IMG/VR virus record: IMGVR_UViG_3300010366_000015
Span: 1-55,407 of that record
From: a virus
Taxonomy: Duplodnaviria; Caudoviricetes
Length of the DNA: 55,407 nucleotides
Strand: one strand, 5' to 3'
Positions 1 through 55,407 of this stretch are shown piece after piece. The notes beneath the pieces are model-generated. The model did no database searches, was not told the origin of the DNA, and worked only from the letters and a program-made list of their open reading frames with translations. Made by a program: the position numbers and the translations under genes. How positions within the stretch are numbered: the stretch's first letter is position 1; the number at the start of each line of letters is the position of its first letter.

Positions 1-215
1 ACGGTGTGGTCGGCCCGGCGACGCTGGCCGCCGTGAAGCACTATATCGCGCAGCCGTCCCGGCACGCGCTCCGCTCGGGGCTGGACGATCTGCTGTCCGA
101 GTTCAATGCGGCGCGGCTGCTGTTCGAGGCCGGGCAAGCCTTGTGGTCGGTTGACGCGGGCGGCTGGACGCGGCGCCTCTTCCATTCGCTGGTGATCGCG
201 CTCTCTTTCGGGTGA
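1..215 (+). CDS. C-terminal part of a GH108-family endolysin (peptidoglycan-binding domain), 5' truncated by the window edge
   Basis: GVVGPATLAA ... ARLLF ... GGWTRR matches the DG.IGP.TL.A / GW..R pattern at the C-terminus of GH108 lysozymes. Confidence 0.6.
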   Translation, partial: GVVGPATLAAVKHYIAQPSRHALRSGLDDLLSEFNAARLLFEAGQALWSVDAGGWTRRLFHSLVIALSFG

Positions 216-532
216 CTTTCCGTTCCGCTTGCCGCTCCGGCGTTTCGCCTTCATCCCGGCCTAGGATCGACTGTCATCGGAAGGAAATGATGATCCGAAT
301 GGCAGCCGGTAAGGCACTCACGATTTCTGAGATAATGAAGCGCGGCGTGCCGCCGAACAAAATGCACGCGCGCACGCCGGAACACCTCGCCGAACTCGAA
401 GCCCTCTACCAGTGCATCCAACTGGCCAAAACCAGCCGCGAACTCGGCTTGGAACTGCTGAAGCTGCGGCTTGAAGGGATCGACTGGCGCCACTGCTACG
501 ACCGGCTGCTTGGACACGAACAGGTCACTTGA
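212..532 (+). CDS. Hypothetical protein (true start may be downstream, near 299)
   Basis: Open frame overlapping the endolysin stop (GTGA). Confidence 0.45.
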   Translation: MTFRSACRSGVSPSSRPRIDCHRKEMMIRMAAGKALTISEIMKRGVPPNKMHARTPEHLAELEALYQCIQLAKTSRELGLELLKLRLEGIDWRHCYDRLLGHEQVT

Positions 533-544
533 AACCGTTGCGAA

Positions 545-931
545 TTGTTTCTACACGGCGGGGCCATGTCGGCGACGCTGTTGCTCTATGAAGAACTTGC
601 TCGCCTTAGACGGCAGGTTGCGTCGCTGGCAGCCTACGTCATCCTCATGCGGCAGGAGTTGCAAGCAATGTCAGAGTCGCTCCACGATCAGGTCAACGCC
701 GCAGAGGCGACGATCCAGCAGGAGGTGTCCAATCTCACGGCGGCCGTCGCGGCCGTCGGCGCAGAGGTCGCGGCGCAGCAACAGCAGATCGCCGATCTGA
801 CCAGCCAGCTTTCGCCCGGCTCGCAGATCACACAGGATCAGGTCGATGCGCTGAACGCCGTCTCATCCAACTTGCAGACGCAGGTTGCCGCGCTTCAGGC
901 GATTGCTCCGGCGCCAACGCCGACGCCATAA
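545..931 (+). CDS. Coiled-coil hypothetical protein
   Basis: Ala/Gln-rich heptad pattern; ends at a hairpin. Confidence 0.6.
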   Translation: MFLHGGAMSATLLLYEELARLRRQVASLAAYVILMRQELQAMSESLHDQVNAAEATIQQEVSNLTAAVAAVGAEVAAQQQQIADLTSQLSPGSQITQDQVDALNAVSSNLQTQVAALQAIAPAPTPTP

Positions 932-957
932 AAAGAAGGGGGGCCGAAGCCCCCCCC
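930..957 (-). terminator. Intrinsic terminator between convergent genes
   Basis: Minus strand GGGGGGC-TTCG-GCCCCCC followed by TTCTTTT. Confidence 0.75.
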
Positions 958-959
958 AT

Positions 960-1436
960 TTACTGCGTGATCTGCCATACCGCTCTTACGCGCGCCCGAC
1001 GCTTCACGCGTTCGTCCTTGATCGACACGACATCGCCAGTCCGACCGCATACGTACTTGCGGGCGGTGACCGCTTGCCAGTGGTGCCCGGCTGATACCAG
1101 CCAGACAACGCCATCGGCGAAGCGGCCATCTTGGCGCCATCGCTTATGCCAACTCGCCAACGTCGGCTGCATCCGCCCGGCTCCGCTATAGACGGCCACC
1201 TCCCTCACTTGCAGACCCAAGCGGGTCAGCACGGTACGCACCTCCCACTGATGCGTGCCGGTGATCTTGCGTCTGCCGGTGACGATACGGAACATCGCTG
1301 CCGTCTCGGCTGTGTCCAGCCCGGTAAGGGCCGAGACGATCGCGGGGCCGCACCATCGGTTGCCTCCGGCCTTGGGATGCCGAACCGGACGCAACTTGAC
1401 TACAGGCGTGCGCGCGCCCATTGTGGTCTCTCTCAC
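960..1436 (-). CDS. Putative papain-like (C39-like) cysteine peptidase domain protein
   Basis: NRWCGPAIVSAL (Cys helix) and GHHWQAV (His strand); AGGAG SD; has its own promoter. Confidence 0.55.
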   Translation of the reverse strand: MRETTMGARTPVVKLRPVRHPKAGGNRWCGPAIVSALTGLDTAETAAMFRIVTGRRKITGTHQWEVRTVLTRLGLQVREVAVYSGAGRMQPTLASWHKRWRQDGRFADGVVWLVSAGHHWQAVTARKYVCGRTGDVVSIKDERVKRRARVRAVWQITQ

Positions 1437-1497
1437 GTAATTCTCCTGTCAAAGAACAGTCCGGCGGGGTCGCTGTAACGGCCTCGCCGAACAAATC

Positions 1498-1526
1498 ATT
1501 ATAACACAATCCGAAAATAAAATCAA
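1498..1526 (-). promoter_or_regulatory. Sigma70-type promoter
   Basis: TTGATT-N17-TATAAT with an extended TG, upstream of 960..1436. Confidence 0.8.
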
Positions 1527-1811
1527 TGTCGCATTTTCACGACATTTGCGTGCGATTGTGTTGGCTGTCGCTTTTGACGCCCGATTACTTGGGTGTACGT
1601 AACACCCCCAATTCCGTTATTGACGTGCGCGGGCCTACCGTCCCGGCATTATGTTGGCGCCAGAAATCCTAGACGAATGGCTTGACGTGCCATGTCGCGA
1701 GGTGGGCGATCGGACGCCTCGCGACATCCTTCAGCGCGGGGACAGCATCGACGTTATGATGCTGTGGGAACTGATGTGTCGGATGGAGGCGGAGGCGGCC
1801 TATCAGCGGGC

Positions 1812-2000
1812 CTAAACGGAAACTCCATTCAGCATGTTGCGGGTCCAGCACAGCGCGCTATACCAGCCGCGTTCGTAGCTATCAGGGTCATCATGTGCGT
1901 CGGCCAAATCGCGCGCGGCCTGTTCTATCTTAGCATCTAGCCGTTGCCGCCAATGGCGCGGCAGGGTCGTCTGGTGGCGCTGCGGCTGATCTTCACTCAT
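1812..2000 (-). CDS. Hypothetical protein
   Basis: Overlaps the upstream ORF end in the leftward operon. Confidence 0.55.
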   Translation of the reverse strand: MSEDQPQRHQTTLPRHWRQRLDAKIEQAARDLADAHDDPDSYERGWYSALCWTRNMLNGVSV

Positions 2001-2280
2001 CGCGGACCACCTTCGCGCCAGCCGTGGTTAGCCGCCAAACTCTATGCTCGCTGACTAGTCCGCGCCGGATGAGTGTTGGGATAAGAGCCTCAAGATGGGG
2101 GGCACAAATGCCCGGCTCGTCTTGACCGTACGCGATGGCGTTGAGCATCGACCATTCGTCTCTGCTTACTGTGGTCTTGGAGAGCGCCTGTTGATCCTCG
2201 ATTTCGCGGGCGCGGGCTTCTGCCTGTGCCTTCCTCATCTCTCGATGGCGGATGTCGTCAGGGGTAGCTCTGTTTTCCAT
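1993..2280 (-). CDS. Hypothetical protein, possible winged helix at the C-terminus
   Basis: LIRRGLV...WRLTTAG wing-like motif. Confidence 0.55.
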   Translation of the reverse strand: MENRATPDDIRHREMRKAQAEARAREIEDQQALSKTTVSRDEWSMLNAIAYGQDEPGICAPHLEALIPTLIRRGLVSEHRVWRLTTAGAKVVRDE

Positions 2281-2412
2281 CGCTGATGTCCATGCTGACG
2301 TAGCGCAGATACAATTCCAGTTCGGCCAGATCGACTGGTGGCATTAATTCACACGGCGCGCCGAATAGCTCCAGCACCTCTTCCGGTGTCATGTCGGTGG
2401 TTTTGTTTTCGC

Positions 2413-2655
2413 TCACGGTTGCGGGTCTCCATCTTCAATAGCGCCCTCGCGCTTGGCCATATCAATCGCGCCCTCTGCGGCTTCGGTGGTCATTCCAAAA
2501 CGCATCACAAGCAGGTCGCGCACGTCTTCCAGATCGGCGCCGAAGCCATCCGGCTTGCCGTCGCCAAGGGACGCCACAGAGACACAATGCAGAACCTTTA
2601 GGACCGGCTCGCTGTATGGGGTCGATTGGTCGCGCCCCGGCTGATCTTCACTCAC
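2413..2655 (-). CDS. Hypothetical protein
   Basis: GTG start overlapping the upstream stop; N-terminus SEDQP is shared with 1812..2000. Confidence 0.55.
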   Translation of the reverse strand: MSEDQPGRDQSTPYSEPVLKVLHCVSVASLGDGKPDGFGADLEDVRDLLVMRFGMTTEAAEGAIDMAKREGAIEDGDPQP

Positions 2656-3070
2656 GCAACGCCTCCATCTTCCAGCCCTTTCGGGCGCAGTAGTCCAGCA
2701 TCCACGCCAGCGTCTTCCCCTCCGTCCACCGGAGCATCGGCGCCCCATGGTCCACGCGCTGATCGGCATTGAACCGCAGCCCGGCCGTGAAGTCCGGCGC
2801 CTCGATCCGATACCATTGCTTGGCCAACGGCCCGATCTTCGCCGCGACCGTAGCAACGGCCATCCGGGGGGTGTCGTCCCATTCGATAAAGTACGCGGTC
2901 CCGACATCAGGATGGGAGATTGACCCAAGCACCGTTCCGCGCGCGCCCACCGGATGAGCGTCGCCCTTCTCTTCGATCGTCTTTTCAACCCGCGAGCCGT
3001 TCGGGTAGCAGCCGTCCGCTTGCTCCCGCGTGAACACGCCAGCCCAACCCGGTTCCTCCCGCAGATTCAC
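2648..3070 (-). CDS. Hypothetical protein
   Basis: GGAGG SD; coupled GTGA start. Confidence 0.65.
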   Translation of the reverse strand: MNLREEPGWAGVFTREQADGCYPNGSRVEKTIEEKGDAHPVGARGTVLGSISHPDVGTAYFIEWDDTPRMAVATVAAKIGPLAKQWYRIEAPDFTAGLRFNADQRVDHGAPMLRWTEGKTLAWMLDYCARKGWKMEALRE

Positions 3071-3342
3071 GCCGTCCCTCCCCGCTCCCGCTCCTGCACC
3101 ATCGCCCGGCCGATCGCCAGCGTTGCCTCGCCGAAGACCTTCGCGAAAGCGTCGTGCGGATCGGCCGCGTTCATCACGTAACTGACGACGAGGCTGGTCA
3201 GGAACCGAAGCCGCAGGTTATCCGTGGGCAGGTCGCGCCATGCCTCTCCTGCCGGGATCAGGGCCTCGCGCAGCAGCTTCGCGTCTTTCGGATTGAGCGG
3301 ATTGTCCGGGTTCCGGACGCTGATCGGCGGCGGCTTGGTCAT
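3067..3342 (-). CDS. Hypothetical protein (MTKPPPISVR...)
   Basis: ATGA-coupled start in the operon. Confidence 0.6.
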   Translation of the reverse strand: MTKPPPISVRNPDNPLNPKDAKLLREALIPAGEAWRDLPTDNLRLRFLTSLVVSYVMNAADPHDAFAKVFGEATLAIGRAMVQERERGGTA

Positions 3343-3530
3343 TCTGCGGTCTCGGGCGCCACTTGGGCCTTCATGTCGCGGAACAGCTTTGCCAACATCC
3401 GCGCAGCGTCCACGCCGCTCTGCGCCTCTAGAAGCCCATCCTCCATTCCGTCCGCCATTTCCTCCGCAGCCGACTGTGCGAGCGCGAGGCCCACTATCAT
3501 CCCGCGCCGGTAGTCTCGTGTCGCTGCCAT
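3339..3530 (-). CDS. Small helical protein, paralog of 13473..13664
   Basis: Shared GL..A..AAE.MA.G.E...G.DA.R.LA...R.M pattern; both are 63 aa. Confidence 0.65.
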   Translation of the reverse strand: MAATRDYRRGMIVGLALAQSAAEEMADGMEDGLLEAQSGVDAARMLAKLFRDMKAQVAPETAE

Positions 3531-3682
3531 TTGCTTTCGCCCTATCTCCTGTACGGAGAGGCGGCAACCCGCCAAGGCACCCCCTCTCCGCCCCCCTTGG
3601 CCGTTCTGGAGGTCGGGCCGGGGGCGACGATTTTCCTCCGCGTCAGTCCGGCGTCAACCGAGAACGACGGGGGAACATGCAG

Positions 3683-3836
3683 CTTACAAAATTGGGCGGC
3701 GGATACATACAAAGGGGGTGATGTAGGCGCTTTTGTAAGTTTGGGCGCCTAGAGGAAGGCCGAATTTCCGCATCATTGACGCTTACGAAATTCAAGCCTT
3801 CCAATAGTTTAGGCGATACAAAACTGACTTTTGTAT
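3683..3836. repeat. Cluster of WTAC(A/G)AAA-type repeats, candidate att/integrase arm sites
   Basis: Six direct or inverted copies in an AT-rich gap just downstream of the integrase, including the palindrome ATACAAAA-CTGAC-TTTTGTAT (3816-3836). Confidence 0.5.
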
Positions 3837-3858
3837 TTCGTTGCGTAGGTGGGGCGCA

Positions 3859-4047
3859 TTAGCAAATCACTCCACCCCGCGCCATCAACTCTCTGGCGTG
3901 ATCCCAACAGCACGTTGCTTGTCGCTCTCCAGTGGCCAGCGTGCGCGTCCACCAGCCGCGAGGTGCGTCGTGCAGGGCGCCAAGTTCGCCCATGTCAACC
4001 GGCTGTCCCTCACCGGTCGTTCCGCAGATTTCGCATTTGAACTTCAT
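3859..4047 (-). CDS. Small Zn-finger-like protein
   Basis: MKFKCEICG...CCWDH; ATGA overlap with the integrase stop. Confidence 0.55.
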   Translation of the reverse strand: MKFKCEICGTTGEGQPVDMGELGALHDAPRGWWTRTLATGERQATCCWDHARELMARGGVIC

Positions 4048-5063
4048 GCCTTCGCCGCCTGCCACGCTTCGAGCCTCGCGATTGCTTCCTTGGCGCCGAT
4101 CTTCTGGTTCATTGACTTGGTGTAGTGCTGCACCATGCTCATCGTTCCCCATCCGCCAATCGTCATAATCAGGCGCTCGGAGCAACCGGCTTGCGCGAGC
4201 CTTGTGGCCGCCAGCTTACGCAGTCCGTGGATCGACCGGCCTTCGGGGAAGCCGTCAATCTTCGCGAGGTAGATGCTGATCTGCGCCGACAGATTGCCCG
4301 GCTGCCACGGCTCGCCCTTGTCGGTGGTCAGCACGGTCCCGACAACCGGCCTGCCCGACGTGTCCACCACTTTCGCCTCTGCCAGCCAAGCGTCAAGCTC
4401 GGCCTTCAAGGCGGCGGTGACGGGCAGTTCCAGCTTCACGCCAGTCTTGATCTGCGTCAGCTTGATCGTCTCGCCGTCGTACTGCGACCAGCGCATGGTG
4501 GTCAGGTCGCTGCGGCGCTGGCCAGTATGCAGGGCCAGTACCACGGCGCGGCGCAACCGCTCCGGCAGATGGCGCATCGCGAGCGCCACGTCTTCTTCCG
4601 TCCACGGTTCGAACTCGCCCAACTTGATGTCTTTGCGGAGTCTGGTGGCGGGCGAGACGGCGATGTACTCGCGATCGACCGCGAAGCTGAACAGCGCCCC
4701 GACGGCCGTCGCGAAGCCAAGGGCGGCGCCGGGACCGCTGGCCTCGTTGATGGCGTCCCGATGGTCCAACAGATGGCGCCGGGTGATCGTATTGACCGGC
4801 ACGGTTTCGAGGTTCTCCAGCAGCCGGTCCAACGACGGCCTGTAGGTGATCTGCGATGACCGGGCGAGGTTGGTCCATCGCGGGGATCGCTTGTACGCCC
4901 GCATCAGTGCCCCGAGTGTGTTGGGGTCTGATGGCGGTGTTGGGGTGGGTTCTTTCGGCTGGTGGGCGCCGTAGTGGTAGACCTTAACGGTGCCGTCTGC
5001 CCTAGTGTATCGGACGACGCGACCGGCGGCGGCGCGTCGCTTGCGCGAGGATTTTTTCAACAT
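4044..5063 (-). CDS. int: Tyrosine recombinase / phage integrase
   Basis: HTGQRRSD (R), QIKTG (K), HGLRK (HxxR), GGW and HYT catalytic Tyr. Confidence 0.95.
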   Translation of the reverse strand: MLKKSSRKRRAAAGRVVRYTRADGTVKVYHYGAHQPKEPTPTPPSDPNTLGALMRAYKRSPRWTNLARSSQITYRPSLDRLLENLETVPVNTITRRHLLDHRDAINEASGPGAALGFATAVGALFSFAVDREYIAVSPATRLRKDIKLGEFEPWTEEDVALAMRHLPERLRRAVVLALHTGQRRSDLTTMRWSQYDGETIKLTQIKTGVKLELPVTAALKAELDAWLAEAKVVDTSGRPVVGTVLTTDKGEPWQPGNLSAQISIYLAKIDGFPEGRSIHGLRKLAATRLAQAGCSERLIMTIGGWGTMSMVQHYTKSMNQKIGAKEAIARLEAWQAAKA

Positions 5064-5307
5064 TGGCCCTAGTCCCTTCATCGGTAGTCGTAGCGGTAGT
5101 CGTTACCGCGTTCTTTGCGGCACCGGAAGTATCCTCGCCTTGCATTATCAAATCAAGCATCTTGCGGCTCCACCGGGGCGAACGCGGGCCTGCCGCGTAA
5201 GAGGGCTTGGGCAGCACGCCGTCACGGACCAGCTTGTTGAACTTGGACACTTTGACGGACAGGTGGCGGGCGGCGTCTTCGCGCTCCATCCATTCTTCGC
5301 CGATCAT
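5002..5307 (-). CDS. Excisionase/AlpA-like DNA-binding protein
   Basis: EDAARHLSVKVSKFNKLVRDGVLPKP...PRW helix-turn-helix-wing, directly upstream of the integrase. Confidence 0.75.
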   Translation of the reverse strand: MIGEEWMEREDAARHLSVKVSKFNKLVRDGVLPKPSYAAGPRSPRWSRKMLDLIMQGEDTSGAAKNAVTTTATTTDEGTRANVEKILAQATRRRRSRRPIH

Positions 5308-5495
5308 TCGCCCCACCTCCTGCTTGCCCGCGTGTCGCGCCCGGCCAGCGCGTCGCCGTGAAACTGTTCGGCGATCAGCGCCATCGACTTTGCCCACGCC
5401 TCTACCCGGCGGGGGTTATCGCGGGCGGCCGGATATTTCATCGCGGCTTCCCAAAACGCCCGATACCAACTGGCGCGTTCTTCAGGGTCCAGCAT
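5304..5495 (-). CDS. Hypothetical protein
   Basis: TGATG coupling upstream and ATGA downstream. Confidence 0.55.
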   Translation of the reverse strand: MLDPEERASWYRAFWEAAMKYPAARDNPRRVEAWAKSMALIAEQFHGDALAGRDTRASRRWGE

Positions 5496-5941
5496 CAGAA
5501 CGGCTCCTTGGTGATGCTCTTCCATTGAGCCAGCGGCACGTCGATCACCGGCTCATAGTCGTATTCGGTCCTCATCATCCGACGCCCGCCCATCCGGTTC
5601 TTTGTCGCGTCAACCGTCCAGACATTCACCCACCAGATTTCTCCGCCCGTGAAACCGGCAACAAAGATGGGATCACACGCCAAGCCCGGCGCGTTGTTGG
5701 TCAGGTTCATCCACTTGCGGACGCTGATCCACACGGTCGGGAACTGCCGGAACGGGTGCTTCCTGTCCTTGCACTCTAGGACGCCGCTAAGGGGTACGGG
5801 CCGGTTTCCTTCCTCGCGCAGCGCATACCAATCGACCGGGCAGAGGCCGCCGAACCTGCGGATCGTGCAGTTCCAAGCGAACGCGCATTTCGCCATGATC
5901 GCGTCTTCCGCGTCCCGATCCTCTTTGCGCTGGAAGATCAA
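5495..5941 (-). CDS. PD-(D/E)xK superfamily nuclease-like protein
   Basis: PVDWY...LECKDR motif. Confidence 0.6.
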   Translation of the reverse strand: MIFQRKEDRDAEDAIMAKCAFAWNCTIRRFGGLCPVDWYALREEGNRPVPLSGVLECKDRKHPFRQFPTVWISVRKWMNLTNNAPGLACDPIFVAGFTGGEIWWVNVWTVDATKNRMGGRRMMRTEYDYEPVIDVPLAQWKSITKEPF

Positions 5942-6309
5942 TTCTTGGCCGCCCGCATTTCTTGCGTGATGAAGGCGAGGACACGGCAGCGGACGGCCAT
6001 GTCCAGCCAGTTCAGCATTTCGGTAAGCGCGTCGGCTTCGTCAAACTCTGCGACGGCGGCGCACTGCATGTGCGTGCGGGCGACGACGCCAACCAGCCAC
6101 GACACGGCGGCCAGTACGACCGGGGGCGACAACTGGTCCTGATTGGCGATCTCGCAGATGGATTGGCCGGTGCTGACGACAAGTTCGCTCAACCGCTGCG
6201 GCACCATCTGGTCGAGTTCCCGAATCTCGTTCCAAATCTGCTCGAAGCGGGCGTTCTCTTCCGGCGTGAGGGCGCGGTCGTTAGAGGCGGCTGGCATCGT
6301 TCCTTGCAC
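5938..6309 (-). CDS. Hypothetical protein
   Basis: Operon context, SD present. Confidence 0.6.
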   Translation of the reverse strand: MQGTMPAASNDRALTPEENARFEQIWNEIRELDQMVPQRLSELVVSTGQSICEIANQDQLSPPVVLAAVSWLVGVVARTHMQCAAVAEFDEADALTEMLNWLDMAVRCRVLAFITQEMRAAKN

Positions 6310-6496
6310 GGCGTTCCCCTTCTAGCTTCGTTATCAGCGCCTCCAATATCGCAATCCGCCGATCGGCTGTTTCGGCTTTCAGCAGCTTCGCCTGAACTTG
6401 GCGCGGGAAGACGCGATGGCGCATTTCCACCTCGCGCCGTAGCTCGGCGATCATTTCGTCCAAGGTGATCGGCAGAAGATCAGTAGTCATAGTCAT
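6281..6496 (-). CDS. Small phage hypothetical protein
   Basis: ITLDEMIAELRREVEMRHRVFPR, a recurrent phage motif. Confidence 0.65.
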   Translation of the reverse strand: MTMTTDLLPITLDEMIAELRREVEMRHRVFPRQVQAKLLKAETADRRIAILEALITKLEGERRARNDASRL

Positions 6497-6887
6497 CGGC
6501 CGCTTGCTCCGCCTCTTCGAACTCTTGGGGCGTCGGCGGGATGTCGGGGGCCATGTACACGATGGATTTGCGCCGACCACGGAAGAAGCCGATTTCACGG
6601 GCGATTCCGAGAGACCGTTCCCATCCTTCAGCTTCCACCACGATCAGACCGTCAGCGGCGTCCATAACGTGCTCGTCTAACTCCAGCCAGAAGTCGTGGC
6701 CGGGGTCTGCCTTCATTTGGATTGCTATAGGGTGTGTGTGCCCGATGGGGGTGAAGACGCGAACGCCCGCCTCCAAACACAGGGCGGCTTGCTTCGTCGC
6801 GAACTTCCACGCGGCGTCGTGGCCGCCCGGAAACTCCGCATAGGGAGTGGCGAGATACCAGAAGCCACGCATCATGTGATCCCTCAT
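6480..6887 (-). CDS. DUF1937 / nucleoside deoxyribosyltransferase-like protein
   Basis: YLATPY...VFTPIGHTHPI...W..S.GI..EI. Confidence 0.75.
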   Translation of the reverse strand: MRDHMMRGFWYLATPYAEFPGGHDAAWKFATKQAALCLEAGVRVFTPIGHTHPIAIQMKADPGHDFWLELDEHVMDAADGLIVVEAEGWERSLGIAREIGFFRGRRKSIVYMAPDIPPTPQEFEEAEQAADDYDY

Positions 6888-8140
6888 TGGCTTGCGATCT
6901 CATCGAACCGCTTGACGAAGGCGGCCGTCACCTCTGCGGCAAGGGGATCGTCATTGGCCCGCCAGCGGTCGCGCGGCGTCTTGACCGCTTGGTTGTTGGC
7001 GTAGGTGCGCAGTTCGTGCGGGTCGGTGATCCCCGCGATGTTGCTGATGATGAAGTCGGCCGTCGCGCGGTCCTTGTCCGCCTGTGAGCGGGCGGCAGGC
7101 CGGATCGGTTCGACGTTCGGGGGTGGCGGCTCTTCGTCCGCCGGGGGGATGTACTCGTCGCCGGAAGCAGCATCAGATAGCGGAACGGGGGACGAAACGG
7201 TCTCTGGTGCTGCAACCGGCGACGCTGCGGCAGTTGTAGCGTCTGCCGCCGACGCCGGACTCGGAATACCATCGTTCTCCGGCGGCGTCTCTGATTTTCC
7301 CCGACGCTGGCGCTTAATGGTCTCTTTCAGGCCCTCGTTGCCTTGGGGCTTGGGCGCCAACTCGGCTTCGGCCGGGAACCAATCTCTCGGCTCCGACATG
7401 CCGTCCTTCAGGCTGGTGTAGATTTTCCGCAGTTGGATCACTTGCGCGGGCCGGATCGCGGCAAGGTGGCACTGGCAGCGTGTTTCGATCTGGCGCTGGC
7501 TCACGCCGAACTCGCTGAACGCGCCGACGATCCTCTTCAGGGCTTCCGGCGAGGTATCGGCCGTTGCCGTCAAGGTCTCTTCACAGGCGGCTATAGCTGC
7601 GTTGACCACTTCGTCGCCCAACACTGTCAGCAGCACGGCGCGCTTCCGCCTTTGCCCAAGGTTGGCGATCAGTTCGTAAATGTCGCGCTCGTCCGTGAGG
7701 TCGCGCCCGCCGCTCCGCGTGTCGATCCGGTGCCTGACGTGGAACTGGCGTTCATCGTAGAAGCCGCTTTCCAAATCCCAAGCGTAGGCGACGCATTCCG
7801 AATACCCTTGGCCGCGCGACAGTTCTTTGATGCCGGACGCGATATTGCCCCACCTCATGGCGATGGCTTCGGCGAGCTTGATCGAGGCGCCGCTGATCGA
7901 CGTGCCGCCCTTCGAGTACTGGTAGAGCGCGGCTTCAGCCAACGTCGGGCGGGTGCAGTCGTTCAAGATCAATTCCATCGCGTCGAAGCGTTTGCGGGGG
8001 TTATTGCGCGCAACGATCATCCGCGCTTGCACCTCCGCGACGGCGCGCTGCTGTTCGACGCTGATAAGCGCGCTGACCGGCTGGACAACAGCGCGGGTCT
8101 CGTTTTCGAACGGGTTCCGAACGGTGGCGATTTCGTTCAT
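6884..8140 (-). CDS. Conserved phage protein next to YqaJ; candidate single-strand annealing partner
   Basis: GASIKLAEAIAMRWGNI...AYAWDLESG core plus a disordered C-terminus; located two genes downstream of the exonuclease. Confidence 0.55.
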   Translation of the reverse strand: MNEIATVRNPFENETRAVVQPVSALISVEQQRAVAEVQARMIVARNNPRKRFDAMELILNDCTRPTLAEAALYQYSKGGTSISGASIKLAEAIAMRWGNIASGIKELSRGQGYSECVAYAWDLESGFYDERQFHVRHRIDTRSGGRDLTDERDIYELIANLGQRRKRAVLLTVLGDEVVNAAIAACEETLTATADTSPEALKRIVGAFSEFGVSQRQIETRCQCHLAAIRPAQVIQLRKIYTSLKDGMSEPRDWFPAEAELAPKPQGNEGLKETIKRQRRGKSETPPENDGIPSPASAADATTAAASPVAAPETVSSPVPLSDAASGDEYIPPADEEPPPPNVEPIRPAARSQADKDRATADFIISNIAGITDPHELRTYANNQAVKTPRDRWRANDDPLAAEVTAAFVKRFDEIASQ

Positions 8141-8316
8141 TCCAATATCCCTAGAAGGATTTTCACGGTCGCGTATGCGAGCCAGATCAGCAGCAGCGCC
8201 GCTCCGGCCAGCAGCCATCCGTAGGCGGCACCGGCCAGCAGCCCGACGCCGATACTCACGAAGATGACGCCAAGCATCAGCAGACAGCCCATGCCCGCCT
8301 GCTCGTCTTCGGTCAT
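8137..8316 (-). CDS. Small membrane protein (2 TM)
   Basis: Hydrophobic stretches; ATGA couplings. Confidence 0.65.
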   Translation of the reverse strand: MTEDEQAGMGCLLMLGVIFVSIGVGLLAGAAYGWLLAGAALLLIWLAYATVKILLGILE

Positions 8317-9206
8317 GCGGCCTCGTCCTGAACGTCGGTGTTCTTCAGGCGCAGCACGCGGCCTTCCGGGCGGGTTGTGGTGTACGTGCTGCCCTTCATC
8401 ATCTTCCACGTCGCGAGCACGTTGCCGCGCGCGTCGGTCACAGTGTCGCCGTGGTCGGCGATCTCGCTGAAGATGGCCAGCTTGGCAGCCTCTTCGTCTT
8501 GCTTCAGTGACTTCTGCGCCTCTTTGATCCGCCGCAGGGTGTCGATCTCGTGCAGCAGTTCGGGCGTGGCGATGATGCTGCCGGTGCCCCGGAACTTGCC
8601 CCACCGCAGGATCGCGTCGGCGACGCTCGCCGGACTTGGCGGTTCCTTGGCGCGGACCATGGCCCAAAAGGCGGCTTCGGCGTCGATGATCTGTTCGGCC
8701 AGTTCGGGATCGGCCTCCACCACATAGATGCGGAAGTCGCTGCCGCCGATCAGCACGGCCACGTCGCAGGCGCCCGCGCCCGTGACAGCCATATAGTGGT
8801 GTACTTGCGGCAGGTAGTGCATCGGGATTTGGTCGGTGTACGGCTCGCCCCATCCTTCGACGTGGCGTGTGGTCTTTAGCTCCAACACGCGGCCGGTGCT
8901 GGTCATACCGTCGAGGCTGGCGATCATCCACTCATGCTCGGGGTGGCGGAGCATCGTGTTCGTCGCGGTGATCTCATACCCGGTGCGGCGCACGTACTCC
9001 GTGCGCATGACCGGCTCCAACGCGGCGCCCCAACGCATCGCCTCCGTCTCGGGCTTCGGCTCGTAGTTCGGGTCGGTCTTCTCGTAGTACACGTCGAGCG
9101 CGGTACGCCACGGCGATACGCCAAGGACCGCAGGCGCGTCGGAACCTCCGATGCCCTTCTTGCGTGCTTCGAGCCATTCGGGTGTGCGTTGGATGATGCT
9201 GGTCAA
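8313..9206 (-). CDS. YqaJ / lambda-exonuclease family protein
   Basis: EWLEARKKGIGGSD, WG..LE, ASLDG, LELKT, Q..HYMAV; TTG start after GGAGG. Confidence 0.9.
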   Translation of the reverse strand: MTSIIQRTPEWLEARKKGIGGSDAPAVLGVSPWRTALDVYYEKTDPNYEPKPETEAMRWGAALEPVMRTEYVRRTGYEITATNTMLRHPEHEWMIASLDGMTSTGRVLELKTTRHVEGWGEPYTDQIPMHYLPQVHHYMAVTGAGACDVAVLIGGSDFRIYVVEADPELAEQIIDAEAAFWAMVRAKEPPSPASVADAILRWGKFRGTGSIIATPELLHEIDTLRRIKEAQKSLKQDEEAAKLAIFSEIADHGDTVTDARGNVLATWKMMKGSTYTTTRPEGRVLRLKNTDVQDEAA

Positions 9207-9531
9207 TGGCGCCTCCGAACTATTCCTCGCACGCGACGTAATTCCGCAAGCGGAGACGATTTCGCGTGTGCCGGTGGGTGTTGAGTTGTAGGGTGTCTGC
9301 CCGCTGACGTGGCGCTGCTTGGCCGTCGTCTTGTGCATAGCGTGATCGTGTAATACCGCCCCATTGTGCTTACAAGCGATATTTCCGATTGACGAAAATT
9401 CATCGTCGGACCTAGACGATAGCAATGGCGCCGGATAATCGCACGGTTTGGAGCAATATCGTATCCGGTTTTACTCCGGCCTTTACTGCGGTTCGGCGCC
9501 AGCCTCCCCACCACTGAAAAGGATACATCGC

Positions 9532-10179
9532 ATGGCAAGGAAGCCATCGAACGGTGATGCGTCTGCCGCTCCGAAGAAGCGTGGGCGCCCGCCAAAGGTC
9601 GCGGCTGCGCCAACGCAGTCCAACGGGCCGTCACAAGCGCAAGTCGCCGCAGCATTGGCGAACCTGACGCGTCTGGAGACTGAAGGGCGTCGGATCAATC
9701 AGGCCAAGGCAACGGAGTTCACCAATTTCGAGAAGATTGGTGGCGACAAGCGCGCGCTGAAGCTGCTGCACCGGAACATCATGCTGGACAAGCGCGAAGC
9801 CGAGTCCTTCATGGAAACGCTGGTCCGCTATCACACGGGTCAAGGGATCAACGTACGCTTTCAGGATGACGGCCAAGGCACCGTCATTGACCTATTGGAA
9901 ACGCCAGCAAAGACGCTGGAAGGCAACCGCGATCTCGCCGCTGCTAAGGCCCACAGCGACGGCTACAACTCGGGCCTCCACGGCGCCGTGCCGTCCGACA
10001 ATCCGTTCCGCCATGAGCCGGGCAGCGAGGCATACGTGCAGTGGCACAATGGCCGCGACGAAGGCCAGAATGACAGGCTGGCGAAGAACCCCGCTCTGTC
10101 GGCTCGCGTGACGGCCGCCAATATCTTTGACGATGAAATGCCGTACCCGGGATCGCCGGAGGTGTCCCCACCGGCATAA
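9532..10179 (+). CDS. AT-hook + GapR(DUF2312)-like + Rmf-like domain protein
   Basis: KKRGRPPK; LTRLETEGRRINQAK...GGDKRALK...Y; AHSDGYNSGLHG...NPF...W..G. Confidence 0.6.
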   Translation: MARKPSNGDASAAPKKRGRPPKVAAAPTQSNGPSQAQVAAALANLTRLETEGRRINQAKATEFTNFEKIGGDKRALKLLHRNIMLDKREAESFMETLVRYHTGQGINVRFQDDGQGTVIDLLETPAKTLEGNRDLAAAKAHSDGYNSGLHGAVPSDNPFRHEPGSEAYVQWHNGRDEGQNDRLAKNPALSARVTAANIFDDEMPYPGSPEVSPPA

Positions 10180-10190
10180 CGGCAACAGGC

Positions 10191-10598
10191 ATGTCCACCA
10201 CACGCCTCGTTATTCCCGGCCCACCGCGCGGCAAGGGCGTCGCGCGCGTCACACGGTTCGGCACCTTCATTCCCGCCGCATCCCGCGCCGAAATGGAAGC
10301 GGTGCGTTACATCGGCTCCGCAGCAATGCAAGGCCGCGCGCCGATCTCGGGGCCGATCGAACTCCGCATCGCGGCCTATCTCCCCATTCCCGTGTCGTGG
10401 TCTCGCCGTGATCGCGCGGCTGCGCTCGCCAATGAGCGCCCGGCGATCGTGAAGCCCGATGCGTCGAACATTCAAAAGCTCATCGAGGATGGCATGAACC
10501 ACGTCGTTTTCACGGACGATTCCCAAATCGTACGCTGGCAAGGCTGGAAGCTCTACGCGGCCGAACCTCGCGTTGTGGTCGAGGTGGTCGAACTATGA
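10191..10598 (+). CDS. rusA: RusA-family Holliday junction resolvase
   Basis: KPDASN..K...D......DD.QI. Confidence 0.9.
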   Translation: MSTTRLVIPGPPRGKGVARVTRFGTFIPAASRAEMEAVRYIGSAAMQGRAPISGPIELRIAAYLPIPVSWSRRDRAAALANERPAIVKPDASNIQKLIEDGMNHVVFTDDSQIVRWQGWKLYAAEPRVVVEVVEL

Positions 10599-10885
10599 AC
10601 TGTCCCCGCTGCCAATCGCCGGACATAGGCATCGCCGACTCGCGCCCGAAAGAGGGCAACGCGCGCTGGCGTCGGCGTCGCTGCGAACGCTGCGGCTTCC
10701 GCTGGTCAACGATTGAAATGGCCGCGATCCATACGCGCGCCTTCGCTGATCTCGGCGCGGCGATCAAGGACATGCAGAAGCGGCTCGCCGACGCGGAACG
10801 CCTGCTGGCGCTCCTGCCGGTACTGGTGACGCGCGACGATTGGGCTTTTGACGGGGAGGAAGCGGAGGATGTCAGCCACCAATGA
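10595..10885 (+). CDS. NrdR-like N-terminal Zn-ribbon protein without the ATP cone
   Basis: MNCPRC...DSR...RRRRCERCGFRWSTIE. Confidence 0.75.
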   Translation: MNCPRCQSPDIGIADSRPKEGNARWRRRRCERCGFRWSTIEMAAIHTRAFADLGAAIKDMQKRLADAERLLALLPVLVTRDDWAFDGEEAEDVSHQ

Positions 10886-12338
10886 CTCTTGGAATGCGCC
10901 GCCGCCTGCCAGCATCCAAGCGGAACAATCCCTGCTAGGGACGCTGCTCGCCAACAATCGGGCCTATGAACGCGTTTCCGATTTCCTGAAGGCGGAGCAT
11001 TTTCACGATCCGCTGCACGGCCGCATTTTCACGGCAATCGAGCAACGCATCATCGAGGGCAAACTTGCCGATGCGGTCACGCTAAAGGGCGATTTCGAAA
11101 ACTCCGGTATTTTAGACGATGTGGGCGGCACTAAATATCTCGTGCAACTGCTGTCTGCGATGGTGGGGATCATCAACGCTGGCGAGTACGGGCGGGCGAT
11201 CCACGATAGCTGGATCAGGCGCCAACTGATCGAAATCGGCAACGGCATCGTCTCCACGGCCTACGGCAACGGCGGCGAGGCTGACGGCCGCGCGCAGATC
11301 GAGGCGGCCGAACGGGCGCTCGGTGATCTCATCTGCACGGGGCGGCGTGATCGCGTAATGACGATCGGTGAAGCTGTCGCGGCGGCGATTGCGCAGGCCG
11401 AAGCGATCTACAAGGGCGGCCGGTCGCCGGGGCTGCTGACGGGCATGTACACGGTCGATCAGGCGCTCGGGGGCCTCTGGCCGGGGGATTTCGACTTGCT
11501 CGCTGGCATCCCCGGTGCGGGCAAGACGGCGCTCGCTGTCCAGATCGGCTATTCGTTGGCCCAACGTCTGTTTAACGCCGCGATTGCGACCGGCGCGACG
11601 GAAGACGAGGCGAAGCGCATTCCCGGCGTCGTGGTGTTCTCGCTGGAAATGTCAGCCGAAGAACTCGGCGCCCGCATTGCTGCGTATCGGGCCGGAATCA
11701 GTGTCGAGCAACTGCGCACGGGTCGGCTGTCCAACGAAATCGCGGTGAAGCTGCTGCACGCGCAGCAAGAGGCGGACAAGCTGCCGCTGCGGATCAGAGA
11801 TTGCCGCGCGCTGTCGCCGAAGCTGCTGGCCGCTCGCGTGCGGATGCACCTGATGCGCCAGCCGGAAATGCTCGTCATTGTCGATCATCTGCTGGTACTC
11901 GACTCTGACACGCCGAAATCGCGCAACGGGGCAGGCAATGATGTTGCCACGGTCGCAAAAGCGTCACGCGATCTTAAACAACTCGCGGGCGACACGGGGC
12001 TGCCGTTCCTGACGTTGACGCACGCCTCACGCGCGAGCGCCAAACGGGACAATCCGCGCCCGACAATGGGCGACGTTAAGTGGGCAGGCGAAGGCGACGC
12101 GGACTGCGTGGCGTTCATTCACAGGCCGATCATGTTCATGTCGAGCGATCCGCCACGACGCGGCGACAAGGAAGGCGAAGAAGCCTACGCCTCCCGGCTC
12201 AACCGCTGGCATGACGAACGCGACGCCTCGCAAGACTTGGCCGAACTGGTGGTCGCCAAGCGCCGGATGGGCGCAACGGGCGTGTGGCGGCTCCGGTTCA
12301 ATGGGCCAAGCACGTCGTTTGACGAGTGGGCGGCGTGA
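10869..12338 (+). CDS. dnaB: DnaB-like replicative helicase (divergent)
   Basis: AEQSLLG N-domain, Walker A AGIPGAGKT, FSLEMS, AKRRMG. Confidence 0.9.
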   Translation: MSATNDSWNAPPPASIQAEQSLLGTLLANNRAYERVSDFLKAEHFHDPLHGRIFTAIEQRIIEGKLADAVTLKGDFENSGILDDVGGTKYLVQLLSAMVGIINAGEYGRAIHDSWIRRQLIEIGNGIVSTAYGNGGEADGRAQIEAAERALGDLICTGRRDRVMTIGEAVAAAIAQAEAIYKGGRSPGLLTGMYTVDQALGGLWPGDFDLLAGIPGAGKTALAVQIGYSLAQRLFNAAIATGATEDEAKRIPGVVVFSLEMSAEELGARIAAYRAGISVEQLRTGRLSNEIAVKLLHAQQEADKLPLRIRDCRALSPKLLAARVRMHLMRQPEMLVIVDHLLVLDSDTPKSRNGAGNDVATVAKASRDLKQLAGDTGLPFLTLTHASRASAKRDNPRPTMGDVKWAGEGDADCVAFIHRPIMFMSSDPPRRGDKEGEEAYASRLNRWHDERDASQDLAELVVAKRRMGATGVWRLRFNGPSTSFDEWAA

Positions 12339-12598
12339 TTGCGGCGCAAACGCGCAAACGCGGGCGGCCCAAGGGGGGCAGCAGGCCGCCTTTGGTCGGG
12401 CCGGTGTCAGAGGACCATCCGGCTCTGGCGGCCGTCCTGACGCGTCCTGTGGCCATCGTGGGCGGCTCGTTTCGGACGTGCCAATTCATCGTCAAGGGAG
12501 GTCGGCCGCCGCAGTTCTGTGACGTGCCGGTGGCGGAGCGTGGCGAGCCGTACTGCGCCGATCATCGGCGCCTCTGCTGGATCAAGCCGCGATGGTGA
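12335..12598 (+). CDS. AT-hook + GcrA C-terminal domain protein
   Basis: RKRGRPK; TCQFI...FCD...PYCADH. Confidence 0.7.
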   Translation: MIAAQTRKRGRPKGGSRPPLVGPVSEDHPALAAVLTRPVAIVGGSFRTCQFIVKGGRPPQFCDVPVAERGEPYCADHRRLCWIKPRW

Positions 12599-12996
12599 TG
12601 AGCAAGACGTTGCGCCGGGTGGTTGGCGGGCGTGATCCCCGCTACCCGTGCAAGCGCACGCTGTCGGTGATCTTTGACGACGAAACCTTTTGGGAGGTCG
12701 TGGCGCGGGCTGAACGCGAGGGCACCAGCGCGAGTGAGCAAGTCCGGCTGTTGGTGACATGGGGGCTGGAAGCGGCGACGGCGGCTGTACCTAGGGCAAG
12801 AATACAACCGCCGTCTCTATCCCCGGCCAACGTGGGGGAAGGCCGGGAACCTTTGGCACGTCCACCGCGACGCGCCTTTACCCGAGACTCGGATTTTACC
12901 GCAAGCCCGGAGAACGGAGCAACCGCAAATGGCCACGCCACGGAGGTCAGGGCGCCGGACGCAAATCGGGGCGGAGTGGGGGCCGTCGATGGATGA
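12592..12996 (+). CDS. Putative ribbon-helix-helix protein
   Basis: RTLSVIFDDETF...AEREGTSASEQVRLLV. Confidence 0.55.
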   Translation: MVMSKTLRRVVGGRDPRYPCKRTLSVIFDDETFWEVVARAEREGTSASEQVRLLVTWGLEAATAAVPRARIQPPSLSPANVGEGREPLARPPRRAFTRDSDFTASPENGATANGHATEVRAPDANRGGVGAVDG

Positions 12997-13492
12997 TCGC
13001 GAGTATGCGTGGTCGGTGGGCGTCGATCCCAAGCAGATCGCCGACGCGTTCAAGGACTACCATTTGGCGCACGGCTCCCTGATGGCGGACTGGCACGCGG
13101 CGTGGCGTACGTGGGTCCGCAACTCGATCAAGTTCAGCAAGGCTCCCGGCCAGCGCAATCTGCCTCTGGTCGCCATCATGCAAACGCCCGATCCGGCTGA
13201 TCCCTACGGGGCCAAGGCGTGGGCCTCCAAGCTCGCCGACGCGCGGCCGGACAAGATGCCTGACGGCTCGGTGGCGATGTGCGTCGGGGGCTATGACGCG
13301 GCGGGCGTGGCGGTCGATGTCTGCCGGGCTGCGGGGCTGCCGCCGGACTGGCGCGGTGATCTCGGGCCGATCGCGGACTGGCTGCGGGCTGGCGTCGATC
13401 CTGACCATATCGTGCAGGTCATCCGGTCGTCACGGCCTCCGCGCCAGCCGGGCGCGTGGTACTACTACGACGCTAAGGTGCGGGCGGCGTGA
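12929..13492 (+). CDS. Phage replication-initiator C-terminal-like protein
   Basis: EWGPS...FKDYH...DWHAAWRTWVRN motif typical of phage replisome organisers. Confidence 0.6.
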   Translation: MATPRRSGRRTQIGAEWGPSMDDREYAWSVGVDPKQIADAFKDYHLAHGSLMADWHAAWRTWVRNSIKFSKAPGQRNLPLVAIMQTPDPADPYGAKAWASKLADARPDKMPDGSVAMCVGGYDAAGVAVDVCRAAGLPPDWRGDLGPIADWLRAGVDPDHIVQVIRSSRPPRQPGAWYYYDAKVRAA

Positions 13493-13664
13493 TCTCGCCT
13501 TCCATCATCCGCAGCACGGTGGCCAAAGCGCGCAAGGCATCGGCGCCTTTCGGCTGCCCATCTTCTTCGGCGCCAGATGCCATCATTTCCGCCGCAGTCG
13601 CGGCAACGCCAAGGCCAAGGCGATACGCGCGAACGAATATGTCGTGCCTGTCGTTTGTCACCAT
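13473..13664 (-). CDS. Small helical protein, paralog of 3339..3530, antisense within the rightward operon
   Basis: GGGGAG SD; clear similarity to 3339..3530. Confidence 0.6.
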   Translation of the reverse strand: MVTNDRHDIFVRAYRLGLGVAATAAEMMASGAEEDGQPKGADALRALATVLRMMEGEITPPAP

Positions 13665-13679
13665 GGGCGTGCTCCCCGC

Positions 13680-13898
13680 ATGATCGTTGACGATAGCGAC
13701 AAGGGGCGTCGATGCAACGCTTGCGGGGGCGCAGTGTTTGCGATCCGCATCGGGCGCGATGAGGTCCGAATCTTCGAAGATATGCTGGTCGTTCGCGGGG
13801 CGGCCGATCAGCATTGGTGCCTAACCTGTTGGGAGAGTCGATTTGGTAGCAACGAACAACGAAGGTCATCCGCTGATGCAGCGCCAAGAGCGCCGTGA
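13680..13898 (+). CDS. Small CxxC...CxxC protein
   Basis: CNAC...CLTC. Confidence 0.5.
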   Translation: MIVDDSDKGRRCNACGGAVFAIRIGRDEVRIFEDMLVVRGAADQHWCLTCWESRFGSNEQRRSSADAAPRAP

Positions 13899-14478
13899 CG
13901 AAGTGCGGCGGTGCTTGCAGATCATCGGCTGGTCACAGATGCAGTATGCCGATCGCATCGGCCTCAAAATCGCCGGGGTCGCGCAAATCATGCACTGCAA
14001 GGTCGATGTGGCCGACAGCGATATTCGCTGGTTGCAGCGCCTCGCCGAAGCGGTCGCCTCGATACCTCGCCCGGCGATTGCCAACGATCCAGATACGCCG
14101 GAGGTCGCAAGGCTGGCAGCGCCGATCGGGGCGGCGGTGACAATCCACGCAACGGAGGGCGAGCTTAACGCGGTTGCAGCGAAAACGAGGGACGTAGCAT
14201 TGGAAGAGACAGCGCGCGCTATCGCGGAGGTCTATCGCTGGTCGGGGTCAACCGGCGAGGTCAGTGAACATGAACTGGCGGGCGCCAAATGGGCGTTGGC
14301 CAAGGTCGCCGAGTCACTCGGGATTGTCGATCGGGTCCGCGTGCTGATCCGGCAAGTCCCGATGCAGCAAGTCGAGCCGGAGCCGATACCGGGCGAGTCG
14401 ATGGTTCATACGTGGACGCCACCGCTACCGGAGCCAGCGCCAGCCCGCGAAGCTGTCTCGCGCGAACCGTTCGCCTGA
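13876..14478 (+). CDS. XRE-like HTH protein
   Basis: IGWSQMQYADRIGL N-terminal HTH. Confidence 0.6.
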   Translation: MQRQERRDEVRRCLQIIGWSQMQYADRIGLKIAGVAQIMHCKVDVADSDIRWLQRLAEAVASIPRPAIANDPDTPEVARLAAPIGAAVTIHATEGELNAVAAKTRDVALEETARAIAEVYRWSGSTGEVSEHELAGAKWALAKVAESLGIVDRVRVLIRQVPMQQVEPEPIPGESMVHTWTPPLPEPAPAREAVSREPFA

Positions 14479-14480
14479 AC

Positions 14481-14515
14481 GAGAAAGGGCGGCTCGCCTG
14501 CCAGCGAAGCCGCCC
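14481..14515 (-). terminator. Terminator-like hairpin closing the leftward early operon
   Basis: GGGCGGC...GCCGCCC followed by TTTC on the minus strand, between convergent units. Confidence 0.55.
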
Positions 14516-14587
14516 TCCAACCTCACAACAAGGAAAGACCCATGACTCCCGAAGTGCGCGAAGTCTATCGGGTCACGCTGCCGGATG

Positions 14588-14827
14588 TCACCCTATTTTG
14601 TGGGCCTCGATCTCGGCTCGGGTGGCGATCAGCGCGGACCAGAGGCGGCCACGCTGTTGCAGGATGCCATGACGCTCGCCGTCGCGGCTCCGCCATAGCT
14701 TGCCATCCTTGGTCGCCATGCCGTTGTTTTCCATCCACCTCCGGGCGGCGGTGCGGCTGGCATTGGACAGGATCAGCGGGCGATCGGCCATCATACGACG
14801 CTCCCGCACCACGCGGTACAGGGTCAT
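14588..14827 (-). CDS. Hypothetical early protein
   Basis: ATGA-coupled to the upstream ORF. Confidence 0.6.
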   Translation of the reverse strand: MTLYRVVRERRMMADRPLILSNASRTAARRWMENNGMATKDGKLWRSRDGERHGILQQRGRLWSALIATRAEIEAHKIG

Positions 14828-15138
14828 CGGGGCGGCTCCAACCCGGCCATGACGAACGGCTCGCTGCCTTCGAGGTCCCAACAGCCGCCAACGGTCACGA
14901 TTGCCGATCCATCGGCGAACACGAAGCGGGTGAAGCTGTTCGCGGTCGCCTCGCTGCGGGATATGGGCCGGATGTGATACTCGGTCTGGTACGCGCCGGG
15001 ATCGTCGGGCACGCTGTCGGCGTACTCGGCGATGCCGCCACGCTGCTGGCAGAGGTCTTCCAGCCATATGCCGTCAAGGGTCTGCCAGTGGGTGCCATCG
15101 TCGCCTAGCAGCGACGAAATCTCGGTTGCGGTAGTCAT
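14824..15138 (-). CDS. Hypothetical early protein (acidic)
   Basis: CTAGGGCA leader directly before the ATG. Confidence 0.7.
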   Translation of the reverse strand: MTTATEISSLLGDDGTHWQTLDGIWLEDLCQQRGGIAEYADSVPDDPGAYQTEYHIRPISRSEATANSFTRFVFADGSAIVTVGGCWDLEGSEPFVMAGLEPPR

Positions 15139-15165
15139 TGCCCTAGTCTCCGGTTGGTGGGTTAG

Positions 15166-15197
15166 GTCATATCACGGAAAGTATATAGCTCGCTACA
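15166..15197 (-). promoter_or_regulatory. Early promoter/operator repeat, copy 1
   Basis: TGTAG-CGAG-CTATA-N6-CCGTGATATGAC. Confidence 0.6.
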
Positions 15198-15447
15198 GGG
15201 ATTTCCGCCGTTTGCGTTTGGGTGGCTCGGTGTCAACCGGGGGCGGGTCAAGCCGCTCCCGAAGCGCCTTGTTCTCTTTCCAAGCCGCCATGAGGATCGG
15301 CACCCAATACGGGATACCGGCCGTGACGCCCCATTGGTAGACGGCTTGGCCGCTGACGTTCAGCGCCGTGGCCATCTTCCCCTTGGTGATCCCCAAAGCG
15401 CGGAGGTCGGCGACAAACCGCGCGTGTGTGTATTCAGCCATCGCCAT
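15193..15447 (-). CDS. Cro/XRE-like HTH regulator
   Basis: LGITKGKMATALNVSGQAVYQW; TAGGGCAA leader. Confidence 0.7.
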   Translation of the reverse strand: MAMAEYTHARFVADLRALGITKGKMATALNVSGQAVYQWGVTAGIPYWVPILMAAWKENKALRERLDPPPVDTEPPKRKRRKSL

Positions 15448-15499
15448 TTTGCCCTAGCTGGTCGAAACGGCCGGATTTCAGCCCGGCCGGTCGATTCGG

Positions 15500-15721
15500 T
15501 TATAGCCAATCTTCGAAACGGAAGTCGTCGCGTTTGGGATGCGGATTGCTGCCCGACGAACGGCGCTGATCCACGTACCGGAGAAATGGGCAAACGATCC
15601 ATTCCGATCCGGGCCAACGGCGCCGATACTCATCCCGATACCAAAGCGCGTCGCTGCGCTGATCCTGCGTCAGCGCCAGCCATACCCTGCCGTCATCGTG
15701 GCGGCCAATGAGTGCAAACAT
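15500..15721 (-). CDS. Hypothetical early protein
   Basis: TGATG-coupled. Confidence 0.6.
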   Translation of the reverse strand: MFALIGRHDDGRVWLALTQDQRSDALWYRDEYRRRWPGSEWIVCPFLRYVDQRRSSGSNPHPKRDDFRFEDWL

Positions 15722-15915
15722 CAGTCTTGCCGGTTGATCGCCAGCCGATAGCGGCCGACATCGTTGCCGTTGATGTCGCGGATCGTCTGGTAAAAGTCCG
15801 CATCGGCGAGGTCGAGCCGATCGGCGATAGTCCGCAGAATGCGCGCGATCTCGCCTGTCATGTCATCCGCGAACGCGGCATTGTCGCACGTCATCTGAAC
15901 CGTGAATCTGGCCAT
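15721..15915 (-). CDS. Small phage early protein
   Basis: DNAAF...EIARILR..A....I.D.NGN.VG recurrent phage motif; TAGGGCAA leader. Confidence 0.75.
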   Translation of the reverse strand: MARFTVQMTCDNAAFADDMTGEIARILRTIADRLDLADADFYQTIRDINGNDVGRYRLAINRQD

Positions 15916-15937
15916 GGTCTCTTGCCCTAGTGATGCA

Positions 15938-16003
15938 AGCTGGCATCGTCAGCCACCGGGAACAACCCCGGCAGGAGAGGCGGCCGAAGCCGCCCCTTTC
16001 GCC
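15938..16003 (-). ncRNA. Type II hammerhead ribozyme HH1 (CUC; cleavage predicted between 15975 and 15974)
   Basis: GGC GAAA GGGGCGGC-UUCG-GCCGCCUC UC^ CUGCCGGG-GUUGUU-CCCGGUGG CUGACGA U GCC AGC. Confidence 0.9.
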
Positions 16004-16059
16004 TAGCATCCGAAATGGTAATCGAGCCACCGGAGCAACCGGCGGAGCGTCGCGCGCAC
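16003..16059 (-). CDS. 18-aa micro-ORF MRATLRRLLRWLDYHFGC
   Basis: GGGAGG SD and GTG start; its TAG overlaps HH1 stem II, as stop codons do at the other ribozymes. Confidence 0.5.
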   Translation of the reverse strand: MRATLRRLLRWLDYHFGC

Positions 16060-16060
16060 G

Positions 16061-16432
16061 TCAGCCTCCCGTCACCGCGTAGACGCGGCACGGCACGGTG
16101 AAGTCAACGCCACGGTGGGCGCCGCTGAAACCGTGGTGAAAGAACCAGCACCAACCGTCGCGCGTCTCGCCAGTGTCAACGATGCGCTCGATCGGTATCG
16201 CCGGATCAAGCCCGCCCGACATCGACATGCCGGAACCGAAGAAATAGAACGATCCGCCGCCCTTGCTGGTCGGCTGGATTGAGTCGCCCCAATGGTGCGC
16301 GAACCGGCGCAACTCCCCATTGGCCAACCGCACAAAGTCGCCGACGCGTGGCCCGCTGCGGGCTTGCCACTCGATCAGCCGCTCGGCGCGTATCGCCGCA
16401 TCGCGTTCGTCAAATTCAAAGCGTTTGCACAT
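16061..16432 (-). CDS. Hypothetical protein of a type seen in mobile-element early/leading regions
   Basis: GPRVGDFV...GSF...SGGL...TGE...WFFHH...GV.F...CRVY; TAGGGCA leader. Confidence 0.75.
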   Translation of the reverse strand: MCKRFEFDERDAAIRAERLIEWQARSGPRVGDFVRLANGELRRFAHHWGDSIQPTSKGGGSFYFFGSGMSMSGGLDPAIPIERIVDTGETRDGWCWFFHHGFSGAHRGVDFTVPCRVYAVTGG

Positions 16433-16436
16433 TGCC

Positions 16437-16679
16437 CTAGTCCTCGATCTCGATTTCGTACCGCGTGCCGCCGTCGGTCAGCCGCAAGCCGGGCCGCGTG
16501 CGCGCGCCAGTGCCAACCGGGCCGCCCAATACCTCGCCTTTCATCACGGGCGGCTTGCCAAGGTGAATCTCCCCCTCTGCGAGTTTGCGAGTCACGTCGG
16601 CCGCGTCGTAGCCGTACGGCTTGAAGTACCGGCACGCCGCAGCGAGGTTGACGAAATAGCTAGTCCCGATCCGTGTCAT
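16437..16679 (-). CDS. Hypothetical early protein
   Basis: TAGGGCA leader; its own stop is the TAG of the next leader motif. Confidence 0.7.
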   Translation of the reverse strand: MTRIGTSYFVNLAAACRYFKPYGYDAADVTRKLAEGEIHLGKPPVMKGEVLGGPVGTGARTRPGLRLTDGGTRYEIEIED

Positions 16680-16699
16680 TGCCCTATCTCCGATGCGAT

Positions 16700-16770
16700 T
16701 GGCTGGCATCATCAGGCGACGGAAACCACTCCGCCGCGACAACGGGCGCCGAAGCGCCCGCCGTTTCGCC
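16700..16770 (-). ncRNA. Type II hammerhead ribozyme HH2 (GUC; cleavage predicted between 16738 and 16737)
   Basis: GGC GAAA CGGCGGGCGC-UUCG-GCGCCCGUUG UC^ GCGGCGGA-GUGGUU-UCCGUCGC CUGAUGA U GCC AGCCA. Confidence 0.93.
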
Positions 16771-17310
16771 TTACGCTGCAACCACCTCCCGAAGATTGCG
16801 GACCACGCGGCGGGCGTCCCATGCCTCGCGGACCATCTTCCGGTATTCCTCGCGATAGTTCCGCCGGAACGTTCTCGACTGGTGCGCGATAGCGTGGCGC
16901 GTCGCGCGTTCGTGCATTTCAGCCGACATCAGCATTGCGCGCGCCCGCCGGATCGGATCGGGCGCCGACTCCGTGCCGACGATAACGCCATCCGGCAACG
17001 CGCCCGCTGGCCAGTACTGCCCGGCTGGCAGCCTCGCATCGGGGCGGCATTTGATCCTAGTACCGCGTGCCGTCGTAAAGCTGCGCAGCTTGCTCGGAAT
17101 GGCGCACCAAAACGACGCGCCCGCCACCAAATGCCAGTTTTCCCCGACATCGGCCGCCACGGCTCGGCACGCCACCACGCGAGCGTCAAAAAACTCTTCC
17201 GCTGTCATAGCCGCCACCTTGGCAGCTTTGGCGCGCGGCTTTCGGATTGTCTGGCCGCAGCATGGGCAAACGCCCGTAGCGGCCGTGATGATTGGAGTGA
17301 TCGCGTTCAT
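16771..17310 (-). CDS. Hypothetical early protein (N-terminal CPCCG)
   Basis: TAGGGCAA leader; TAA stop abuts HH2. Confidence 0.7.
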   Translation of the reverse strand: MNAITPIITAATGVCPCCGQTIRKPRAKAAKVAAMTAEEFFDARVVACRAVAADVGENWHLVAGASFWCAIPSKLRSFTTARGTRIKCRPDARLPAGQYWPAGALPDGVIVGTESAPDPIRRARAMLMSAEMHERATRHAIAHQSRTFRRNYREEYRKMVREAWDARRVVRNLREVVAA

Positions 17311-17335
17311 TTTGCCCTATCAGTCTCGATTGCAT

Positions 17336-17408
17336 TGGCTGGCATCGTCAGACCACGGGAACCGCCCCGTGATGACAGCGGGCGCCGATCCGCGCCCGCC
17401 GTTTCGCC
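17336..17408 (-). ncRNA. Type II hammerhead ribozyme HH3 (GUC; cleavage predicted between 17374 and 17373)
   Basis: GGC GAAA CGGCGGGCGC-GGAUCG-GCGCCCGCUG UC^ AUCACGGG-GCGGUU-CCCGUGGU CUGACGA U GCC AGCCA. Confidence 0.93.
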
Positions 17409-17626
17409 TATCTGCGAGTGAGTTTGCGCCGCATCGCCTTATCGCTTTCGGACTGCGCCAGCCGGTACGCCCGCGCCATCATTTCGATCTCGCTGAACGC
17501 GAAGATCAGACGAAACCCGCCGTCGGCTCCGTTCACGTCGAACGTGAGGCTGTAGTCATCGGCGCCCGCAACCTGCAACGTCGCAGCTTGCGCGATCATT
17601 TCACCATTGGCTCGCTTGATAATCAT
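17408..17626 (-). CDS. Hypothetical early protein
   Basis: TAGGGCAA leader; TAG overlaps HH3. Confidence 0.65.
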   Translation of the reverse strand: MIIKRANGEMIAQAATLQVAGADDYSLTFDVNGADGGFRLIFAFSEIEMMARAYRLAQSESDKAMRRKLTRR

Positions 17627-17658
17627 GGGAATTGCCCTAGTCAGTTTGTAACGGCCGC

Positions 17659-17689
17659 AGAATACCACGGCCGTTTATAGGTTGCTACA
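17659..17689 (-). promoter_or_regulatory. Early promoter/operator repeat, copy 2
   Basis: TGTAG-CAAC-CTATA-N5-CCGTGGTATTCT (extended -10 TGnTATTCT). Confidence 0.65.
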
Positions 17690-17692
17690 GGA

Positions 17693-18097
17693 TTATGCGG
17701 CCGCCCGTTTGGTGCGCTCGCGACGTGCGCCAAGGTTGGCGTAGCATCGCGCCCGCCACTCCGCCGCGTAGCCGCCGATCTCTTCCACGGGCGAAAGCAT
17801 GGCAAGGATGCCAGCCGGGCAATGGGACTCGTATGGTCCCATATCCTCGCTCATTTCCTTCCAGCCAAAGCCGCCACGTCGCGATGTCAGCACGACAACG
17901 CCTAGCACGTAGTCCTTGCCCGGTCGCACGATGCGAGCCGCTGCGTACCACGTCGAACCGACAAACGCGGCTTTGAGGATCAAGCACGCGTGCCGATCGC
18001 CATTGGCGTCTAGTTTGTCGTGCTGAAACTCTTTCCGCAGAAAAGAGTCCGGTGTCTCGCCATACGCGAGACTGTCAATCGTAGTCCAACCACCCAT
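17693..18097 (-). CDS. DUF6927-like protein (plasmid/ICE-type hypothetical)
   Basis: FGWKEMSEDMGPYESHCP..IL..LSP...A.EWRARC. Confidence 0.65.
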   Translation of the reverse strand: MGGWTTIDSLAYGETPDSFLRKEFQHDKLDANGDRHACLILKAAFVGSTWYAAARIVRPGKDYVLGVVVLTSRRGGFGWKEMSEDMGPYESHCPAGILAMLSPVEEIGGYAAEWRARCYANLGARRERTKRAAA

Positions 18098-18125
18098 TGC
18101 CCTAGTCCTATTCCAAGTCTCGATT

Positions 18126-18199
18126 GCGGCTGGCATCGTCAGACGGCCGCCACCACGCGGCCGTGACGTGCGAGCGACGGGCGCCCGCACGTTTCGCCA
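18126..18199 (-). ncRNA. Type II hammerhead ribozyme HH4 (GUC; cleavage predicted between 18165 and 18164)
   Basis: UGGC GAAA CGUGCGGGCG-CCCGU-CGCUCGCACG UC^ ACGGCCGC-GUGGUG-GCGGCCGU CUGACGA U GCCA GCCGC. Confidence 0.93.
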
Positions 18200-18201
18200 C
18201 G

Positions 18202-18741
18202 TCACCCCACGTCGGCAGCGGATTTGTGATACCAATCGGATGACGCCACGCCACGCACCATGCGAGCCGAATTGCCGTCGGGCGCAATCCCGTGGTCCAA
18301 CTCCACTACCGCGTGGAGTTTCCGCATCGTTTCGTCACCGCGGTACACGTACATCAGCAACACGTCGGCATGGAGTCCGGCTCGCGCGACGTAGCCGTTC
18401 GAATGGTAGTCCGGCTGGAAATCGAACGCGATTGCATCGCCCGCCCGTAGCGTCGCCAGCAAGCTAGACGCGTGGCAATGCTGCGACGGATAGACGCTAA
18501 CATGCGCCCAACACTGCGCCCGAGACACGTCACGCGTCGGGAAATCGCCCAAGCACGTCACCTTAGCCGGGATGACGTGGCGCGCCTCCTGCGCGAACGG
18601 ATCGGCCGATTTGTCGGCTCGCTTGATGCAATGGACCAAAGTCTTTTCGTCGCGGTTCGGCTGAAACGCTACTAGCAGCGTGTCCATTTTGCGCAGTGCA
18701 ACAATGTCCAGCTTGGTCAGCACGTATGGGGAGGTAAACAT
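18202..18741 (-). CDS. Hypothetical early protein
   Basis: TAGGGCAA leader; flanked by HH5 and HH4. Confidence 0.75.
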   Translation of the reverse strand: MFTSPYVLTKLDIVALRKMDTLLVAFQPNRDEKTLVHCIKRADKSADPFAQEARHVIPAKVTCLGDFPTRDVSRAQCWAHVSVYPSQHCHASSLLATLRAGDAIAFDFQPDYHSNGYVARAGLHADVLLMYVYRGDETMRKLHAVVELDHGIAPDGNSARMVRGVASSDWYHKSAADVG

Positions 18742-18777
18742 TTGCCCTAGTTCCTAGTCAGTCAGTCAGTCGATACA

Positions 18778-18850
18778 GGCTGGCATCGTCAGACCGTGGC
18801 CACCACGCCACGGTGACAGCGGGCGCGACGTGGCGCCCGCCGTTTCGCCA
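18778..18850 (-). ncRNA. Type II hammerhead ribozyme HH5 (GUC; cleavage predicted between 18815 and 18814)
   Basis: UGGC GAAA CGGCGGGCGC-CACGUC-GCGCCCGCUG UC^ ACCGUGGC-GUGGUG-GCCACGGU CUGACGA U GCCA GCC. Confidence 0.93.
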
Positions 18851-18852
18851 CG

Positions 18853-19758
18853 TCACGCAGCGGCTTTCAGTTCCGCCACGTCAGCAAATTTCAGGAGATA
18901 ATCGGCGGCTTTCGAAGCCTGCGAGGCGGCCGAAATAATCGCCCGATTATCTTCGCGAAGCACGCTCAACCAAGAACCGATGTAATCCGCGTGGCGTACC
19001 GTCGGCTCGATACCTAAAGCCGCGCAAGTGAAAGCCGCGCCCATTTCGGCAACCAACTCTTCCCGCGCATAGTCGGGCGATCCGTGGCGGTTGGCGAATT
19101 TACGCGCCAGCCGATGTTCGGCGCCCGTCCAGTGCGTCAACTCGTGGAGCGTCGTTCTGTACCAATTGATCGCGTTCGGTTCGTACGCTTCGATCGGCGG
19201 AACTGCGATGCAGTCGCGGCCGATGTCATAGTACGCCCGGTTGCCAGCAACCGCGATCCGGGCGCCCGAGTTCCTAATCAGCCGATCGGCCGCCTCGTGC
19301 AATTCTGGCATCGTAGGGGCGGGCGGAGCATCGGGCGCCGCTGGCAGTCCGTCGCATTGCTCGCGATTAAAGACAGTGTACGCTTTCAGGAAATAAACGG
19401 CTCGCTGGTCATCTTCCGGCTTGGCGCGTTCAGCCTTGGGAATGAACCGATCGGCATAGACGACATGAACGCCACGTTCGCCCGCCCGTACGTGGCCGCC
19501 TAGTTCAGCGGCTTGCTTATACGTCAGCCAACCGTGAGAACGGTGTCCAACTGCCATCCCGTGAACCCATAGCAGGAGAACATTCACGCCCGAGTAGTTC
19601 CGCCCGGTTGCGGCATTGTGCGGTAACGCGATGGCCGCGCCCGCAACGTTATTCCGCCACGGCTGAACCCATGGGACAGTTCCCGCCTCTAGCTGCGAGA
19701 TTATGCGGTCTGTAACCGTCTGGTACAGATCGGCTCGATTTAACTTGCTGTCAGTCAT
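18853..19758 (-). CDS. ardC: ArdC-family antirestriction protein (ssDNA-binding + zincin-like domain)
   Basis: DLYQ.VTDRII..LEAG..PW.QPW, Y.G.N.L.LW, W.TYKQA..LGG.VR.GE, HELTHWT, YAREELVAE, HADYI.SWL. Confidence 0.93.
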   Translation of the reverse strand: MTDSKLNRADLYQTVTDRIISQLEAGTVPWVQPWRNNVAGAAIALPHNAATGRNYSGVNVLLLWVHGMAVGHRSHGWLTYKQAAELGGHVRAGERGVHVVYADRFIPKAERAKPEDDQRAVYFLKAYTVFNREQCDGLPAAPDAPPAPTMPELHEAADRLIRNSGARIAVAGNRAYYDIGRDCIAVPPIEAYEPNAINWYRTTLHELTHWTGAEHRLARKFANRHGSPDYAREELVAEMGAAFTCAALGIEPTVRHADYIGSWLSVLREDNRAIISAASQASKAADYLLKFADVAELKAAA

Positions 19759-19807
19759 TGAAGATTGCCCTAGTTAGTGTCGCGGCCATATCCCGCCGCT
19801 GGACAAA

Positions 19808-19839
19808 CCAATATCACGGGCGGGATATAGGGCGCTATA
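19808..19839 (-). promoter_or_regulatory. Early promoter/operator repeat, copy 3 (upstream of ardC)
   Basis: TATAG-CGCC-CTATA-N6-CCGTGATATTGG; perfect palindrome arms. Confidence 0.6.
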
Positions 19840-19847
19840 TATATTTG

Positions 19848-19876
19848 TTGAGCGGGCGGAAAAATCGTGATAGCTT
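19848..19876 (+). promoter_or_regulatory. Rightward sigma70-type promoter (divergent from ardC)
   Basis: TTGAGC-N17-TAGCTT with an extended TG. Confidence 0.55.
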
Positions 19877-19909
19877 TCCAACCGTCAAACCTAGATAGGG
19901 CACAACGCC

Positions 19910-20095
19910 ATGATGACTCTGACGAAAGCACAATTGATCGTTCGCAACCGGCTTGCCTATGAACCGCGCGAGGTACGCGAGGCGGCCGTATGGTTGCTCG
20001 GAAGCCTATCGGCAACCGACGAAGATGTTCGCGACGCGTCCCACGCAATCGCGGTTGGAACCCGCGATCGGCCGTCAGCTATCCCGCACAACTGA
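19910..20095 (+). CDS. Hypothetical early protein
   Basis: TAGGGCAC leader. Confidence 0.65.
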   Translation: MMTLTKAQLIVRNRLAYEPREVREAAVWLLGSLSATDEDVRDASHAIAVGTRDRPSAIPHN

Positions 20096-20155
20096 ACACC
20101 ACGGGCGCCCGTCACTCGGGCGGGCGCCGATCTCTCAAACCTAGGGCAATCCGCT

Positions 20156-20368
20156 ATGACTCATCCTGCAATCCACCGCTACAATATCGCCCGCGCCCGC
20201 GACGAAAACGCTCGCCTCGACTGGCAGCGCACGCAACAGGCGCATCGCGGCTACCTCATCATGCGGCTACTGACGGGCGGCTTTTCCGTCAGCCGCGACG
20301 GCTCGCATATCTGCTACGCCGAGTCAGTCGAGGCCGCCCGCGCCACAATCGACGCGTTGCTAGACTGA
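20156..20368 (+). CDS. Hypothetical early protein
   Basis: CTAGGGCAAT leader. Confidence 0.7.
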   Translation: MTHPAIHRYNIARARDENARLDWQRTQQAHRGYLIMRLLTGGFSVSRDGSHICYAESVEAARATIDALLD

Positions 20369-20411
20369 TCTCGGGCGCCAATCTCTCAACCTCAACCTAG
20401 GGCAATCCACA

Positions 20412-20732
20412 ATGACCGGATTCACAGTCTCTTATGACATCACCACGGAAGAGTCGGCCGAATATGGCGACACGGCCGAAAACGGGATACTCGGGCGCGA
20501 TCTCACGCTACGCGACGCAATTGAACTCGTTACCGCCACGCGGACCAATAGAGTCGGCGGCGTATCCTCGATCGAGTGCGACGAATCACCAATGCGGGCG
20601 CCGCGATGGGTAACGATCAATAACGGGATCGAGTACGAGTCGGGCGCCTATGAATCCCGTTCGCTCCATTTCCCGCCTCGTCTCACGGCCGCATCCCGCC
20701 GCCGTATCGCCCGTCTACTCGGAGTACGCTGA
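20412..20732 (+). CDS. Hypothetical early protein
   Basis: CTAGGGCAAT leader; YDITTEESAEYGD..E.G recurrent phage motif. Confidence 0.75.
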   Translation: MTGFTVSYDITTEESAEYGDTAENGILGRDLTLRDAIELVTATRTNRVGGVSSIECDESPMRAPRWVTINNGIEYESGAYESRSLHFPPRLTAASRRRIARLLGVR

Positions 20733-20735
20733 ACC

Positions 20736-21020
20736 ATGGCAACCAATCTCGACCCTACTCGCGACGAAATGCGGGAATATCTGAACTCGACCCCGTTCAT
20801 TCACGAGTGCGACGAATTCGACATCGAAGAGTCGATCTACTGGTTCGCGTCCGATTACCACGGCGGCCAATGGTCCAACCTCTACGCCGCACTGTGCGCG
20901 TCCGATTACTCGCCCGGACCAATCACCACGGGATGCGAGCCGGACTCCGTCGCGTCATACCTCTATGATGAACTGGTTCAGCATTTCGCCCCATCGCTGC
21001 GATTTGGCGAGACTGCCTGA
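20736..21020 (+). CDS. Acidic hypothetical early protein
   Basis: IYWFASDYHGGQWSNLYAAL recurrent phage motif. Confidence 0.75.
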   Translation: MATNLDPTRDEMREYLNSTPFIHECDEFDIEESIYWFASDYHGGQWSNLYAALCASDYSPGPITTGCEPDSVASYLYDELVQHFAPSLRFGETA

Positions 21021-21048
21021 TCTCTCCGCCTGATCTCGCCACCAATCG

Positions 21049-21077
21049 GCCGCCCCTAATCCGGGCGGCTGTTTTTT
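21049..21077 (+). terminator. Intrinsic terminator
   Basis: GCCGCCC-CTAATCC-GGGCGGC followed by TGTTTTTT. Confidence 0.75.
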
Positions 21078-21080
21078 GTT

Positions 21081-21109
21081 TGTATCCCGCTATAAATCCG
21101 TGCCATTGT
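21081..21109 (+). promoter_or_regulatory. Early promoter/operator repeat, copy 4 (degenerate)
   Basis: TGTAT-CCCG-CTATA-N3-CCGTGCCATTGT. Confidence 0.45.
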
Positions 21110-21145
21110 TCCCGCCTCGTTAACTGACTGATAGGGCAATCCCCA

Positions 21146-21487
21146 ATGATCTCTCCTGATACCCGCCGCTCCATCGAACGTCGCATCGTCCGCCGCATCC
21201 TGATCGAGGCCGTCCGCTCCGATTGCGTGATCTCCGTTTGGGACGGGGAAGACTGGTCAATTCGCCGCTCCAATAATCCAACCGCAATCCTCGCCGCCAT
21301 GTTCGCAACCGATGAAGAGACTCTGGTCATCCGTCGCGCCAGTGGCCCGCGCATCGGTTCAGTATTCCTCGTCTATGGCAACGATGGCCCCGACGTGATC
21401 TGCAACCATACCGACAGCGACGACATGAACGCGTTGCTCGCGCCCGCCTACGATCTCGCCGACCAGTTGGACAAACTCTACTCCTGA
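21146..21487 (+). CDS. Phage hypothetical early protein
   Basis: ISVWDGEDW...MFATDEE...LVYGNDG.DVI; TAGGGCAAT leader. Confidence 0.75.
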   Translation: MISPDTRRSIERRIVRRILIEAVRSDCVISVWDGEDWSIRRSNNPTAILAAMFATDEETLVIRRASGPRIGSVFLVYGNDGPDVICNHTDSDDMNALLAPAYDLADQLDKLYS

Positions 21488-21512
21488 TCCTCCGCCCGAT
21501 CTCTCCACGATC

Positions 21513-21540
21513 AAGCCGCCCCTAGCCGGGCGGCTTTTTC
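21513..21540 (+). terminator. Intrinsic terminator (near copy of 21049..21077)
   Basis: AAGCCGCCC-CTAGCC-GGGCGGCTTTTT. Confidence 0.8.
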
Positions 21541-21548
21541 GTTTCCGG

Positions 21549-21577
21549 TTGACTGCAACCATTTCAGCCGCTGTTCT
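21549..21577 (+). promoter_or_regulatory. Putative terS promoter
   Basis: TTGACT-N17-TGTTCT. Confidence 0.35.
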
Positions 21578-21612
21578 CCGCCGATCCGATTCGGCCGAAA
21601 GCATCGCAACCA

Positions 21613-22137
21613 ATGTCAGCTAAACAACTGAACCCGCAACAGGCGCAATTCGCCAAACTACTCGCCAGCGGCTTAGCCAAGGCGGAAGCCTACCGCCAAG
21701 TGTACCCGGGCAATTACTCCGCCCAATCGTGCGCAACCAAAGCCAACCGCCTCGCAAAGCATCCCCTCATCTGCGGCGTAGAGCGCCGCCGGGCGGCCGC
21801 CGTGGTCCGCGCGGTGGACAATGCCATAGAACGCTATGGCGTGACGGCGGACCGCGTAGCCGATGCCATGGCGAGGCTCGCGTTCACTGATCTCCGCCAA
21901 ATCGTTGACGTGCGGACCGTCAACGGCAAGCAACAGATCACAGTGCGCGATTGGGCGATCGTGGATGACAACGCGCACGCTGCAATCAGCGAGGTTCGAC
22001 GGGCGCCCAATGGCGAGGTGACCGTGCGGCTTTACAATAAGCTGGAAGCCTTGAACTCGCTGGCGCGGCTGAAAGGCTGGATTGCCGATCGGCCCGTGGA
22101 TCAGCGCCAACTGATCGCATTGAAGATTGAACGCTAA
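21613..22137 (+). CDS. terS: Terminase small subunit
   Basis: LNPQQAQFA...AEAYRQVY...A.RL..HP.I; VTADRV...ARLAF; VRLYNKLEAL..L. Confidence 0.8.
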   Translation: MSAKQLNPQQAQFAKLLASGLAKAEAYRQVYPGNYSAQSCATKANRLAKHPLICGVERRRAAAVVRAVDNAIERYGVTADRVADAMARLAFTDLRQIVDVRTVNGKQQITVRDWAIVDDNAHAAISEVRRAPNGEVTVRLYNKLEALNSLARLKGWIADRPVDQRQLIALKIER

Positions 22138-22200
22138 CCGTTAGCAGAATGTTCCGAACTGATAATCCCGCCTTGCCCTAGGCGTTGCGGCTGATTTGTC

Positions 22201-22420
22201 GCGGCTTTTGTTCGGCGGGCGGCTCGACCGGCTTCGATCGGCCGTCACCGGCTCGACCGGCGGGCGCCGCTGCCATGGCGTGAGGCTCCGCCACGGCCGG
22301 GCGGCTCGACCCCCCCCACCCCCAAGGTCGCAATCCGGCGATCAGGACCCGGGACCCCCCCCTCTCCACCGATTTGCCAACCGACGATTTTGGGCGGTAT
22401 CGGGTTCTGCGGCTTTTATT
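22201..22420. other. Candidate packaging (pac/terminus) region
   Basis: Directly after terS; three CGGCTCGACC repeats, two C8 tracts and an abrupt switch in strand base composition. Confidence 0.45.
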
Positions 22421-22505
22421 TAAGCGTGTCCGAATGATTGGGTCCCCTCGTTCTTTTTTTTGCGATGCCCGAAATTCATTCGAAGCGAGGCGGTCTCTGT
22501 ACCAA

Positions 22506-22697
22506 TCAGGGCGGGGTCTGTTTCTTTGGATCGGGTGTGGGATTGTTGAACTCGTTGAGCAGGGCTTCGAGGTTGGGGTCTTGTGCGACTTGGTTCCAGA
22601 GGTGGTCGAAGTTGCGCCACCATTGGGCTTTGTCTTGTGGGGTGTCGATATTGCCGACCATGAAGACGGCGACTTTGAGTTGGTCGATGTAGTTCAT
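22506..22697 (-). CDS. Hypothetical protein
   Basis: GGAGG SD. Confidence 0.6.
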   Translation of the reverse strand: MNYIDQLKVAVFMVGNIDTPQDKAQWWRNFDHLWNQVAQDPNLEALLNEFNNPTPDPKKQTPP

Positions 22698-22714
22698 TTG
22701 GGGTTTCCTCCGGT

Positions 22715-23014
22715 TCAGTCGGGATCGCGAGGGTTGGCGCACCAGAGGCAAGTGGTGGTGGTTGGGGAGTTGGTAGCGTGGCATCGGGAGCAGTACCAAG
22801 TTGGAGCGCCGCGAGGTGAGTGTGGGCCTTTGGGCATTTCGACGGGCTGGCCCCACTGGGAGTCGGTGGTGGCTTCTGCGAGGGAGGCGCGGAGTCCGGT
22901 GATTTCATCGAGGCACTCTCGCAGGAGACCGGGCCAGTCGATGGAGTCGGTCGGGAGTTTGTCGGCGAAGCCAAGGGCGTAGGTTCGGAGTTGGTCTTCG
23001 CGTTCTGGTGTCAT
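22715..23014 (-). CDS. Hypothetical protein with a C-terminal Zn ribbon
   Basis: WYCSRC...N....CLWC. Confidence 0.6.
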   Translation of the reverse strand: MTPEREDQLRTYALGFADKLPTDSIDWPGLLRECLDEITGLRASLAEATTDSQWGQPVEMPKGPHSPRGAPTWYCSRCHATNSPTTTTCLWCANPRDPD

Positions 23015-23274
23015 TGGTTATTCCATTGGCGTGGGGTGGTGTGACCGCAATCGGGGCAGCGGTAGGCGACGGTGATGTCCCGGTCGAGATCGTAGACGGC
23101 GATGCGGCGGGAGAAGTGGGTGTGTGAGCCGAAGTGTTGGCGATCGGCTTCGGGGATGGGTTCGGCCTGCCAGTCGGCGCCGCATTGGGGGCAGAAGCGG
23201 TTTTCGTTGTCTTTCATGCGTTGCTTGGCCTGTTGGATCATTTGCCAGTTGCGGTCTGTCATTCGATGCCTCAC
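23011..23274 (-). CDS. Zn-ribbon protein
   Basis: CPQCGADW...FSRRIAVYD...CPDCG. Confidence 0.7.
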   Translation of the reverse strand: MRHRMTDRNWQMIQQAKQRMKDNENRFCPQCGADWQAEPIPEADRQHFGSHTHFSRRIAVYDLDRDITVAYRCPDCGHTTPRQWNNQ

Positions 23275-23591
23275 TCGTCGTGGATGTTGATGAGGAAGGT
23301 CAGGAAGGCGTGGAGTTGTTCGATGTCGGTCCAGTCGAGTTTGGCGTCTAGGTTGAGGTGGTAGGTGTTGTCGGTTTCTTTATTGGTGACGTGGGAGGCG
23401 TGGATTGAGACGCGGACGTGATCGGGGTCGCTGTCGTCGTCGTTGAGGGTGAAGGAGAGTTCGGTGGTGGCTTGTGTGTGGCGTGGCAGCAGTTCGGTAC
23501 TGCCCCAAGTGCCGCCTTTGGTTGGTTGATCTTCACGTTGGGCGAGGCTGGCGGTGCCTTCGGTTATGAGGGCGATGTAGGTGTCCATCAT
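23271..23591 (-). CDS. Hypothetical protein
   Basis: GAGG SD; operon context. Confidence 0.55.
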   Translation of the reverse strand: MMDTYIALITEGTASLAQREDQPTKGGTWGSTELLPRHTQATTELSFTLNDDDSDPDHVRVSIHASHVTNKETDNTYHLNLDAKLDWTDIEQLHAFLTFLINIHDE

Positions 23592-23666
23592 TCGATGCCT
23601 CTTTAACGCGTCGCGGTTGGGTCGGTTGGCAGCGTGGGTTGGTGGCTCGATTGCGAGGTGGTGCGG

Positions 23667-24062
23667 TCAGGCTGCCGTGATTTTCACAGGGATGACGTAG
23701 CCGAGTTTGTTGCGGGCGTGGATGAGGCAGGTTTCTTCGTTGGATCGGACTGAGTTTGGGTGGATGTGGCCGTGTTCGTCCACGAAGGCGAAGGCTGTGA
23801 CGGGTGGTGGTGGTTGGGGCTGGATGGAGCGGAGGTGTTTGAGGGAGGTTTTGCCGAAGTTGGGGATGCGGAGCAGGGTGTTGTCGTCGGTGTTGAAGGC
23901 GTCTTCGAGTGTGGTTCGGCCGATTTCGAGCAGGCAGTTGGCCATACGGGTGGCTTGAAGTTTGTGGATGCCGTGTTCGATCAGGGCGGCTTTGAGGGAG
24001 CGGTATTGGTTTTGGCGTTGGGTGAAGGCTTCCAGTTCGGCGAGGGCTTCTTTGTCTGTCAT
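23667..24062 (-). CDS. RNA polymerase alpha-CTD-like domain protein
   Basis: RMANCL...LLRIPNFGKTSL matches the RpoA CTD (R..NCL...LL..PN.G.KSL). Confidence 0.75.
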   Translation of the reverse strand: MTDKEALAELEAFTQRQNQYRSLKAALIEHGIHKLQATRMANCLLEIGRTTLEDAFNTDDNTLLRIPNFGKTSLKHLRSIQPQPPPPVTAFAFVDEHGHIHPNSVRSNEETCLIHARNKLGYVIPVKITAA

Positions 24063-24562
24063 GGCTTGCCTTCCATGGAAGAGCGGGACGGGACGATCTT
24101 CATACGGAGCGGCTTGCGCCGCGTTTGTGTTGGCCCATCTTTTCCCCCCTACCCCCCTTTCCTTCCCGCAGACGTTGATGCGCGCGCACCGCGCATTTTC
24201 TGCTCGCACGGGACTACCGCCGGACTGTACGCGCTCTGTGTGGCGCGTCCTAGTAGCTGCGTCGCCAGTGCGGTCGTTGGGGACCGTCAGCGATCAGCGT
24301 TCGTGCGTGGCCGGGCCGACCGGGTAGTTCGAAGAAAGGGATGAACGGGATTGGCGCCGCGTCGTGGCCCGCTATCGCAGTGCGGGTGTCCCAAGGTGCG
24401 AAGCAGTCTGTTACGCAACAGAGCAGTTCGCGAGGGGGCCGCTGGTCTGGTAGCCGACCGGCGCTGTGTAGGCTCCTGCGGTGCGGGTGCGTCATGCCGG
24501 GCGGCGCCTCAAAGCTACGCCGTCGCGGTGGCGGGTCCGCTGTTATGAGGCAGGTATGTTCA

Positions 24563-25024
24563 TCAACGCCCGACCCATTCGTAGCCAAGGGCGTCTGCGT
24601 GTTCGCGTGATTTGAGTTCGATGACCTCTAGGGCACCTTCCAGTGTTGGGTGTGGTCCGATGGTGACGTGGATCGGCCATTTGACCGAAGATGGTGGCGA
24701 TGGTTTCGCGCGGCGACGACGGCGCTTGTCTGACGTGTCGATGGCGCGCTGGATTTTGTCGGCGCGGGTTGGCTTTGGCTGGTGCGGCTCGGGGTAGCCT
24801 GCGGCGATCCATTGCTTGGGCGGCAGCGGCTTGTGGCCGCCTGCCTTCTCCAGCTTGGCGTAGCGCGCATAGCGCAATTGGAAATCGGTGACTGCGGCAG
24901 GCGACAGGACCGCATCGGACAGCTTGGCGTATTTGACGGGGCCAGCCGGGCCGCGCGGCATTTCCAGCCAGCGGCGCTTGCCACCTAGCTTTCCGCCCCG
25001 AAGCCTGCCGACGTTCCTGTACAC
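24563..25024 (-). CDS. Basic hypothetical protein
   Basis: Open frame downstream of 25033..25221; start uncertain. Confidence 0.45.
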   Translation of the reverse strand: MYRNVGRLRGGKLGGKRRWLEMPRGPAGPVKYAKLSDAVLSPAAVTDFQLRYARYAKLEKAGGHKPLPPKQWIAAGYPEPHQPKPTRADKIQRAIDTSDKRRRRRAKPSPPSSVKWPIHVTIGPHPTLEGALEVIELKSREHADALGYEWVGR

Positions 25025-25032
25025 CGCGCTCG

Positions 25033-25221
25033 TTACCTGAAGACTGGTAGGCCGCTGCGACTGCGGAAGCATTTGTCGCAGAGGCGTTCATCGGGTTTGA
25101 CCTTGCCACCCCAATCGGCGCCGGGCTTGCTGGTGTAGGCGAGGAAGGCGTCTCCGCCGCAGTTGGTGCAGAGGAATTGCCGGATCGGCTGATCTGTCTG
25201 TGCGGTCTTCAGTTTAGCCAC
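25033..25221 (-). CDS. Small Zn-finger protein
   Basis: CTNC...CDKC; GGAGG SD. Confidence 0.6.
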   Translation of the reverse strand: MAKLKTAQTDQPIRQFLCTNCGGDAFLAYTSKPGADWGGKVKPDERLCDKCFRSRSGLPVFR

Positions 25222-25476
25222 GCGGCCTCCACACAAAAAAATTCATCGTGCGGATCGCTGCGGCTGGTTGCGGTGATGCTCGGCTGTGCTAAGTCATCGG
25301 AGCCGAGTCACTCGCTGCCAGCACAGCGATTCGCGTCGGGGAATGGGAACTCCCTCGACGCGCCGGAAGCTACAAAGGAGAAGGCCGCCTTGGGAAGCCC
25401 CCTTGGCGGCCTTTTCTACGAAATACTGACTTCCGCATCCGGATTACTGCCGCATCCGGAGTAATCCCGCAGTAGA

Positions 25477-25490
25477 GTTTCATGTGAAAC
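25477..25490. promoter_or_regulatory. parS-like palindrome
   Basis: GTTTCATGTGAAAC, one mismatch to the GTTTCACGTGAAAC core, in a non-coding gap. Confidence 0.55.
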
Positions 25491-25641
25491 GCCGTCTTCT
25501 CTGGCGCTTCAATTCCGACATGGTGGTGGGGCCAAGGCGCCGGGCCACAAGGGGTTGGTATTCTCGCGCAAAAGTGTGTTTACAGATCGGAACCTTCCGG
25601 CGCGGAATGATTTCGCTTCGTCACAAAAATGGAGGAAACAG

Positions 25642-25971
25642 ATGTCAGACGGACCAATGGGCGCTACGGGCGACAACGGCATGAGCACGGGCGACATTTA
25701 CGGCGGCGGCGGCGGGATGGGGTTCATTGACGCCGTAGGGGAGGCCATGGGACCGTTCACGGGCGGGCAATCTGGCATCTTTGACTTACTGGCCGATGGC
25801 CCCGAAGGGAGCGGAATAACGATGACGGCCGGGGACTGGACCACCAATATCGGCGGCTTCATGGGCGCGGGCTTCGACCCCAACACGTCGGTAACGCTCG
25901 CGTCGGCAGGGTGGTCCCTTGGCAGCTTCGAGCAATGGATCGCGAGCGGACAATGGATGCTGCAAGGATGA
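25642..25971 (+). CDS. Gly-rich acidic hypothetical protein
   Basis: GGAGG SD; strand-switched two-gene unit. Confidence 0.6.
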   Translation: MSDGPMGATGDNGMSTGDIYGGGGGMGFIDAVGEAMGPFTGGQSGIFDLLADGPEGSGITMTAGDWTTNIGGFMGAGFDPNTSVTLASAGWSLGSFEQWIASGQWMLQG

Positions 25972-26219
25972 CCGAGACGCGCAACAGGTGCCTGCTGTTC
26001 GGGATCGCCGGAGTGATGGCCGTCGTTGTTTGGGCCATCGGTGACGGTGCCCCGGTTTGGGCCGCTCGGGCCGGATGGACCGCGTTTGCTCTCGCTTGGG
26101 CCGGGCTGGTCGCTGCTGCGCTGGTCTGGAAGCAATGGCGCTGGCGGATGCCCGTTCTGGCCGTCAGCACGGTTGCAATCGTCATGCTGGCCTATACTGC
26201 GCTGCCCCGGCTCTTCTAG
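25968..26219 (+). CDS. Three-TM membrane protein
   Basis: Three hydrophobic helices; ATGA-coupled. Confidence 0.65.
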   Translation: MTETRNRCLLFGIAGVMAVVVWAIGDGAPVWAARAGWTAFALAWAGLVAAALVWKQWRWRMPVLAVSTVAIVMLAYTALPRLF

Positions 26220-26632
26220 GGGCTGAACTCTACTGAGCCATCGGGAAAGACGATGGTGACGAGGCGGCGGAGCTTGCGGGCGTAGCGGATCGTGGCCCAC
26301 GTTCCCGATCCCCGCAGTTCCTCCGCCATGCTTCCGGACGCGGCGATCAGTTCTTCAGTCATCAGCACCACGTCGTGGTTGCGGTCGATGTATTCCTTGG
26401 GCCTGAACACGACATCGGCTTTGCAGAATGCCCGCAGCTTCTCATCGAGCGGCGGATGCGCGGCGGTCTTCAGCCCGAGTGACGTGGCGATGTCGTGCAT
26501 TTCCTTGTCGGCGCCGACGCAATCGCCGTGATGGAACCATTCGAACCTCCGCAAGAGATCAGCCACGACGCGGGCCTGTGGGGCGGTCATGCCCTTGCGG
26601 GTGCCGGTTCCTCCCGCCCTGCCCTCCCTCAT
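26216..26632 (-). CDS. SLOG-superfamily (YspA/DprA-like) protein
   Basis: GTRKG, HHGDCVGAD, RN..V, GSGTWATIRYA. Confidence 0.7.
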   Translation of the reverse strand: MREGRAGGTGTRKGMTAPQARVVADLLRRFEWFHHGDCVGADKEMHDIATSLGLKTAAHPPLDEKLRAFCKADVVFRPKEYIDRNHDVVLMTEELIAASGSMAEELRGSGTWATIRYARKLRRLVTIVFPDGSVEFSP

Positions 26633-26988
26633 TCCTCCGGCTCCGAGTAGATCGGCTTGCCGCAGTGCGGACAGCGCGGCACGTCATCGCGCTCCGCCAC
26701 CAGTTGCCAGCCCTCGCCGAACGTGTTGCGGATCGACGCTTCGGGGATCACTTCGGCAAGGAACTGGCGGAGCCGGGTAATCATCACGTCGATGCTGCTT
26801 GGGTCGAGCGTGTCGCGCTTACCGCTGCCATAGGCTGCCATCAGTTGATCGCGAGACACGACGCCGCGCTTCCAGAGGTAGTTAAGCAGCCACGCGCAGG
26901 CCGGGCTAAGGCGACGGTGGCCAAGCGGCGACGCGAGGACGTGCGAGCCACTATTCCAAGTCCCTCCGGCGATCGTCCGTACCGTCAT
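26629..26988 (-). CDS. OmpR/PhoB-type winged-helix domain protein
   Basis: VVSRDQL...IDVMITRLR...IRN.FGEGW. Confidence 0.75.
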   Translation of the reverse strand: MTVRTIAGGTWNSGSHVLASPLGHRRLSPACAWLLNYLWKRGVVSRDQLMAAYGSGKRDTLDPSSIDVMITRLRQFLAEVIPEASIRNTFGEGWQLVAERDDVPRCPHCGKPIYSEPEE

Positions 26989-27178
26989 TCTGACGCTGGT
27001 TTATCACGGACGCGCGAGACGGTCGTGAGCGCCGGGCGATCAGTCGGGTGTCTTCGCCGGACAGGCGATTGACGATCCGGAGAAGCTGTTCATCGGCCGG
27101 TCGGTCGAGCGGGATGGCGGCGATGGCCAGAAACAGCAACCGCCGCCTCTCGTCGTCAGAGAACGGCTCTTCGATCAT
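26951..27178 (-). CDS. Hypothetical protein
   Basis: ATGA-coupled. Confidence 0.5.
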   Translation of the reverse strand: MIEEPFSDDERRRLLFLAIAAIPLDRPADEQLLRIVNRLSGEDTRLIARRSRPSRASVINQRQNDGTDDRRRDLE

Positions 27179-27456
27179 TCGGTTCTATCGCGCTTGGACA
27201 GATCGCCCCACGGGGCCATTGCTACGGCGATCTGCGCGCGCACCAGAATTTGCTTGATTTCATCGGGGAAGTCGCGCCGTTCCTGATCGGTGGCCAGCGC
27301 CCATCGGCTGTCGTGCAGCACGTAGGGGGTGGCGCAATTCAGACAGAACGAAACGTCGTCCTCTTTGGGCACGGCGTGGTTATCAACGCCGGATGCGGCG
27401 TCCATCATGTAGCCGCAGCGGTGGCACAGCCACGGCTGGAAACGGGTCGTGGTCAT
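27175..27456 (-). CDS. Zn-ribbon protein
   Basis: CHRCG...CLNC. Confidence 0.6.
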   Translation of the reverse strand: MTTTRFQPWLCHRCGYMMDAASGVDNHAVPKEDDVSFCLNCATPYVLHDSRWALATDQERRDFPDEIKQILVRAQIAVAMAPWGDLSKRDRTE

Positions 27457-27659
27457 TTCAGTTGGTTCCTGATGGCAGCGATCAGCACGCGCCGTTTGAT
27501 TTCGCCGCCCATGTTGGGTTCGGTCATCGCCGTGAGGCAGAGATCGAGCAGCGAGCGGAGCCGGACGACATCGGCCCGGAGGGTCATGTTCTCCGCCCTC
27601 ATGTCGAGCCATTCCAGAAAGGCGATGGAGACGTTCGGGTGCTCGTCATCCTCGGTCAT
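27453..27659 (-). CDS. Hypothetical protein
   Basis: ATGA-coupled. Confidence 0.55.
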   Translation of the reverse strand: MTEDDEHPNVSIAFLEWLDMRAENMTLRADVVRLRSLLDLCLTAMTEPNMGGEIKRRVLIAAIRNQLK

Positions 27660-27880
27660 TCCCCCAACTCCCGCTCGTCAATCGGCTCGTAGGCGTCATC
27701 GAAGACGACGGCCGGTTCAAGGCCCAACTCGATCCGCTTCTTGTTCACGCGCTCGATGCAGGGGCGGCAGATCGGCTCCCGCTCTCCGGTGATTGCCGAT
27801 GAGCTTGGTACGCGGAGCGGGTTGAAGCTGAACAGCTTGTCGCAGGCGATGCAGTAACCGTGCGCGATGGCGTAGCCCAT
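27656..27880 (-). CDS. Zn-finger protein
   Basis: CIAC...FSFNP..VPS...PICRPC. Confidence 0.65.
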   Translation of the reverse strand: MGYAIAHGYCIACDKLFSFNPLRVPSSSAITGEREPICRPCIERVNKKRIELGLEPAVVFDDAYEPIDERELGE

Positions 27881-28254
27881 CAGTCCCTCCCGAGACGCTG
27901 CCGATAGTCGGCAATGGCGCGGTCGAACACGGCCAGCACGTCGGCGTGCTCGGTTGTGGTGCGGTCATTCCAATACTGAATAGGGAGTGGCCGCTGGCGA
28001 GCCTTGGGTAGATGGGCGCGCAAGGCGCGTGTGAGGCGGGCGCTGCGATCAGAATGGTCCAACGCGCTGCCGTTGGCCGCCAACTGAACAGCGCCCATCA
28101 TGCAGACCTGCAACGGACGTGCTGGACTGACGCCGGTATATAGCGCGCCCTTGATCCATCGGATGCGGTACGTCAGGAGCCGACGCGCCTTCTCCAGAGT
28201 TGCCAAGTCGGCTGCCACTGTCTCGTCGGCAAAGCCTGTTGAATCGAACGGCAT
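27880..28254 (-). CDS. Phage hypothetical protein
   Basis: W.KG...C.MGA...WND....H.DVLAVFDRAI recurrent phage family. Confidence 0.7.
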   Translation of the reverse strand: MPFDSTGFADETVAADLATLEKARRLLTYRIRWIKGALYTGVSPARPLQVCMMGAVQLAANGSALDHSDRSARLTRALRAHLPKARQRPLPIQYWNDRTTTEHADVLAVFDRAIADYRQRLGRD

Positions 28255-28257
28255 GTT

Positions 28258-28497
28258 TCAGTTCCTCCCTCTTTCACGCGGTTTCACGTCCAGCTTGATT
28301 TCGAGGCCGAATGCTGCCGCCCACGGCACCCAAATCGGAAGATGCTGCTTGCCGTGGGCGTCCGCGCAAATGCCCGCCAGTAGCATGTTCAGCCGCCGGA
28401 GCTTGCGGATCAGCAGCAGGAAGTAGACGAACGCCGCAGCGTTGGCCGCGACGGCGATGACCGTAAGCAGATTAGGCAGCGTCATCGGGCGGCTCAT
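28258..28497 (-). CDS. Small membrane protein
   Basis: N-terminal TM helix. Confidence 0.55.
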   Translation of the reverse strand: MSRPMTLPNLLTVIAVAANAAAFVYFLLLIRKLRRLNMLLAGICADAHGKQHLPIWVPWAAAFGLEIKLDVKPRERGRN

Positions 28498-28735
28498 CGT
28501 TTGGTGGCCCGATCGGGCGAACGCGACGCCGGGTGGCGAACTCGATCGTTTGGACGCTGCGGATGTCCTGTTCCGCCGATTTCATGGCGCTGTGGACTTT
28601 GGCGGTTGCCTCGCCGCAGTGGTACGTGGTGCGGTCGCTGGCGTCGTCGGGGAAGTTGTCATACAGCGATTTCAGCAAATCGAGCGCGGTCTTCAGTCGG
28701 TCGCGTACTTCGGTGATGTTCATGGTTCTCTCCAT
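28472..28735 (-). CDS. Hypothetical protein
   Basis: Operon context. Confidence 0.55.
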   Translation of the reverse strand: MERTMNITEVRDRLKTALDLLKSLYDNFPDDASDRTTYHCGEATAKVHSAMKSAEQDIRSVQTIEFATRRRVRPIGPPNDEPPDDAA

Positions 28736-28743
28736 CTTTCGTG

Positions 28744-29055
28744 TCAGTTGGCTGCGTCTTCATCGTCCTCTTGGTGGCGGCGGAACCTTTCTTGGATCGC
28801 GCGGAACAACTGGCGCGCGGACGCCATACAGATTTGCGCAGTCCGCAGATGCCGCCGGTTCCCCGTCTGGTGGTACGTCTCTAGCCATTGGGTGTGCGCC
28901 TCCAGCGCCCGCCGGTACTGACGCCAGTCTTCGCCAAGGTACAGCGGTGTTGGCGGCGGCTTCTCCGGGCGTGCCGCGAAGAACATGTACACGCCGATTG
29001 CGGTGTGGTGTGCGTGGAGGCAGTGGAAGAGGCACCACACATTATGTATGTGCAC
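28744..29055 (-). CDS. Hypothetical protein (start uncertain)
   Basis: Operon context. Confidence 0.45.
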   Translation of the reverse strand: MHIHNVWCLFHCLHAHHTAIGVYMFFAARPEKPPPTPLYLGEDWRQYRRALEAHTQWLETYHQTGNRRHLRTAQICMASARQLFRAIQERFRRHQEDDEDAAN

Positions 29056-29058
29056 CTC

Positions 29059-29265
29059 TTAGGGGTGGAACTCGCCTACGGTGTAACTGACTCTTCTCTG
29101 TGTGGCGTTCCACACGGATGCTATTCGTTCAGCTTCCGCCTTGGTGTCGAAGACCGCGTATTCGCCATCCTGCAAACGAACCGGCAACCTCACGGTGTAG
29201 GTTCTGCCCTTGGGGCCGGGGATGGACAGAGTCGCGCCGAAAATAATCCATTTCGTCGTAGCCAC
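29059..29265 (-). CDS. Hypothetical protein
   Basis: AGGGAG SD. Confidence 0.6.
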   Translation of the reverse strand: MATTKWIIFGATLSIPGPKGRTYTVRLPVRLQDGEYAVFDTKAEAERIASVWNATQRRVSYTVGEFHP

Positions 29266-29336
29266 GTCTTGGCTCCCTGTTGTTTTGGGTTTCTTGCCCC
29301 CTGCCGTTGGTGGTCGCCTGCGCGGGAGAGCAATGC

Positions 29337-29430
29337 TGGTGGCGGCGACGGGATTCGAACCCGCAAGACCCTTTGGGGATCACCGATGATGTCGATACAT
29401 CCCGGCCGTCTACCCTTCCGGCACGCCGCC
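29337..29430 (-). tRNA. tRNA-Leu-like class II RNA with a non-canonical, extended anticodon arm; CCA encoded
   Basis: Acceptor GGCGGCG/CGCCGCC-A-CCA, D arm CCG-GAAGGGTAGA-CGG, long variable arm GATCC/GGGTC, T arm GCGGG-TTCGAAT-CCCGT. Confidence 0.75.
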
Positions 29431-29442
29431 GAACTCGATCTG

Positions 29443-30312
29443 CTACGCTGGCAGTTCGATGCGTGGCGCCTCCCTTTGCTCGTTGCGGGGCAGACCGGCG
29501 TTCTCTTTCCGCAGCCGGTTGCGTTCCTGAACGGCGCCCTTATCGACCATCAGCCGACCGGGCAGACCCTTGGTCGGGGTCCACTTGTTGTCGCAGACAA
29601 TGCGGCCGGGGATTTGTTCGCCGTAAAGCCAAAGGGAGATACACGCCTCCGCCGACTCTGGCCTCACGCCGTCGTCGGTCAGTATCTTCACGGCCTCTTG
29701 CCGGGTGATGTAGTTCGGCGGCCGTGTCGCCACGGTCGGGCAGACATCCCGCAGTGACCGCTTGGCCGTTGGCAGCGTCAGTGTCGGCTGCTGCGGCTCC
29801 GGCTCGGGTGCCTTCAACACACTTGCAGGCGTCAGATGCGCCTTGGCGAACGCGAGGCCCAACGCGTTCTTCGGCTCCGGCTCGCGGATGTCGGGCTGGT
29901 CCGACACTTCCGGCGGCGGCAGCTTGGCCTTGGGCAGCAGCGCGAATGGCGGCTTCGGTTTTACCGGATCGGTCTCGGCAGGCCACGGCTGCGACGCGTG
30001 CGCCGCATTGGCCAGTACGTCGTACTTATTCTTTAGCGCGTCGTAGTTCGCCCGATGCTTGTCGAACTCGATCTGAAGCTCGTCATACTGACGCGTCACC
30101 AGATCGCGTTCGGCTCGCAGGTTGTCCCGCTCGGCGGCAAAGGCCGGATCACCGACAAATGCCGACGTGTCGGGGGCTGTCGGTGTCTGTCGGTCCTCCA
30201 GCTTCGGCAAGTAGTCTTTGGCGACGGTCTTCAACGCTCGCGCGACGGCTCGCGCCATGCTGTCTTCCAGCGCCTTCAGGTCAGCATCTTCGAACCACGT
30301 GATCCTCATCAT
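29443..30312 (-). CDS. Hypothetical protein (coiled coil + Pro-rich linker)
   Basis: Long ORF, ATGA-coupled. Confidence 0.7.
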   Translation of the reverse strand: MMRITWFEDADLKALEDSMARAVARALKTVAKDYLPKLEDRQTPTAPDTSAFVGDPAFAAERDNLRAERDLVTRQYDELQIEFDKHRANYDALKNKYDVLANAAHASQPWPAETDPVKPKPPFALLPKAKLPPPEVSDQPDIREPEPKNALGLAFAKAHLTPASVLKAPEPEPQQPTLTLPTAKRSLRDVCPTVATRPPNYITRQEAVKILTDDGVRPESAEACISLWLYGEQIPGRIVCDNKWTPTKGLPGRLMVDKGAVQERNRLRKENAGLPRNEQREAPRIELPA

Positions 30313-30758
30313 TCCCCCTCTTCTGGTTGGGGCTGCACGACATAGGCTTTGAGTTCCTGCATCAGCCGCATGGCCGTCTCCATCGGCACCGCCATGTCGA
30401 TGCGGAGCCGAATTTTGCCATCGGGCATCAGGTCAGAACTGAACCGCTGCATCGGGCGCTCGACCGGCGCGACAGGTCCGTTGACCGCCCTGATGATCGG
30501 GCCACCCATGAACTCTTCCGGGGAAACGCCGAACAACTTGCCGTATTGCACAGCGAGTTTCGGGCCGATCGCCATTCTGCCTGCGCGGACGCGATAGAGC
30601 GTGCCGTCGCTCGGGTTCTTCCCCAAGCGTCGGTTGGCCTCCGATGCGGTCAGTCCGTGCTGATCCAGCAATTCGCGCAACCGGGCAGCGCCACCAGCGT
30701 TCACGATGGTTTCCGCCGCCGTAGCCGCCTTCTTCGGGCGGCCACCTTTGCGGGCCAC
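30309..30758 (-). CDS. XRE-family HTH protein
   Basis: RLRELLDQHGLTASEA...LY....G...YGKLFGVSPEEF. Confidence 0.7.
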   Translation of the reverse strand: MARKGGRPKKAATAAETIVNAGGAARLRELLDQHGLTASEANRRLGKNPSDGTLYRVRAGRMAIGPKLAVQYGKLFGVSPEEFMGGPIIRAVNGPVAPVERPMQRFSSDLMPDGKIRLRIDMAVPMETAMRLMQELKAYVVQPQPEEGE

Positions 30759-31073
30759 TTACGCGGCTTTCCGGCTGGTCTTCGCTTTCGTTCCGTTGGT
30801 GCCGCGCACAACCCGCAGCTTCGGCCGCTTCCGTTGGAATTGCTGCGTCTCATGCAGAACGAGGCGGTGATAGGCTTCGATCATCGCGAGGGTTATGGTC
30901 TTGCACCCATGTCGCCCTTCGCCGTTAATCTTCGAAATCCAAGCAAACCCGGTCATTAGTCTAAGCTCGCCGGGTTCTAGGTGTCGGTTCCACCGATCGC
31001 AGTATGCCTTGTCGAGATACCGGAACTCCGCAACCTCTTCGACTGCCGTGATGATTGAGTTGGCGATCCACAT
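30759..31073 (-). CDS. Hypothetical protein
   Basis: TAGGGCAA leader upstream (31082-31089). Confidence 0.6.
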   Translation of the reverse strand: MWIANSIITAVEEVAEFRYLDKAYCDRWNRHLEPGELRLMTGFAWISKINGEGRHGCKTITLAMIEAYHRLVLHETQQFQRKRPKLRVVRGTNGTKAKTSRKAA

Positions 31074-31093
31074 TTTGTCTTTTGCCCTATGAG

Positions 31094-31339
31094 TTACAGC
31101 GGTGGATGGTGTCGGAAGCCCACGGCGCGGTCCTCGTGCGCGTTGTCTTCGGGGGCGCTGGTCGCAGAATTGTCCCCTGTGGATAACGCGTCAAGTTGGT
31201 AAGGCGGACGTGGCTCGCCCTGCTTGCCGCCGTGCGCCCAATACCAGTGCGACTTATAGCCGGAGAGGGTTAGTCGGCTCTTCCCGCACGTCGGGCAGCG
31301 GTGGACGTGCATTGGTGCGACATCGGACTCACTCGTCAT
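31094..31339 (-). CDS. C2H2-like Zn-finger protein
   Basis: CPTCGK......YKSH...AH. Confidence 0.55.
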   Translation of the reverse strand: MTSESDVAPMHVHRCPTCGKSRLTLSGYKSHWYWAHGGKQGEPRPPYQLDALSTGDNSATSAPEDNAHEDRAVGFRHHPPL

Positions 31340-31683
31340 CCCACGTCCTCCCCGCCGTAACCTGCGTTGATCCGATCGACCAGCTTTTGGCCTCTGGCTG
31401 TGAGCGCGTAGACGGTCGAACGCTCATCGCGCCGGTACATCTGGCGCGTCAGATACCCCTGCCGTTCGAGGCTTTTCCCGGCGCGGCTGGCCGATGCTGA
31501 CGGCAACTGAAGCGCGGCCAGTACTGACTTCGTGCTGCGCTCCGCCTCCGTGCGCGCCTTGCCGACGTGCAGGAGAATGCCGACCTCGCGGAACGTCATG
31601 TCCAAGCGCGCACGGCAGATAGCTGAAACCGTCGTTGCGAAATCGGCCATCGGAGTGCTTTTCATTCCTCCCCGCCCTTTCAC
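31336..31683 (-). CDS. MarR-like winged-helix regulator
   Basis: MTFREVGILL...ASRA...LE.QGYLTR....DERS....LT.RG. Confidence 0.75.
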   Translation of the reverse strand: MKGRGGMKSTPMADFATTVSAICRARLDMTFREVGILLHVGKARTEAERSTKSVLAALQLPSASASRAGKSLERQGYLTRQMYRRDERSTVYALTARGQKLVDRINAGYGGEDVG

Positions 31684-31900
31684 TCATGGGTGAGCGAAAT
31701 ACGACGGTTCAATGAAATCGCCAACGGACAAAAATCGTTAAATCGACATTGCGCATCCGGATACCGCTCCGCGTCAGAGTATATTCCGGTTGTGTTTGGC
31801 GCTGTACCGCAGGATCACTTGGGTTTGGCCAAAACAGTGTTCTGCCGTGATGGTACCGATGCTAGGATCATCGCAGTCCGAACCGCTCGATCGTGAATCT

Positions 31901-32107
31901 ATGAAGCAAACGCATTTCACGACCATCGTGTTGCAGCACCCCAACGGTCGTCGGGAAGTGATAACTCGCCGTGGGCATCACGACGTGCATGTGGTTGCCC
32001 GCACGTTCGAAACCATGACCGGCGGCAAGGTCCAAGCCATTCGGCATGAGCAATCAAGCGAGCAAGGCGAGCGGCGAAATTCTGTCACGATCCGCCGTAT
32101 GACATAA
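31901..32107 (+). CDS. Hypothetical protein, first gene of the rightward (late) unit
   Basis: ATG after the divergent intergenic region. Confidence 0.5.
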   Translation: MKQTHFTTIVLQHPNGRREVITRRGHHDVHVVARTFETMTGGKVQAIRHEQSSEQGERRNSVTIRRMT

Positions 32108-32127
32108 CGCAAGAAAGGCTGCGGGAC

Positions 32128-32307
32128 ATGCCGCTTGTAAAATCCGGTTCGCGTAAGGCAGTATCCGAGAACATTCGGCGCGAGCGAGCCGCCGGGAAAC
32201 CCCAAAAGCAGGCCGTAGCTATTGCGTTGAGCGTTCAGCGCGAGGCGAAAGGCCAGAAGCGGAAAGGCAAGTCGCATGGCCGAAAGCGCAGCACACGCAC
32301 CGGGTAA
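32128..32307 (+). CDS. Small basic phage protein (59 aa, below the ORF-track cutoff)
   Basis: MPLVKSGSRKAVSENIRRE..AGKPQKQAVAIALS, a widespread phage family. Confidence 0.8.
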   Translation: MPLVKSGSRKAVSENIRRERAAGKPQKQAVAIALSVQREAKGQKRKGKSHGRKRSTRTG

Positions 32308-32563
32308 CGAGATTCGCGGCGAGGGCGGAGCGATCCGTCAGCACCAGAAGATGGGCCGGGGCGAAGGCGTCGGTGGCGGTGGCAACTTCGGTGTAGGCCC
32401 GCTGCCGGGCACGGCCATTGCGCGCAATCACGGCGCGCACGTAGCACACGATGGCATGACGCACGCCGACCACGAACGCGCTGGTCCGCCTGCGATCGAC
32501 ATGGGCGGCGACAACATGGGCGCGACGCACCATTCGCACCATGGCCCGCATCATCACCGCTGA
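32276..32563 (+). CDS. His/Gly-rich small protein
   Basis: Operon context. Confidence 0.6.
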   Translation: MAESAAHAPGNEIRGEGGAIRQHQKMGRGEGVGGGGNFGVGPLPGTAIARNHGAHVAHDGMTHADHERAGPPAIDMGGDNMGATHHSHHGPHHHR

Positions 32564-32763
32564 TGGCTGATCCCTCGCAGTTCGCGCACAAGCCGCCGTA
32601 CGAGCCGCGTCTGTCGCGGAAGCAGCTTGACACGCAATACGCCGAACACTCGCGGGAGTACTACAGCCTGACGCCGCGCGAGAAGGCCGGTAAGCGGGGC
32701 GCGCAGGAGAAGGCCAACATGATCGGCTACGCCAGCCGTGCGCCGGAGTTGCCCGATGGCTGA
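32563..32763 (+). CDS. Small protein of the FAxxPP family
   Basis: MADPSQFAHKPP. Confidence 0.6.
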   Translation: MADPSQFAHKPPYEPRLSRKQLDTQYAEHSREYYSLTPREKAGKRGAQEKANMIGYASRAPELPDG

Positions 32764-32965
32764 CTTCGCCTATCAGGCGCCCGATCAGAGCAACGCCTAC
32801 GGTCCCGACGCCGGTATTGGTCCGCGCCCGAAAGCCGGGCTGGATCGGCTGCGCGGTGCGGTCTACCAACCGCCAGAGGTGACGCAGATTGGTCGCGCGA
32901 AGGCTCCTTGGCCCTCCGACATCATGCAACCCGGTCCATCCTACGAAGAGAGGTTCGATCAGTAG
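32756..32965 (+). CDS. Small protein of the FAxxPP family
   Basis: MADFAYQAP...DIMQPGP. Confidence 0.6.
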   Translation: MADFAYQAPDQSNAYGPDAGIGPRPKAGLDRLRGAVYQPPEVTQIGRAKAPWPSDIMQPGPSYEERFDQ

Positions 32966-32967
32966 GG

Positions 32968-33243
32968 ATGGCGCGCAAACCCGGAACGACTGGAACACCT
33001 CCGCCGCCCCGGCGCCCGATGCCGCCCAAGGCCGCTGCGCCAAAGGCTGATCGCGAAAGCGTCTCGGTCAGGAAAATCCATAATGGCTACATCACCACGC
33101 GGCTCGGCACGAAAGACGGTGCTTTCTTCAAGCACGAGTCCTACAGCCGATCGCAGCCGGTGGTGTCCGCGACGGCGCCGAAGCCAAAGCCCCGCGCGCC
33201 AGCCCGCGACGATGAGGTGGGCTTCCTGAACCGGCGGCAGTGA
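32968..33243 (+). CDS. Small Pro-rich basic protein
   Basis: VSVRKIHNGYI core. Confidence 0.65.
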   Translation: MARKPGTTGTPPPPRRPMPPKAAAPKADRESVSVRKIHNGYITTRLGTKDGAFFKHESYSRSQPVVSATAPKPKPRAPARDDEVGFLNRRQ

Positions 33244-33641
33244 TGGCGGACGAAGAGGACTTCGCCAACACCCCGCCAGAGCAGCCGAACGCACATGGGC
33301 CGGGGCTGCGCGAGACGTTGGCGCGGATCAACAGCGGCGAACACCGTGGCTACAGCGACACGGCGGAGTACAAGGCGTATCGGCGCAAGCTGGACGCGCA
33401 GCGTTACCAGCACACCAGCGCGAACGCGGAAAAGCCGGTCATTGATATGTTCGAGCGGGAACTGAAGGAACCGGATGTCACGTCAAGGCGGCGCGATCAA
33501 CTGAACCGGATGATCGGGCGCTCGAAGGTGCGGCAGGCCGGAGCACGGGCGGGCGCCAAGGCGATGGGCGTTGACCCCGACGCGCCGTTCCCGCGCGACG
33601 AATGGATGTATCATGGCGGCAAGCCGCCGGGATGGAAGTGA
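33240..33641 (+). CDS. Protein of the FAxxPP family
   Basis: MADEEDFANTPP. Confidence 0.6.
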   Translation: MMADEEDFANTPPEQPNAHGPGLRETLARINSGEHRGYSDTAEYKAYRRKLDAQRYQHTSANAEKPVIDMFERELKEPDVTSRRRDQLNRMIGRSKVRQAGARAGAKAMGVDPDAPFPRDEWMYHGGKPPGWK

Positions 33642-33856
33642 TGTCGGACGATCCGATGGCTGATCCTGCCCGCTTCGCGTTCAAGCCTCCCGCAAACCCG
33701 GCCGCCGCTGACGTGTCGCCGATGGGCGGCATGGCGCCCGGCGATCTGATGCAGGCGCCGGAAGTGAGCGAGCCGCCCCCGACAGCGCGCGCGCAGCGTC
33801 TCGCCTCGCTCCAGCCCAAGGCCAAGCGTCGGTCGCTCAAGCTCGGGAAGAAGTAG
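33641..33856 (+). CDS. Small protein of the FAxxPP family
   Basis: MADPARFAFKPP...DLMQAP. Confidence 0.6.
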   Translation: MSDDPMADPARFAFKPPANPAAADVSPMGGMAPGDLMQAPEVSEPPPTARAQRLASLQPKAKRRSLKLGKK

Positions 33857-34126
33857 ATGCCGATCCAGACATTCGCGTATCCGCAAGGCCCGCTTGCCTA
33901 CGCCCCCACGGTAGAGCATCCGCGCACGGGGACTGACTGGCGCTTTGCGGTCTCGCCGCCGCGCGACATCATTTCCAGCGAGCAAGCGCAGCGGGAGCAG
34001 ATGTGGGACCGGAACCAGAGTACGGACGATCAGGCACGCTTGCACTCGTACCTGTATCCCGGCGCTCCGCTCCAGCAGGTTCCCGGCAGCCAACGCTACG
34101 GCGATTTCACAGATAGGTTGCTCTGA
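33857..34126 (+). CDS. Small protein (FAYP motif)
   Basis: MPIQTFAYPQGP. Confidence 0.6.
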   Translation: MPIQTFAYPQGPLAYAPTVEHPRTGTDWRFAVSPPRDIISSEQAQREQMWDRNQSTDDQARLHSYLYPGAPLQQVPGSQRYGDFTDRLL

Positions 34127-34404
34127 TGCCGGATGTCCCTGACATACCGGCCTTCATGCAGGGGCCTGCCGCGTACGCGCAGCCGGAGCAAGAACCGGCG
34201 TTCCCCCGCATGTCGCGCGAACAAGAGGGCATGTTGCGGAGCGGCCGGAAGCAGTCGCCTGACTTGGACATAAACCTGACGCCAGCGCCAGACCTGATGC
34301 AGTCGCCGGGGCCGATCGGCGTCGAAGAGAAGCCGTCGTGGATACCCCAACCAATGGGGCCGACAACGGAGCCTTACCGCTTCGAGCGGAAGTGGAGAAC
34401 CTGA
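34126..34404 (+). CDS. Small Pro-rich protein
   Basis: AYAQP...DLMQSPGP. Confidence 0.6.
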   Translation: MPDVPDIPAFMQGPAAYAQPEQEPAFPRMSREQEGMLRSGRKQSPDLDINLTPAPDLMQSPGPIGVEEKPSWIPQPMGPTTEPYRFERKWRT

Positions 34405-34625
34405 TGGCAAAGAACGACAGTGGCGATTGGTGCCTCGACAGCGCCGATCCGGTGAAGATGAGCATTCGCGAGCGGCTGAACACGCTGCTGACGCCGCCCG
34501 ATCCCGGCGTGATCCGCGTCATGGAAGACGAAGCCGCGTTCGTCATGTCGGTTCACGGCAAGCTCGGCGACGCTCCGTTCACTGATCGGCGCCCGATCCC
34601 CGGTCGCACGCGCGACAAGCCGTAA
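34404..34625 (+). CDS. Hypothetical protein
   Basis: TGATG-coupled. Confidence 0.55.
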   Translation: MAKNDSGDWCLDSADPVKMSIRERLNTLLTPPDPGVIRVMEDEAAFVMSVHGKLGDAPFTDRRPIPGRTRDKP

Positions 34626-34676
34626 ATGCCGATCACCACGGGTAACGCACCGAAGGCGCTGGCAGGAGACAGACCG

Positions 34677-34895
34677 ATGGCCAAGCTGACAACCAAGGCT
34701 CGCAAGGCGCTCCCGACCTCCACGTTCGCGCTGCCCGGCCGCCGCTATCCGATCAATGATCCGTCGCACGCCCGCAACGCGCTCTCCCGCGTGTCGCAGT
34801 TCGGCTCGCCAGCGGAGAAATCCAAGGTGCGTGCCGCTGTGCATCGCAAGTATCCCGGCATCGGCAAGCACGCGCACCATCCGCCAACAAGCTAG
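34677..34895 (+). CDS. Small conserved phage protein
   Basis: LTTKARKALP.STFALPGRRYPI.D.SHARNALSRV; AGGAG SD. Confidence 0.75.
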   Translation: MAKLTTKARKALPTSTFALPGRRYPINDPSHARNALSRVSQFGSPAEKSKVRAAVHRKYPGIGKHAHHPPTS

Positions 34896-34929
34896 TCGTC
34901 GCATCGGTCGGTAGACTAGAAGGGCGGGA

Positions 34930-36408
34930 ATGACCGTCTATTCCTGCCGCAACATGCCGACGATCCAGCGGTTCATGGAGTCGGATGCTTTTTTCAGAGG
35001 CTTGATGGGACCGTTCGGTTCCGGCAAGTCATCCGGCTGTGTGATGGAAATCCCGCAACGTGGCGTGGCGCAGAAGCACGGGCCTGATGGCGTCCGGCGC
35101 TCCCGTTGGGCAGTGATCCGCAACAGCTACCGCCAGTTGGAAGACACTACGCTGCGCACGTTCTTCCAGTGGTTGCCCCCGTACCAATTCGGGGAGTGGC
35201 TACCATCGAAGTTCCAGTACAACATTAAGGCTCTTCGCGGCGAAGGCGACGATAGAGGGGCGGAGATCGAAGTAATCTTCCGCGCCTTGGATCGACCGGA
35301 CCAACTCGGCAACCTCCTTTCGATGGACCTGACGGGCGCATGGGTCAACGAGGGCCGCGAAGTTGAGTGGCCCATCTTCGAAGCCCTCGAAGGCCGTGTG
35401 GGGCGATACCCTCGCATGGTGGATGGCGGTCCAAGCTGGTTTGGCATCTTCAGCGATACCAACCCGCCCGACGTTGACAGCCCGTGGTTCCGTTTCTTCG
35501 AAGAAGCCGACCATTCCGAAAAGGTAGCAGAACTCGCCCGCGTGGTGCCGGGGATTACGGTCGAAGGCTATCGGCAAATCTTCAAGCAACCATCTGGTCT
35601 GTCGGATCACGCGGAGAACTCCGAGAACCTGCCGCCCGGCTACTACCAGCGCATGGCGGTGGGGAAGTCGGACGAGTGGATCAAGGTCTATGTGCATGGC
35701 GAGTACGGCTTCGTCATCGACGGCAAGCCTGTCTGGCCCGAGTACGCCGACGAACTGCACTGCCCAACCGACAAGCTCAAATGGCCCGCACCATCCGATG
35801 CGCTCCCGGTGGTCCGCAGTTGGGATTTCGGGCTGACGCCAGCCTGCATCTTCAGCCAAGTGACGGCGCGTGGTCAGTGGATCGTGTTTGACGAACTGGT
35901 CGCGACCTCGATGGGCGCCGATGCCTTCAGCGACGAAGTGGTGGCGCATAGCGCGCGCTGGTATCCCCGCTGCGACTTTTGGGATGTCGGCGATCCGGCC
36001 GGTGCGCAGAAGTCGCAGACCGACGAACGCACCTGTTTCCAAATCCTGCGGGCGAAGAACATCCTGATCGAGCCGGGCATCCAAACGCTGGCGATCCGGC
36101 TGGAGTCAGTGCGCAAGCCGCTGCGGACTCTGGTCGATGGCAGGCCGCAGTTCGTGCTGCATCCGCGCTGCACGCAACTCCGTCGCGCTCTGATGGGCGG
36201 CTACCACTACCGGCGAATGCGCGTATCAGGGGAGCGGTACACAAGCGAGCCGGAGAAGAACATGTACTCGCATCCGGCCGATGCCTTGGGCTATGCAGGC
36301 ACACGTCTCTTTGGCGCCGCGCTCTACACGCCTCGCGGCGGCCGTTCCGATCAAGGGTATGGCGGCATGATGGAAGATCGCACGCGCAGCCGGGTGACCG
36401 GATACTAA
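34930..36408 (+). CDS. terL: Terminase large subunit
   Basis: Walker A GPFGSGKS, Walker B AWVNE, DTNPP, nuclease SWDFG...SHPADA. Confidence 0.95.
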   Translation: MTVYSCRNMPTIQRFMESDAFFRGLMGPFGSGKSSGCVMEIPQRGVAQKHGPDGVRRSRWAVIRNSYRQLEDTTLRTFFQWLPPYQFGEWLPSKFQYNIKALRGEGDDRGAEIEVIFRALDRPDQLGNLLSMDLTGAWVNEGREVEWPIFEALEGRVGRYPRMVDGGPSWFGIFSDTNPPDVDSPWFRFFEEADHSEKVAELARVVPGITVEGYRQIFKQPSGLSDHAENSENLPPGYYQRMAVGKSDEWIKVYVHGEYGFVIDGKPVWPEYADELHCPTDKLKWPAPSDALPVVRSWDFGLTPACIFSQVTARGQWIVFDELVATSMGADAFSDEVVAHSARWYPRCDFWDVGDPAGAQKSQTDERTCFQILRAKNILIEPGIQTLAIRLESVRKPLRTLVDGRPQFVLHPRCTQLRRALMGGYHYRRMRVSGERYTSEPEKNMYSHPADALGYAGTRLFGAALYTPRGGRSDQGYGGMMEDRTRSRVTGY

Positions 36409-36605
36409 TGGGCGGCGGCACAAGCGGTTACGACCGATTCGAGTGGACCCCGGAGCGGTGGGCCTTTCTGGTCGATAACCGGGGCAAGCTGTCATCGGCG
36501 CAGATTGCCGCGCGTCTCGGCACCACAAAGGGAGTTGTCACGGGTAAGGCTTGGCGCGAGAAGCTGCCGAAGCTGAAAGACCCGATCGTGAGGAAATATG
36601 GCTGA
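36408..36605 (+). CDS. Stand-alone GcrA N-terminal HTH domain
   Basis: WTPER...L....SSAQIAARLG.T...V.GKA.R..L. Confidence 0.75.
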   Translation: MGGGTSGYDRFEWTPERWAFLVDNRGKLSSAQIAARLGTTKGVVTGKAWREKLPKLKDPIVRKYG

Positions 36606-36912
36606 TCTGCCGCGCGAACTGTTGGAGCCTATGGAAGAGCATCGGATACCGCAGATCAGTCTTCAGGTTTCGAGCAACGTCAAGCGCGCCTGCCGGACCT
36701 GCAAGTGGTCGGAAATGGAGGGCAAGGATCGCGTCTGCCGGTTTGATCCGCCCAAGGTCGCCTTCATTCCGGTGCCGACGCAACAGCGCGTTGTTCACAA
36801 CGGCCAAGGCATGACGATCCCCGGTGTGGAGGTGCGGCCAGTCTCGGGCTTCCCGATGGTGCAGCACGATCAATGGTGCCGGATGTGGGACAAGAAGCTG
36901 TCCGGCGACTGA
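36598..36912 (+). CDS. Cys-rich phage protein
   Basis: CRTC...CRFDPP...FP.V....WC. Confidence 0.7.
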   Translation: MADLPRELLEPMEEHRIPQISLQVSSNVKRACRTCKWSEMEGKDRVCRFDPPKVAFIPVPTQQRVVHNGQGMTIPGVEVRPVSGFPMVQHDQWCRMWDKKLSGD

Positions 36913-37280
36913 ACGCGACGTTCACTGGCGAGACTCCGACCTATGAGGCTCCGGAGGATGATCTGGCTCGGCTGGATCAGATGCCTGCTGCTTTGCGCGG
37001 GTGCTTCTACCAAGCGGCGACGAAACTCTCGGTGAAGGCGTTCGCCGAACATTGGGCGTGGGCGCGACATCACGGCCATAGCGTCATGGCCACCGTCGAT
37101 CTGATGGACCGGATCGAGACGAACGAAATCGCGGTGGCCGCTGGCGAGTACCGGGCGCAGTGCGGGAGCGAGTATCCCCACGTCGCCGCGCACGCCACGG
37201 TGCAGCGGTATGGCGACATCGGGCCTTCCAAACATCCGCCGCGCATCTACGGTAAGCCTATTTTCCGGAGGCGGCGATGA
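36873..37280 (+). CDS. Hypothetical protein (start uncertain)
   Basis: Operon context. Confidence 0.5.
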   Translation: MVPDVGQEAVRRLNATFTGETPTYEAPEDDLARLDQMPAALRGCFYQAATKLSVKAFAEHWAWARHHGHSVMATVDLMDRIETNEIAVAAGEYRAQCGSEYPHVAAHATVQRYGDIGPSKHPPRIYGKPIFRRRR

Positions 37281-37495
37281 AACAGGGAACTATGCACGGT
37301 GACCTGCCGTCCACGATCGTTCACAAGCTCGCCCGGCTGATGACGGGCACGAAGGATTACTCCGTCACGACAGGGGAACAGAGGGCGGCGCTCATCAACG
37401 CGATGGCAAGCACAAGGGAGCCGGGACAGAGCAACAAGCGGTGGCAGCGGCGGGCGGCCGGTCTGCTGATTAAGGGCGGTTGGGAAAAGCGATAA
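37277..37495 (+). CDS. Hypothetical protein
   Basis: GGAGG SD; ATGA-coupled. Confidence 0.5.
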   Translation: MKQGTMHGDLPSTIVHKLARLMTGTKDYSVTTGEQRAALINAMASTREPGQSNKRWQRRAAGLLIKGGWEKR

Positions 37496-37586
37496 CGCCG
37501 TTGCAGGATGTGCCGCGCGGAGGGCACATTGGGGCTGCGCGAGGCCAAGCAGCGCCGCCGCTGAACACGCGAACGGAGTAGCTGCC

Positions 37587-39785
37587 TTGTCCGTGACGAT
37601 GCTGCGGCCCGATGCTGCGCCATCCCCGATGCAACAGCCGCCGGGCATGGGGCCTGCGCCGAATGCCATTCAATCAATAGCGTCACTAGGTACGCCGCCA
37701 CCTATAGACGATGGCGATCTAACGGCCGTCCACGCAATGCCGGACGGTGTGCCGGAGCAAGCGCGCGAGCACTACATGCTGCTACAGCGGTGGTGCCGCA
37801 GCATGAACATCGCCGACGAAGACGATCTTGACGAAGACCTGTCCACGCTGGCGAACCGCGTGAAGCAAGACTACGAGATTGACGAACGCAGCCGCTCCGA
37901 GTGGAAAGAGAAATACCGGAAGTGGCTCGATGCCGCCCTTCAGGTGGTCGAGCAGAAATCCTATCCGTGGCCCAACGCGTCCAACGTCATCTACCCGTTG
38001 ATGACCACGGCCGCGCTTCAGTTCGCTGCGCGCGCCTACCCGGCGATCATCAGGGACCAGAACGTCGTCAAGGGCGTGGTGATCGGTGACGATGACGGCC
38101 AGCCCGCCGTGGGTCAGGACGGCCAGCCGATCGTGCTGCCCAATGGGCCGATGTGGAAGATCGCGCCCGGCGCCAAGCGGGTGCGCGCCGATCTGATCGG
38201 CCGCCACATGAGTTGGCAGCTTTTGGACGAACAAGAGGAATGGGAACCGCAGACTGATCGGCTGCTGGTCGTGCTGGCCATCGTCGGCACGATGTTCCGC
38301 AAGAGCTACTTCGACCCCAACCTGCGGCGGAACGTCAGCGAAACCGTCGATGCCATCAATCTGTGCGTCAACTACTTCGCCAAGTCGTTCGAGACGGCGC
38401 CACGCAAGACCGAACTGGTGCGTCTCTACCCGTGGGAAATCGAAGAGAAAATCCGCAGCGGCCTGTTCCGCGACGAGAACTACGGCCGCGACATTCAGGG
38501 CAGCACCAATGAGCGCGAGCCGCAGCAACAGGACGATGACGACGCGGCGGTCACTTTCCTAGAGCAACACCGCCGGAGCGATCTGGACGGTGACGGCTAC
38601 GCGGAGCCGTACATCATCACGGTGGCCCGCGACAGCGGCAAGCTCGCCCGCATCCGCGCCGGTTTCGATATGGACGGGGTGGAGTGGACCGGCGAGGGCC
38701 AAGTCCGCCGGGTGGCGCAGATCGAGTACTATACGAAATACGGCTTCATCCCCTCCCCCGACTCGGTCGTGTATGACCTTGGGTTCGGCCATCTGCTGCA
38801 TCCGCTGAACGAGGCCATCAACACGTCGATCAACCAAATGTTCGACGCCGGCCATCTGCAAAACGTCGGCGGCGGCTTCATTGGCAATGGCCTGTCCATC
38901 AACTCCGGGGCGATGCGCTTCCAAGTCGGTGAGTACAAGCCGGTGAACGTCATCGGCGGCACCATCCGCGACAATATCTACGCGATGGAGTTCCCCGGCC
39001 CATCCAACGTGCTGTTCTCGCTGCTGCAATTTCTGGTCGAAGCGTCGGAACGCGTCGCCTCCGTAAAAGACATTATGACCGGCGACATGCCCGGCGATAA
39101 CACCTCTGGCATCACCACGCTGGCCGTGATCGAGCAAGGGCTGAAGGTGTTCAGCGCGATCTACAAGCGCATTCACCGCTCGCTCGGCTACGAGTTCCGC
39201 AAGCTGTACCGGCTGAATAGGGTCTATCTGAACGACTCAATGGGCTTCGGCCGGGGCAATAATTGGGAGTCGATCAAGCGCGAGGACTACGAGCTTGGCA
39301 GCGGCGTCGAGCCGATCAGTGATCCGCAGATGGTCACCGACATGCAGCGGCTCGGCCGGGCGCAGTTCCTACTGACGTTCAAGGATGACCCCGGCGTCAA
39401 TGGCTTGGCCATTCGCGAGGAAGCCTTCACGGCCGCCATGATCCCCAACCCGAAGCGTTTCCTGATTGCCAATGCCCCGCCGCCTCCGGGTGTGGCGCTG
39501 AAGTCACGCGAACTGGACATTCGCGAGAAGCGGGAAATGACGGATTTGGCTTTGAAGGCGCGGAAGGATCAGGCAAGTATGGTGCGCGAGATCGCGCAAG
39601 CGGAACTGTTCTTGGCCCAAGCACGCGCCGTGGACAACGATATGCAGCTTGCGTGGGTCGAACAGCACATCGCGAGGCTGAAGCTAGAAGTCGATGCCGT
39701 TAGCGCCCACGCCGATCACCTCCAAGCACAAGCCGCACTCATCAACGCCCAACAGCCCGACGATTCTGGCGGAGATTCAGGCTGA
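37587..39785 (+). CDS. Portal protein
   Basis: D..SR.EW, K.YPWP.ASN..YP, G..F.K.Y.D, TT.A.IEQG.KVFSAI.KR; follows terL. Confidence 0.88.
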   Translation: MSVTMLRPDAAPSPMQQPPGMGPAPNAIQSIASLGTPPPIDDGDLTAVHAMPDGVPEQAREHYMLLQRWCRSMNIADEDDLDEDLSTLANRVKQDYEIDERSRSEWKEKYRKWLDAALQVVEQKSYPWPNASNVIYPLMTTAALQFAARAYPAIIRDQNVVKGVVIGDDDGQPAVGQDGQPIVLPNGPMWKIAPGAKRVRADLIGRHMSWQLLDEQEEWEPQTDRLLVVLAIVGTMFRKSYFDPNLRRNVSETVDAINLCVNYFAKSFETAPRKTELVRLYPWEIEEKIRSGLFRDENYGRDIQGSTNEREPQQQDDDDAAVTFLEQHRRSDLDGDGYAEPYIITVARDSGKLARIRAGFDMDGVEWTGEGQVRRVAQIEYYTKYGFIPSPDSVVYDLGFGHLLHPLNEAINTSINQMFDAGHLQNVGGGFIGNGLSINSGAMRFQVGEYKPVNVIGGTIRDNIYAMEFPGPSNVLFSLLQFLVEASERVASVKDIMTGDMPGDNTSGITTLAVIEQGLKVFSAIYKRIHRSLGYEFRKLYRLNRVYLNDSMGFGRGNNWESIKREDYELGSGVEPISDPQMVTDMQRLGRAQFLLTFKDDPGVNGLAIREEAFTAAMIPNPKRFLIANAPPPPGVALKSRELDIREKREMTDLALKARKDQASMVREIAQAELFLAQARAVDNDMQLAWVEQHIARLKLEVDAVSAHADHLQAQAALINAQQPDDSGGDSG

Positions 39786-40026
39786 ACAGTTCAATGCGTG
39801 GCTGCACCATCCGGTCACGGAACTGGTGTTGCGCGACTATGTGCGCGCCAAGGCGTGGTATTTCGAGCGCCAAGCCATAGAGGGGTGGCTGTCCGGTAAA
39901 CAGCCCCTACAGGCGGAGCAAGAGGCGCGCGGGCGGATCATCGAGTTGCACTTCCTTGCCGATCTGCGGCTGGATCACGTACAGGCCCTATTCGAGACAT
40001 TGGAGCGCATTCGTGCTGCTGACTGA
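39694..40026 (+). CDS. Small protein after the portal (start uncertain)
   Basis: FNAWLHHPVT motif. Confidence 0.55.
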   Translation: MPLAPTPITSKHKPHSSTPNSPTILAEIQAEQFNAWLHHPVTELVLRDYVRAKAWYFERQAIEGWLSGKQPLQAEQEARGRIIELHFLADLRLDHVQALFETLERIRAAD

Positions 40027-40477
40027 CGCCATCGCCGACCTCGAAGACAAGTTCATCGTCCACAACGACATCGGCTATCCGGTCATGTCGTACGACGGCA
40101 ATGACAAGGAAATCGACACGGGCGCCAAGGATTGGAACAAGGCGCCGTGCGGCGAACGCTACATTTTGGTTTCCAGTGGCGGATGGGAAAACGACCACAT
40201 ACGCTCGGTGCTGTTCAACGACCAAAGTCGAGCCATCTACTGGTGGAAGTGGGCGGTGATGGACTACGCGGAGACGATCGCTCCGGAGGCTCAATGGTCG
40301 AAGCTGCACCTATACTGGCGCGACCGACCACAATATGTCTCCACCGACTACATCGCGCTGCAACAAGCGTCGATCGTGGGGCGCAAGGAAATGCTGCCGA
40401 TCACGATCATTCTCGGGTCGGTCTATAGCCGCTTGCTGATTACCCGGAAGCGGCCAGATGGGGGCGAAGATGACTGA
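40013..40477 (+). CDS. Hypothetical protein
   Basis: GGAG SD and GTG start. Confidence 0.6.
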   Translation: MLLTDAIADLEDKFIVHNDIGYPVMSYDGNDKEIDTGAKDWNKAPCGERYILVSSGGWENDHIRSVLFNDQSRAIYWWKWAVMDYAETIAPEAQWSKLHLYWRDRPQYVSTDYIALQQASIVGRKEMLPITIILGSVYSRLLITRKRPDGGEDD

Positions 40478-40907
40478 AGAAAGCCTACCGGACCGCGTCA
40501 TTCTCACGACGCAGTTTGGCCAGTATGACGTGGCGGCCTTCGACGGCACCAATCACTCTGGCCTTCAGCCGCTATGCGACAAGGTGTTGGTGTTGTGCGA
40601 CCGGGCCGCGCCCGAAACCGAAGGCGGCATCCTGCTGCCCGATACCTCGCGGGAGTCAACCACGATGGCGGCCATTACCGGCGTGCTGATCGCGGCCGGG
40701 CCGCAGGCGTTCGCGTACGATTCGCATCGGTTGGTCCATTGGGAAGGCGCGCGCCCGCAACCCGGTGATCGTGTGTTCTTCCAAAAGTACGCCGGTTTCG
40801 AGTATTTCGGCAGGGACGGGCAGATGTACCGGATCATGGAGGACCGGCAGATAGCGGCGATCGAGACTCCGGCGGATGACGGCGGGCAGATGACCGCAGC
40901 GTACTAA
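40470..40907 (+). CDS. groES: GroES-like co-chaperonin
   Basis: LQPL.DKVLV...TEGGILLP...G..IA.GP...GDRV.F.KYAG...Y.IM.D.QI. Confidence 0.88.
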   Translation: MTEESLPDRVILTTQFGQYDVAAFDGTNHSGLQPLCDKVLVLCDRAAPETEGGILLPDTSRESTTMAAITGVLIAAGPQAFAYDSHRLVHWEGARPQPGDRVFFQKYAGFEYFGRDGQMYRIMEDRQIAAIETPADDGGQMTAAY

Positions 40908-40957
40908 AACGAACCGCTCCTTGGCACAGCCACCGCAAAGGCAGTCAGGAGTGATGG

Positions 40958-41941
40958 ATGTCAGAGACGACGGAAGGCGCCGCCGAAGAAGTCGGCACAG
41001 CAGCGCCCCCGCCACAACCGGATGCAGGCGCCGAAGAGCGTGCCCGCATGATGGGCTGGAAGCCCAAGGACCAATATCGTGGGCCGCCCGACAAGTGGGT
41101 GCCCGCTGACGAATTTCTGGATCGCGGCTTCGCGTCTCCGGCAGTTCTGGCCGACCGCGTGGAGGTGATGACCTCGCGCATGACGCGGATGGAGCGCGAC
41201 AACCAGACGCTTTCCAGCAAGTTCGATGACGCGGTTCGCACCATCAACGACATGACCACGATGATGCGCGCCGCCGACAAGCGGGCGTATGACCGTGCGC
41301 GGGCCGATCTGGACCAGCAGCGCGTCAAAGCGGTCGAAGCGGGCGACACAGAGGCGTTCCGGCGCCTTGATACTGAAATGAGGGAGTTGGATCGCGGAGC
41401 ACCGCCTGCTAACGTTGCCGCCGCGAATCCGAACGTTTCCTCCACTTCTGCACCGCAGGGGCGCAGCACCCCAACCGCTGACAATCCGGCGGTGCAGGCT
41501 TTCTACCAACGGAACCCGTGGTACAGCCGCGATCCGGTGATGACGCAGGAAGCGGACATCATTCACACCGGCCTCTTGAACGCGCGGCCTGACCTGACCG
41601 TCGATCAGAACCTCGCTGAAGTTGAACGCCGGTTGCGCGCGCAATTCCCTGACCGCTTCGGTGCCGCTCCGCCTACGCGCGGCATGAACGGCGGCTATCA
41701 GCAACAGCAGCCGCAGCAGCCCGAAAACCCGCGCCGCAATGAGGCTGGCAGCGTGTCGCCAGCGAGTTCATCCGGCTCCCCGCGTCAGCAACAGGGACGC
41801 CGCACGTTCGCTGCCATGCCGCAGGCCAGCAAGGACGCCTACACGCGTTACAAGCGGATGCTGGAAGGGCACGGCGAGCCGCTGACCGAAGCGGAATGGG
41901 CCACTGACTACTGGTCGCAGTTCGAGGATGGTGAAGCATGA
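40958..41941 (+). CDS. Putative scaffolding protein
   Basis: AR.MGW.P...W..A.EF; coiled coil; F..RNPW; located before the capsid genes. Confidence 0.7.
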   Translation: MSETTEGAAEEVGTAAPPPQPDAGAEERARMMGWKPKDQYRGPPDKWVPADEFLDRGFASPAVLADRVEVMTSRMTRMERDNQTLSSKFDDAVRTINDMTTMMRAADKRAYDRARADLDQQRVKAVEAGDTEAFRRLDTEMRELDRGAPPANVAAANPNVSSTSAPQGRSTPTADNPAVQAFYQRNPWYSRDPVMTQEADIIHTGLLNARPDLTVDQNLAEVERRLRAQFPDRFGAAPPTRGMNGGYQQQQPQQPENPRRNEAGSVSPASSSGSPRQQQGRRTFAAMPQASKDAYTRYKRMLEGHGEPLTEAEWATDYWSQFEDGEA

Positions 41942-42195
41942 TGGCGATCCCGAAATGGAAATCACACAAGGTGGTCGAGGCGGCGCGCGTCACTGGCGTC
42001 CTCGATGAGCCTCTGCGTTGGGTGCTCCTAACCGGCGATTCCGTGCCGGTTTCGGTCGAACTAGAGTTGCGCGCGCGGCGCAACCCGATTGGTGGCTATT
42101 ACGTGCGTTACCCCGATGGGTACGAATCGTGGTCACCAGCCGAAGCCTTTGAAGATGGGTATTCGTTGATTGAGGGTGAGCATGGCGCTGCGTGA
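41938..42195 (+). CDS. Conserved phage protein
   Basis: GGYYVRYPDGYESWSPAEAFEDGY. Confidence 0.75.
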   Translation: MMAIPKWKSHKVVEAARVTGVLDEPLRWVLLTGDSVPVSVELELRARRNPIGGYYVRYPDGYESWSPAEAFEDGYSLIEGEHGAA

Positions 42196-42775
42196 TCTTC
42201 TGTCCGAAGAGACATCGGACGCCTTCAAGGCGGCGCAGAACGCGCTGCACGGCAAGTCGGATACCGGCTTCTCCGGCATTCACAGAGAAATGGACACGCG
42301 CCCGATCGCCGGGCGTCTGGTCGATCGCCCGCATGTGCAGCGTGTCGCACCGGAGGGCGTCGATACCAGCAACCTGCCGCAAATCGAGCGGCGCGCGGAG
42401 CCAATCGACGGGCGCGATCGTGTTCCGTTCGGCAGCGAAGAACTACAGCTTGCGTGGGACGCGCGCCCCGGCTTCCGGAACTACTGGTTCAACGACACGC
42501 CCGGCCGCGTCACGCGGGCGAAGAAGGCCGGGTACAGCCACGTCACTGATCCCGATACTGGCGATCCCGCGTGCGTTGTGACTGATCGCACCGATCACGG
42601 TGGTCGCAAAAGCTACTTGATGGAAATTCCATTAAAGTTCTATCAAGAGGACATGGCGCGGCAAGCAGCGGCGCTAGATCGTCGGTTGAACGACATCCGT
42701 CACGGCAGAGCAGGGCCGGGCGCTGAAGACAACCGCTACATCCCCAAGCAGGGCATCCGCATCGAGGGCCGCTAA
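42182..42775 (+). CDS. Head-module hypothetical protein
   Basis: PGF..YWFND.PGR...AGY...YLMEIP...Y.ED. Confidence 0.7.
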   Translation: MALRDLLSEETSDAFKAAQNALHGKSDTGFSGIHREMDTRPIAGRLVDRPHVQRVAPEGVDTSNLPQIERRAEPIDGRDRVPFGSEELQLAWDARPGFRNYWFNDTPGRVTRAKKAGYSHVTDPDTGDPACVVTDRTDHGGRKSYLMEIPLKFYQEDMARQAAALDRRLNDIRHGRAGPGAEDNRYIPKQGIRIEGR

Positions 42776-42855
42776 AGAGCGGCCTTCCTCCCCCCGCCTA
42801 GTCCGGCGAGCAGTCCGCAGGGCGCTTTCACTTCACCCCGGCAGAGGCTCGCCGC

Positions 42856-43455
42856 ATGGCAAATGCCAATACGCCCTATGGGCTTCGTCCGTACTCCTAT
42901 GTGTGGGGTGCCCCGTACGCGGGCGCCGTGCGGGTGTACGCAGTTCCGGCCAACAATGGGACCGCCCTCTACTATGGCGATCCGGTCAAGCTCATCACCA
43001 ACTCGTCCGATGGCAATGGCGTGCAGAACGTCGTCATCGGCACGGCCGCTGGTGGCGCCTACACGCTCGGCTCGTTCATGGGCATCGCCAACAACGCCGG
43101 TCAGACCACTATCCCGGTCCTGCAAAACCAGACTCCATATCTGGCAGCGTCGCAGGCCGCGTACGTCTACGTGGTCGATGATCCGTTCGTCCTCTACGCG
43201 ATCCAAGAGGACAGCTTGGGCGGCGCGATGGTCTCGGGCGCTTCCGGGCGCAACGCGGACCTGATCGCAGGCAGCGGCAGTACCGTCACCAGCCAATCCG
43301 GCTGGCTGTTGGACAGCAGCACGCTGCAAACGACGAACACCCTTCAGCTTCGCATCATCCAACTTCTGCAAGAGGTGGATAACGCCGTTGGCACCTACGC
43401 CAAGTGGCTCGTGAAGCTGAACCTCGCCTCTATGCTCAACCTGACGGGGGTGTAA
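42856..43455 (+). CDS. Putative capsid decoration/minor head protein
   Basis: MAN.NTPYGLRP...GDPV...V.DDP...Y.IQ, just before the major capsid gene. Confidence 0.7.
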   Translation: MANANTPYGLRPYSYVWGAPYAGAVRVYAVPANNGTALYYGDPVKLITNSSDGNGVQNVVIGTAAGGAYTLGSFMGIANNAGQTTIPVLQNQTPYLAASQAAYVYVVDDPFVLYAIQEDSLGGAMVSGASGRNADLIAGSGSTVTSQSGWLLDSSTLQTTNTLQLRIIQLLQEVDNAVGTYAKWLVKLNLASMLNLTGV

Positions 43456-43458
43456 GCA

Positions 43459-44367
43459 ATGCCCGTAATCACCACTGGCACGCACCCCAAGGCACTGTGG
43501 CCCGGCATCCGGGCATGGTGGGGCCGTAGCTATAACGAGCATGTGCCGGAGTATCCGGACCTGTTCGAAATCGACACCTCTGACAAAGCCTACGAAGAGG
43601 AACCCGAGATCACGGGTTTCGGCCTCGCTCCGGTGAAGCCGCAGGGCGCCCAAATCTTCTACGACACGGAAGTACAGGGGCCGGTCAGCCGCTACACGCA
43701 CGTTGCGTATGCACTCGGCTACATCGTCACGTTCGAAGAACTGCGCGACGATCTGTACGAGGTGGTCAGCAAGCGCCGGGCGCAGCAGTTGGCGTTCAGC
43801 ATGAGGCAGACCAAGGAAAACGTGCTCGCGGCGGTCTATAACCAAGGCTTCAACAGCAGCTATCCCGGCGCGGATGGCGTCTCGCTGTTCTCGGCGTCGC
43901 ACCCAACGCTGTCGGGCAACCAGTCGAACCTGCTGACCACTGCGGCCGACATATCGGAAGTCGCGGTGGAAGACCTCGTTATTCAGATCATGCAGATGAC
44001 GAATAACCGCGGTCTGAAGATCAGCGGGCTGCCGCAAAGCCTGAACATCCCGCCCGCGCTGTGGTTCGAGTCGAACCGCATCTACCACTCGGTGTTGCAG
44101 AACGACACGGCGAACAACGCCATCAACGTGCTGCGCGCGACGGGGGCCTTCCCGAAGGGGATCAAGGTCAACCACTATTTCTCAAGTTCTACGGCGTGGT
44201 TCATCAGAACAAATATCCCGCGCGGCCTCCAATACTTCGAGCGTGACAAGATCACGTTTGACCAAGACAATGATTTTGACACAAAAAATGCCAAGGCCGC
44301 TTGTTATGAGCGGTACAGCGCGTTCTGGTCAGACTGGCGCGGCGCGTTCGGCACACCGGGAGTGTGA
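43459..44367 (+). CDS. Major capsid protein (Mu gpT-like family)
   Basis: L.PGI..W.G..Y, S.KA.EE..ITGFG.A..K, ALG..VT.E...DDLY, QTKE, DG..LFSA.HP, ERY...WSD.RG.FG. Confidence 0.9.
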   Translation: MPVITTGTHPKALWPGIRAWWGRSYNEHVPEYPDLFEIDTSDKAYEEEPEITGFGLAPVKPQGAQIFYDTEVQGPVSRYTHVAYALGYIVTFEELRDDLYEVVSKRRAQQLAFSMRQTKENVLAAVYNQGFNSSYPGADGVSLFSASHPTLSGNQSNLLTTAADISEVAVEDLVIQIMQMTNNRGLKISGLPQSLNIPPALWFESNRIYHSVLQNDTANNAINVLRATGAFPKGIKVNHYFSSSTAWFIRTNIPRGLQYFERDKITFDQDNDFDTKNAKAACYERYSAFWSDWRGAFGTPGV

Positions 44368-44370
44368 GAC

Positions 44371-44412
44371 ATGAAGAAGGGTAAGGGAAAAGGCGGCAAG
44401 CGCGGCTGTTAA
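44371..44412 (+). CDS. 13-aa Lys/Gly micro-peptide MKKGKGKGGKRGC
   Basis: ATG 3 nt after the capsid stop; GGGAG upstream. Confidence 0.5.
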   Translation: MKKGKGKGGKRGC

Positions 44413-44475
44413 GGCGCTTGCATTCGGGCCGCACGGTTGCGCATTCTCCGCCGCATCGAATCAAGCGGAGAACCG

Positions 44476-44838
44476 ATGTACATCGTGCGGCTCGACTACG
44501 TTAACGGTCTCCACAAAGAGTACGCGTTCAACGACCTAGGCCCGGCTGCGGCAGCACATGAGCTTGCCACCGCAGCGAAAGACGCCAAGGCGCGTGGCAC
44601 CATCACCGATGATGCTGGCCGCAAGGCAGGCTTCGAGGGCGCGAACATCCAATCCGTCGAACTGGTGGACACGCAGGCCGAAGCGATTTCGGCGATCAAG
44701 CTGGTGACAGAAATCAACGCGATCCAGCAGCAGTTCGGGCCGCCCGCGCGGCGTCAACCGCCTCCGGAACCGGAAATCCGCGACGACGCTCCCGAGTATC
44801 GGCCGCCGGTCGGACGCATTGGCAACTTCGCTTCCTAA
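44476..44838 (+). CDS. Hypothetical protein
   Basis: GGAG SD. Confidence 0.65.
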   Translation: MYIVRLDYVNGLHKEYAFNDLGPAAAAHELATAAKDAKARGTITDDAGRKAGFEGANIQSVELVDTQAEAISAIKLVTEINAIQQQFGPPARRQPPPEPEIRDDAPEYRPPVGRIGNFAS

Positions 44839-45001
44839 AGCCACACACGCGTCTGTCCACTACGGCAAGGGAATGCCGCAGTCTCATTGCAGCATTTGTC
44901 GGCACTATCAGGCGCCCAAACGCGACAGCGCGCCGCATTGCGCGCTGGTCCGCGACCCGATCCGGCCCGGCGACTGGTGCGAGAAATTCCACAAGCGGTG
45001 A
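44819..45001 (+). CDS. HiPIP-like 4-Cys small protein
   Basis: K.T..SV.Y...CSIC..Y...C.LV...I.P.DWC..F. Confidence 0.6.
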   Translation: MATSLPKATHASVHYGKGMPQSHCSICRHYQAPKRDSAPHCALVRDPIRPGDWCEKFHKR

Positions 45002-45198
45002 TTGTCTGGCTGTTGCGCGTGGCGATGGTGGGCCTCGCGCCCGGCGACATTCAGTTCTACCAGCCCAAGGTCCAATTCCCGACGCTGCAAGCCTGTCTCG
45101 CGCAAGGCGAAGACGTGTGGCGGGAATATCTGCCGCAGGACAAGCAAGTGAAGTACGTCTGCGATCCGAAGGAAATTGACGTTGATGCGCCGCCGTAG
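44998..45198 (+). CDS. Small putative secreted protein (2 Cys)
   Basis: GTGA-coupled; hydrophobic N-terminus; FPTLQAC...YVC. Confidence 0.55.
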   Translation: MIVWLLRVAMVGLAPGDIQFYQPKVQFPTLQACLAQGEDVWREYLPQDKQVKYVCDPKEIDVDAPP

Positions 45199-45291
45199 CT
45201 AAGGTGCGGCCACGCGCTCTCGCGAGCAGCCTTGTGCGCGATCCCGACAAAGCCCGGTGCGTGTAGCACCCTAGTTGAAGGATCGAACGCA

Positions 45292-46218
45292 ATGGCTCGC
45301 ACAGCCCTTTGGGCGCCAGCGCACCGTGTCATGCAGCGTATGCCTATCGGCTCCGGCGGTGGTCCGGCCAACGCTGCGCCCTCTCTCGATATGGCAGGCG
45401 TGGGCATTCAGGACTCCCGGCTGCTGTGGAACTCCGCGAACAGTTCGACCGGCGCACAGGTGGTCGGCTGGTACATGAGCGGCCCGCATCCGGTCATCGA
45501 CCAAGTGCCGTCTGCGCTGACCACGACAGCCATTGCCGCCGCACAGGTGCCGACCGCTGGCGTCGCGCTGACACTGGTAAGCTCAACGGGCGCTGGCATC
45601 ACGGTGATGTCGTCGGCGCTGCTGGCGCTTCCCTCGCTGAACACGATCGCTGCTGGCACGCTCGCGATCGACTCGGTGCCGACATACATCAGCTTCGGCG
45701 CCAGCGATTTCACCGTGTTCTACAACGCGGGCACGGCGGTAGCGCGCAACATCCAAGTCCGCAGCGTCGGCGACGACAGCGGCGCGACGTTCACCGTTGT
45801 CGGTTACGACCTCTACGGCTACCCGATGACGGAGACGATCACCGGATCATCCGGCGCCCCCGGCACGGCAACCGGGAAGAAAGCCTTCAAGTTTGTGACC
45901 AGCGTCACCCCGGCTGGCACACTCTCCGGTTCCAACGTCAGCATCGGCCAAGGCGACACGTTCGGTATGCCGATCTTCCTTGGGTCCACGACCGGCCTGA
46001 TGGGCTTTTGGAACAACCTCATCATCACGGGCGCTGGCACCGCGACCGCAGGCGTCACCACGACGCCTAGCGCCACGACGGGCGACGTGCGCGGCACCTA
46101 TCTGGTGGGGTCCGCATCGGACGCGTCGAAGCGGCTGCAAGTCTACCAGCACCCATCCGTCAGTTCGATGCAGTCGCTCGGCATCAACGTCGGGCTGTTC
46201 GGCAAGACGCAAGCGTAA
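45292..46218 (+). CDS. Virion structural protein
   Basis: Thr/Gly-rich; G.D.YG.PMTETI, GKKAFK.V, SATTGDVRGTY. Confidence 0.75.
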   Translation: MARTALWAPAHRVMQRMPIGSGGGPANAAPSLDMAGVGIQDSRLLWNSANSSTGAQVVGWYMSGPHPVIDQVPSALTTTAIAAAQVPTAGVALTLVSSTGAGITVMSSALLALPSLNTIAAGTLAIDSVPTYISFGASDFTVFYNAGTAVARNIQVRSVGDDSGATFTVVGYDLYGYPMTETITGSSGAPGTATGKKAFKFVTSVTPAGTLSGSNVSIGQGDTFGMPIFLGSTTGLMGFWNNLIITGAGTATAGVTTTPSATTGDVRGTYLVGSASDASKRLQVYQHPSVSSMQSLGINVGLFGKTQA

Positions 46219-46230
46219 GGCGGACAGCCA

Positions 46231-46530
46231 ATGCGGCCTGTCACAGTCACCACAACGGACGCTTCGGGTGGGGCGAAGAACTCTTCCCCCATCCCGATCG
46301 ACTGGATTGCCTGCCCGGTCAACATCGGCATCGGCTGCATCGTCACGGGCACCGTGAACTACAGCGTGCAGCACTCGTTCGACGGCTCCAACTGGTTCGA
46401 GAACGCCAACATCAGCGGCTCGACGGCAACCGCCGACACGAACTACGCCTTCCCCGTACTTCAGGTGCGATTGCACCAAGCATCGGGAACGGGGTCGGTG
46501 ACGATGACGCTGATCCAGTCGGGGCCGTGA
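46231..46530 (+). CDS. Small structural protein
   Basis: NY.VQHSFD...NYAFPV...RL. Confidence 0.7.
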   Translation: MRPVTVTTTDASGGAKNSSPIPIDWIACPVNIGIGCIVTGTVNYSVQHSFDGSNWFENANISGSTATADTNYAFPVLQVRLHQASGTGSVTMTLIQSGP

Positions 46531-46531
46531 T

Positions 46532-46759
46532 GTGGCGAGCTACGTTTCCTACACCGGAGAGGATGTCAGCCTAGAACCGGGCAATGCCGTCTCCGTACCG
46601 GCAAGCGGCGTTTCGCTGCAAGTCGAAGTCTCGTTCACGGGCGGCGTGTCCGTCCCGGCGAGCGGGCAGGTTCCCGCCGATACATCGGCAATCCTGCTGC
46701 AAAGCAATGCGGGTCTGATCGAACTCGAAGACGCCTCCGGCGTGATCCTGTTGGAGTAG
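46532..46759 (+). CDS. Small structural protein
   Basis: C-terminal ILLQ...LED..GVILLE. Confidence 0.55.
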   Translation: MASYVSYTGEDVSLEPGNAVSVPASGVSLQVEVSFTGGVSVPASGQVPADTSAILLQSNAGLIELEDASGVILLE

Positions 46760-46763
46760 AGCG

Positions 46764-47678
46764 GTGGCAAACAAAAAAATCTCGAATATGACGCCAGCCA
46801 CAACGCCGCTCGATGGCACCGAACTCGTGCCGTTGGTACAGAGTGGCGGGAACGTCCAAGGCACGGTGTCGGACTTCCTGAACTCGGCAGTGGCCACCGT
46901 CGATCTGAGCACAGCCGCCAGCGCAGGCAACACGGGCGCGATCAGCCTCACGACGGGCAAGAGCAGCGGCGCCGACTCCGGCAGCCTCACACTCAAGACC
47001 GGCGATGCTGACGGTACGCGCGGGTCGATCGTCTTCGACTCCGACAGGTTTTCGATGCCTTCGGGCTTCGTTGTGGACACTGGCGCGAACCGGATCGAAC
47101 TGACGGTCTCGTTGCAGAGCGCCGACAACGGTTCTGGCTCCGGCGTGGCCCTCAACGCGGGGCCGGGCGGCGATGTCAGCGGCACAGGAGGCGATGTCCA
47201 AATCTTCGCTGGTAGCGCGAGCGCATCTGGTAGCGACGGCGGCGCGGTTCTGATTGCGGCTGGCGATGGGAGTGGAGCCGGTGTTGGCGGGACCATGACC
47301 ATACTAAGCGGGCAGGGCGGCGGCGACTCTGGCCTCGCCCAATTTGGCGCTGGCAATACTACGGGTGCGGGGAACGGCGGCGGCGCCGTAGTGTTGGGCG
47401 GCGACGCCAATTTCCTAGGAAACGGCGGTGACGTTGAAATTCATGGGGGGTTTGCGAGCAGCGGCGATCCGGGAACTCATGGCGGCAACGTCATTCTGAC
47501 CATTGGCGACACTGCGGCTGGTGGTAGTCAAGGAACGCTCCAGATTTACAACATTGGGGACGGCAAGGGCGTAGCTACCGGCACGATCAAGAACGCGCCT
47601 CATGCGGCTGATCCGTCCATTTGGATGAAGGTCACCATCAACGGCACCATCTGCGCCATCCCCGCTTGGACGGTCTAA
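46764..47678 (+). CDS. Gly-rich fibre-like protein
   Basis: KKISNM.PATTPL.GTE.VP.VQ N-terminal anchor; G.GG.V.I.AG repeats. Confidence 0.7.
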   Translation: MANKKISNMTPATTPLDGTELVPLVQSGGNVQGTVSDFLNSAVATVDLSTAASAGNTGAISLTTGKSSGADSGSLTLKTGDADGTRGSIVFDSDRFSMPSGFVVDTGANRIELTVSLQSADNGSGSGVALNAGPGGDVSGTGGDVQIFAGSASASGSDGGAVLIAAGDGSGAGVGGTMTILSGQGGGDSGLAQFGAGNTTGAGNGGGAVVLGGDANFLGNGGDVEIHGGFASSGDPGTHGGNVILTIGDTAAGGSQGTLQIYNIGDGKGVATGTIKNAPHAADPSIWMKVTINGTICAIPAWTV

Positions 47679-48218
47679 ATGGCGGACGATCGCCACTACG
47701 TCCCCGGCGACAACTACCTTCTGGATGATCTGAGCGGCTTCAAGATCAGGGCATCCCGCGCGCGCGTCATCCCCGGCGGCATCACTGGCAACCTCGCCGT
47801 GGCACCGCAGCGGTGGGAACCGCAACAGCCGCAGGATTTCGTCAAAGGCGTTCCGGACGATCAGACCGTGGCGCTGTCACGGCCTCGCCAGCGAAACCAG
47901 TTCATTCTGCTTGGGACCAACGTCACTGCGTTCTCGGCGCGCGGCGACATGAGCATCACGATTGCCAGCCCGCGAAAGTGGCAAGTCGGCTTCGGCGCGC
48001 AGATCATGTTGGACTCTGGCGTCAACTTCATCACGGCCGTCTCGGCCATCACCAACAACGTCTTCACGCTCGCGCAGCCATTGCCCGCGTCGGTGGGCGG
48101 CTCCATCGGCGATCCAATCGAGAACCTTGTGCTGGCGCTGAACCAAGCCACGCCGCCGTTCTATTTCGTGTTGGATGAGCCGGGCGAAGACATCCTCGAT
48201 TTCAACGTTCTCGCGTGA
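47679..48218 (+). CDS. Structural-module protein
   Basis: DDLSGFK...WEP.QPQDFV.G..D.Q....RP. Confidence 0.7.
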   Translation: MADDRHYVPGDNYLLDDLSGFKIRASRARVIPGGITGNLAVAPQRWEPQQPQDFVKGVPDDQTVALSRPRQRNQFILLGTNVTAFSARGDMSITIASPRKWQVGFGAQIMLDSGVNFITAVSAITNNVFTLAQPLPASVGGSIGDPIENLVLALNQATPPFYFVLDEPGEDILDFNVLA

Positions 48219-50188
48219 CGAATTTCACTCCTTTCGAAACCCTGACGGCGGCTGCCCTCAACGCGGCCTTTGGCGAGGTTACGCCCGGCACTGATGAAAT
48301 CCTGACTGGCGACGGCAGCGGCAACGCTGTCGATGTGCAGTTCGGGACCGGCATCACGCTTACGGTCGGGACGCTGGAAGTCCAATGGCAGTCTGGCACC
48401 GTCGCTGCGCTTGGTAGCGGCATTTCCCTTTCAGGCGGCACGCTATCGGCAACAGGAACCGGCGGCACTGTCACGTCAGTTCACACGACCGGCGCGGGCA
48501 TCGCCGCATCGCCAGCAACGATCACGACGGTCGGCACGCTCGCTGTCGAATGGAATGCTGGCACCGTCACCGCGCTTGGGTCGAACCTGACACTGACAGG
48601 CGGCACGCTCGATGCCCCGCCCGGCGGCGTCACATCGTTCGTCATCAGCGCCAGCCCGTATCTCAATAGCGGCACGATCAGTACGACGGGCACGATCACG
48701 GCCGCGACGATCGCCGACTCGCGTGTCCTCGCCAACGTCAGCGGCGGTGTGGCCATCCCCTCTGCAACGCCGTTCGCAGGCATCCACGCAACGGCCGGGA
48801 CGCTGGTTGCGAACTGGAATGCGGGCACAGTTACGGCGCTTGGCTCCAACCTGTCATTGACTGGCGGGACGCTGGACGCCCCGCCGGGTGGCGTCACGAC
48901 AATCGTTGCTGGCACGGGCCTGTCGGGCGGCACGATCACCAGTACCGGCACCATCGCGATTGCGTCGATCGCCGATGCGAGGATTTTTGCCAACGTCAGC
49001 GGCAGCCCCGCCGCGCCGTCTGCCACTCCCTACGCTGGCATCCACGTGACCAGCGGATCGCTGGTTGCCGACTGGAACAGCGGCACCGTCTCTGCGCTTG
49101 GCAGCGGCGTGTCGCTCGTCGGCGGCACGCTGTCAGCGACCGGCACAGGCGGCAGCGTCACGGACGTTGAAACCGGCGCTGGTCTTAGCGGTGGCCCGAT
49201 CACCACAACGGGCACCATCGTTGCCGACTGGCACGCGGGAACTGTTGCGGCGCTCGGCTCCGGCATTTCGCTGACCACTGGCACCCTGTCGGCAACGGGC
49301 ACTGGTGGAACCGTCACGAACGTAGCGACTGGCACCGGGCTGACGGGCGGCCCGATCACCACGACCGGCACCATCTTGCTCGCCTCGATCACGGCAGCAA
49401 CCGTCATGGCGAACAGCGGAACCGCATCCGCAGCGCCAAGCTCCACGCCGATCGGCGGCGGTCTCACATTCAACAGCGGCACGCTGACAAGCCCATCTGG
49501 CACGGTGACAAAGGTCAGTACCGGCACTGGCGTAACCGGCGGTGACATCACGTCGGCGGGCACTATCTCGCTCGCTACGCGCACTGCCAGCACGCTGATG
49601 GGCAATCCCGGCACGGCAGCGGCCACGCCGTCAGACATAGTGATCGGAAGCGGCGTCACCCTAAGCACGACCGGCACGCTGTCGGCTGCGGGAACCGGCG
49701 GCAGCGTCACGTCCGTCGTGGTGGATGCGTCGCCCTATCTGAACGCGGGAACGATCACCACTACCGGCACAGTCTCGGCGGCGACGCTCGCCGCGAACTC
49801 GTTGCTCGCCAACTCGGGAACGGCCGCTGCCGTACCCACCGCCATTGCCATCGGCGACGGCCTCAACATCAACAGCGGCACAATCTCGGTGCTCAACTCT
49901 GGAACGCTTGTCACTGCGGCCGGTAGCAATCAGGCGACCGCACAGACGATCACTGCTGACATCGCAATCGCCGTGACTGTCGCGGCCAGCACTGGCTTGC
50001 AACTGAAGACGACGCCCGCTGCCTTCTTCCAACAACTGATCGTCAACGCGGGCGCCAACACGCTGTCGGTCTACCCCGCATCGGGTGCGCAGATCGGAAG
50101 CGCGGGCACGAACGCGGCGGTCAGCATCGTGACGGGCGGCAACGCACGGTTCATCGCACAGACAGGATCGCAATGGGTAACCGCCTGA
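48215..50188 (+). CDS. Tail fibre-like protein with internal repeats
   Basis: Repeated W..GTV.ALGS...L.GGTL and GTVT.V.TG.GL.GG.IT..GTI units. Confidence 0.75.
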   Translation: MTNFTPFETLTAAALNAAFGEVTPGTDEILTGDGSGNAVDVQFGTGITLTVGTLEVQWQSGTVAALGSGISLSGGTLSATGTGGTVTSVHTTGAGIAASPATITTVGTLAVEWNAGTVTALGSNLTLTGGTLDAPPGGVTSFVISASPYLNSGTISTTGTITAATIADSRVLANVSGGVAIPSATPFAGIHATAGTLVANWNAGTVTALGSNLSLTGGTLDAPPGGVTTIVAGTGLSGGTITSTGTIAIASIADARIFANVSGSPAAPSATPYAGIHVTSGSLVADWNSGTVSALGSGVSLVGGTLSATGTGGSVTDVETGAGLSGGPITTTGTIVADWHAGTVAALGSGISLTTGTLSATGTGGTVTNVATGTGLTGGPITTTGTILLASITAATVMANSGTASAAPSSTPIGGGLTFNSGTLTSPSGTVTKVSTGTGVTGGDITSAGTISLATRTASTLMGNPGTAAATPSDIVIGSGVTLSTTGTLSAAGTGGSVTSVVVDASPYLNAGTITTTGTVSAATLAANSLLANSGTAAAVPTAIAIGDGLNINSGTISVLNSGTLVTAAGSNQATAQTITADIAIAVTVAASTGLQLKTTPAAFFQQLIVNAGANTLSVYPASGAQIGSAGTNAAVSIVTGGNARFIAQTGSQWVTA

Positions 50189-51266
50189 TCCTCGCCACTG
50201 TGCTTTGGGCGTGGTCGGCGGTTGCGTGCGCGCAAGTCGGGCCGGTGCAGTACGGCGCGCTGCCGAACTGTCAGGACAGCGGCGGCAACCATCTGAACTA
50301 CAGCAGCGGCACGTTCACATGCGGCACCACTGGTTCCGGCGCGACCGTCACGATCAACACCTACACCTCGCACCAGACCACGAACTGGACGCGTCCGTCG
50401 TCCAACGTCGCATGGGTCATCGTCTATGGCGCTGGCGGTGGCGGATCATCCGGCCCTAGCGGCGCGAACTCGTCGGCGGGGGCGGTGGCGGCGGCAGCGG
50501 TGCGCGCATTGACGACATCGCGCTCGCATCCGATCTGACGACGGTCGGCGGCACTGTCTCGCTGACGGTCGGCACGGGTGGCACTGCTGGTACGCCTGTG
50601 TTCACCGCAGGCGGCGTGGGCGGCACGTCGAACTTTGGCACCTTCATCACCGCGTATGGCGGCGGTGGCGGCAACGTTGTCTCGACCTCGCCAAGCGTGG
50701 GAGGGACCGGCGCATCCGTTGCCAATCCCGGCGTGGTCGCAAGCGGCACCACGGCGGGACCAACACCGGGCGGCGCTACGGGTAGCAACTGCTTCGCCGG
50801 ACAGGGATGCAGCGTCAGCGCGATCACCAGCCAAGCGGGACGCAACAGCGAGTATGGCGGCGCATCCGGCGGGTCCAACACTTTCGGCAACAACGTCGGT
50901 GGCGCTGGCGGCAGTTCCGTGTTCTCGGGTGGCGCAGGCGGCAACGGCGGCGGCGAAGGCACGGGCGGCACCTCCAACAACGCAGGTGCGGGCGGTGCGT
51001 GCGGCAGTTTCACCGCAGGCGGCGGTGCATCGGGCGGCACTCACGCCAGTCCGAACGGCGGCACGGCAGCGAACGGCAACACAGTCTGCGGCGGTCAAGG
51101 CGGCGGTGGTGGCGTAGGCGAGCGTTCATCTGTCGCTGGTGACGGCAGCCACGGCGGTCAGCCAGCAGGCGGTGGTGGTGGCGGTGGCGGAATGCCCACA
51201 GCCGGTGCGACGCAGGGCGTCGGTGCGGCAGGCGGCGACGGGGGCGTGTATGTCTTGGCGTGGTGA
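50173..51266 (+). pseudogene. Signal-peptide polyglycine protein paralog 1, split by a -1 frameshift near 50478-50482
   Basis: The N-terminus (50173) and C-terminus (to 51266) both align with paralogs 2 and 3; one extra G in the G5 run restores a continuous ORF. Confidence 0.75.
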
Positions 51267-52371
51267 TGTTCTCGCCGCGCTGCTGGTCTTCAGCGTCTCG
51301 GCATCTGCGGCGCCGGTTGGTCCAGTGCAGTATCCGGCGGTTCCGAACTGCCAAGACTCGGGCGGCAATCACCTCAACTACAATTCGAGTACTGGCGCGA
51401 TCAGTTGCGGCACTACGACATCGAACACCAACATCACGCTCAACAGCTACACATCGAACGGCAGCAATTCGCTGTCGCAAGTCAGCGGCACGACCGTCGT
51501 TTGCGCGAAGCTGTTTGGTGCCGGTGGACAGGGCGGGGGCGGTCAAGGCAATGCAGCAACAAACGTAGTCCGCGCTGGCGGCGGTGGCGGCGGAGCCGGT
51601 TCATCCAATTTCAAGTGCTTCCGCTCCGCTGATCTGACGTGGCCCGTCACGGTGGCGGTCGGAACGGGTGGAACGTCTGGCGGCGGCGGTGGATCAGGGG
51701 CCAACGGCTCGGACGGCACTGCGGGCGGCAACACGACCATCGCCAACGGCGGCACAACGTATTTGTTCGCGGGCGGCGGAGGCGGAGGCGGAGGCGGTGG
51801 CACCGGCAGGCTCGGTGGTGGCACTGGCGGCGGCGTCATAGGGCAGGGCCAGACTGGCGGCACGACATCGGTAATCGGCGGTCTGCCCGCAACCGGCGTG
51901 AACGCAATCGGCCTCGCGGGACAAGGCGCTGGATCGAACATCAACACGGTCGGTCAGAGCGCCGAATATGGCGGTGCCGCTGGCGGCGGTGCGAACGCTG
52001 CTGGTGGCGCTGGCAAGGATGCGGGTTCCTCGATCTATGGCGGCGGCGCGGGCGGTGCTGGCGGCGGCGTCACGACTGGCAATTCGGCAGCGGGTGGTGG
52101 CGCAGGCGGTGCTTGGCGTGCGTGGGTAACGACTGGCGCGGCTGGCGGCGGCGCGAACGGCAACGCCGGTCAAGGCACGGCGACCAACGGCAATTCGCTC
52201 GGCGGCGGCGCAGGCGGCGGTGGTGGCGGCGGCAACAACGCTGCAACTGGCGGATCAGGTGGCGCGGGCGGCTCTTGTGGCGGCGGCGGTGGTGCGGGCG
52301 GCGGCGGAACAAGCACAGGCGGGCAAGGCGGTAATGGAGCCGATGGATGCGCGTTCGTCTGGCAGTTCTGA
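51250..52371 (+). CDS. Signal-peptide polyglycine protein paralog 2
   Basis: MSWRGDVLAALLVFSVSASA-APVGPVQY...CQDSGGNHLNY; Gly runs; ends GCAFVWQF. Confidence 0.8.
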   Translation: MSWRGDVLAALLVFSVSASAAPVGPVQYPAVPNCQDSGGNHLNYNSSTGAISCGTTTSNTNITLNSYTSNGSNSLSQVSGTTVVCAKLFGAGGQGGGGQGNAATNVVRAGGGGGGAGSSNFKCFRSADLTWPVTVAVGTGGTSGGGGGSGANGSDGTAGGNTTIANGGTTYLFAGGGGGGGGGGTGRLGGGTGGGVIGQGQTGGTTSVIGGLPATGVNAIGLAGQGAGSNINTVGQSAEYGGAAGGGANAAGGAGKDAGSSIYGGGAGGAGGGVTTGNSAAGGGAGGAWRAWVTTGAAGGGANGNAGQGTATNGNSLGGGAGGGGGGGNNAATGGSGGAGGSCGGGGGAGGGGTSTGGQGGNGADGCAFVWQF

Positions 52372-53474
52372 TCGCGCTCGTTCTCTGTGCGCGCGCTTCG
52401 TCGGCGCCAGTTGGGCCGGTCGAATATCCGCAAATCCCGACGTGCGCCGATAGCAGCGGGCAGCACCTCAACTACAACAGCACGACGGGTGCGTTCTCCT
52501 GCGGCACCACGACTAGCGGCACCATTGTCACGGTTAACAGCTACACGGCCTCTGGCACGAACTCGGTTTCACAAGCAACGAACAGCACGATCGCTTGCAT
52601 CAAGCTGTATGGCAGCGGTGGGCAGGGCGGCGGTGGATCGGGTGCGGCGGCACTCACGGCGAAGGGCGGCGGCGGCGGCGGTGGTGCGGGAGCGCGCGCA
52701 TTCGGTTGCTTCCGTTCATCTGATCTGACGTGGCCGCTTTCTATTGTCACAGGTGCGGGCGGCTCCGCAGCGGGCACGGGCGGCACCAACGCGGCTGGCG
52801 CTGATGGCTCGAATGGTGCGAACAGTACGGCGGCCAATGGCGCGACAACCTATCTGCTTGCTGGCGGCGGGGGCGGTGGCAGGCGTGGCGCATCCGCAGC
52901 GAACTCTGGCGGCGGCACAGGCGGCGGCACCGCTGCTATCGGCGTGGTCGGCAGCACAGGCAACGCTATCGGCGGCGCCCCGCAGAACACTACCGCTACC
53001 GCTGGCATCGCCGGTCAGGGCGCTGGTAGCGGCGGCGGTGCCAACGGCCTCAACGCTGAGTATGGCGGGGCATCCGGTGGTGGTTCGCCTTCCACAGCGG
53101 GCGTAGGCACTCTCGGCGGTTCATCAATGTTCGGCGGGAGCGGTGGCGGCGGGGGCGGTGGCATTGACAATACCAATCCCGGCAATTCCTTCGCGGGCGG
53201 TAATGGTGGTCTTTCGCAGACCTATGCAGCGGGTGGCGGCGCATCCGGTGGCGCGATCAACGGCAACAGCGGCATTCAGACCGGCGCGGATGGCAGTTCG
53301 CTCAAGGGCGGAGGCGGCGGTGGCGGTGGGGGTGGCAACAACGCAGCTACAGGCGGCGCGGGCGCGAATGCTGGCAAGTGCGGCGGCGGCGGCGGCGGAG
53401 GCGGCGGGGGCACCAATACCGGCGGCAAGGGTGGCAACGGCGGCGACGGCTGCGCATACGTCTGGCAATGGTGA
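52347..53474 (+). CDS. Signal-peptide polyglycine protein paralog 3
   Basis: MRVRLAVLIALVLCARASS-APVGPVEY...CADSSGQHLNY; ends GCAYVWQW. Confidence 0.8.
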   Translation: MRVRLAVLIALVLCARASSAPVGPVEYPQIPTCADSSGQHLNYNSTTGAFSCGTTTSGTIVTVNSYTASGTNSVSQATNSTIACIKLYGSGGQGGGGSGAAALTAKGGGGGGGAGARAFGCFRSSDLTWPLSIVTGAGGSAAGTGGTNAAGADGSNGANSTAANGATTYLLAGGGGGGRRGASAANSGGGTGGGTAAIGVVGSTGNAIGGAPQNTTATAGIAGQGAGSGGGANGLNAEYGGASGGGSPSTAGVGTLGGSSMFGGSGGGGGGGIDNTNPGNSFAGGNGGLSQTYAAGGGASGGAINGNSGIQTGADGSSLKGGGGGGGGGGNNAATGGAGANAGKCGGGGGGGGGGTNTGGKGGNGGDGCAYVWQW

Positions 53475-53540
53475 GCGCGCTTCGTTAGTTTCGTGACAAG
53501 GCCAAGCAGCGCCTTCCCCTAATCTAAGAGAGGGCGCTGC

Positions 53541-53843
53541 GTGACTGCGTACTGGACGGGGCGTCAACGATCGCCCGAGACAAAGGCGAAGATCAGCGCC
53601 ACGAAGCGCGGCAAGCCTAATCCACATATCTCCGTTCTCGCGCGCCTGAAGGGCGACGAAAACATGCGCAAGGCGTCGCTTGCGCGGCGGCGCGCGCTCG
53701 TCTGCATGAATGACGGCCTGCGGTTTGTCTCGGCAGTTGAAGCTGCCAGCCATTACGGGCTGCCCCGCTATCGCAACATCCACTCCGCGATCTATTACGG
53801 GTACGCCATTCGCGGCCTCCATTTTCGGTATGGAGACCGCTGA
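53541..53843 (+). CDS. NUMOD3/NUMOD1-type DNA-binding protein (homing-endonuclease-related, no nuclease domain)
   Basis: G.QRSPETKAKIS...GK; V.CMNDG..F.S..EAA.HYG...G.HFRY. Confidence 0.6.
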   Translation: MTAYWTGRQRSPETKAKISATKRGKPNPHISVLARLKGDENMRKASLARRRALVCMNDGLRFVSAVEAASHYGLPRYRNIHSAIYYGYAIRGLHFRYGDR

Positions 53844-54865
53844 TGGCTGCGGTGCAAACGAGCGGTTCGTACTCGTACAGCGCATCGGTGGTGACGCTGC
53901 TGTCAGCGGCGCTCCGGTGTGCGCAAGTCATCGCCGAAAACGAGACGCCGACCGGCGATCAGCTTCAGTCCGGCCTCGATGCCATGAGCGCGATGATTAA
54001 GGGCTGGATGGCGACCGGCATCCACGTCTGGACAGAGGAAGAGTGCATTCTTTTCCCGCAGGCCAATCAGTGTCTCTACCAGCTTGGGCCGGTCTCGACC
54101 GATCACGCGGCGCTCTACAACGACGTGGCGCAGACCGACTTGGACCTGAACGCGGCGGCGAGCGACACGACCATAACGGTCGCATCCGCCACTGGAATCG
54201 CCAACGGCGACAATATCTGCGTCCAACTCGACAGCGGGCTGAACTTTTGGACGACGGTTGACGGTGCGCCGTCTGGCCAAGTCATCACGCTGACCGATGC
54301 GCTGCCAAGCTCGGCGGCGGCAGACCAGTTGGTGTTCGCGTACACGACGGCGCTGATGCGTCCGCTGAAAGTCTACGGTGGCCGCCGGTTCACCCTATCG
54401 TCGTTGCCGTCCGCCCGCATCGACGTGCCGATGAATATGTGGGCGAGATTGGATTATCAGAATCAGCCCAACAAGTACAGCAGCGGCACCATCACCGCAT
54501 TCTTCTACGATCCGCAAACGAATGGCTCCGCTGGCGGCGTGTACGCGGCCGGGCAGGCAACCGGCATCTTGAACCTCTGGCCCAACCCGTCGAGCAATCA
54601 GTTCGCATTCCGCTTCACGGCGCAGCGTCCGATTCAGGACATCGCCAATTTGAGCAACTTGCCGGACTTCCCCGTGGAGTGGAACGCGGCCATCAAATGG
54701 AATTTGGCGCTGGAACTGGCGGGCGAATACGGCGTGCCGTCCGATCAGTCGCAAGTCATCATGGCGCTGGCGCAGAAGTGGTACGGCATCGTCCAATCGT
54801 GGGACCGCGAGAACGAGTCGGTTCTATTCGGGCCTGCCTTCCAGCCCGGCTATCGGCGGGGCTGA
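53843..54865 (+). CDS. Head-tail connector / P22 gp4-like adaptor
   Basis: TSG.Y....ALR...MI..W...G...W; L.LWP.P; DFP.EW..A..WNLA..LA.EYG. Confidence 0.7.
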   Translation: MAAVQTSGSYSYSASVVTLLSAALRCAQVIAENETPTGDQLQSGLDAMSAMIKGWMATGIHVWTEEECILFPQANQCLYQLGPVSTDHAALYNDVAQTDLDLNAAASDTTITVASATGIANGDNICVQLDSGLNFWTTVDGAPSGQVITLTDALPSSAAADQLVFAYTTALMRPLKVYGGRRFTLSSLPSARIDVPMNMWARLDYQNQPNKYSSGTITAFFYDPQTNGSAGGVYAAGQATGILNLWPNPSSNQFAFRFTAQRPIQDIANLSNLPDFPVEWNAAIKWNLALELAGEYGVPSDQSQVIMALAQKWYGIVQSWDRENESVLFGPAFQPGYRRG

Positions 54866-54868
54866 TCG

Positions 54869-55407
54869 GTGCCGCAGGTTCAGTTCGCCGCGCAGGCTTA
54901 TCAGGCGCGCAGCACGCAACTGCTCAATCAGGCGTGCATCAACGCGTTCACCGAACCAACGCCCAAGGAAGGCAAAACACAGTCGCCGGTCTACGCGATC
55001 CCCGGCCTGTCCGTGTTCTCGCGGCAGGGAAGCGGCCCGATTTTGGGGATGCACATATTCGACCTGCTGGACTTGCTGTTCGTGATGAGTGGTCCGGCGC
55101 TCTATTCGGTCACGGCGACGGGTACGGCGACGCTGATCGGCACAACGAACATGGGCGGCTCGCTGGTCAGCATGGCCGACAACGGCCAGCAAATGGTTAT
55201 GGTGGATGGAAGCGCGGGGTGGATTTATCAGCCGACCGGCGTCAACCAAGTCACGACGGAAACCGTCAACGCTGGCGCGACCACGATCCCGGCGAACATC
55301 ACCGGCACCATTACCAGCGGGGACACGTTGAACGTCACGCTGGACAACGGGGCTATCTTCACCACGACGGCGGCGAGCACGGTCACCTATGCGGACCCCG
55401 CGATCCT
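54869..55407 (+). CDS. P22 gp10-like packaged-DNA stabilisation/tail protein, 3' truncated
   Basis: Y.ARS......CIN...E....PGL..F...G.GPI.G...V.MADNGQQ....DG. Confidence 0.75.
   Translation, partial: MPQVQFAAQAYQARSTQLLNQACINAFTEPTPKEGKTQSPVYAIPGLSVFSRQGSGPILGMHIFDLLDLLFVMSGPALYSVTATGTATLIGTTNMGGSLVSMADNGQQMVMVDGSAGWIYQPTGVNQVTTETVNAGATTIPANITGTITSGDTLNVTLDNGAIFTTTAASTVTYADPAI

Follow-up and report, generated by a model that had tools for sequence, protein, structure and literature searches.

The closest described counterparts of the sequence reported here are the start-associated sequences (SAS and ESAS) found in Cluster K mycobacteriophages, together with an SAS-like motif known from Cluster EF Microbacterium phages; no function had been assigned to SAS as of 2024–2025 (PMC3203893, PMC7302621, PMC11373665, PMC12699233). 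SAS has itself been contrasted (PMC3203893) with the stoperators of Cluster A mycobacteriophages (PMC9283540, PMC6550527). Two further systems are comparable. Hammerhead arrays flank single prophage genes and are thought to process a polycistronic transcript into mRNAs of one gene each (Perreault et al. 2011, PMC3088659), and T4-type phages carry promoter-early stem-loop (PeSL) cassettes (Arbiol et al. 2010, PMC2839356).

Here we analyze a ten-base sequence, (C/A)TAGGGCAA(T/A), termed the tag, in a stretch of 55,407 nucleotides (the window). The phage is an uncultivated one from soil, and about 15 of its small accessory genes are tagged. As far as the cited descriptions extend, SAS and the tag are alike in being short and asymmetric and in recurring 10-19 times in a genome in one orientation, a few nucleotides ahead of start codons, mostly ATG, whose non-structural genes stand apart from their upstream neighbor; in both, conservation exceeds anti-Shine-Dalgarno (anti-SD) pairing and a subset carries a promoter-containing element upstream. 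The two share no sequence likeness: SAS (GGGATAGGAGCCC) is 13 bp long with a full AGGAG core, whereas the tag is 10 nt long and holds AGGG only. Unlike SAS, the tag has two spacing classes, including ATG-fused copies with a separate SD upstream, and is combined with hammerhead ribozymes. The terminase finds its nearest matches, at 36-44% identity, in phages whose hosts are mostly proteobacteria, and not in an actinobacteriophage.

TAGGGCA matched the window exactly 20 times against 2.57 expected (sd 1.5), and none of 100 shuffles of the window gave 20 or more matches. With at most one mismatch, CTAGGGCAA gave 25 matches against 6.06 expected. With 16 copies against 0.5 expected under an order-2 Markov model, TAGGGCAA was the most over-represented 8-mer of the genome; GGGAGGAA occurred six times. 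The information profile revealed a block with sharp edges, comprising eight invariant or near-invariant positions and two partly conserved flanks, with adjoining positions below 0.55 bit. The block shows no change across the 15 gene-linked copies. The sequence 5′ of it is A/C-rich, and the extension by GACT/AACT repeats, described as frequent in the original prediction, dwindled to GACT/ACTGA runs before only about 4 of 15 copies. No shared RNA fold was found around the tag, indicating that it would be read as sequence.

Comparison with a variant phage (L197+L196), 88-99% identical to the window (~95%), revealed intact TAGGGCA at 13/13 shared sites, with tag-adjoining spacers altered at four sites and non-coding divergence of 31/574; a plain column count gives 5/91 tag columns differing between the strains, all of them produced by a 1-nt alignment shift at 18743. 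Conservation far beyond that of an ordinary ribosome-binding site is supported. Among relatives beyond the variant phage no tag was found, its carriers being these two closely related genomes only, which gives the comparison little evolutionary depth.

Each of the 15 gene-linked copies is found on the coding strand, with 0-9 nt between it and a following ATG that is the first ATG/GTG/TTG of the open frame in 12 of these genes (Table 1). For the 14 copies that had been listed originally, each with an exact tag on the named strand, the gaps to the ATG are 0, 0, 0, 0, 1, 2, 2, 6, 7, 7, 7, 7, 7 and 7 nt. Under uniform placement in the non-coding leaders of tagged genes (17-151 nt long), the joint chance that 14 sites all lie this near an ATG is ~1e-8, which argues that the tag goes with the start codon rather than with intergenic DNA in general.

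The tag was said to precede nearly all non-coupled genes of one island, and it is present at 14 of the 18 genes in 14588-22137 (14.6-22.1 kb). Three untagged genes (15500-15721, 14588-14827 and 20736-21020) overlap or nearly abut the preceding stop, so that the untagged island genes are the translationally coupled ones, with the exception of 21613-22137, which also lacks an SD. Outside the island, an exact copy lies before 30759..31073, where a variant had been predicted, and the variant CTAGGGCCA before int at 5064-5072(-) and strong GGAGG-type sites at other genes of the phage were found; five more TAGGGCA copies (4998, 12792, 22174, 24629 and 51839) lie away from any start. These data support an association of the tag with the start codons of non-coupled genes in one accessory, early-looking region. 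That much of the proposed "early regulon" stands; the word "early" is suggested by gene content.

Table 1. Tag copies and associated elements in the window.
Feature	Position	Strand	Detail
Tag	19765..19773	-	7 nt to ATG of ArdC-like 18853-19758, first gene of leftward unit
Tag	18742..18750	-	1 nt to ATG of 18202-18741; AGGA core 5′
Tag	18097..18105	-	Abuts ATG of 17693-18097; AGGA core 5′
Tag	17632..17640	-	6 nt to ATG of 17408-17626
Tag	17312..17320	-	2 nt to ATG of 16771-17310
Tag	16679..16687	-	Abuts ATG of 16437-16679; GGAG core 5′
Tag	16432..16440	-	Abuts ATG of 16061-16432; GAGG core 5′; its TAG doubles as stop codon of 16437-16679
Tag	15922..15930	-	7 nt to ATG of 15721-15915
Tag	15449..15457	-	15193-15447: 2 nt to first ATG, 8 nt to second
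Tag	15138..15146	-	Abuts ATG of 14824-15138; GGAG core 5′
Tag TAGGGCAC	19895..19903	+	7 nt to ATG of 19910-20095, first gene of rightward unit
Tag	20141..20149	+	7 nt to ATG of 20156-20368; gene and tag absent from variant phage
Tag	20397..20405	+	7 nt to ATG of 20412-20732
Tag	21131..21139	+	7 nt to ATG of 21146-21487
Tag	31082..31090	-	9 nt to ATG of 30759-31073; outside island
Variant CTAGGGCCA	5064..5072	-	Abuts an ATG in integrase frame 4044-5081
Variant TAGGGCG	3539..3544	-	9 nt to an ATG; GGAG 5′
Orphan perfect tag	22173..22181	-	No ATG after; its TAG ends ORF 22178-22369; on + strand, exact complement in 4-bp hairpin loop just before terminator 22184-22205
Orphan perfect tag	12791..12799	+	Within open frame 12601-12991
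Hammerhead type II	18774..18850	-	49.0 bits
Hammerhead type II	18124..18199	-	49.7 bits
Hammerhead type II	17333..17409	-	45.3 bits
Hammerhead type II	16697..16771	-	43.6 bits
Hammerhead type II, sub-gathering	15934..16004	-	34.1 vs 37; E 5e-4
Promoter-like TATAWA-N-CGTGRTAT, putative	15169..15187	-	19 nt 5′ of tag 15139
Promoter-like element, putative	17662..17679	-	18 nt 5′ of tag 17633
CGTGATAT box, putative	19811..19818	-	Divergent control region, leftward face
CGTGATAG box, putative	19866..19873	+	Divergent control region, rightward face
Promoter-like element, putative	21091..21106	+	21 nt 5′ of tag 21132; comes after terminator 21047-21071
Terminator-like hairpin + T run	22184..22205	+	Ends rightward unit

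Tag-to-ATG distances form a short class (0-2 nt; 7 sites) and a long class (6-9 nt; 8 sites), and no site has a gap of 3-5 nt; site 15450, counted here in the short class, may belong to the long one because a second in-frame ATG follows the tag at 8 nt. A separate SD core lies within 9 nt 5′ of the tag at 5/7 short-class sites versus 0/8 long-class sites (Fisher p=0.007; background core frequency 0.044, binomial probability 3e-6 for the short class), values that overstate the evidence because the classes largely coincide with two paralogous leader families, the minus-strand ribozyme-linked and the plus-strand leaders, so that the 15 sites are not independent. Pairing with the host 16S rRNA may be of an unusual kind. 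In the long class the tag's own AGGG sits at canonical SD distance with no other SD present; beside short-class tags the cores vary (GGAG, GAGG, AGGA) and the tag is constant. Contrary to the original proposal, the tag thus does not replace the SD, and from the sequence initiation still looks SD-dependent. SD pairing cannot explain T1, C6, A7 and A8 of the tag. Since most short-class tags come with a separate SD, the tag appears to be conserved for something besides ribosome recruitment.

Five type II hammerheads, four of them above the Rfam gathering score, occur in the island, and a tag follows each by 4-24 nt (5/5), which bears out the statement that every ribozyme precedes one. This arrangement resembles the prophage arrays, as described in the cited sections of PMC3088659, in having several type II hammerheads between small genes and an anti-restriction neighbor (ardA in Agrobacterium, ArdC-like here); those sections mention no tag common to the leaders that follow the ribozymes, a feature present here. 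Hammerhead-like GGCGAAA lay just 5′ in 22/121 matches, 21 of these loci being from other phages, and none of the 21 had a tag within 70 nt downstream; among those whose sequences were listed, most had ordinary GAGG- or AAGGAG-type sites before the ATG.

Our preferred reading, which we hold tentatively and at somewhat less than an even chance, is that the tag is an RNA-level operator within the ribosome footprint, recognized by a trans-acting factor. Three roles had been offered (initiation element, RNA-binding-protein site and recombination site); the second fits best, and sequence alone can prove none of them. The tag would be a lineage-specific start-associated sequence and a cis element in mRNA leaders, present wherever a cistron of the region is translated independently and always under the 30S subunit footprint, between -1 and about -17 relative to the AUG. 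Ribosomes would be recruited by SD pairing, through the tag's AGGG at 6-9 nt or through a separate GGAG, GAGG or AGGA at abutting copies, and the factor would read T1, C6, A7 and A8 together with the flanking C/A and T/A, so that these letters are kept. That such a factor exists and acts on RNA, and with what sign and timing, we infer; among the tagged genes and their neighbors no candidate for it was found, only ORFans or weak HTH hits.

An unlikely alternative, although the best of those considered, is a standard ribosome-binding module acting only in cis, in which a weak SD in an A/C-rich, unstructured leader was passed among cistrons through duplication and recombination and then retained for translation efficiency, with no trans factor. 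The AGGG at canonical SD spacing in 8/15 sites agrees with this, as do the A/C-rich 5′ region, the lack of consistent pairing over the tag, the paralogy of the ribozyme-plus-leader units (~79% identical to each other) and the ordinary SD at the equivalent place in other hammerhead phages; strong selection could also leave such a module invariant. However, the seven abutting tags are too near the ATG for anti-SD pairing, yet their letters are invariant while the real SD beside them varies, and the flanks of paralogous leaders have decayed to background around a block unchanged in 15 copies. Moreover, no mechanism is known for a register-free 8-mer enhancer working at both 0-2 and 6-9 nt.

A DNA-level operator is less probable still. 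Here a phage DNA-binding protein, for example an immunity repressor, would bind an asymmetric double-stranded site and, in the lysogen, block or modulate transcription across the accessory region. In the stoperator literature cited, stoperators share with the tag their asymmetry, multiple copies, orientation with transcription and location in short intergenic gaps; the 15-17 tag copies in non-coding gaps are always co-oriented with transcription on both divergent arms, and the phage encodes several HTH-type proteins. But stoperators are 13-14 bp long against a 10-nt block, are recognized by the immunity repressor at the DNA level, and are spread genome-wide with no fixed relation to start codons, whereas the tag occupies one region plus three outliers rather than both arms. 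A roadblock requires no contact with the start codon, yet every copy is ≤9 nt from an ATG, and no tag copy lies at the promoter-like boxes themselves.

Gene cassettes differ between the two strains at tagged leaders. The variant phage carries an unrelated ORF in place of 19910-20095, with homology ending right at the tagged ATG; it lacks 20156-20368 with its tag, the junction falling inside a repeated leader, and 20736-21020 is gone too. As described in the cited parts of PMC2839356, PeSL units and tagged leaders are alike as repeated small regulatory units that separate non-essential ORFans in a hyperplastic region, and at which insertions, deletions and replacements between close strains are located; PeSLs are promoter-plus-terminator units acting on transcription, and the tag is a 10-nt start-codon block. 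That the tag primarily marks an exchange site for accessory genes, by PeSL-like homologous recombination of leaders or by a site-specific enzyme, with its start position a by-product, is very improbable despite these swaps, the ORFan nature of the genes and a gene-less orphan tag at the end of a leftward unit, as eight invariant bases are insufficient for homologous recombination, the only resolved junction used ~40-nt leader homology and not the tag, the third difference (20713>21039) ends away from any tag, the island has no recombinase associated with it, and two exact spacing classes with complementary SD cores are left unexplained.

Under the preferred reading of an RNA-level operator, hammerheads, promoter-like boxes and hairpins would cut or start RNA just 5′ of the tag, so that each tagged cistron would come first on a separate RNA and carry a standardized leader; as a side effect, the repeated leaders may provide homology for gene-cassette swaps. 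In phage T4 RegB and RegA, and in P1 c4 and P4 CI antisense RNAs, one trans factor controls many ribosome-binding sites by way of a short sequence; in RiboJ-type synthetic insulators a ribozyme gives each cistron a standard 5′ leader. The likeness of these systems to the tag is functional only and suggests a candidate logic. Candidates for the factor are RNA-binding proteins, complementary small RNAs and sequence-specific endoribonucleases; any of these would control the tagged cistrons as one group, in the simplest case by covering or cleaving the region where initiation takes place, a proposed switch that would follow the logic of T4 RegA/RegB and the P1 c4 antisense RNA.

The TAGGGCA(A) element that precedes start codons (hereafter the tag) dominates the word composition of the window: TAGGGCA occurs 20 times against 2.57 expected, a count reached in 0 of 100 shuffles, and no other 8-mer of the genome is as strongly over-represented as TAGGGCAA (16 versus 0.5 expected). 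The next unrelated over-represented word, GGGAGGAA, is a canonical ribosome-binding word enriched approximately 10-fold. The inventory comprises 15 gene-linked copies, 2 variants, and 2 orphans. Alignment of the 15 gene-linked copies on the tag revealed a conserved block of 10 nt, (C/A)TAGGGCAA(T/A), whose first seven core letters (T, A, G, G, G, C, and A) do not vary and whose eighth is A in 14 copies; information outside the block is at most 0.55 bit per position in this alignment.

All 15 gene-linked copies share the coding strand of their gene and lie 0-9 nt before its ATG, with gaps of 3-5 nt at none of the sites. Each of the 14 places named in the original prediction holds an exact copy on the strand assigned to it, and the copy at 31083 is likewise exact. 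In 12 of the 15 genes, no possible start of the open frame comes before the tagged ATG (starts being predicted); the remaining three have earlier GTG or TTG codons, which fall within a ribozyme or hairpin. Non-coding leaders of tagged genes span 17 to 151 nt; were tags placed at random within them, the joint chance of all lying within 9 nt of the ATG would be ~1e-8, which argues that the tag is tied to the start codon and not just to intergenic DNA.

The tag had also been said to precede nearly every gene of the island (genes in 14588-22137) that is not translationally coupled, and the gene map agrees: 14 of the 18 genes are tagged, and three of the four without a tag overlap the stop codon before them or come close to it. 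The remaining one, the small-terminase-like gene 21613-22137, carries neither tag nor Shine-Dalgarno (SD) sequence. The structural region (32-55 kb) contains no gene-linked tag, its sole copy (51839) being inside a gene.

Positions of tags, tag variants, and promoter-like boxes in the window, with changes at the tag in the variant strain (L197 and L196)
Feature	Position (strand)	Distance to ATG (nt)	Variant strain
TAGGGCG, ahead of an ATG	3539		
Integrase-proximal variant, CTAGGGCCA+ATG	5064-5072		
Tag	15139	0	
Tag	15450	2	
Tag	15923	7	
Tag	16433	0	
Tag	16680	0	
Tag	17313	2	
Tag	17633	6	
Tag	18098	0	CAATG to CAAATG
Tag	18743	1	tag shifted one base, then G
Tag	19766	7	
Tag	19896	7	
Tag	20142	7	
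Tag	20398	7	one inserted base
Tag	21132	7	three upstream bases missing
Tag	31083 (-)	9	
TATAWA/CGTGRTAK box	15169-15187 (-)		
TATAWA/CGTGRTAK box	17662-17679 (-)		
TATAWA/CGTGRTAK box	19811-19818 (-)		
TATAWA/CGTGRTAK box	19866-19873 (+)		
TATAWA/CGTGRTAK box	21091-21106 (+)		

The proposal that the tag replaces the SD sequence is not supported in that form. In the long class (eight tags, 6-9 nt from the ATG), AGGG lies 8-11 nt before the AUG, a normal SD geometry, and no site has another SD core. In the short class (seven tags, 0-2 nt from the ATG), AGGG is only 2-4 nt from the AUG, and five of the seven sites carry GGAG, GAGG, or AGGA in the 9 nt that precede the tag, at a distance of 8-10 nt from the AUG. 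AGGG sits at SD distance in 8 of 15 copies, whereas the short-class tag, with its separate core in 5/7, does not appear to be the SD element. The difference between classes (5/7 versus 0/8; Fisher p = 0.007) and the excess over the background frequency of such a core (0.044 per 9 nt of genome; binomial probability 3e-6 for 5/7 short-class sites) are generous estimates, because class membership largely follows leader family and the leaders are paralogous, so that sites are non-independent. Short-class tags belong mostly to ribozyme-linked minus-strand leaders and long-class tags mostly to plus-strand leaders, and the ribozyme-leader units are paralogs with ~79% identity. At 15450, one of the two short-class exceptions, a second in-frame ATG lies 8 nt past the tag, and this copy may in fact be a long-class tag.

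From one site to another, the SD cores next to the tag vary; the tag itself never does. Pairing energies were calculated with a generic 16S rRNA tail, from which that of the host may differ; on this basis, AGGG pairs at approximately -3.3 kcal/mol versus -7 to -11.7 kcal/mol for the strong sites of the phage. Such strong GGAGG-type sites occur in the rest of the genome, in line with the GGAG/GGAGG sites originally noticed there. Judged with the same generic tail, T1, C6, A7, and A8 are invariant or nearly so and extend beyond the 16S-pairing bases. Because SD cores differ from site to site and the tag is constant, ribosome recruitment appears conventionally SD-driven. Read from sequence, the tag does not appear to be the Shine-Dalgarno sequence; it would be kept for a second reason that requires a place inside the ribosome footprint and no fixed register.

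Upstream of the tags, five predicted type II hammerhead ribozymes are each followed by a tag at a gap of 4-24 nt, as had been predicted. Four score 43.6-49.7 bits (Rfam RF02276; gathering score 37) with the conserved core present, and the fifth scores 34.1 bits, under the gathering score. Perreault et al. described ribozyme arrays of this type, and cleavage by such arrays has been demonstrated in other prophages (PMC3088659). Five of the 15 tags are preceded, 18-34 nt upstream, by a box of the form TATAWA-N(2-8)-CGTGRTAK, and CGTGRTAK occurs away from tags once in the window, at 39854; these boxes are probably a family of extended -10 promoters heading transcription units. Three tags come after G+C-rich hairpins, one shares bases with the stop codon of the gene before it, and one lies within a 20-nt gap. 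We infer that each tagged cistron would have an RNA of its own, primary or processed, and would lie at or close to the 5' end of that RNA. Folding of 117 nt around each copy revealed no common fold, and the mean unpaired probability of the tag (0.31-0.66) is near the local average; in the absence of a shared fold, the tag would be read as sequence.

Only one tag-bearing relative was found, a 15.6-kb soil metagenome contig (L197 and L196) matching window positions 14707-30574 at 88-99% identity; run X2 shows the same variant. At each of the 13 gene-linked sites that it shares with the window, this strain retains TAGGGCA intact, with the adjoining letters altered at four. Coding DNA differs between the strains at 215/4852 positions and other non-coding DNA at 31/574 (5.4%); at that non-coding divergence, 13 of 13 intact 7-mers have a chance of ~0.006 by our own arithmetic, which assumes independent sites. 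A plain count of tag columns gives 5/91 differences, all from the one-base shift at 18743. The five hammerheads (15934-18850, minus strand) differ at 2 of 376 positions, which suggests strong constraint on the ribozymes.

We tentatively interpret the tag as an mRNA operator located in the initiation region; a trans-acting factor would read it and control all tagged cistrons jointly. This reading is proposed because the tag is a conserved 10-nt block at -1 to -17 of the AUG, occurs in two registers, is separable from the SD core, is absent from coupled cistrons, and is kept in a diverging strain. The factor (a protein, small RNA, or nuclease) would read the tag in the initiation region and block or cut that region of all tagged cistrons together. 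Blocking or cutting would be the simplest action, since the register within the footprint does not matter to a blocker, whereas it should matter to an enhancer.

A standard leader acting in cis only, with no such factor, is an unlikely alternative reading of the same constant block. A DNA operator of the stoperator type is more doubtful still. Stoperators are asymmetric DNA sites of 13-14 bp bound by the immunity repressor (PMC9283540, PMC6550527); they are distributed genome-wide and hold no fixed position relative to starts, whereas the tag has a 10-nt block, is clustered in 15-21 kb, and is tied to the ATG. This tie weakens the DNA operator reading.

Cassette differences between the two strains bear on a further alternative, that the tag primarily serves as a cassette junction. 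In the variant, 19910-20095 is swapped for an unrelated ORF, with homology ending at the tagged ATG; 20156-20368 is missing together with its tag, the junction lying within a ~40-nt repeated leader; and 20736-21020 is missing with junctions that do not involve a tag. Two of three differences in this single strain pair therefore end at tagged leaders, and the turnover resembles the shuffling mediated by promoter-early stem-loop (PeSL) cassettes of T4-type phages (PMC2839356). Nevertheless, the homology used spans the whole leader, and the tag plays no part in one of the three events; a primary junction function is very improbable.

Other roles were also set aside. The CsrA site consensus includes GGA, which the tag lacks. 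For a promoter element, the block is too short and the start point would fall inside the gene at seven sites; for a Chi-like protection site, orientation tracks transcription rather than genome ends and the copies hug the ATG. The TAG of the tag is not a universal stop, as it ends an in-frame upstream ORF at one gene-linked site only, plus possibly at the orphan. The tag is not part of the ribozyme fold, given that a ribozyme is missing at 10 of 15 copies and that the ribozyme-tag distance varies over 4-24 nt, and a shared RNA hairpin at the tag was dropped after folding.

A link between the tag and a protein resembling ribosome modulation factor (RMF) was also dropped, because six IMG/VR loci with RMF-like relatives lack both tag and ribozymes: they contain 0-3 TAGGGCA copies and no Rfam hammerhead, and in three inspected loci no start tag appeared among repeated 8-mers. 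The protein, encoded at 9448-10179 (+), has 215-243 aa and an N-terminal RGRP-type basic stretch, and its residues 164-210 match RMF weakly, below the cut-off in both libraries (Pfam PF04957, E 4.9e-4, 20.5 bits versus 27.9; NCBIfam NF011162, E 0.0019). We found 17 homologues (35-63% identity); most are encoded on phage-sized contigs, and a single homologue is called RMF by one source.

A possible source of a small RNA lies at 22173-22181, a perfect 9-nt tag copy with no start codon behind it. Its plus strand reads TTGCCCTAG, which complements the tag exactly and occupies the loop of a hairpin with 4 bp, directly before the terminator-like hairpin and T run that close the rightward unit. The hairpin and terminator would have the anatomy of a 3'-end-derived regulatory RNA, and the 88-nt tail from the stop codon to past the terminator is identical in the variant, where the first half of the preceding gene is mosaic. 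The fold is no better than shuffles (z = -0.97), and on the minus strand the orphan is a tag whose TAG ends ORF 22178-22369 and can be read as a leader without a cassette behind it. That the phage makes an antisense small RNA from this hairpin that reads the tag is distinctly improbable.

The window has a G+C content of 62% (55,407 bases) and encodes a tyrosine integrase (4044-5081), the recombination and replication genes YqaJ, RusA, and DnaB, and one tRNA, tRNA-Ser. Its large terminase (34930-36408) shares 36-44% identity with those of phages of Cronobacter, Vibrio, Pelagibacter, Burkholderia, Rhizobium, and others, and its DNA is present in only two public runs, both soil metagenomes. The tagged genes are ORFans; for 18202-18741, we found no relative in IMG/VR, and a near-length search of 5.8 billion proteins returned only the protein itself.

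Several further features were observed. The phage protein at 23667-24209 (-) contains a region like the RNA polymerase alpha C-terminal domain (Pfam PF03118, E 1.3e-6, 28.4 bits versus a cut-off of 23.8). Four copies of GATCTCTC occur in the rightward unit (20129, 21019, 21148, and 21498, plus strand), three of them just past a stop codon or ahead of a hairpin. Two runs of 8-9 C lie between the convergent units (22310-22365, plus strand), and the variant strain has one of them with a different length or composition. A 10-nt inverted repeat, ATATCCCGCC ... GGCGGGATAT, with arms ~22 nt apart, lies between both tagged units in the divergent control region (19780-19830) and is a possible operator.

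Beyond this relative, wider searches yielded no further carrier of the tag. The 15-mer of the ribozyme 3' end matched at least 118 IMG/VR loci, with a tag within 70 nt downstream in none of the 121 matches listed; among these listed matches, GGCGAAA, a ribozyme-like 5' part, lies upstream in 22 (21 loci), and the printed downstream sequences mostly contain ordinary GAGG- or AAGGAG-type sites. A combined ribozyme and tag pattern gave two matches in 185,579 species genomes, both by chance, and 17 loci in metagenome contigs, where the only kin were the two pieces of one contig (L196 and L197). A 17-mer leader pattern hit 28 IMG/VR loci, none with clustered tags. The terminase search retrieved 12 loci without a tag, one a 100%-identical fragment (L119) and the others at most 47% identical. 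Blastn of a 7-kb query against 50,697 phage records returned six records, each covering at most 1% of the query.

The ArdC-like protein search retrieved 52 loci, the best at 59% identity, none with more than four TAGGGCA copies; the five closest (L133-L137) contain no Rfam hammerhead. In one of these viral contigs, L136, ~14 tandem 24-nt units starting CTCATCCGTCG form an iteron-like array at 6327-6660 (+). Across 44 low-G+C IMG/VR loci with ArdC-like proteins (L138-L184, 378 kb), ACCTAAC, often within TAACCTAACTA, occurs 203 times versus ~50 expected from base composition, and in 139 cases an SD-like core and ATG come within the next 32 nt. It lies upstream of a normal GGAG, often after a hairpin, and its placement marks it as a second, distinct start-linked leader motif, in ArdC-bearing arrays of phages unrelated to the window.

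The closest known parallel in position is provided by the start-associated sequences (SAS) of Cluster K mycobacteriophages. SAS are 13 bp long, present in 11-19 copies, rare or absent in the host genome, conserved beyond SD pairing, and located 3-7 bp (at most 9 nt) before mostly ATG starts of non-structural genes in one orientation, a subset having an extended upstream element (ESAS) that holds a promoter (PMC3203893, PMC11373665, PMC12699233). They occupy the ribosome-binding position and contain an AGGAG core (PMC3203893); a look-alike occurs in Cluster EF Microbacterium phages (PMC7302621). SAS have been reported since 2011, and papers of 2024-2025 continue to describe their function as ill-defined (PMC11373665, PMC12699233).

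With SAS, the tag shares copy number, asymmetry, ATG proximity, orientation, restriction to non-structural genes, and conservation beyond 16S pairing. However, its core is AGGG rather than AGGAG, it lies at SD distance in only 8 of 15 copies and abuts the ATG in 7, and comparison by eye found no sequence likeness to the Cluster K/EF consensus. The counterpart of ESAS would be the promoter-like box upstream of 5 of 15 copies, whose promoter role is predicted. Since position and copy number agree but an AGGAG core at the ribosome-binding position in all copies and sequence likeness are both missing, the tag would fall outside the SAS sequence family. Beyond SAS, it adds two registers with a separable SD, and ribozymes; SAS occur in mycobacteriophages, whereas the terminase of the tag phage is closest (36-44%) to those of phages of mostly proteobacterial hosts.

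About one-third of copies have tag and SD core apart, and the others have them fused, so that nature has itself dissected the SAS problem; because of this separation, the role of the tag can be tested without touching ribosome recruitment. Together with the predicted self-cleaving ribozymes, the tag would form a natural ribozyme insulator plus standard leader before swappable accessory genes beside an anti-restriction gene. If a trans-acting factor exists, the tag would be a compact handle for switching a whole phage accessory gene set. Were the small RNA expressed, it could by itself base-pair at the initiation regions of all 15 tagged genes and silence the accessory genes together, acting on cistrons given a standard leader by natural ribozyme insulators. 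If true, a temperate phage would possess a regulon-wide translational switch based on RNA, and SAS-type motifs would gain a first testable mechanism.

Follow-up and report, generated by a model that had tools for sequence, protein, structure and literature searches.

The analysed stretch of DNA (hereafter the window) covers positions 1 to 55,407 of IMG/VR record IMGVR_UViG_3300010366_000015, which derives from an uncultured soil phage and also encodes an integrase, a YqaJ recombinase, a DnaB helicase, a terminase and a portal protein. Within 2.9 kb of this phage, five hammerhead ribozymes, all on the minus strand, occupy gaps between the co-oriented ORFs of an operon. The minus-strand block opens with ardC (18853..19758, 301 aa), and the hammerhead-bearing gaps all lie downstream of it. 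Its product matches PHROG 7245 'anti-restriction protein' (8.5e-88), carries an HExxH-type motif and belongs to ArdC by virtue of an N-terminal ArdcN domain (PF08401, residues 10-130, 4.2e-40) followed by a C-terminal zincin-like metallopeptidase domain (MPTase-PolyVal, PF18818, residues 155-280, 1.3e-48). A gap at 19773..19896 separates the ardC block from a plus-strand block of small ORFs and presumably holds divergent promoters, as judged from the ORF layout; a sigma-70 consensus scan returned no site in this gap and no promoter was found.

The genes that follow ardC on the minus strand are small, and no function can be assigned to them. Between hammerheads 1 and 2 lies g2 (18202..18741, 179 aa), which has no Pfam, PHROG or NCBIfam match and belongs to an unnamed family of 189 representatives at E<=1e-3, with no Pfam family common to more than 1/50 members and no credible PDB match. 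Next, g3 (17693..18097, 134 aa) matches PHROG 21047 (unknown function) at 2.1e-6, while its score against Pfam DUF6927 (16.9 bits) stays under the cut-off of 27. No family match in Pfam, PHROG or NCBIfam was obtained for g4 (17408..17626, 72 aa, GC3 0.75 vs a window G+C of 0.63), g5 (16771..17310, 179 aa, GC3 0.74, between hammerheads 3 and 4), g6 (16437-16679, 80 aa) or g7 (16061-16432, 123 aa). A candidate 18-codon ORF (16003..16059), read from the sequence alone, ends in a TAG stop that overlaps the start of hammerhead 5. Downstream of hammerhead 5 are g8 (15721-15915, PHROG 9027, 6.7e-14) and g9 (15500-15721), then g10 (15193-15447), a weakly Cro-like helix-turn-helix protein (P22_Cro 21.4 bits, below cut-off; 2e-3 to 5e-3 against PHROG regulator families), and g11 (14824-15138). 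All ORFs flanking hammerheads are on the same strand as the five ribozymes and have GC3 values of 0.65-0.83. NCBIfam gave no match for g11 or for eight of nine other scanned ORFs. The preliminary description had called the region an anti-restriction operon of anti-defence genes; ArdC itself is real, but the label extends to ArdC alone, as none of nine other scanned ORFs scored above a curated Pfam cut-off.

We searched the window with Rfam model RF02276 (Hammerhead_II), using its gathering score of 37 bits as threshold. Matches were found at each of the five minus-strand places proposed in the preliminary description: hammerhead 1 at 18774..18850 (49.0 bits), hammerhead 2 at 18124..18199 (49.7 bits), hammerhead 3 at 17333..17409 (45.3 bits), hammerhead 4 at 16697..16771 (43.6 bits) and hammerhead 5, the weakest copy, at 15934..16004 (34.1 bits). 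The expectation of five Rfam hits was thus borne out in position, with the last copy below the gathering score. In this window-wide scan the E-values are 3e-7 to 1e-5 for the first four and 0.0035 for the fifth. Every match is full-length (model positions 1-66) with the same helix order and core. A sixth copy was not found in the 55-kb window, where a model built from the five copies gave a next match of 15.4 bits vs at least 75, and none of 14 control genomes contained an RF02276 match. As to placement, each ribozyme begins 0-3 nt past the upstream stop codon or overlaps it. Stem II of hammerhead 1 begins 3 nt past the ardC stop codon, the first bases of hammerhead 3 are overlapped by the TAG stop of g4, and hammerhead 4 directly follows the TAA stop of g5. 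At the other end, the hammerhead 3' ends lie 34-52 nt upstream of the following start codon. The operon also has three junctions without a ribozyme (g3/g4, g6/g7 and g8/g9).

All five copies carry the type II core, as the preliminary description had it, in the order GGC, GAAA, stem III, UC followed by the cleavage site, stem I, CUGA(C/U)GA, U and GCC. Perreault et al. 2011 (PMC3088659) list as core criteria C3, U4, G5, A6, N7, G8 and A9, G12, A13 and A14, the pair A15.1-U16.1, H17, and the absence of mispairs adjoining the core. Every one of these positions is present in 5/5 copies, H17 is C throughout and the core-adjoining pairs are standard in all; position 7 is U only in hammerhead 4. All five depart from the Rfam consensus by an extra unpaired U, which lies between A9 and G10.1 and is reported by cmscan as an insertion. 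It also occurs in 86/135 aligned relatives and is therefore common in this phage group. By their sequence, the five elements are type II hammerheads.

There are 3 pairs in stem II and 8-10 in stem III, the latter exceeding the Rfam consensus length. Stem I occurs in five different sequences of 8 pairs each, with two-sided changes at 6/8 positions. The claim that the stems differ between copies is therefore fully correct for stem I, but stem III is near-identical in hammerheads 1, 3 and 4 (the copies ending at 18850, 17409 and 16771) and different in the other two, including hammerhead 2. The minimum free energy fold is the hammerhead shape in 4/5 copies (hammerheads 1 to 4). Hammerhead 5 has an intact core and all its stems pair, yet it has a competing fold that is more stable by 2.9 kcal/mol (-37.4 vs -34.5). 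The second pair of its stem III is G-C instead of the usual C-G, an arrangement seen in 2/124 distinct relatives.

To place these stems in a family context we used aligned sequences of 135 related hammerheads from phages, of which 124 are distinct. In this alignment, whose fitting to the model favours pairing, 98.0% of cells are paired; shuffling lowers the figure to 67.1%, and sliding the partners gives no more than 51.2%. Two-sided changes occur at 20/22 pairs across the 124 distinct relatives. Loops close helices I and III while helix II stays open, the type II order, and this arrangement is supported by the covariation. Judged from the alignment, an invariant core combined with covarying stems in 124 distinct copies shows that selection acts on the active RNA fold, beyond DNA homology. 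In the type II topology described in PMC3088659, loop I forms a pseudoknot with the bases that follow stem II. In each window copy 3-5 such pairs are possible between loop I and the 3' tail; family-wide, 79.1% of cells are paired vs 77.0% when shuffled, which is little separation, and two-sided changes are found at 4/4 pairs but in only 7 cells.

Two further features of the region deserve mention. A plain 11-bp hairpin (17650..17675, minus strand), seen on folding 17630-17700, lies at the hammerhead-free g3/g4 junction. Neither the Rfam hammerhead model nor the model from the five copies matches it, and its arms are similar to stem I of hammerhead 2. The second feature is the 8-mer TAGGGCAA, of which the window holds 16 exact copies vs 0.59 expected, a number reached in 0/100 shuffles. 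Most copies stand just upstream of start codons of putative early genes: 13 of the 16, spread over 15138..21139 on both strands, precede a same-strand ATG by 0-10 nt. These are at 15138, 15449, 15922, 16432, 16679, 17312, 17632, 18097, 18742 and 19765 on the minus strand and at 20142, 20398 and 21132 on the plus strand. The TAG stop of g6 is itself part of the TAGGGCAA copy ahead of g7. This placement of TAGGGCAA ahead of putative early-gene starts is the one feature of the locus that fits no class known to us.

A terminator scan found no intrinsic terminator at any gene junction of the minus-strand stretch. Two minus-strand terminator-like sites fall within 15900-19800, both inside ORFs, and the total of 10 sites is about equal to the 7.0 obtained in shuffles. 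With type II copies in co-oriented gaps and junctions devoid of terminators, the cutting of a polycistronic RNA to gene-sized lengths is the natural reading. We consider it probable, at roughly 80%, that the ribozymes split the operon's long minus-strand RNA into separate units. The identity, structure and placement of the motif are established here, as is the commonness of the pattern in phages; co-transcription, cleavage in vivo and any effect on stability and translation are inferences, and so are the early timing of the transcript and its start at ardC, both put forward in the preliminary description.

In such a scheme each ribozyme would fold while the long RNA is being synthesized and cut itself after C17. 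The predicted 3' products of hammerheads 1 to 5 start at 18814, 18164, 17373, 16737 and 15974; each is the base after C17, so that hammerhead 1 is predicted to cleave after the C at 18815. These are the positions that had been named beforehand. Cleavage at all five would yield six units, namely ardC, g2, g3 with g4, g5, g6 with g7, and g8 onward. Those bounded by ribozymes comprise one or two well-supported ORFs each (leaving out the possible 18-codon ORF). Since each ribozyme starts at the preceding stop codon or within 3 nt of it, the upstream piece would keep its stop. Its 3' end would be the G+C-rich stem III hairpin bearing a 2',3'-cyclic phosphate, while the downstream piece would open with a 5'-hydroxyl at the base of the stem I hairpin and continue as a leader of 58-73 nt up to the next AUG. 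The likely result would be that stability and translation of each co-transcribed unit become independent of neighbouring units.

This interpretation is plausible for the window and is not new. The processing hypothesis for clustered prophage hammerheads is published, and reviews (PMC6155905, PMC6765202) regard the purpose of bacterial and phage hammerheads as still open. Perreault et al. describe prophages in which single genes are flanked by several hammerheads, and propose that a long phage RNA is processed to gene-length mRNAs. Arrays presented there are from Agrobacterium tumefaciens (a triple array with an ardA gene), Azorhizobium caulinodans and Clostridium scindens, and cleavage in vitro was shown for three arrays, one of them with ardA. 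With hammerheads clustered on one strand around single genes or short gene blocks of a phage, the window has the arrangement described there. The published arrays and the window share this arrangement in a phage or prophage with an integrase, flanked genes that are small and not conserved, and, in one published array, an anti-restriction gene, which is ardA there and ardC here. They differ in that the window has five copies in an uncultured soil virus, with cleavage predicted from sequence, whereas the published example has three copies and cleavage demonstrated in vitro. In Desulfovibrio vulgaris, cyPhyRNA-seq showed in vivo cleavage of three type II hammerheads located near phage-like genes (PMC8782182), direct evidence for cutting by such elements inside cells. 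Those ribozymes are of the same type as ours and lie near hypothetical or phage-like genes, two of them close together, but there are one or two per locus and no array, and processing across an operon was not shown.

Related phages, where the same arrangement was to be sought, did contain it. In IMG/VR this ribozyme variant is present in 78 stretches, and 7/50 scanned records hold 9-12 hammerhead copies. These longer arrays, twice the length of the window array, have all copies on one strand at intervals of one to a few genes, many of them carrying the extra U and a GCCAGC tail, in a layout of stop codon, hammerhead, ribosome-binding site and start codon; all of this is as in the window. However, they use a normal Shine-Dalgarno sequence where the window has TAGGGCAA, and they share none of 11 tested window proteins, ArdC included. 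No hammerhead was found in 52 viral loci with genes for ArdC relatives; the two are not generally associated. Of the neighbouring window ORFs, 0/10 have a relative in 141 other loci. The seven phages with 9-12 hammerheads are syntenic and have the ribozyme at some orthologous junctions and lack it at others, so no particular junction seems to need one.

Such gain and loss at orthologous junctions, along with the three ribozyme-free junctions of the operon itself, weighs against a processing role, as do the weak fifth copy with its more stable competing fold and the unpaired U that departs from the Rfam consensus. It would suit an alternative, which we consider unlikely, in which the ribozymes serve chiefly as modules at the boundaries of exchangeable gene cassettes and RNA cleavage is tolerated or secondary. 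The repeats of about 75 nt, together with TAGGGCAA, would then persist as homology for the gain, loss and shuffling of small genes, or selfishly. The invariance of 35/78 alignment columns among the five copies is in keeping with this, and so is the unconserved gene content between the hammerheads. Contigs of a run from a different study (X2) provide a further hint. A near-identical variant in them lacks two whole small plus-strand genes (20156-20368 and 20736-21020), and its first break, of 256 nt, equals the spacing between two TAGGGCAA copies. Yet these gene gains and losses fall in the neighbouring, hammerhead-free block, and one of the two joints is flagged weak (21 letters on the shorter side). 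The selection on the active fold seen across the family also weighs against an explanation by boundary homology alone. As a second variant, the X2 contigs speak for processing, for they cover 14824-19912 in overlapping pieces at ~95-97% identity with no listed joint in that span.

Less probable still is a second step after cleavage, in which the ribozyme itself or an RtcB-type ligase joins the ends again to give circular or spliced gene-length RNAs, or a cleavage that is switched on or off by a signal. From established hammerhead chemistry g2, g3 with g4, g5, and g6 with g7 would have ligation-ready ends, and Perreault et al. raise this possibility; they sought spliced or circular products and found none. 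None of the 31 window ORFs scanned against protein families matched a ligase, and the stems of the window hammerheads fold as plain hairpins, with no sign of a ligand-binding extension. That the matches are relics without activity or resemble hammerheads by chance, with any processing of the gaps left to host RNases acting at hairpins, is scarcely credible given the E-values of four copies, the intact core of all five, the compensatory stem I changes and the empty control genomes, even if hammerhead 5 and the plain g3/g4 hairpin would fit it.

Two known systems offer analogies to processing by the ribozymes. In the RiboJ insulator, a man-made element from a type III satellite-RNA hammerhead, self-cleavage gives a gene a defined 5' leader regardless of the upstream sequence. 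In T4-type phages, PeSL cassettes (promoter and stem-loop) are repeated boundary units that accompany gene shuffling; they are promoters, not ribozymes. The window array is similar to both, by likeness and not by membership.

Overall, the locus is a clean new example of a pattern published in 2011 whose function is still unexplained. The arrangement, the model and the link to an anti-restriction gene all date from that year, and public viral contigs contain longer arrays, with 9-12 copies, so what is known stays unchanged. What the locus offers is compactness, with five ribozymes, six predicted RNA units with exact predicted ends and an ArdC gene first, and it makes the processing model directly testable. 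It is conceivable, if rather doubtful, that hammerheads and TAGGGCAA together make each small gene a self-contained, swappable expression cassette. If true, each cassette would combine a hairpin-capped 5'-hydroxyl leader, an unusual initiation signal and a 3' hairpin of its own, and recombination between boundary repeats would swap genes while leaving the expression of neighbours undisturbed. This would be a ribozyme-based counterpart of integron and T4 PeSL cassettes for accessory and counter-defence genes.

The ardC-headed accessory-gene operon of this phage carries five type II hammerheads. They are real and make up a well-formed array, with one marginal copy. The Rfam type II model RF02276 (gathering score 37 bits) finds all five on the minus strand, where the preliminary description had placed them: hammerhead 1 at 18774-18850 (49.0 bits), hammerhead 2 at 18124-18199 (49.7 bits), hammerhead 3 at 17333-17409 (45.3 bits), hammerhead 4 at 16697-16771 (43.6 bits) and, at a laxer threshold and below the 37-bit cut-off, hammerhead 5 at 15934-16004 (34.1 bits, E 0.0035). 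The expectation of five Rfam matches was thus borne out for four copies above the cut-off, with the fifth falling short of it. Every copy contains the complete core GGC-GAAA-[stem III]-UC-[stem I]-CUGA(C/U)GA-U-GCC, and the cleavage positions foreseen from the sequence correspond to the base after C17 in all five. A covariance model built from the five copies recovered only these in the window, the next match scoring 15.4 bits. Even with E values of up to 1 allowed, the Rfam search of the window yielded no further ribozyme family, and none of 14 control genomes matched RF02276.

The minimum-free-energy fold is the expected three-way junction in four of the five copies; in copy 5 a competing fold (-37.4 kcal/mol) is favored over the hammerhead fold (-34.5 kcal/mol). 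Stem I has five distinct sequences with eight pairs in each, and two-sided changes occur at 6/8 positions. The earlier claim that the stems differ between copies while pairing is kept therefore applies to stem I but not fully to stem III, of which copies 1, 3 and 4 share a near-identical version and only copies 2 and 5 deviate. At the junction of g3 and g4, which has no hammerhead, lies an 11-bp hairpin (17650-17675, minus strand) whose arms resemble stem I of hammerhead 2. Neither the Rfam model nor our own matched it as a decayed sixth hammerhead, and it could be either a relic or a plain stabilizing hairpin.

Using a pattern that joins both core halves of the hammerhead variant, we matched 78 IMG/VR stretches. 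Our own model then gave 135 hammerheads (124 distinct) from the window, 29 of the 78 stretches and follow-up loci. In the 135-row alignment 98.0% of cells are paired, compared with 67.1% after shuffling and at most 51.2% with slid partners; the alignment was fitted to the model, which favors pairing, but the margin over the controls is nonetheless large. Two-sided changes are present at 20 of 22 pairs. For type II hammerheads, PMC3088659 describes a pseudoknot in which loop I pairs with the four bases that follow stem II. Such a pseudoknot could form with 3-5 pairs in each window copy, and across the family 79% of these positions are paired with weak covariation. An unpaired U between A9 and stem II, absent from the Rfam consensus, is found in 86 of the 135 rows, part of which were gathered with a pattern requiring it, and is a common trait within this phage group.

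All five copies start at the end of an ORF. Stem II begins 3 nt after TGA in copies 1 and 2, copy 4 directly follows TAA, and copies 3 and 5 overlap TAG; from the cleavage site to the next start codon there are 58-73 nt. Cleavage would divide the transcript into ardC, g2, g3+g4, g5, g6+g7 (with a possible 18-codon ORF) and g8 onward. The ORFs of the block are all on the minus strand, with a GC3 of 0.65-0.83 against 0.63 overall. A consensus scan found no terminator-like sites at the gene junctions; the two minus-strand terminator-like sites in the stretch of the ardC block are both inside ORFs, and the scan's overall count of such sites is near the shuffle level. The same type of scan found no sigma-70-like promoter in the 124-nt gap upstream of ardC, so we only infer the transcript start.

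The identity of ArdC (18853-19758) is solid, with matches to ArdcN (4e-40), a zincin-like peptidase (1e-48) and PHROG 7245 (9e-88). The other ten ORFs received no Pfam or NCBIfam assignment (nine were searched against Pfam, nine against NCBIfam and eight against both). With one assigned gene among eleven, the term "anti-restriction operon" used in the preliminary description fits ArdC and therefore describes 1/11 genes. PHROG matches for g3, g8 and g10 are weak or function-less, that of g10 being Cro-like. An exhaustive search placed the product of g2 (18202-18741), a gene flanked by ribozymes on both sides, in an unnamed family (189 representatives at E<=1e-3); a word-indexed search returned nothing besides g2 itself, and the family has no Pfam entry and no credible PDB relative. 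We discarded a g2 match to adiponectin, in which no stretch passed alone.

To follow the arrangement in other phages we scanned 50 records with RF02276, one per contig and from contigs of ~19 kb or more, which left out 28 of the 78 stretches. Matches at E<=0.001 were present in 48 records and matches above the cut-off in 44. In seven of the 50, some 10-15 kb of sequence holds 9-12 copies, all on the same strand, with a stop codon before each ribozyme and a Shine-Dalgarno sequence and start codon within ~10-40 nt after it. These seven phage records (L136-L142, ~50 kb each) are mutually syntenic and, with crude ORF calling, some orthologous junctions carry a hammerhead where others lack one, so the ribozymes themselves turn over. 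Many array hammerheads are preceded at 2-8 nt by a conserved GTG(T/C)AAGTG-like word, often overlapping the upstream stop codon, in L136-L143 (G012, G027, G037, G039, G040, G045, G047 and G004).

ArdC-like genes adjoin a hammerhead in five loci from four records (L077, L102, L061/L146 and L060). No hammerhead was found in 52 viral loci with ArdC relatives (Rfam on the first 16, our own model on all 52), and the other ten window ORFs have no relatives among 141 loci. It is therefore small, changeable phage genes, rather than ArdC itself, that the ribozymes accompany. Two viral contigs with ArdC relatives contain other elements: a 24-bp unit in 14 tandem repeats in L009 (about 2335-2647, minus strand) and the Rfam DUF3800-IX RNA in L020 (61.3 bits, 1435-1504, minus strand).

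The window is an entire IMG/VR virus record of 55,407 bp, classed as linear and estimated by CheckV to be 84% complete. Its genes include those for a tyrosine integrase (minus strand, 4044-5081), a YqaJ-type recombinase, a DnaB helicase, a large terminase, a portal protein and one tRNA-Ser, and this gene content identifies a temperate tailed phage. The sequencing runs listed for the 15700-19900 region comprise three soil metagenome runs, which contain it as DNA contigs, and no RNA run. The only host-side matches of DnaB, at 33-35% identity, are to two alphaproteobacterial MAGs and are too weak to point to any host. A terminase search found no relatives in genome contigs; in viral contigs one 14.8-kb fragment encodes a terminase that is 100% identical, and all other relatives are distant, at <=47% identity. 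Across both sets it gave no second complete genome for comparison of the early region. When the region was compared by blastn with 50,697 phage records, it returned only short matches, all within ardC.

The 8-mer TAGGGCAA occurs 16 times in the window (0.59 expected), a count reached in 0 of 100 shuffles. Plus-strand sites are at 12792, 20142, 20398 and 21132, and minus-strand sites at 15138, 15449, 15922, 16432, 16679, 17312, 17632, 18097, 18742 and 19765, with outlying minus-strand copies at 22173 and 31082. Thirteen of the 16 lie 0-10 nt before a same-strand ATG, on both strands between 15.1 and 21.2 kb. Near-variants also stand ahead of the ORF at 19910 and of an in-frame second ATG that closely follows the integrase start as called. 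Five minus-strand copies have GGAG, GAGG or AGGA just upstream, so TAGGGCAA fills the spacer there; the plus-strand copies provide their own AGGG, 9 nt ahead of the ATG. In other parts of the phage, many genes start behind ordinary GGAG-type sites without TAGGGCAA, and in other hammerhead arrays ordinary sites occupy the slot taken here by the motif. No enrichment was seen elsewhere: the highest count per locus is 2 in a set of 141 loci and 4 in a set of 99. The 14-mer GGACTAGGGCAATG matched 99 viral stretches, about chance level by a rough estimate, none with more than four copies of TAGGGCAA. Among the matches listed, a literature search for TAGGGCAA gave unrelated ones only.

Pairing of TAGGGCAA with the freed 3' strand of stem II was rejected, as it amounts to 4 pairs only and the motif also occurs without a hammerhead; a T7-like promoter was dropped because there is no conservation upstream of the motif. 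TAGGGCAA may instead serve as a translation signal or as the operator of an RNA-binding protein, or it may just be boundary sequence that duplication has left in common. In the stretch from hammerhead 1 to the following start codon (18750-18773, minus strand) a short CTGA-repeat run ending in TAG places stop codons in all three frames just before TAGGGCAA, and similar TGA/TAG pile-ups precede it at 17320, 17640 and 21125. In L178, an unrelated viral contig, there are three copies (about 111, 1984 and 4472, minus strand), each making up the 3' half of a small GCCC-loop-GGGC hairpin that immediately precedes a Shine-Dalgarno site and start codon.

A second soil run, X2, which belongs to another study than the likely source run, contains a diverged variant with 75-85 differences per 1.8-2.6 kb. 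Its contigs cover 13500-14682, 14824-17396, 17375-17670, 17672-19487 and 19460-19912, and all five ribozyme sites are covered in overlapping pieces with no joint listed within 14824-19912. Among the 40 differences listed (172 others exist), one affects a ribozyme: at 18168, a G-C pair in stem III of copy 2 becomes G-U. The variant is without two whole small plus-strand ORFs, 20156-20368 and 20736-21020, within plus-strand gaps at 20115-20372 and 20713-21039. The first gap is as long (256 nt) as the distance between two TAGGGCAA copies; its joint is weakly supported, one side of it having 21 letters only. These gaps suggest whole-gene gain or loss at repeated boundary sequences.

Cleavage within polycistronic RNA has precedent. 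Perreault et al. report that ~2-kb native polycistronic constructs of three arrays were cleaved, one of them, from A. tumefaciens, including an ardA gene; they sought spliced or circular products and found none (PMC3088659). According to a 2017 review, such motifs are closely spaced, flank small non-conserved ORFs and show a persistent phage link, with their biological role open (PMC6155905), and a 2019 review speaks likewise on the processing of polycistronic transcripts (PMC6765202). Three type II hammerheads near phage-like genes cleave in vivo (PMC8782182). We found no later functional study of such hammerheads in the literature searched. Given these accounts, the processing interpretation in the preliminary description is the standard one.

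By established hammerhead chemistry, the RNA upstream of a cut after C17 would keep its stop codon and finish with the stem III hairpin and a 2',3'-cyclic phosphate, and the RNA downstream would open with a 5'-hydroxyl where the stem I hairpin begins. The halves should separate because only the 3-pair stem II joins them. As bacterial mRNA decay is generally understood, exonucleases, and RNases whose attack depends on the 5' end, would be slowed by terminal hairpins and a 5'-OH end, and each unit would gain a lifetime and a leader of its own. What the analysis shows is the motif, its fold, its placement and its recurrence; the processing mechanism is that of the published model and is plausible. 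Arrays of this type have been known since 2011, and this locus is a further example.
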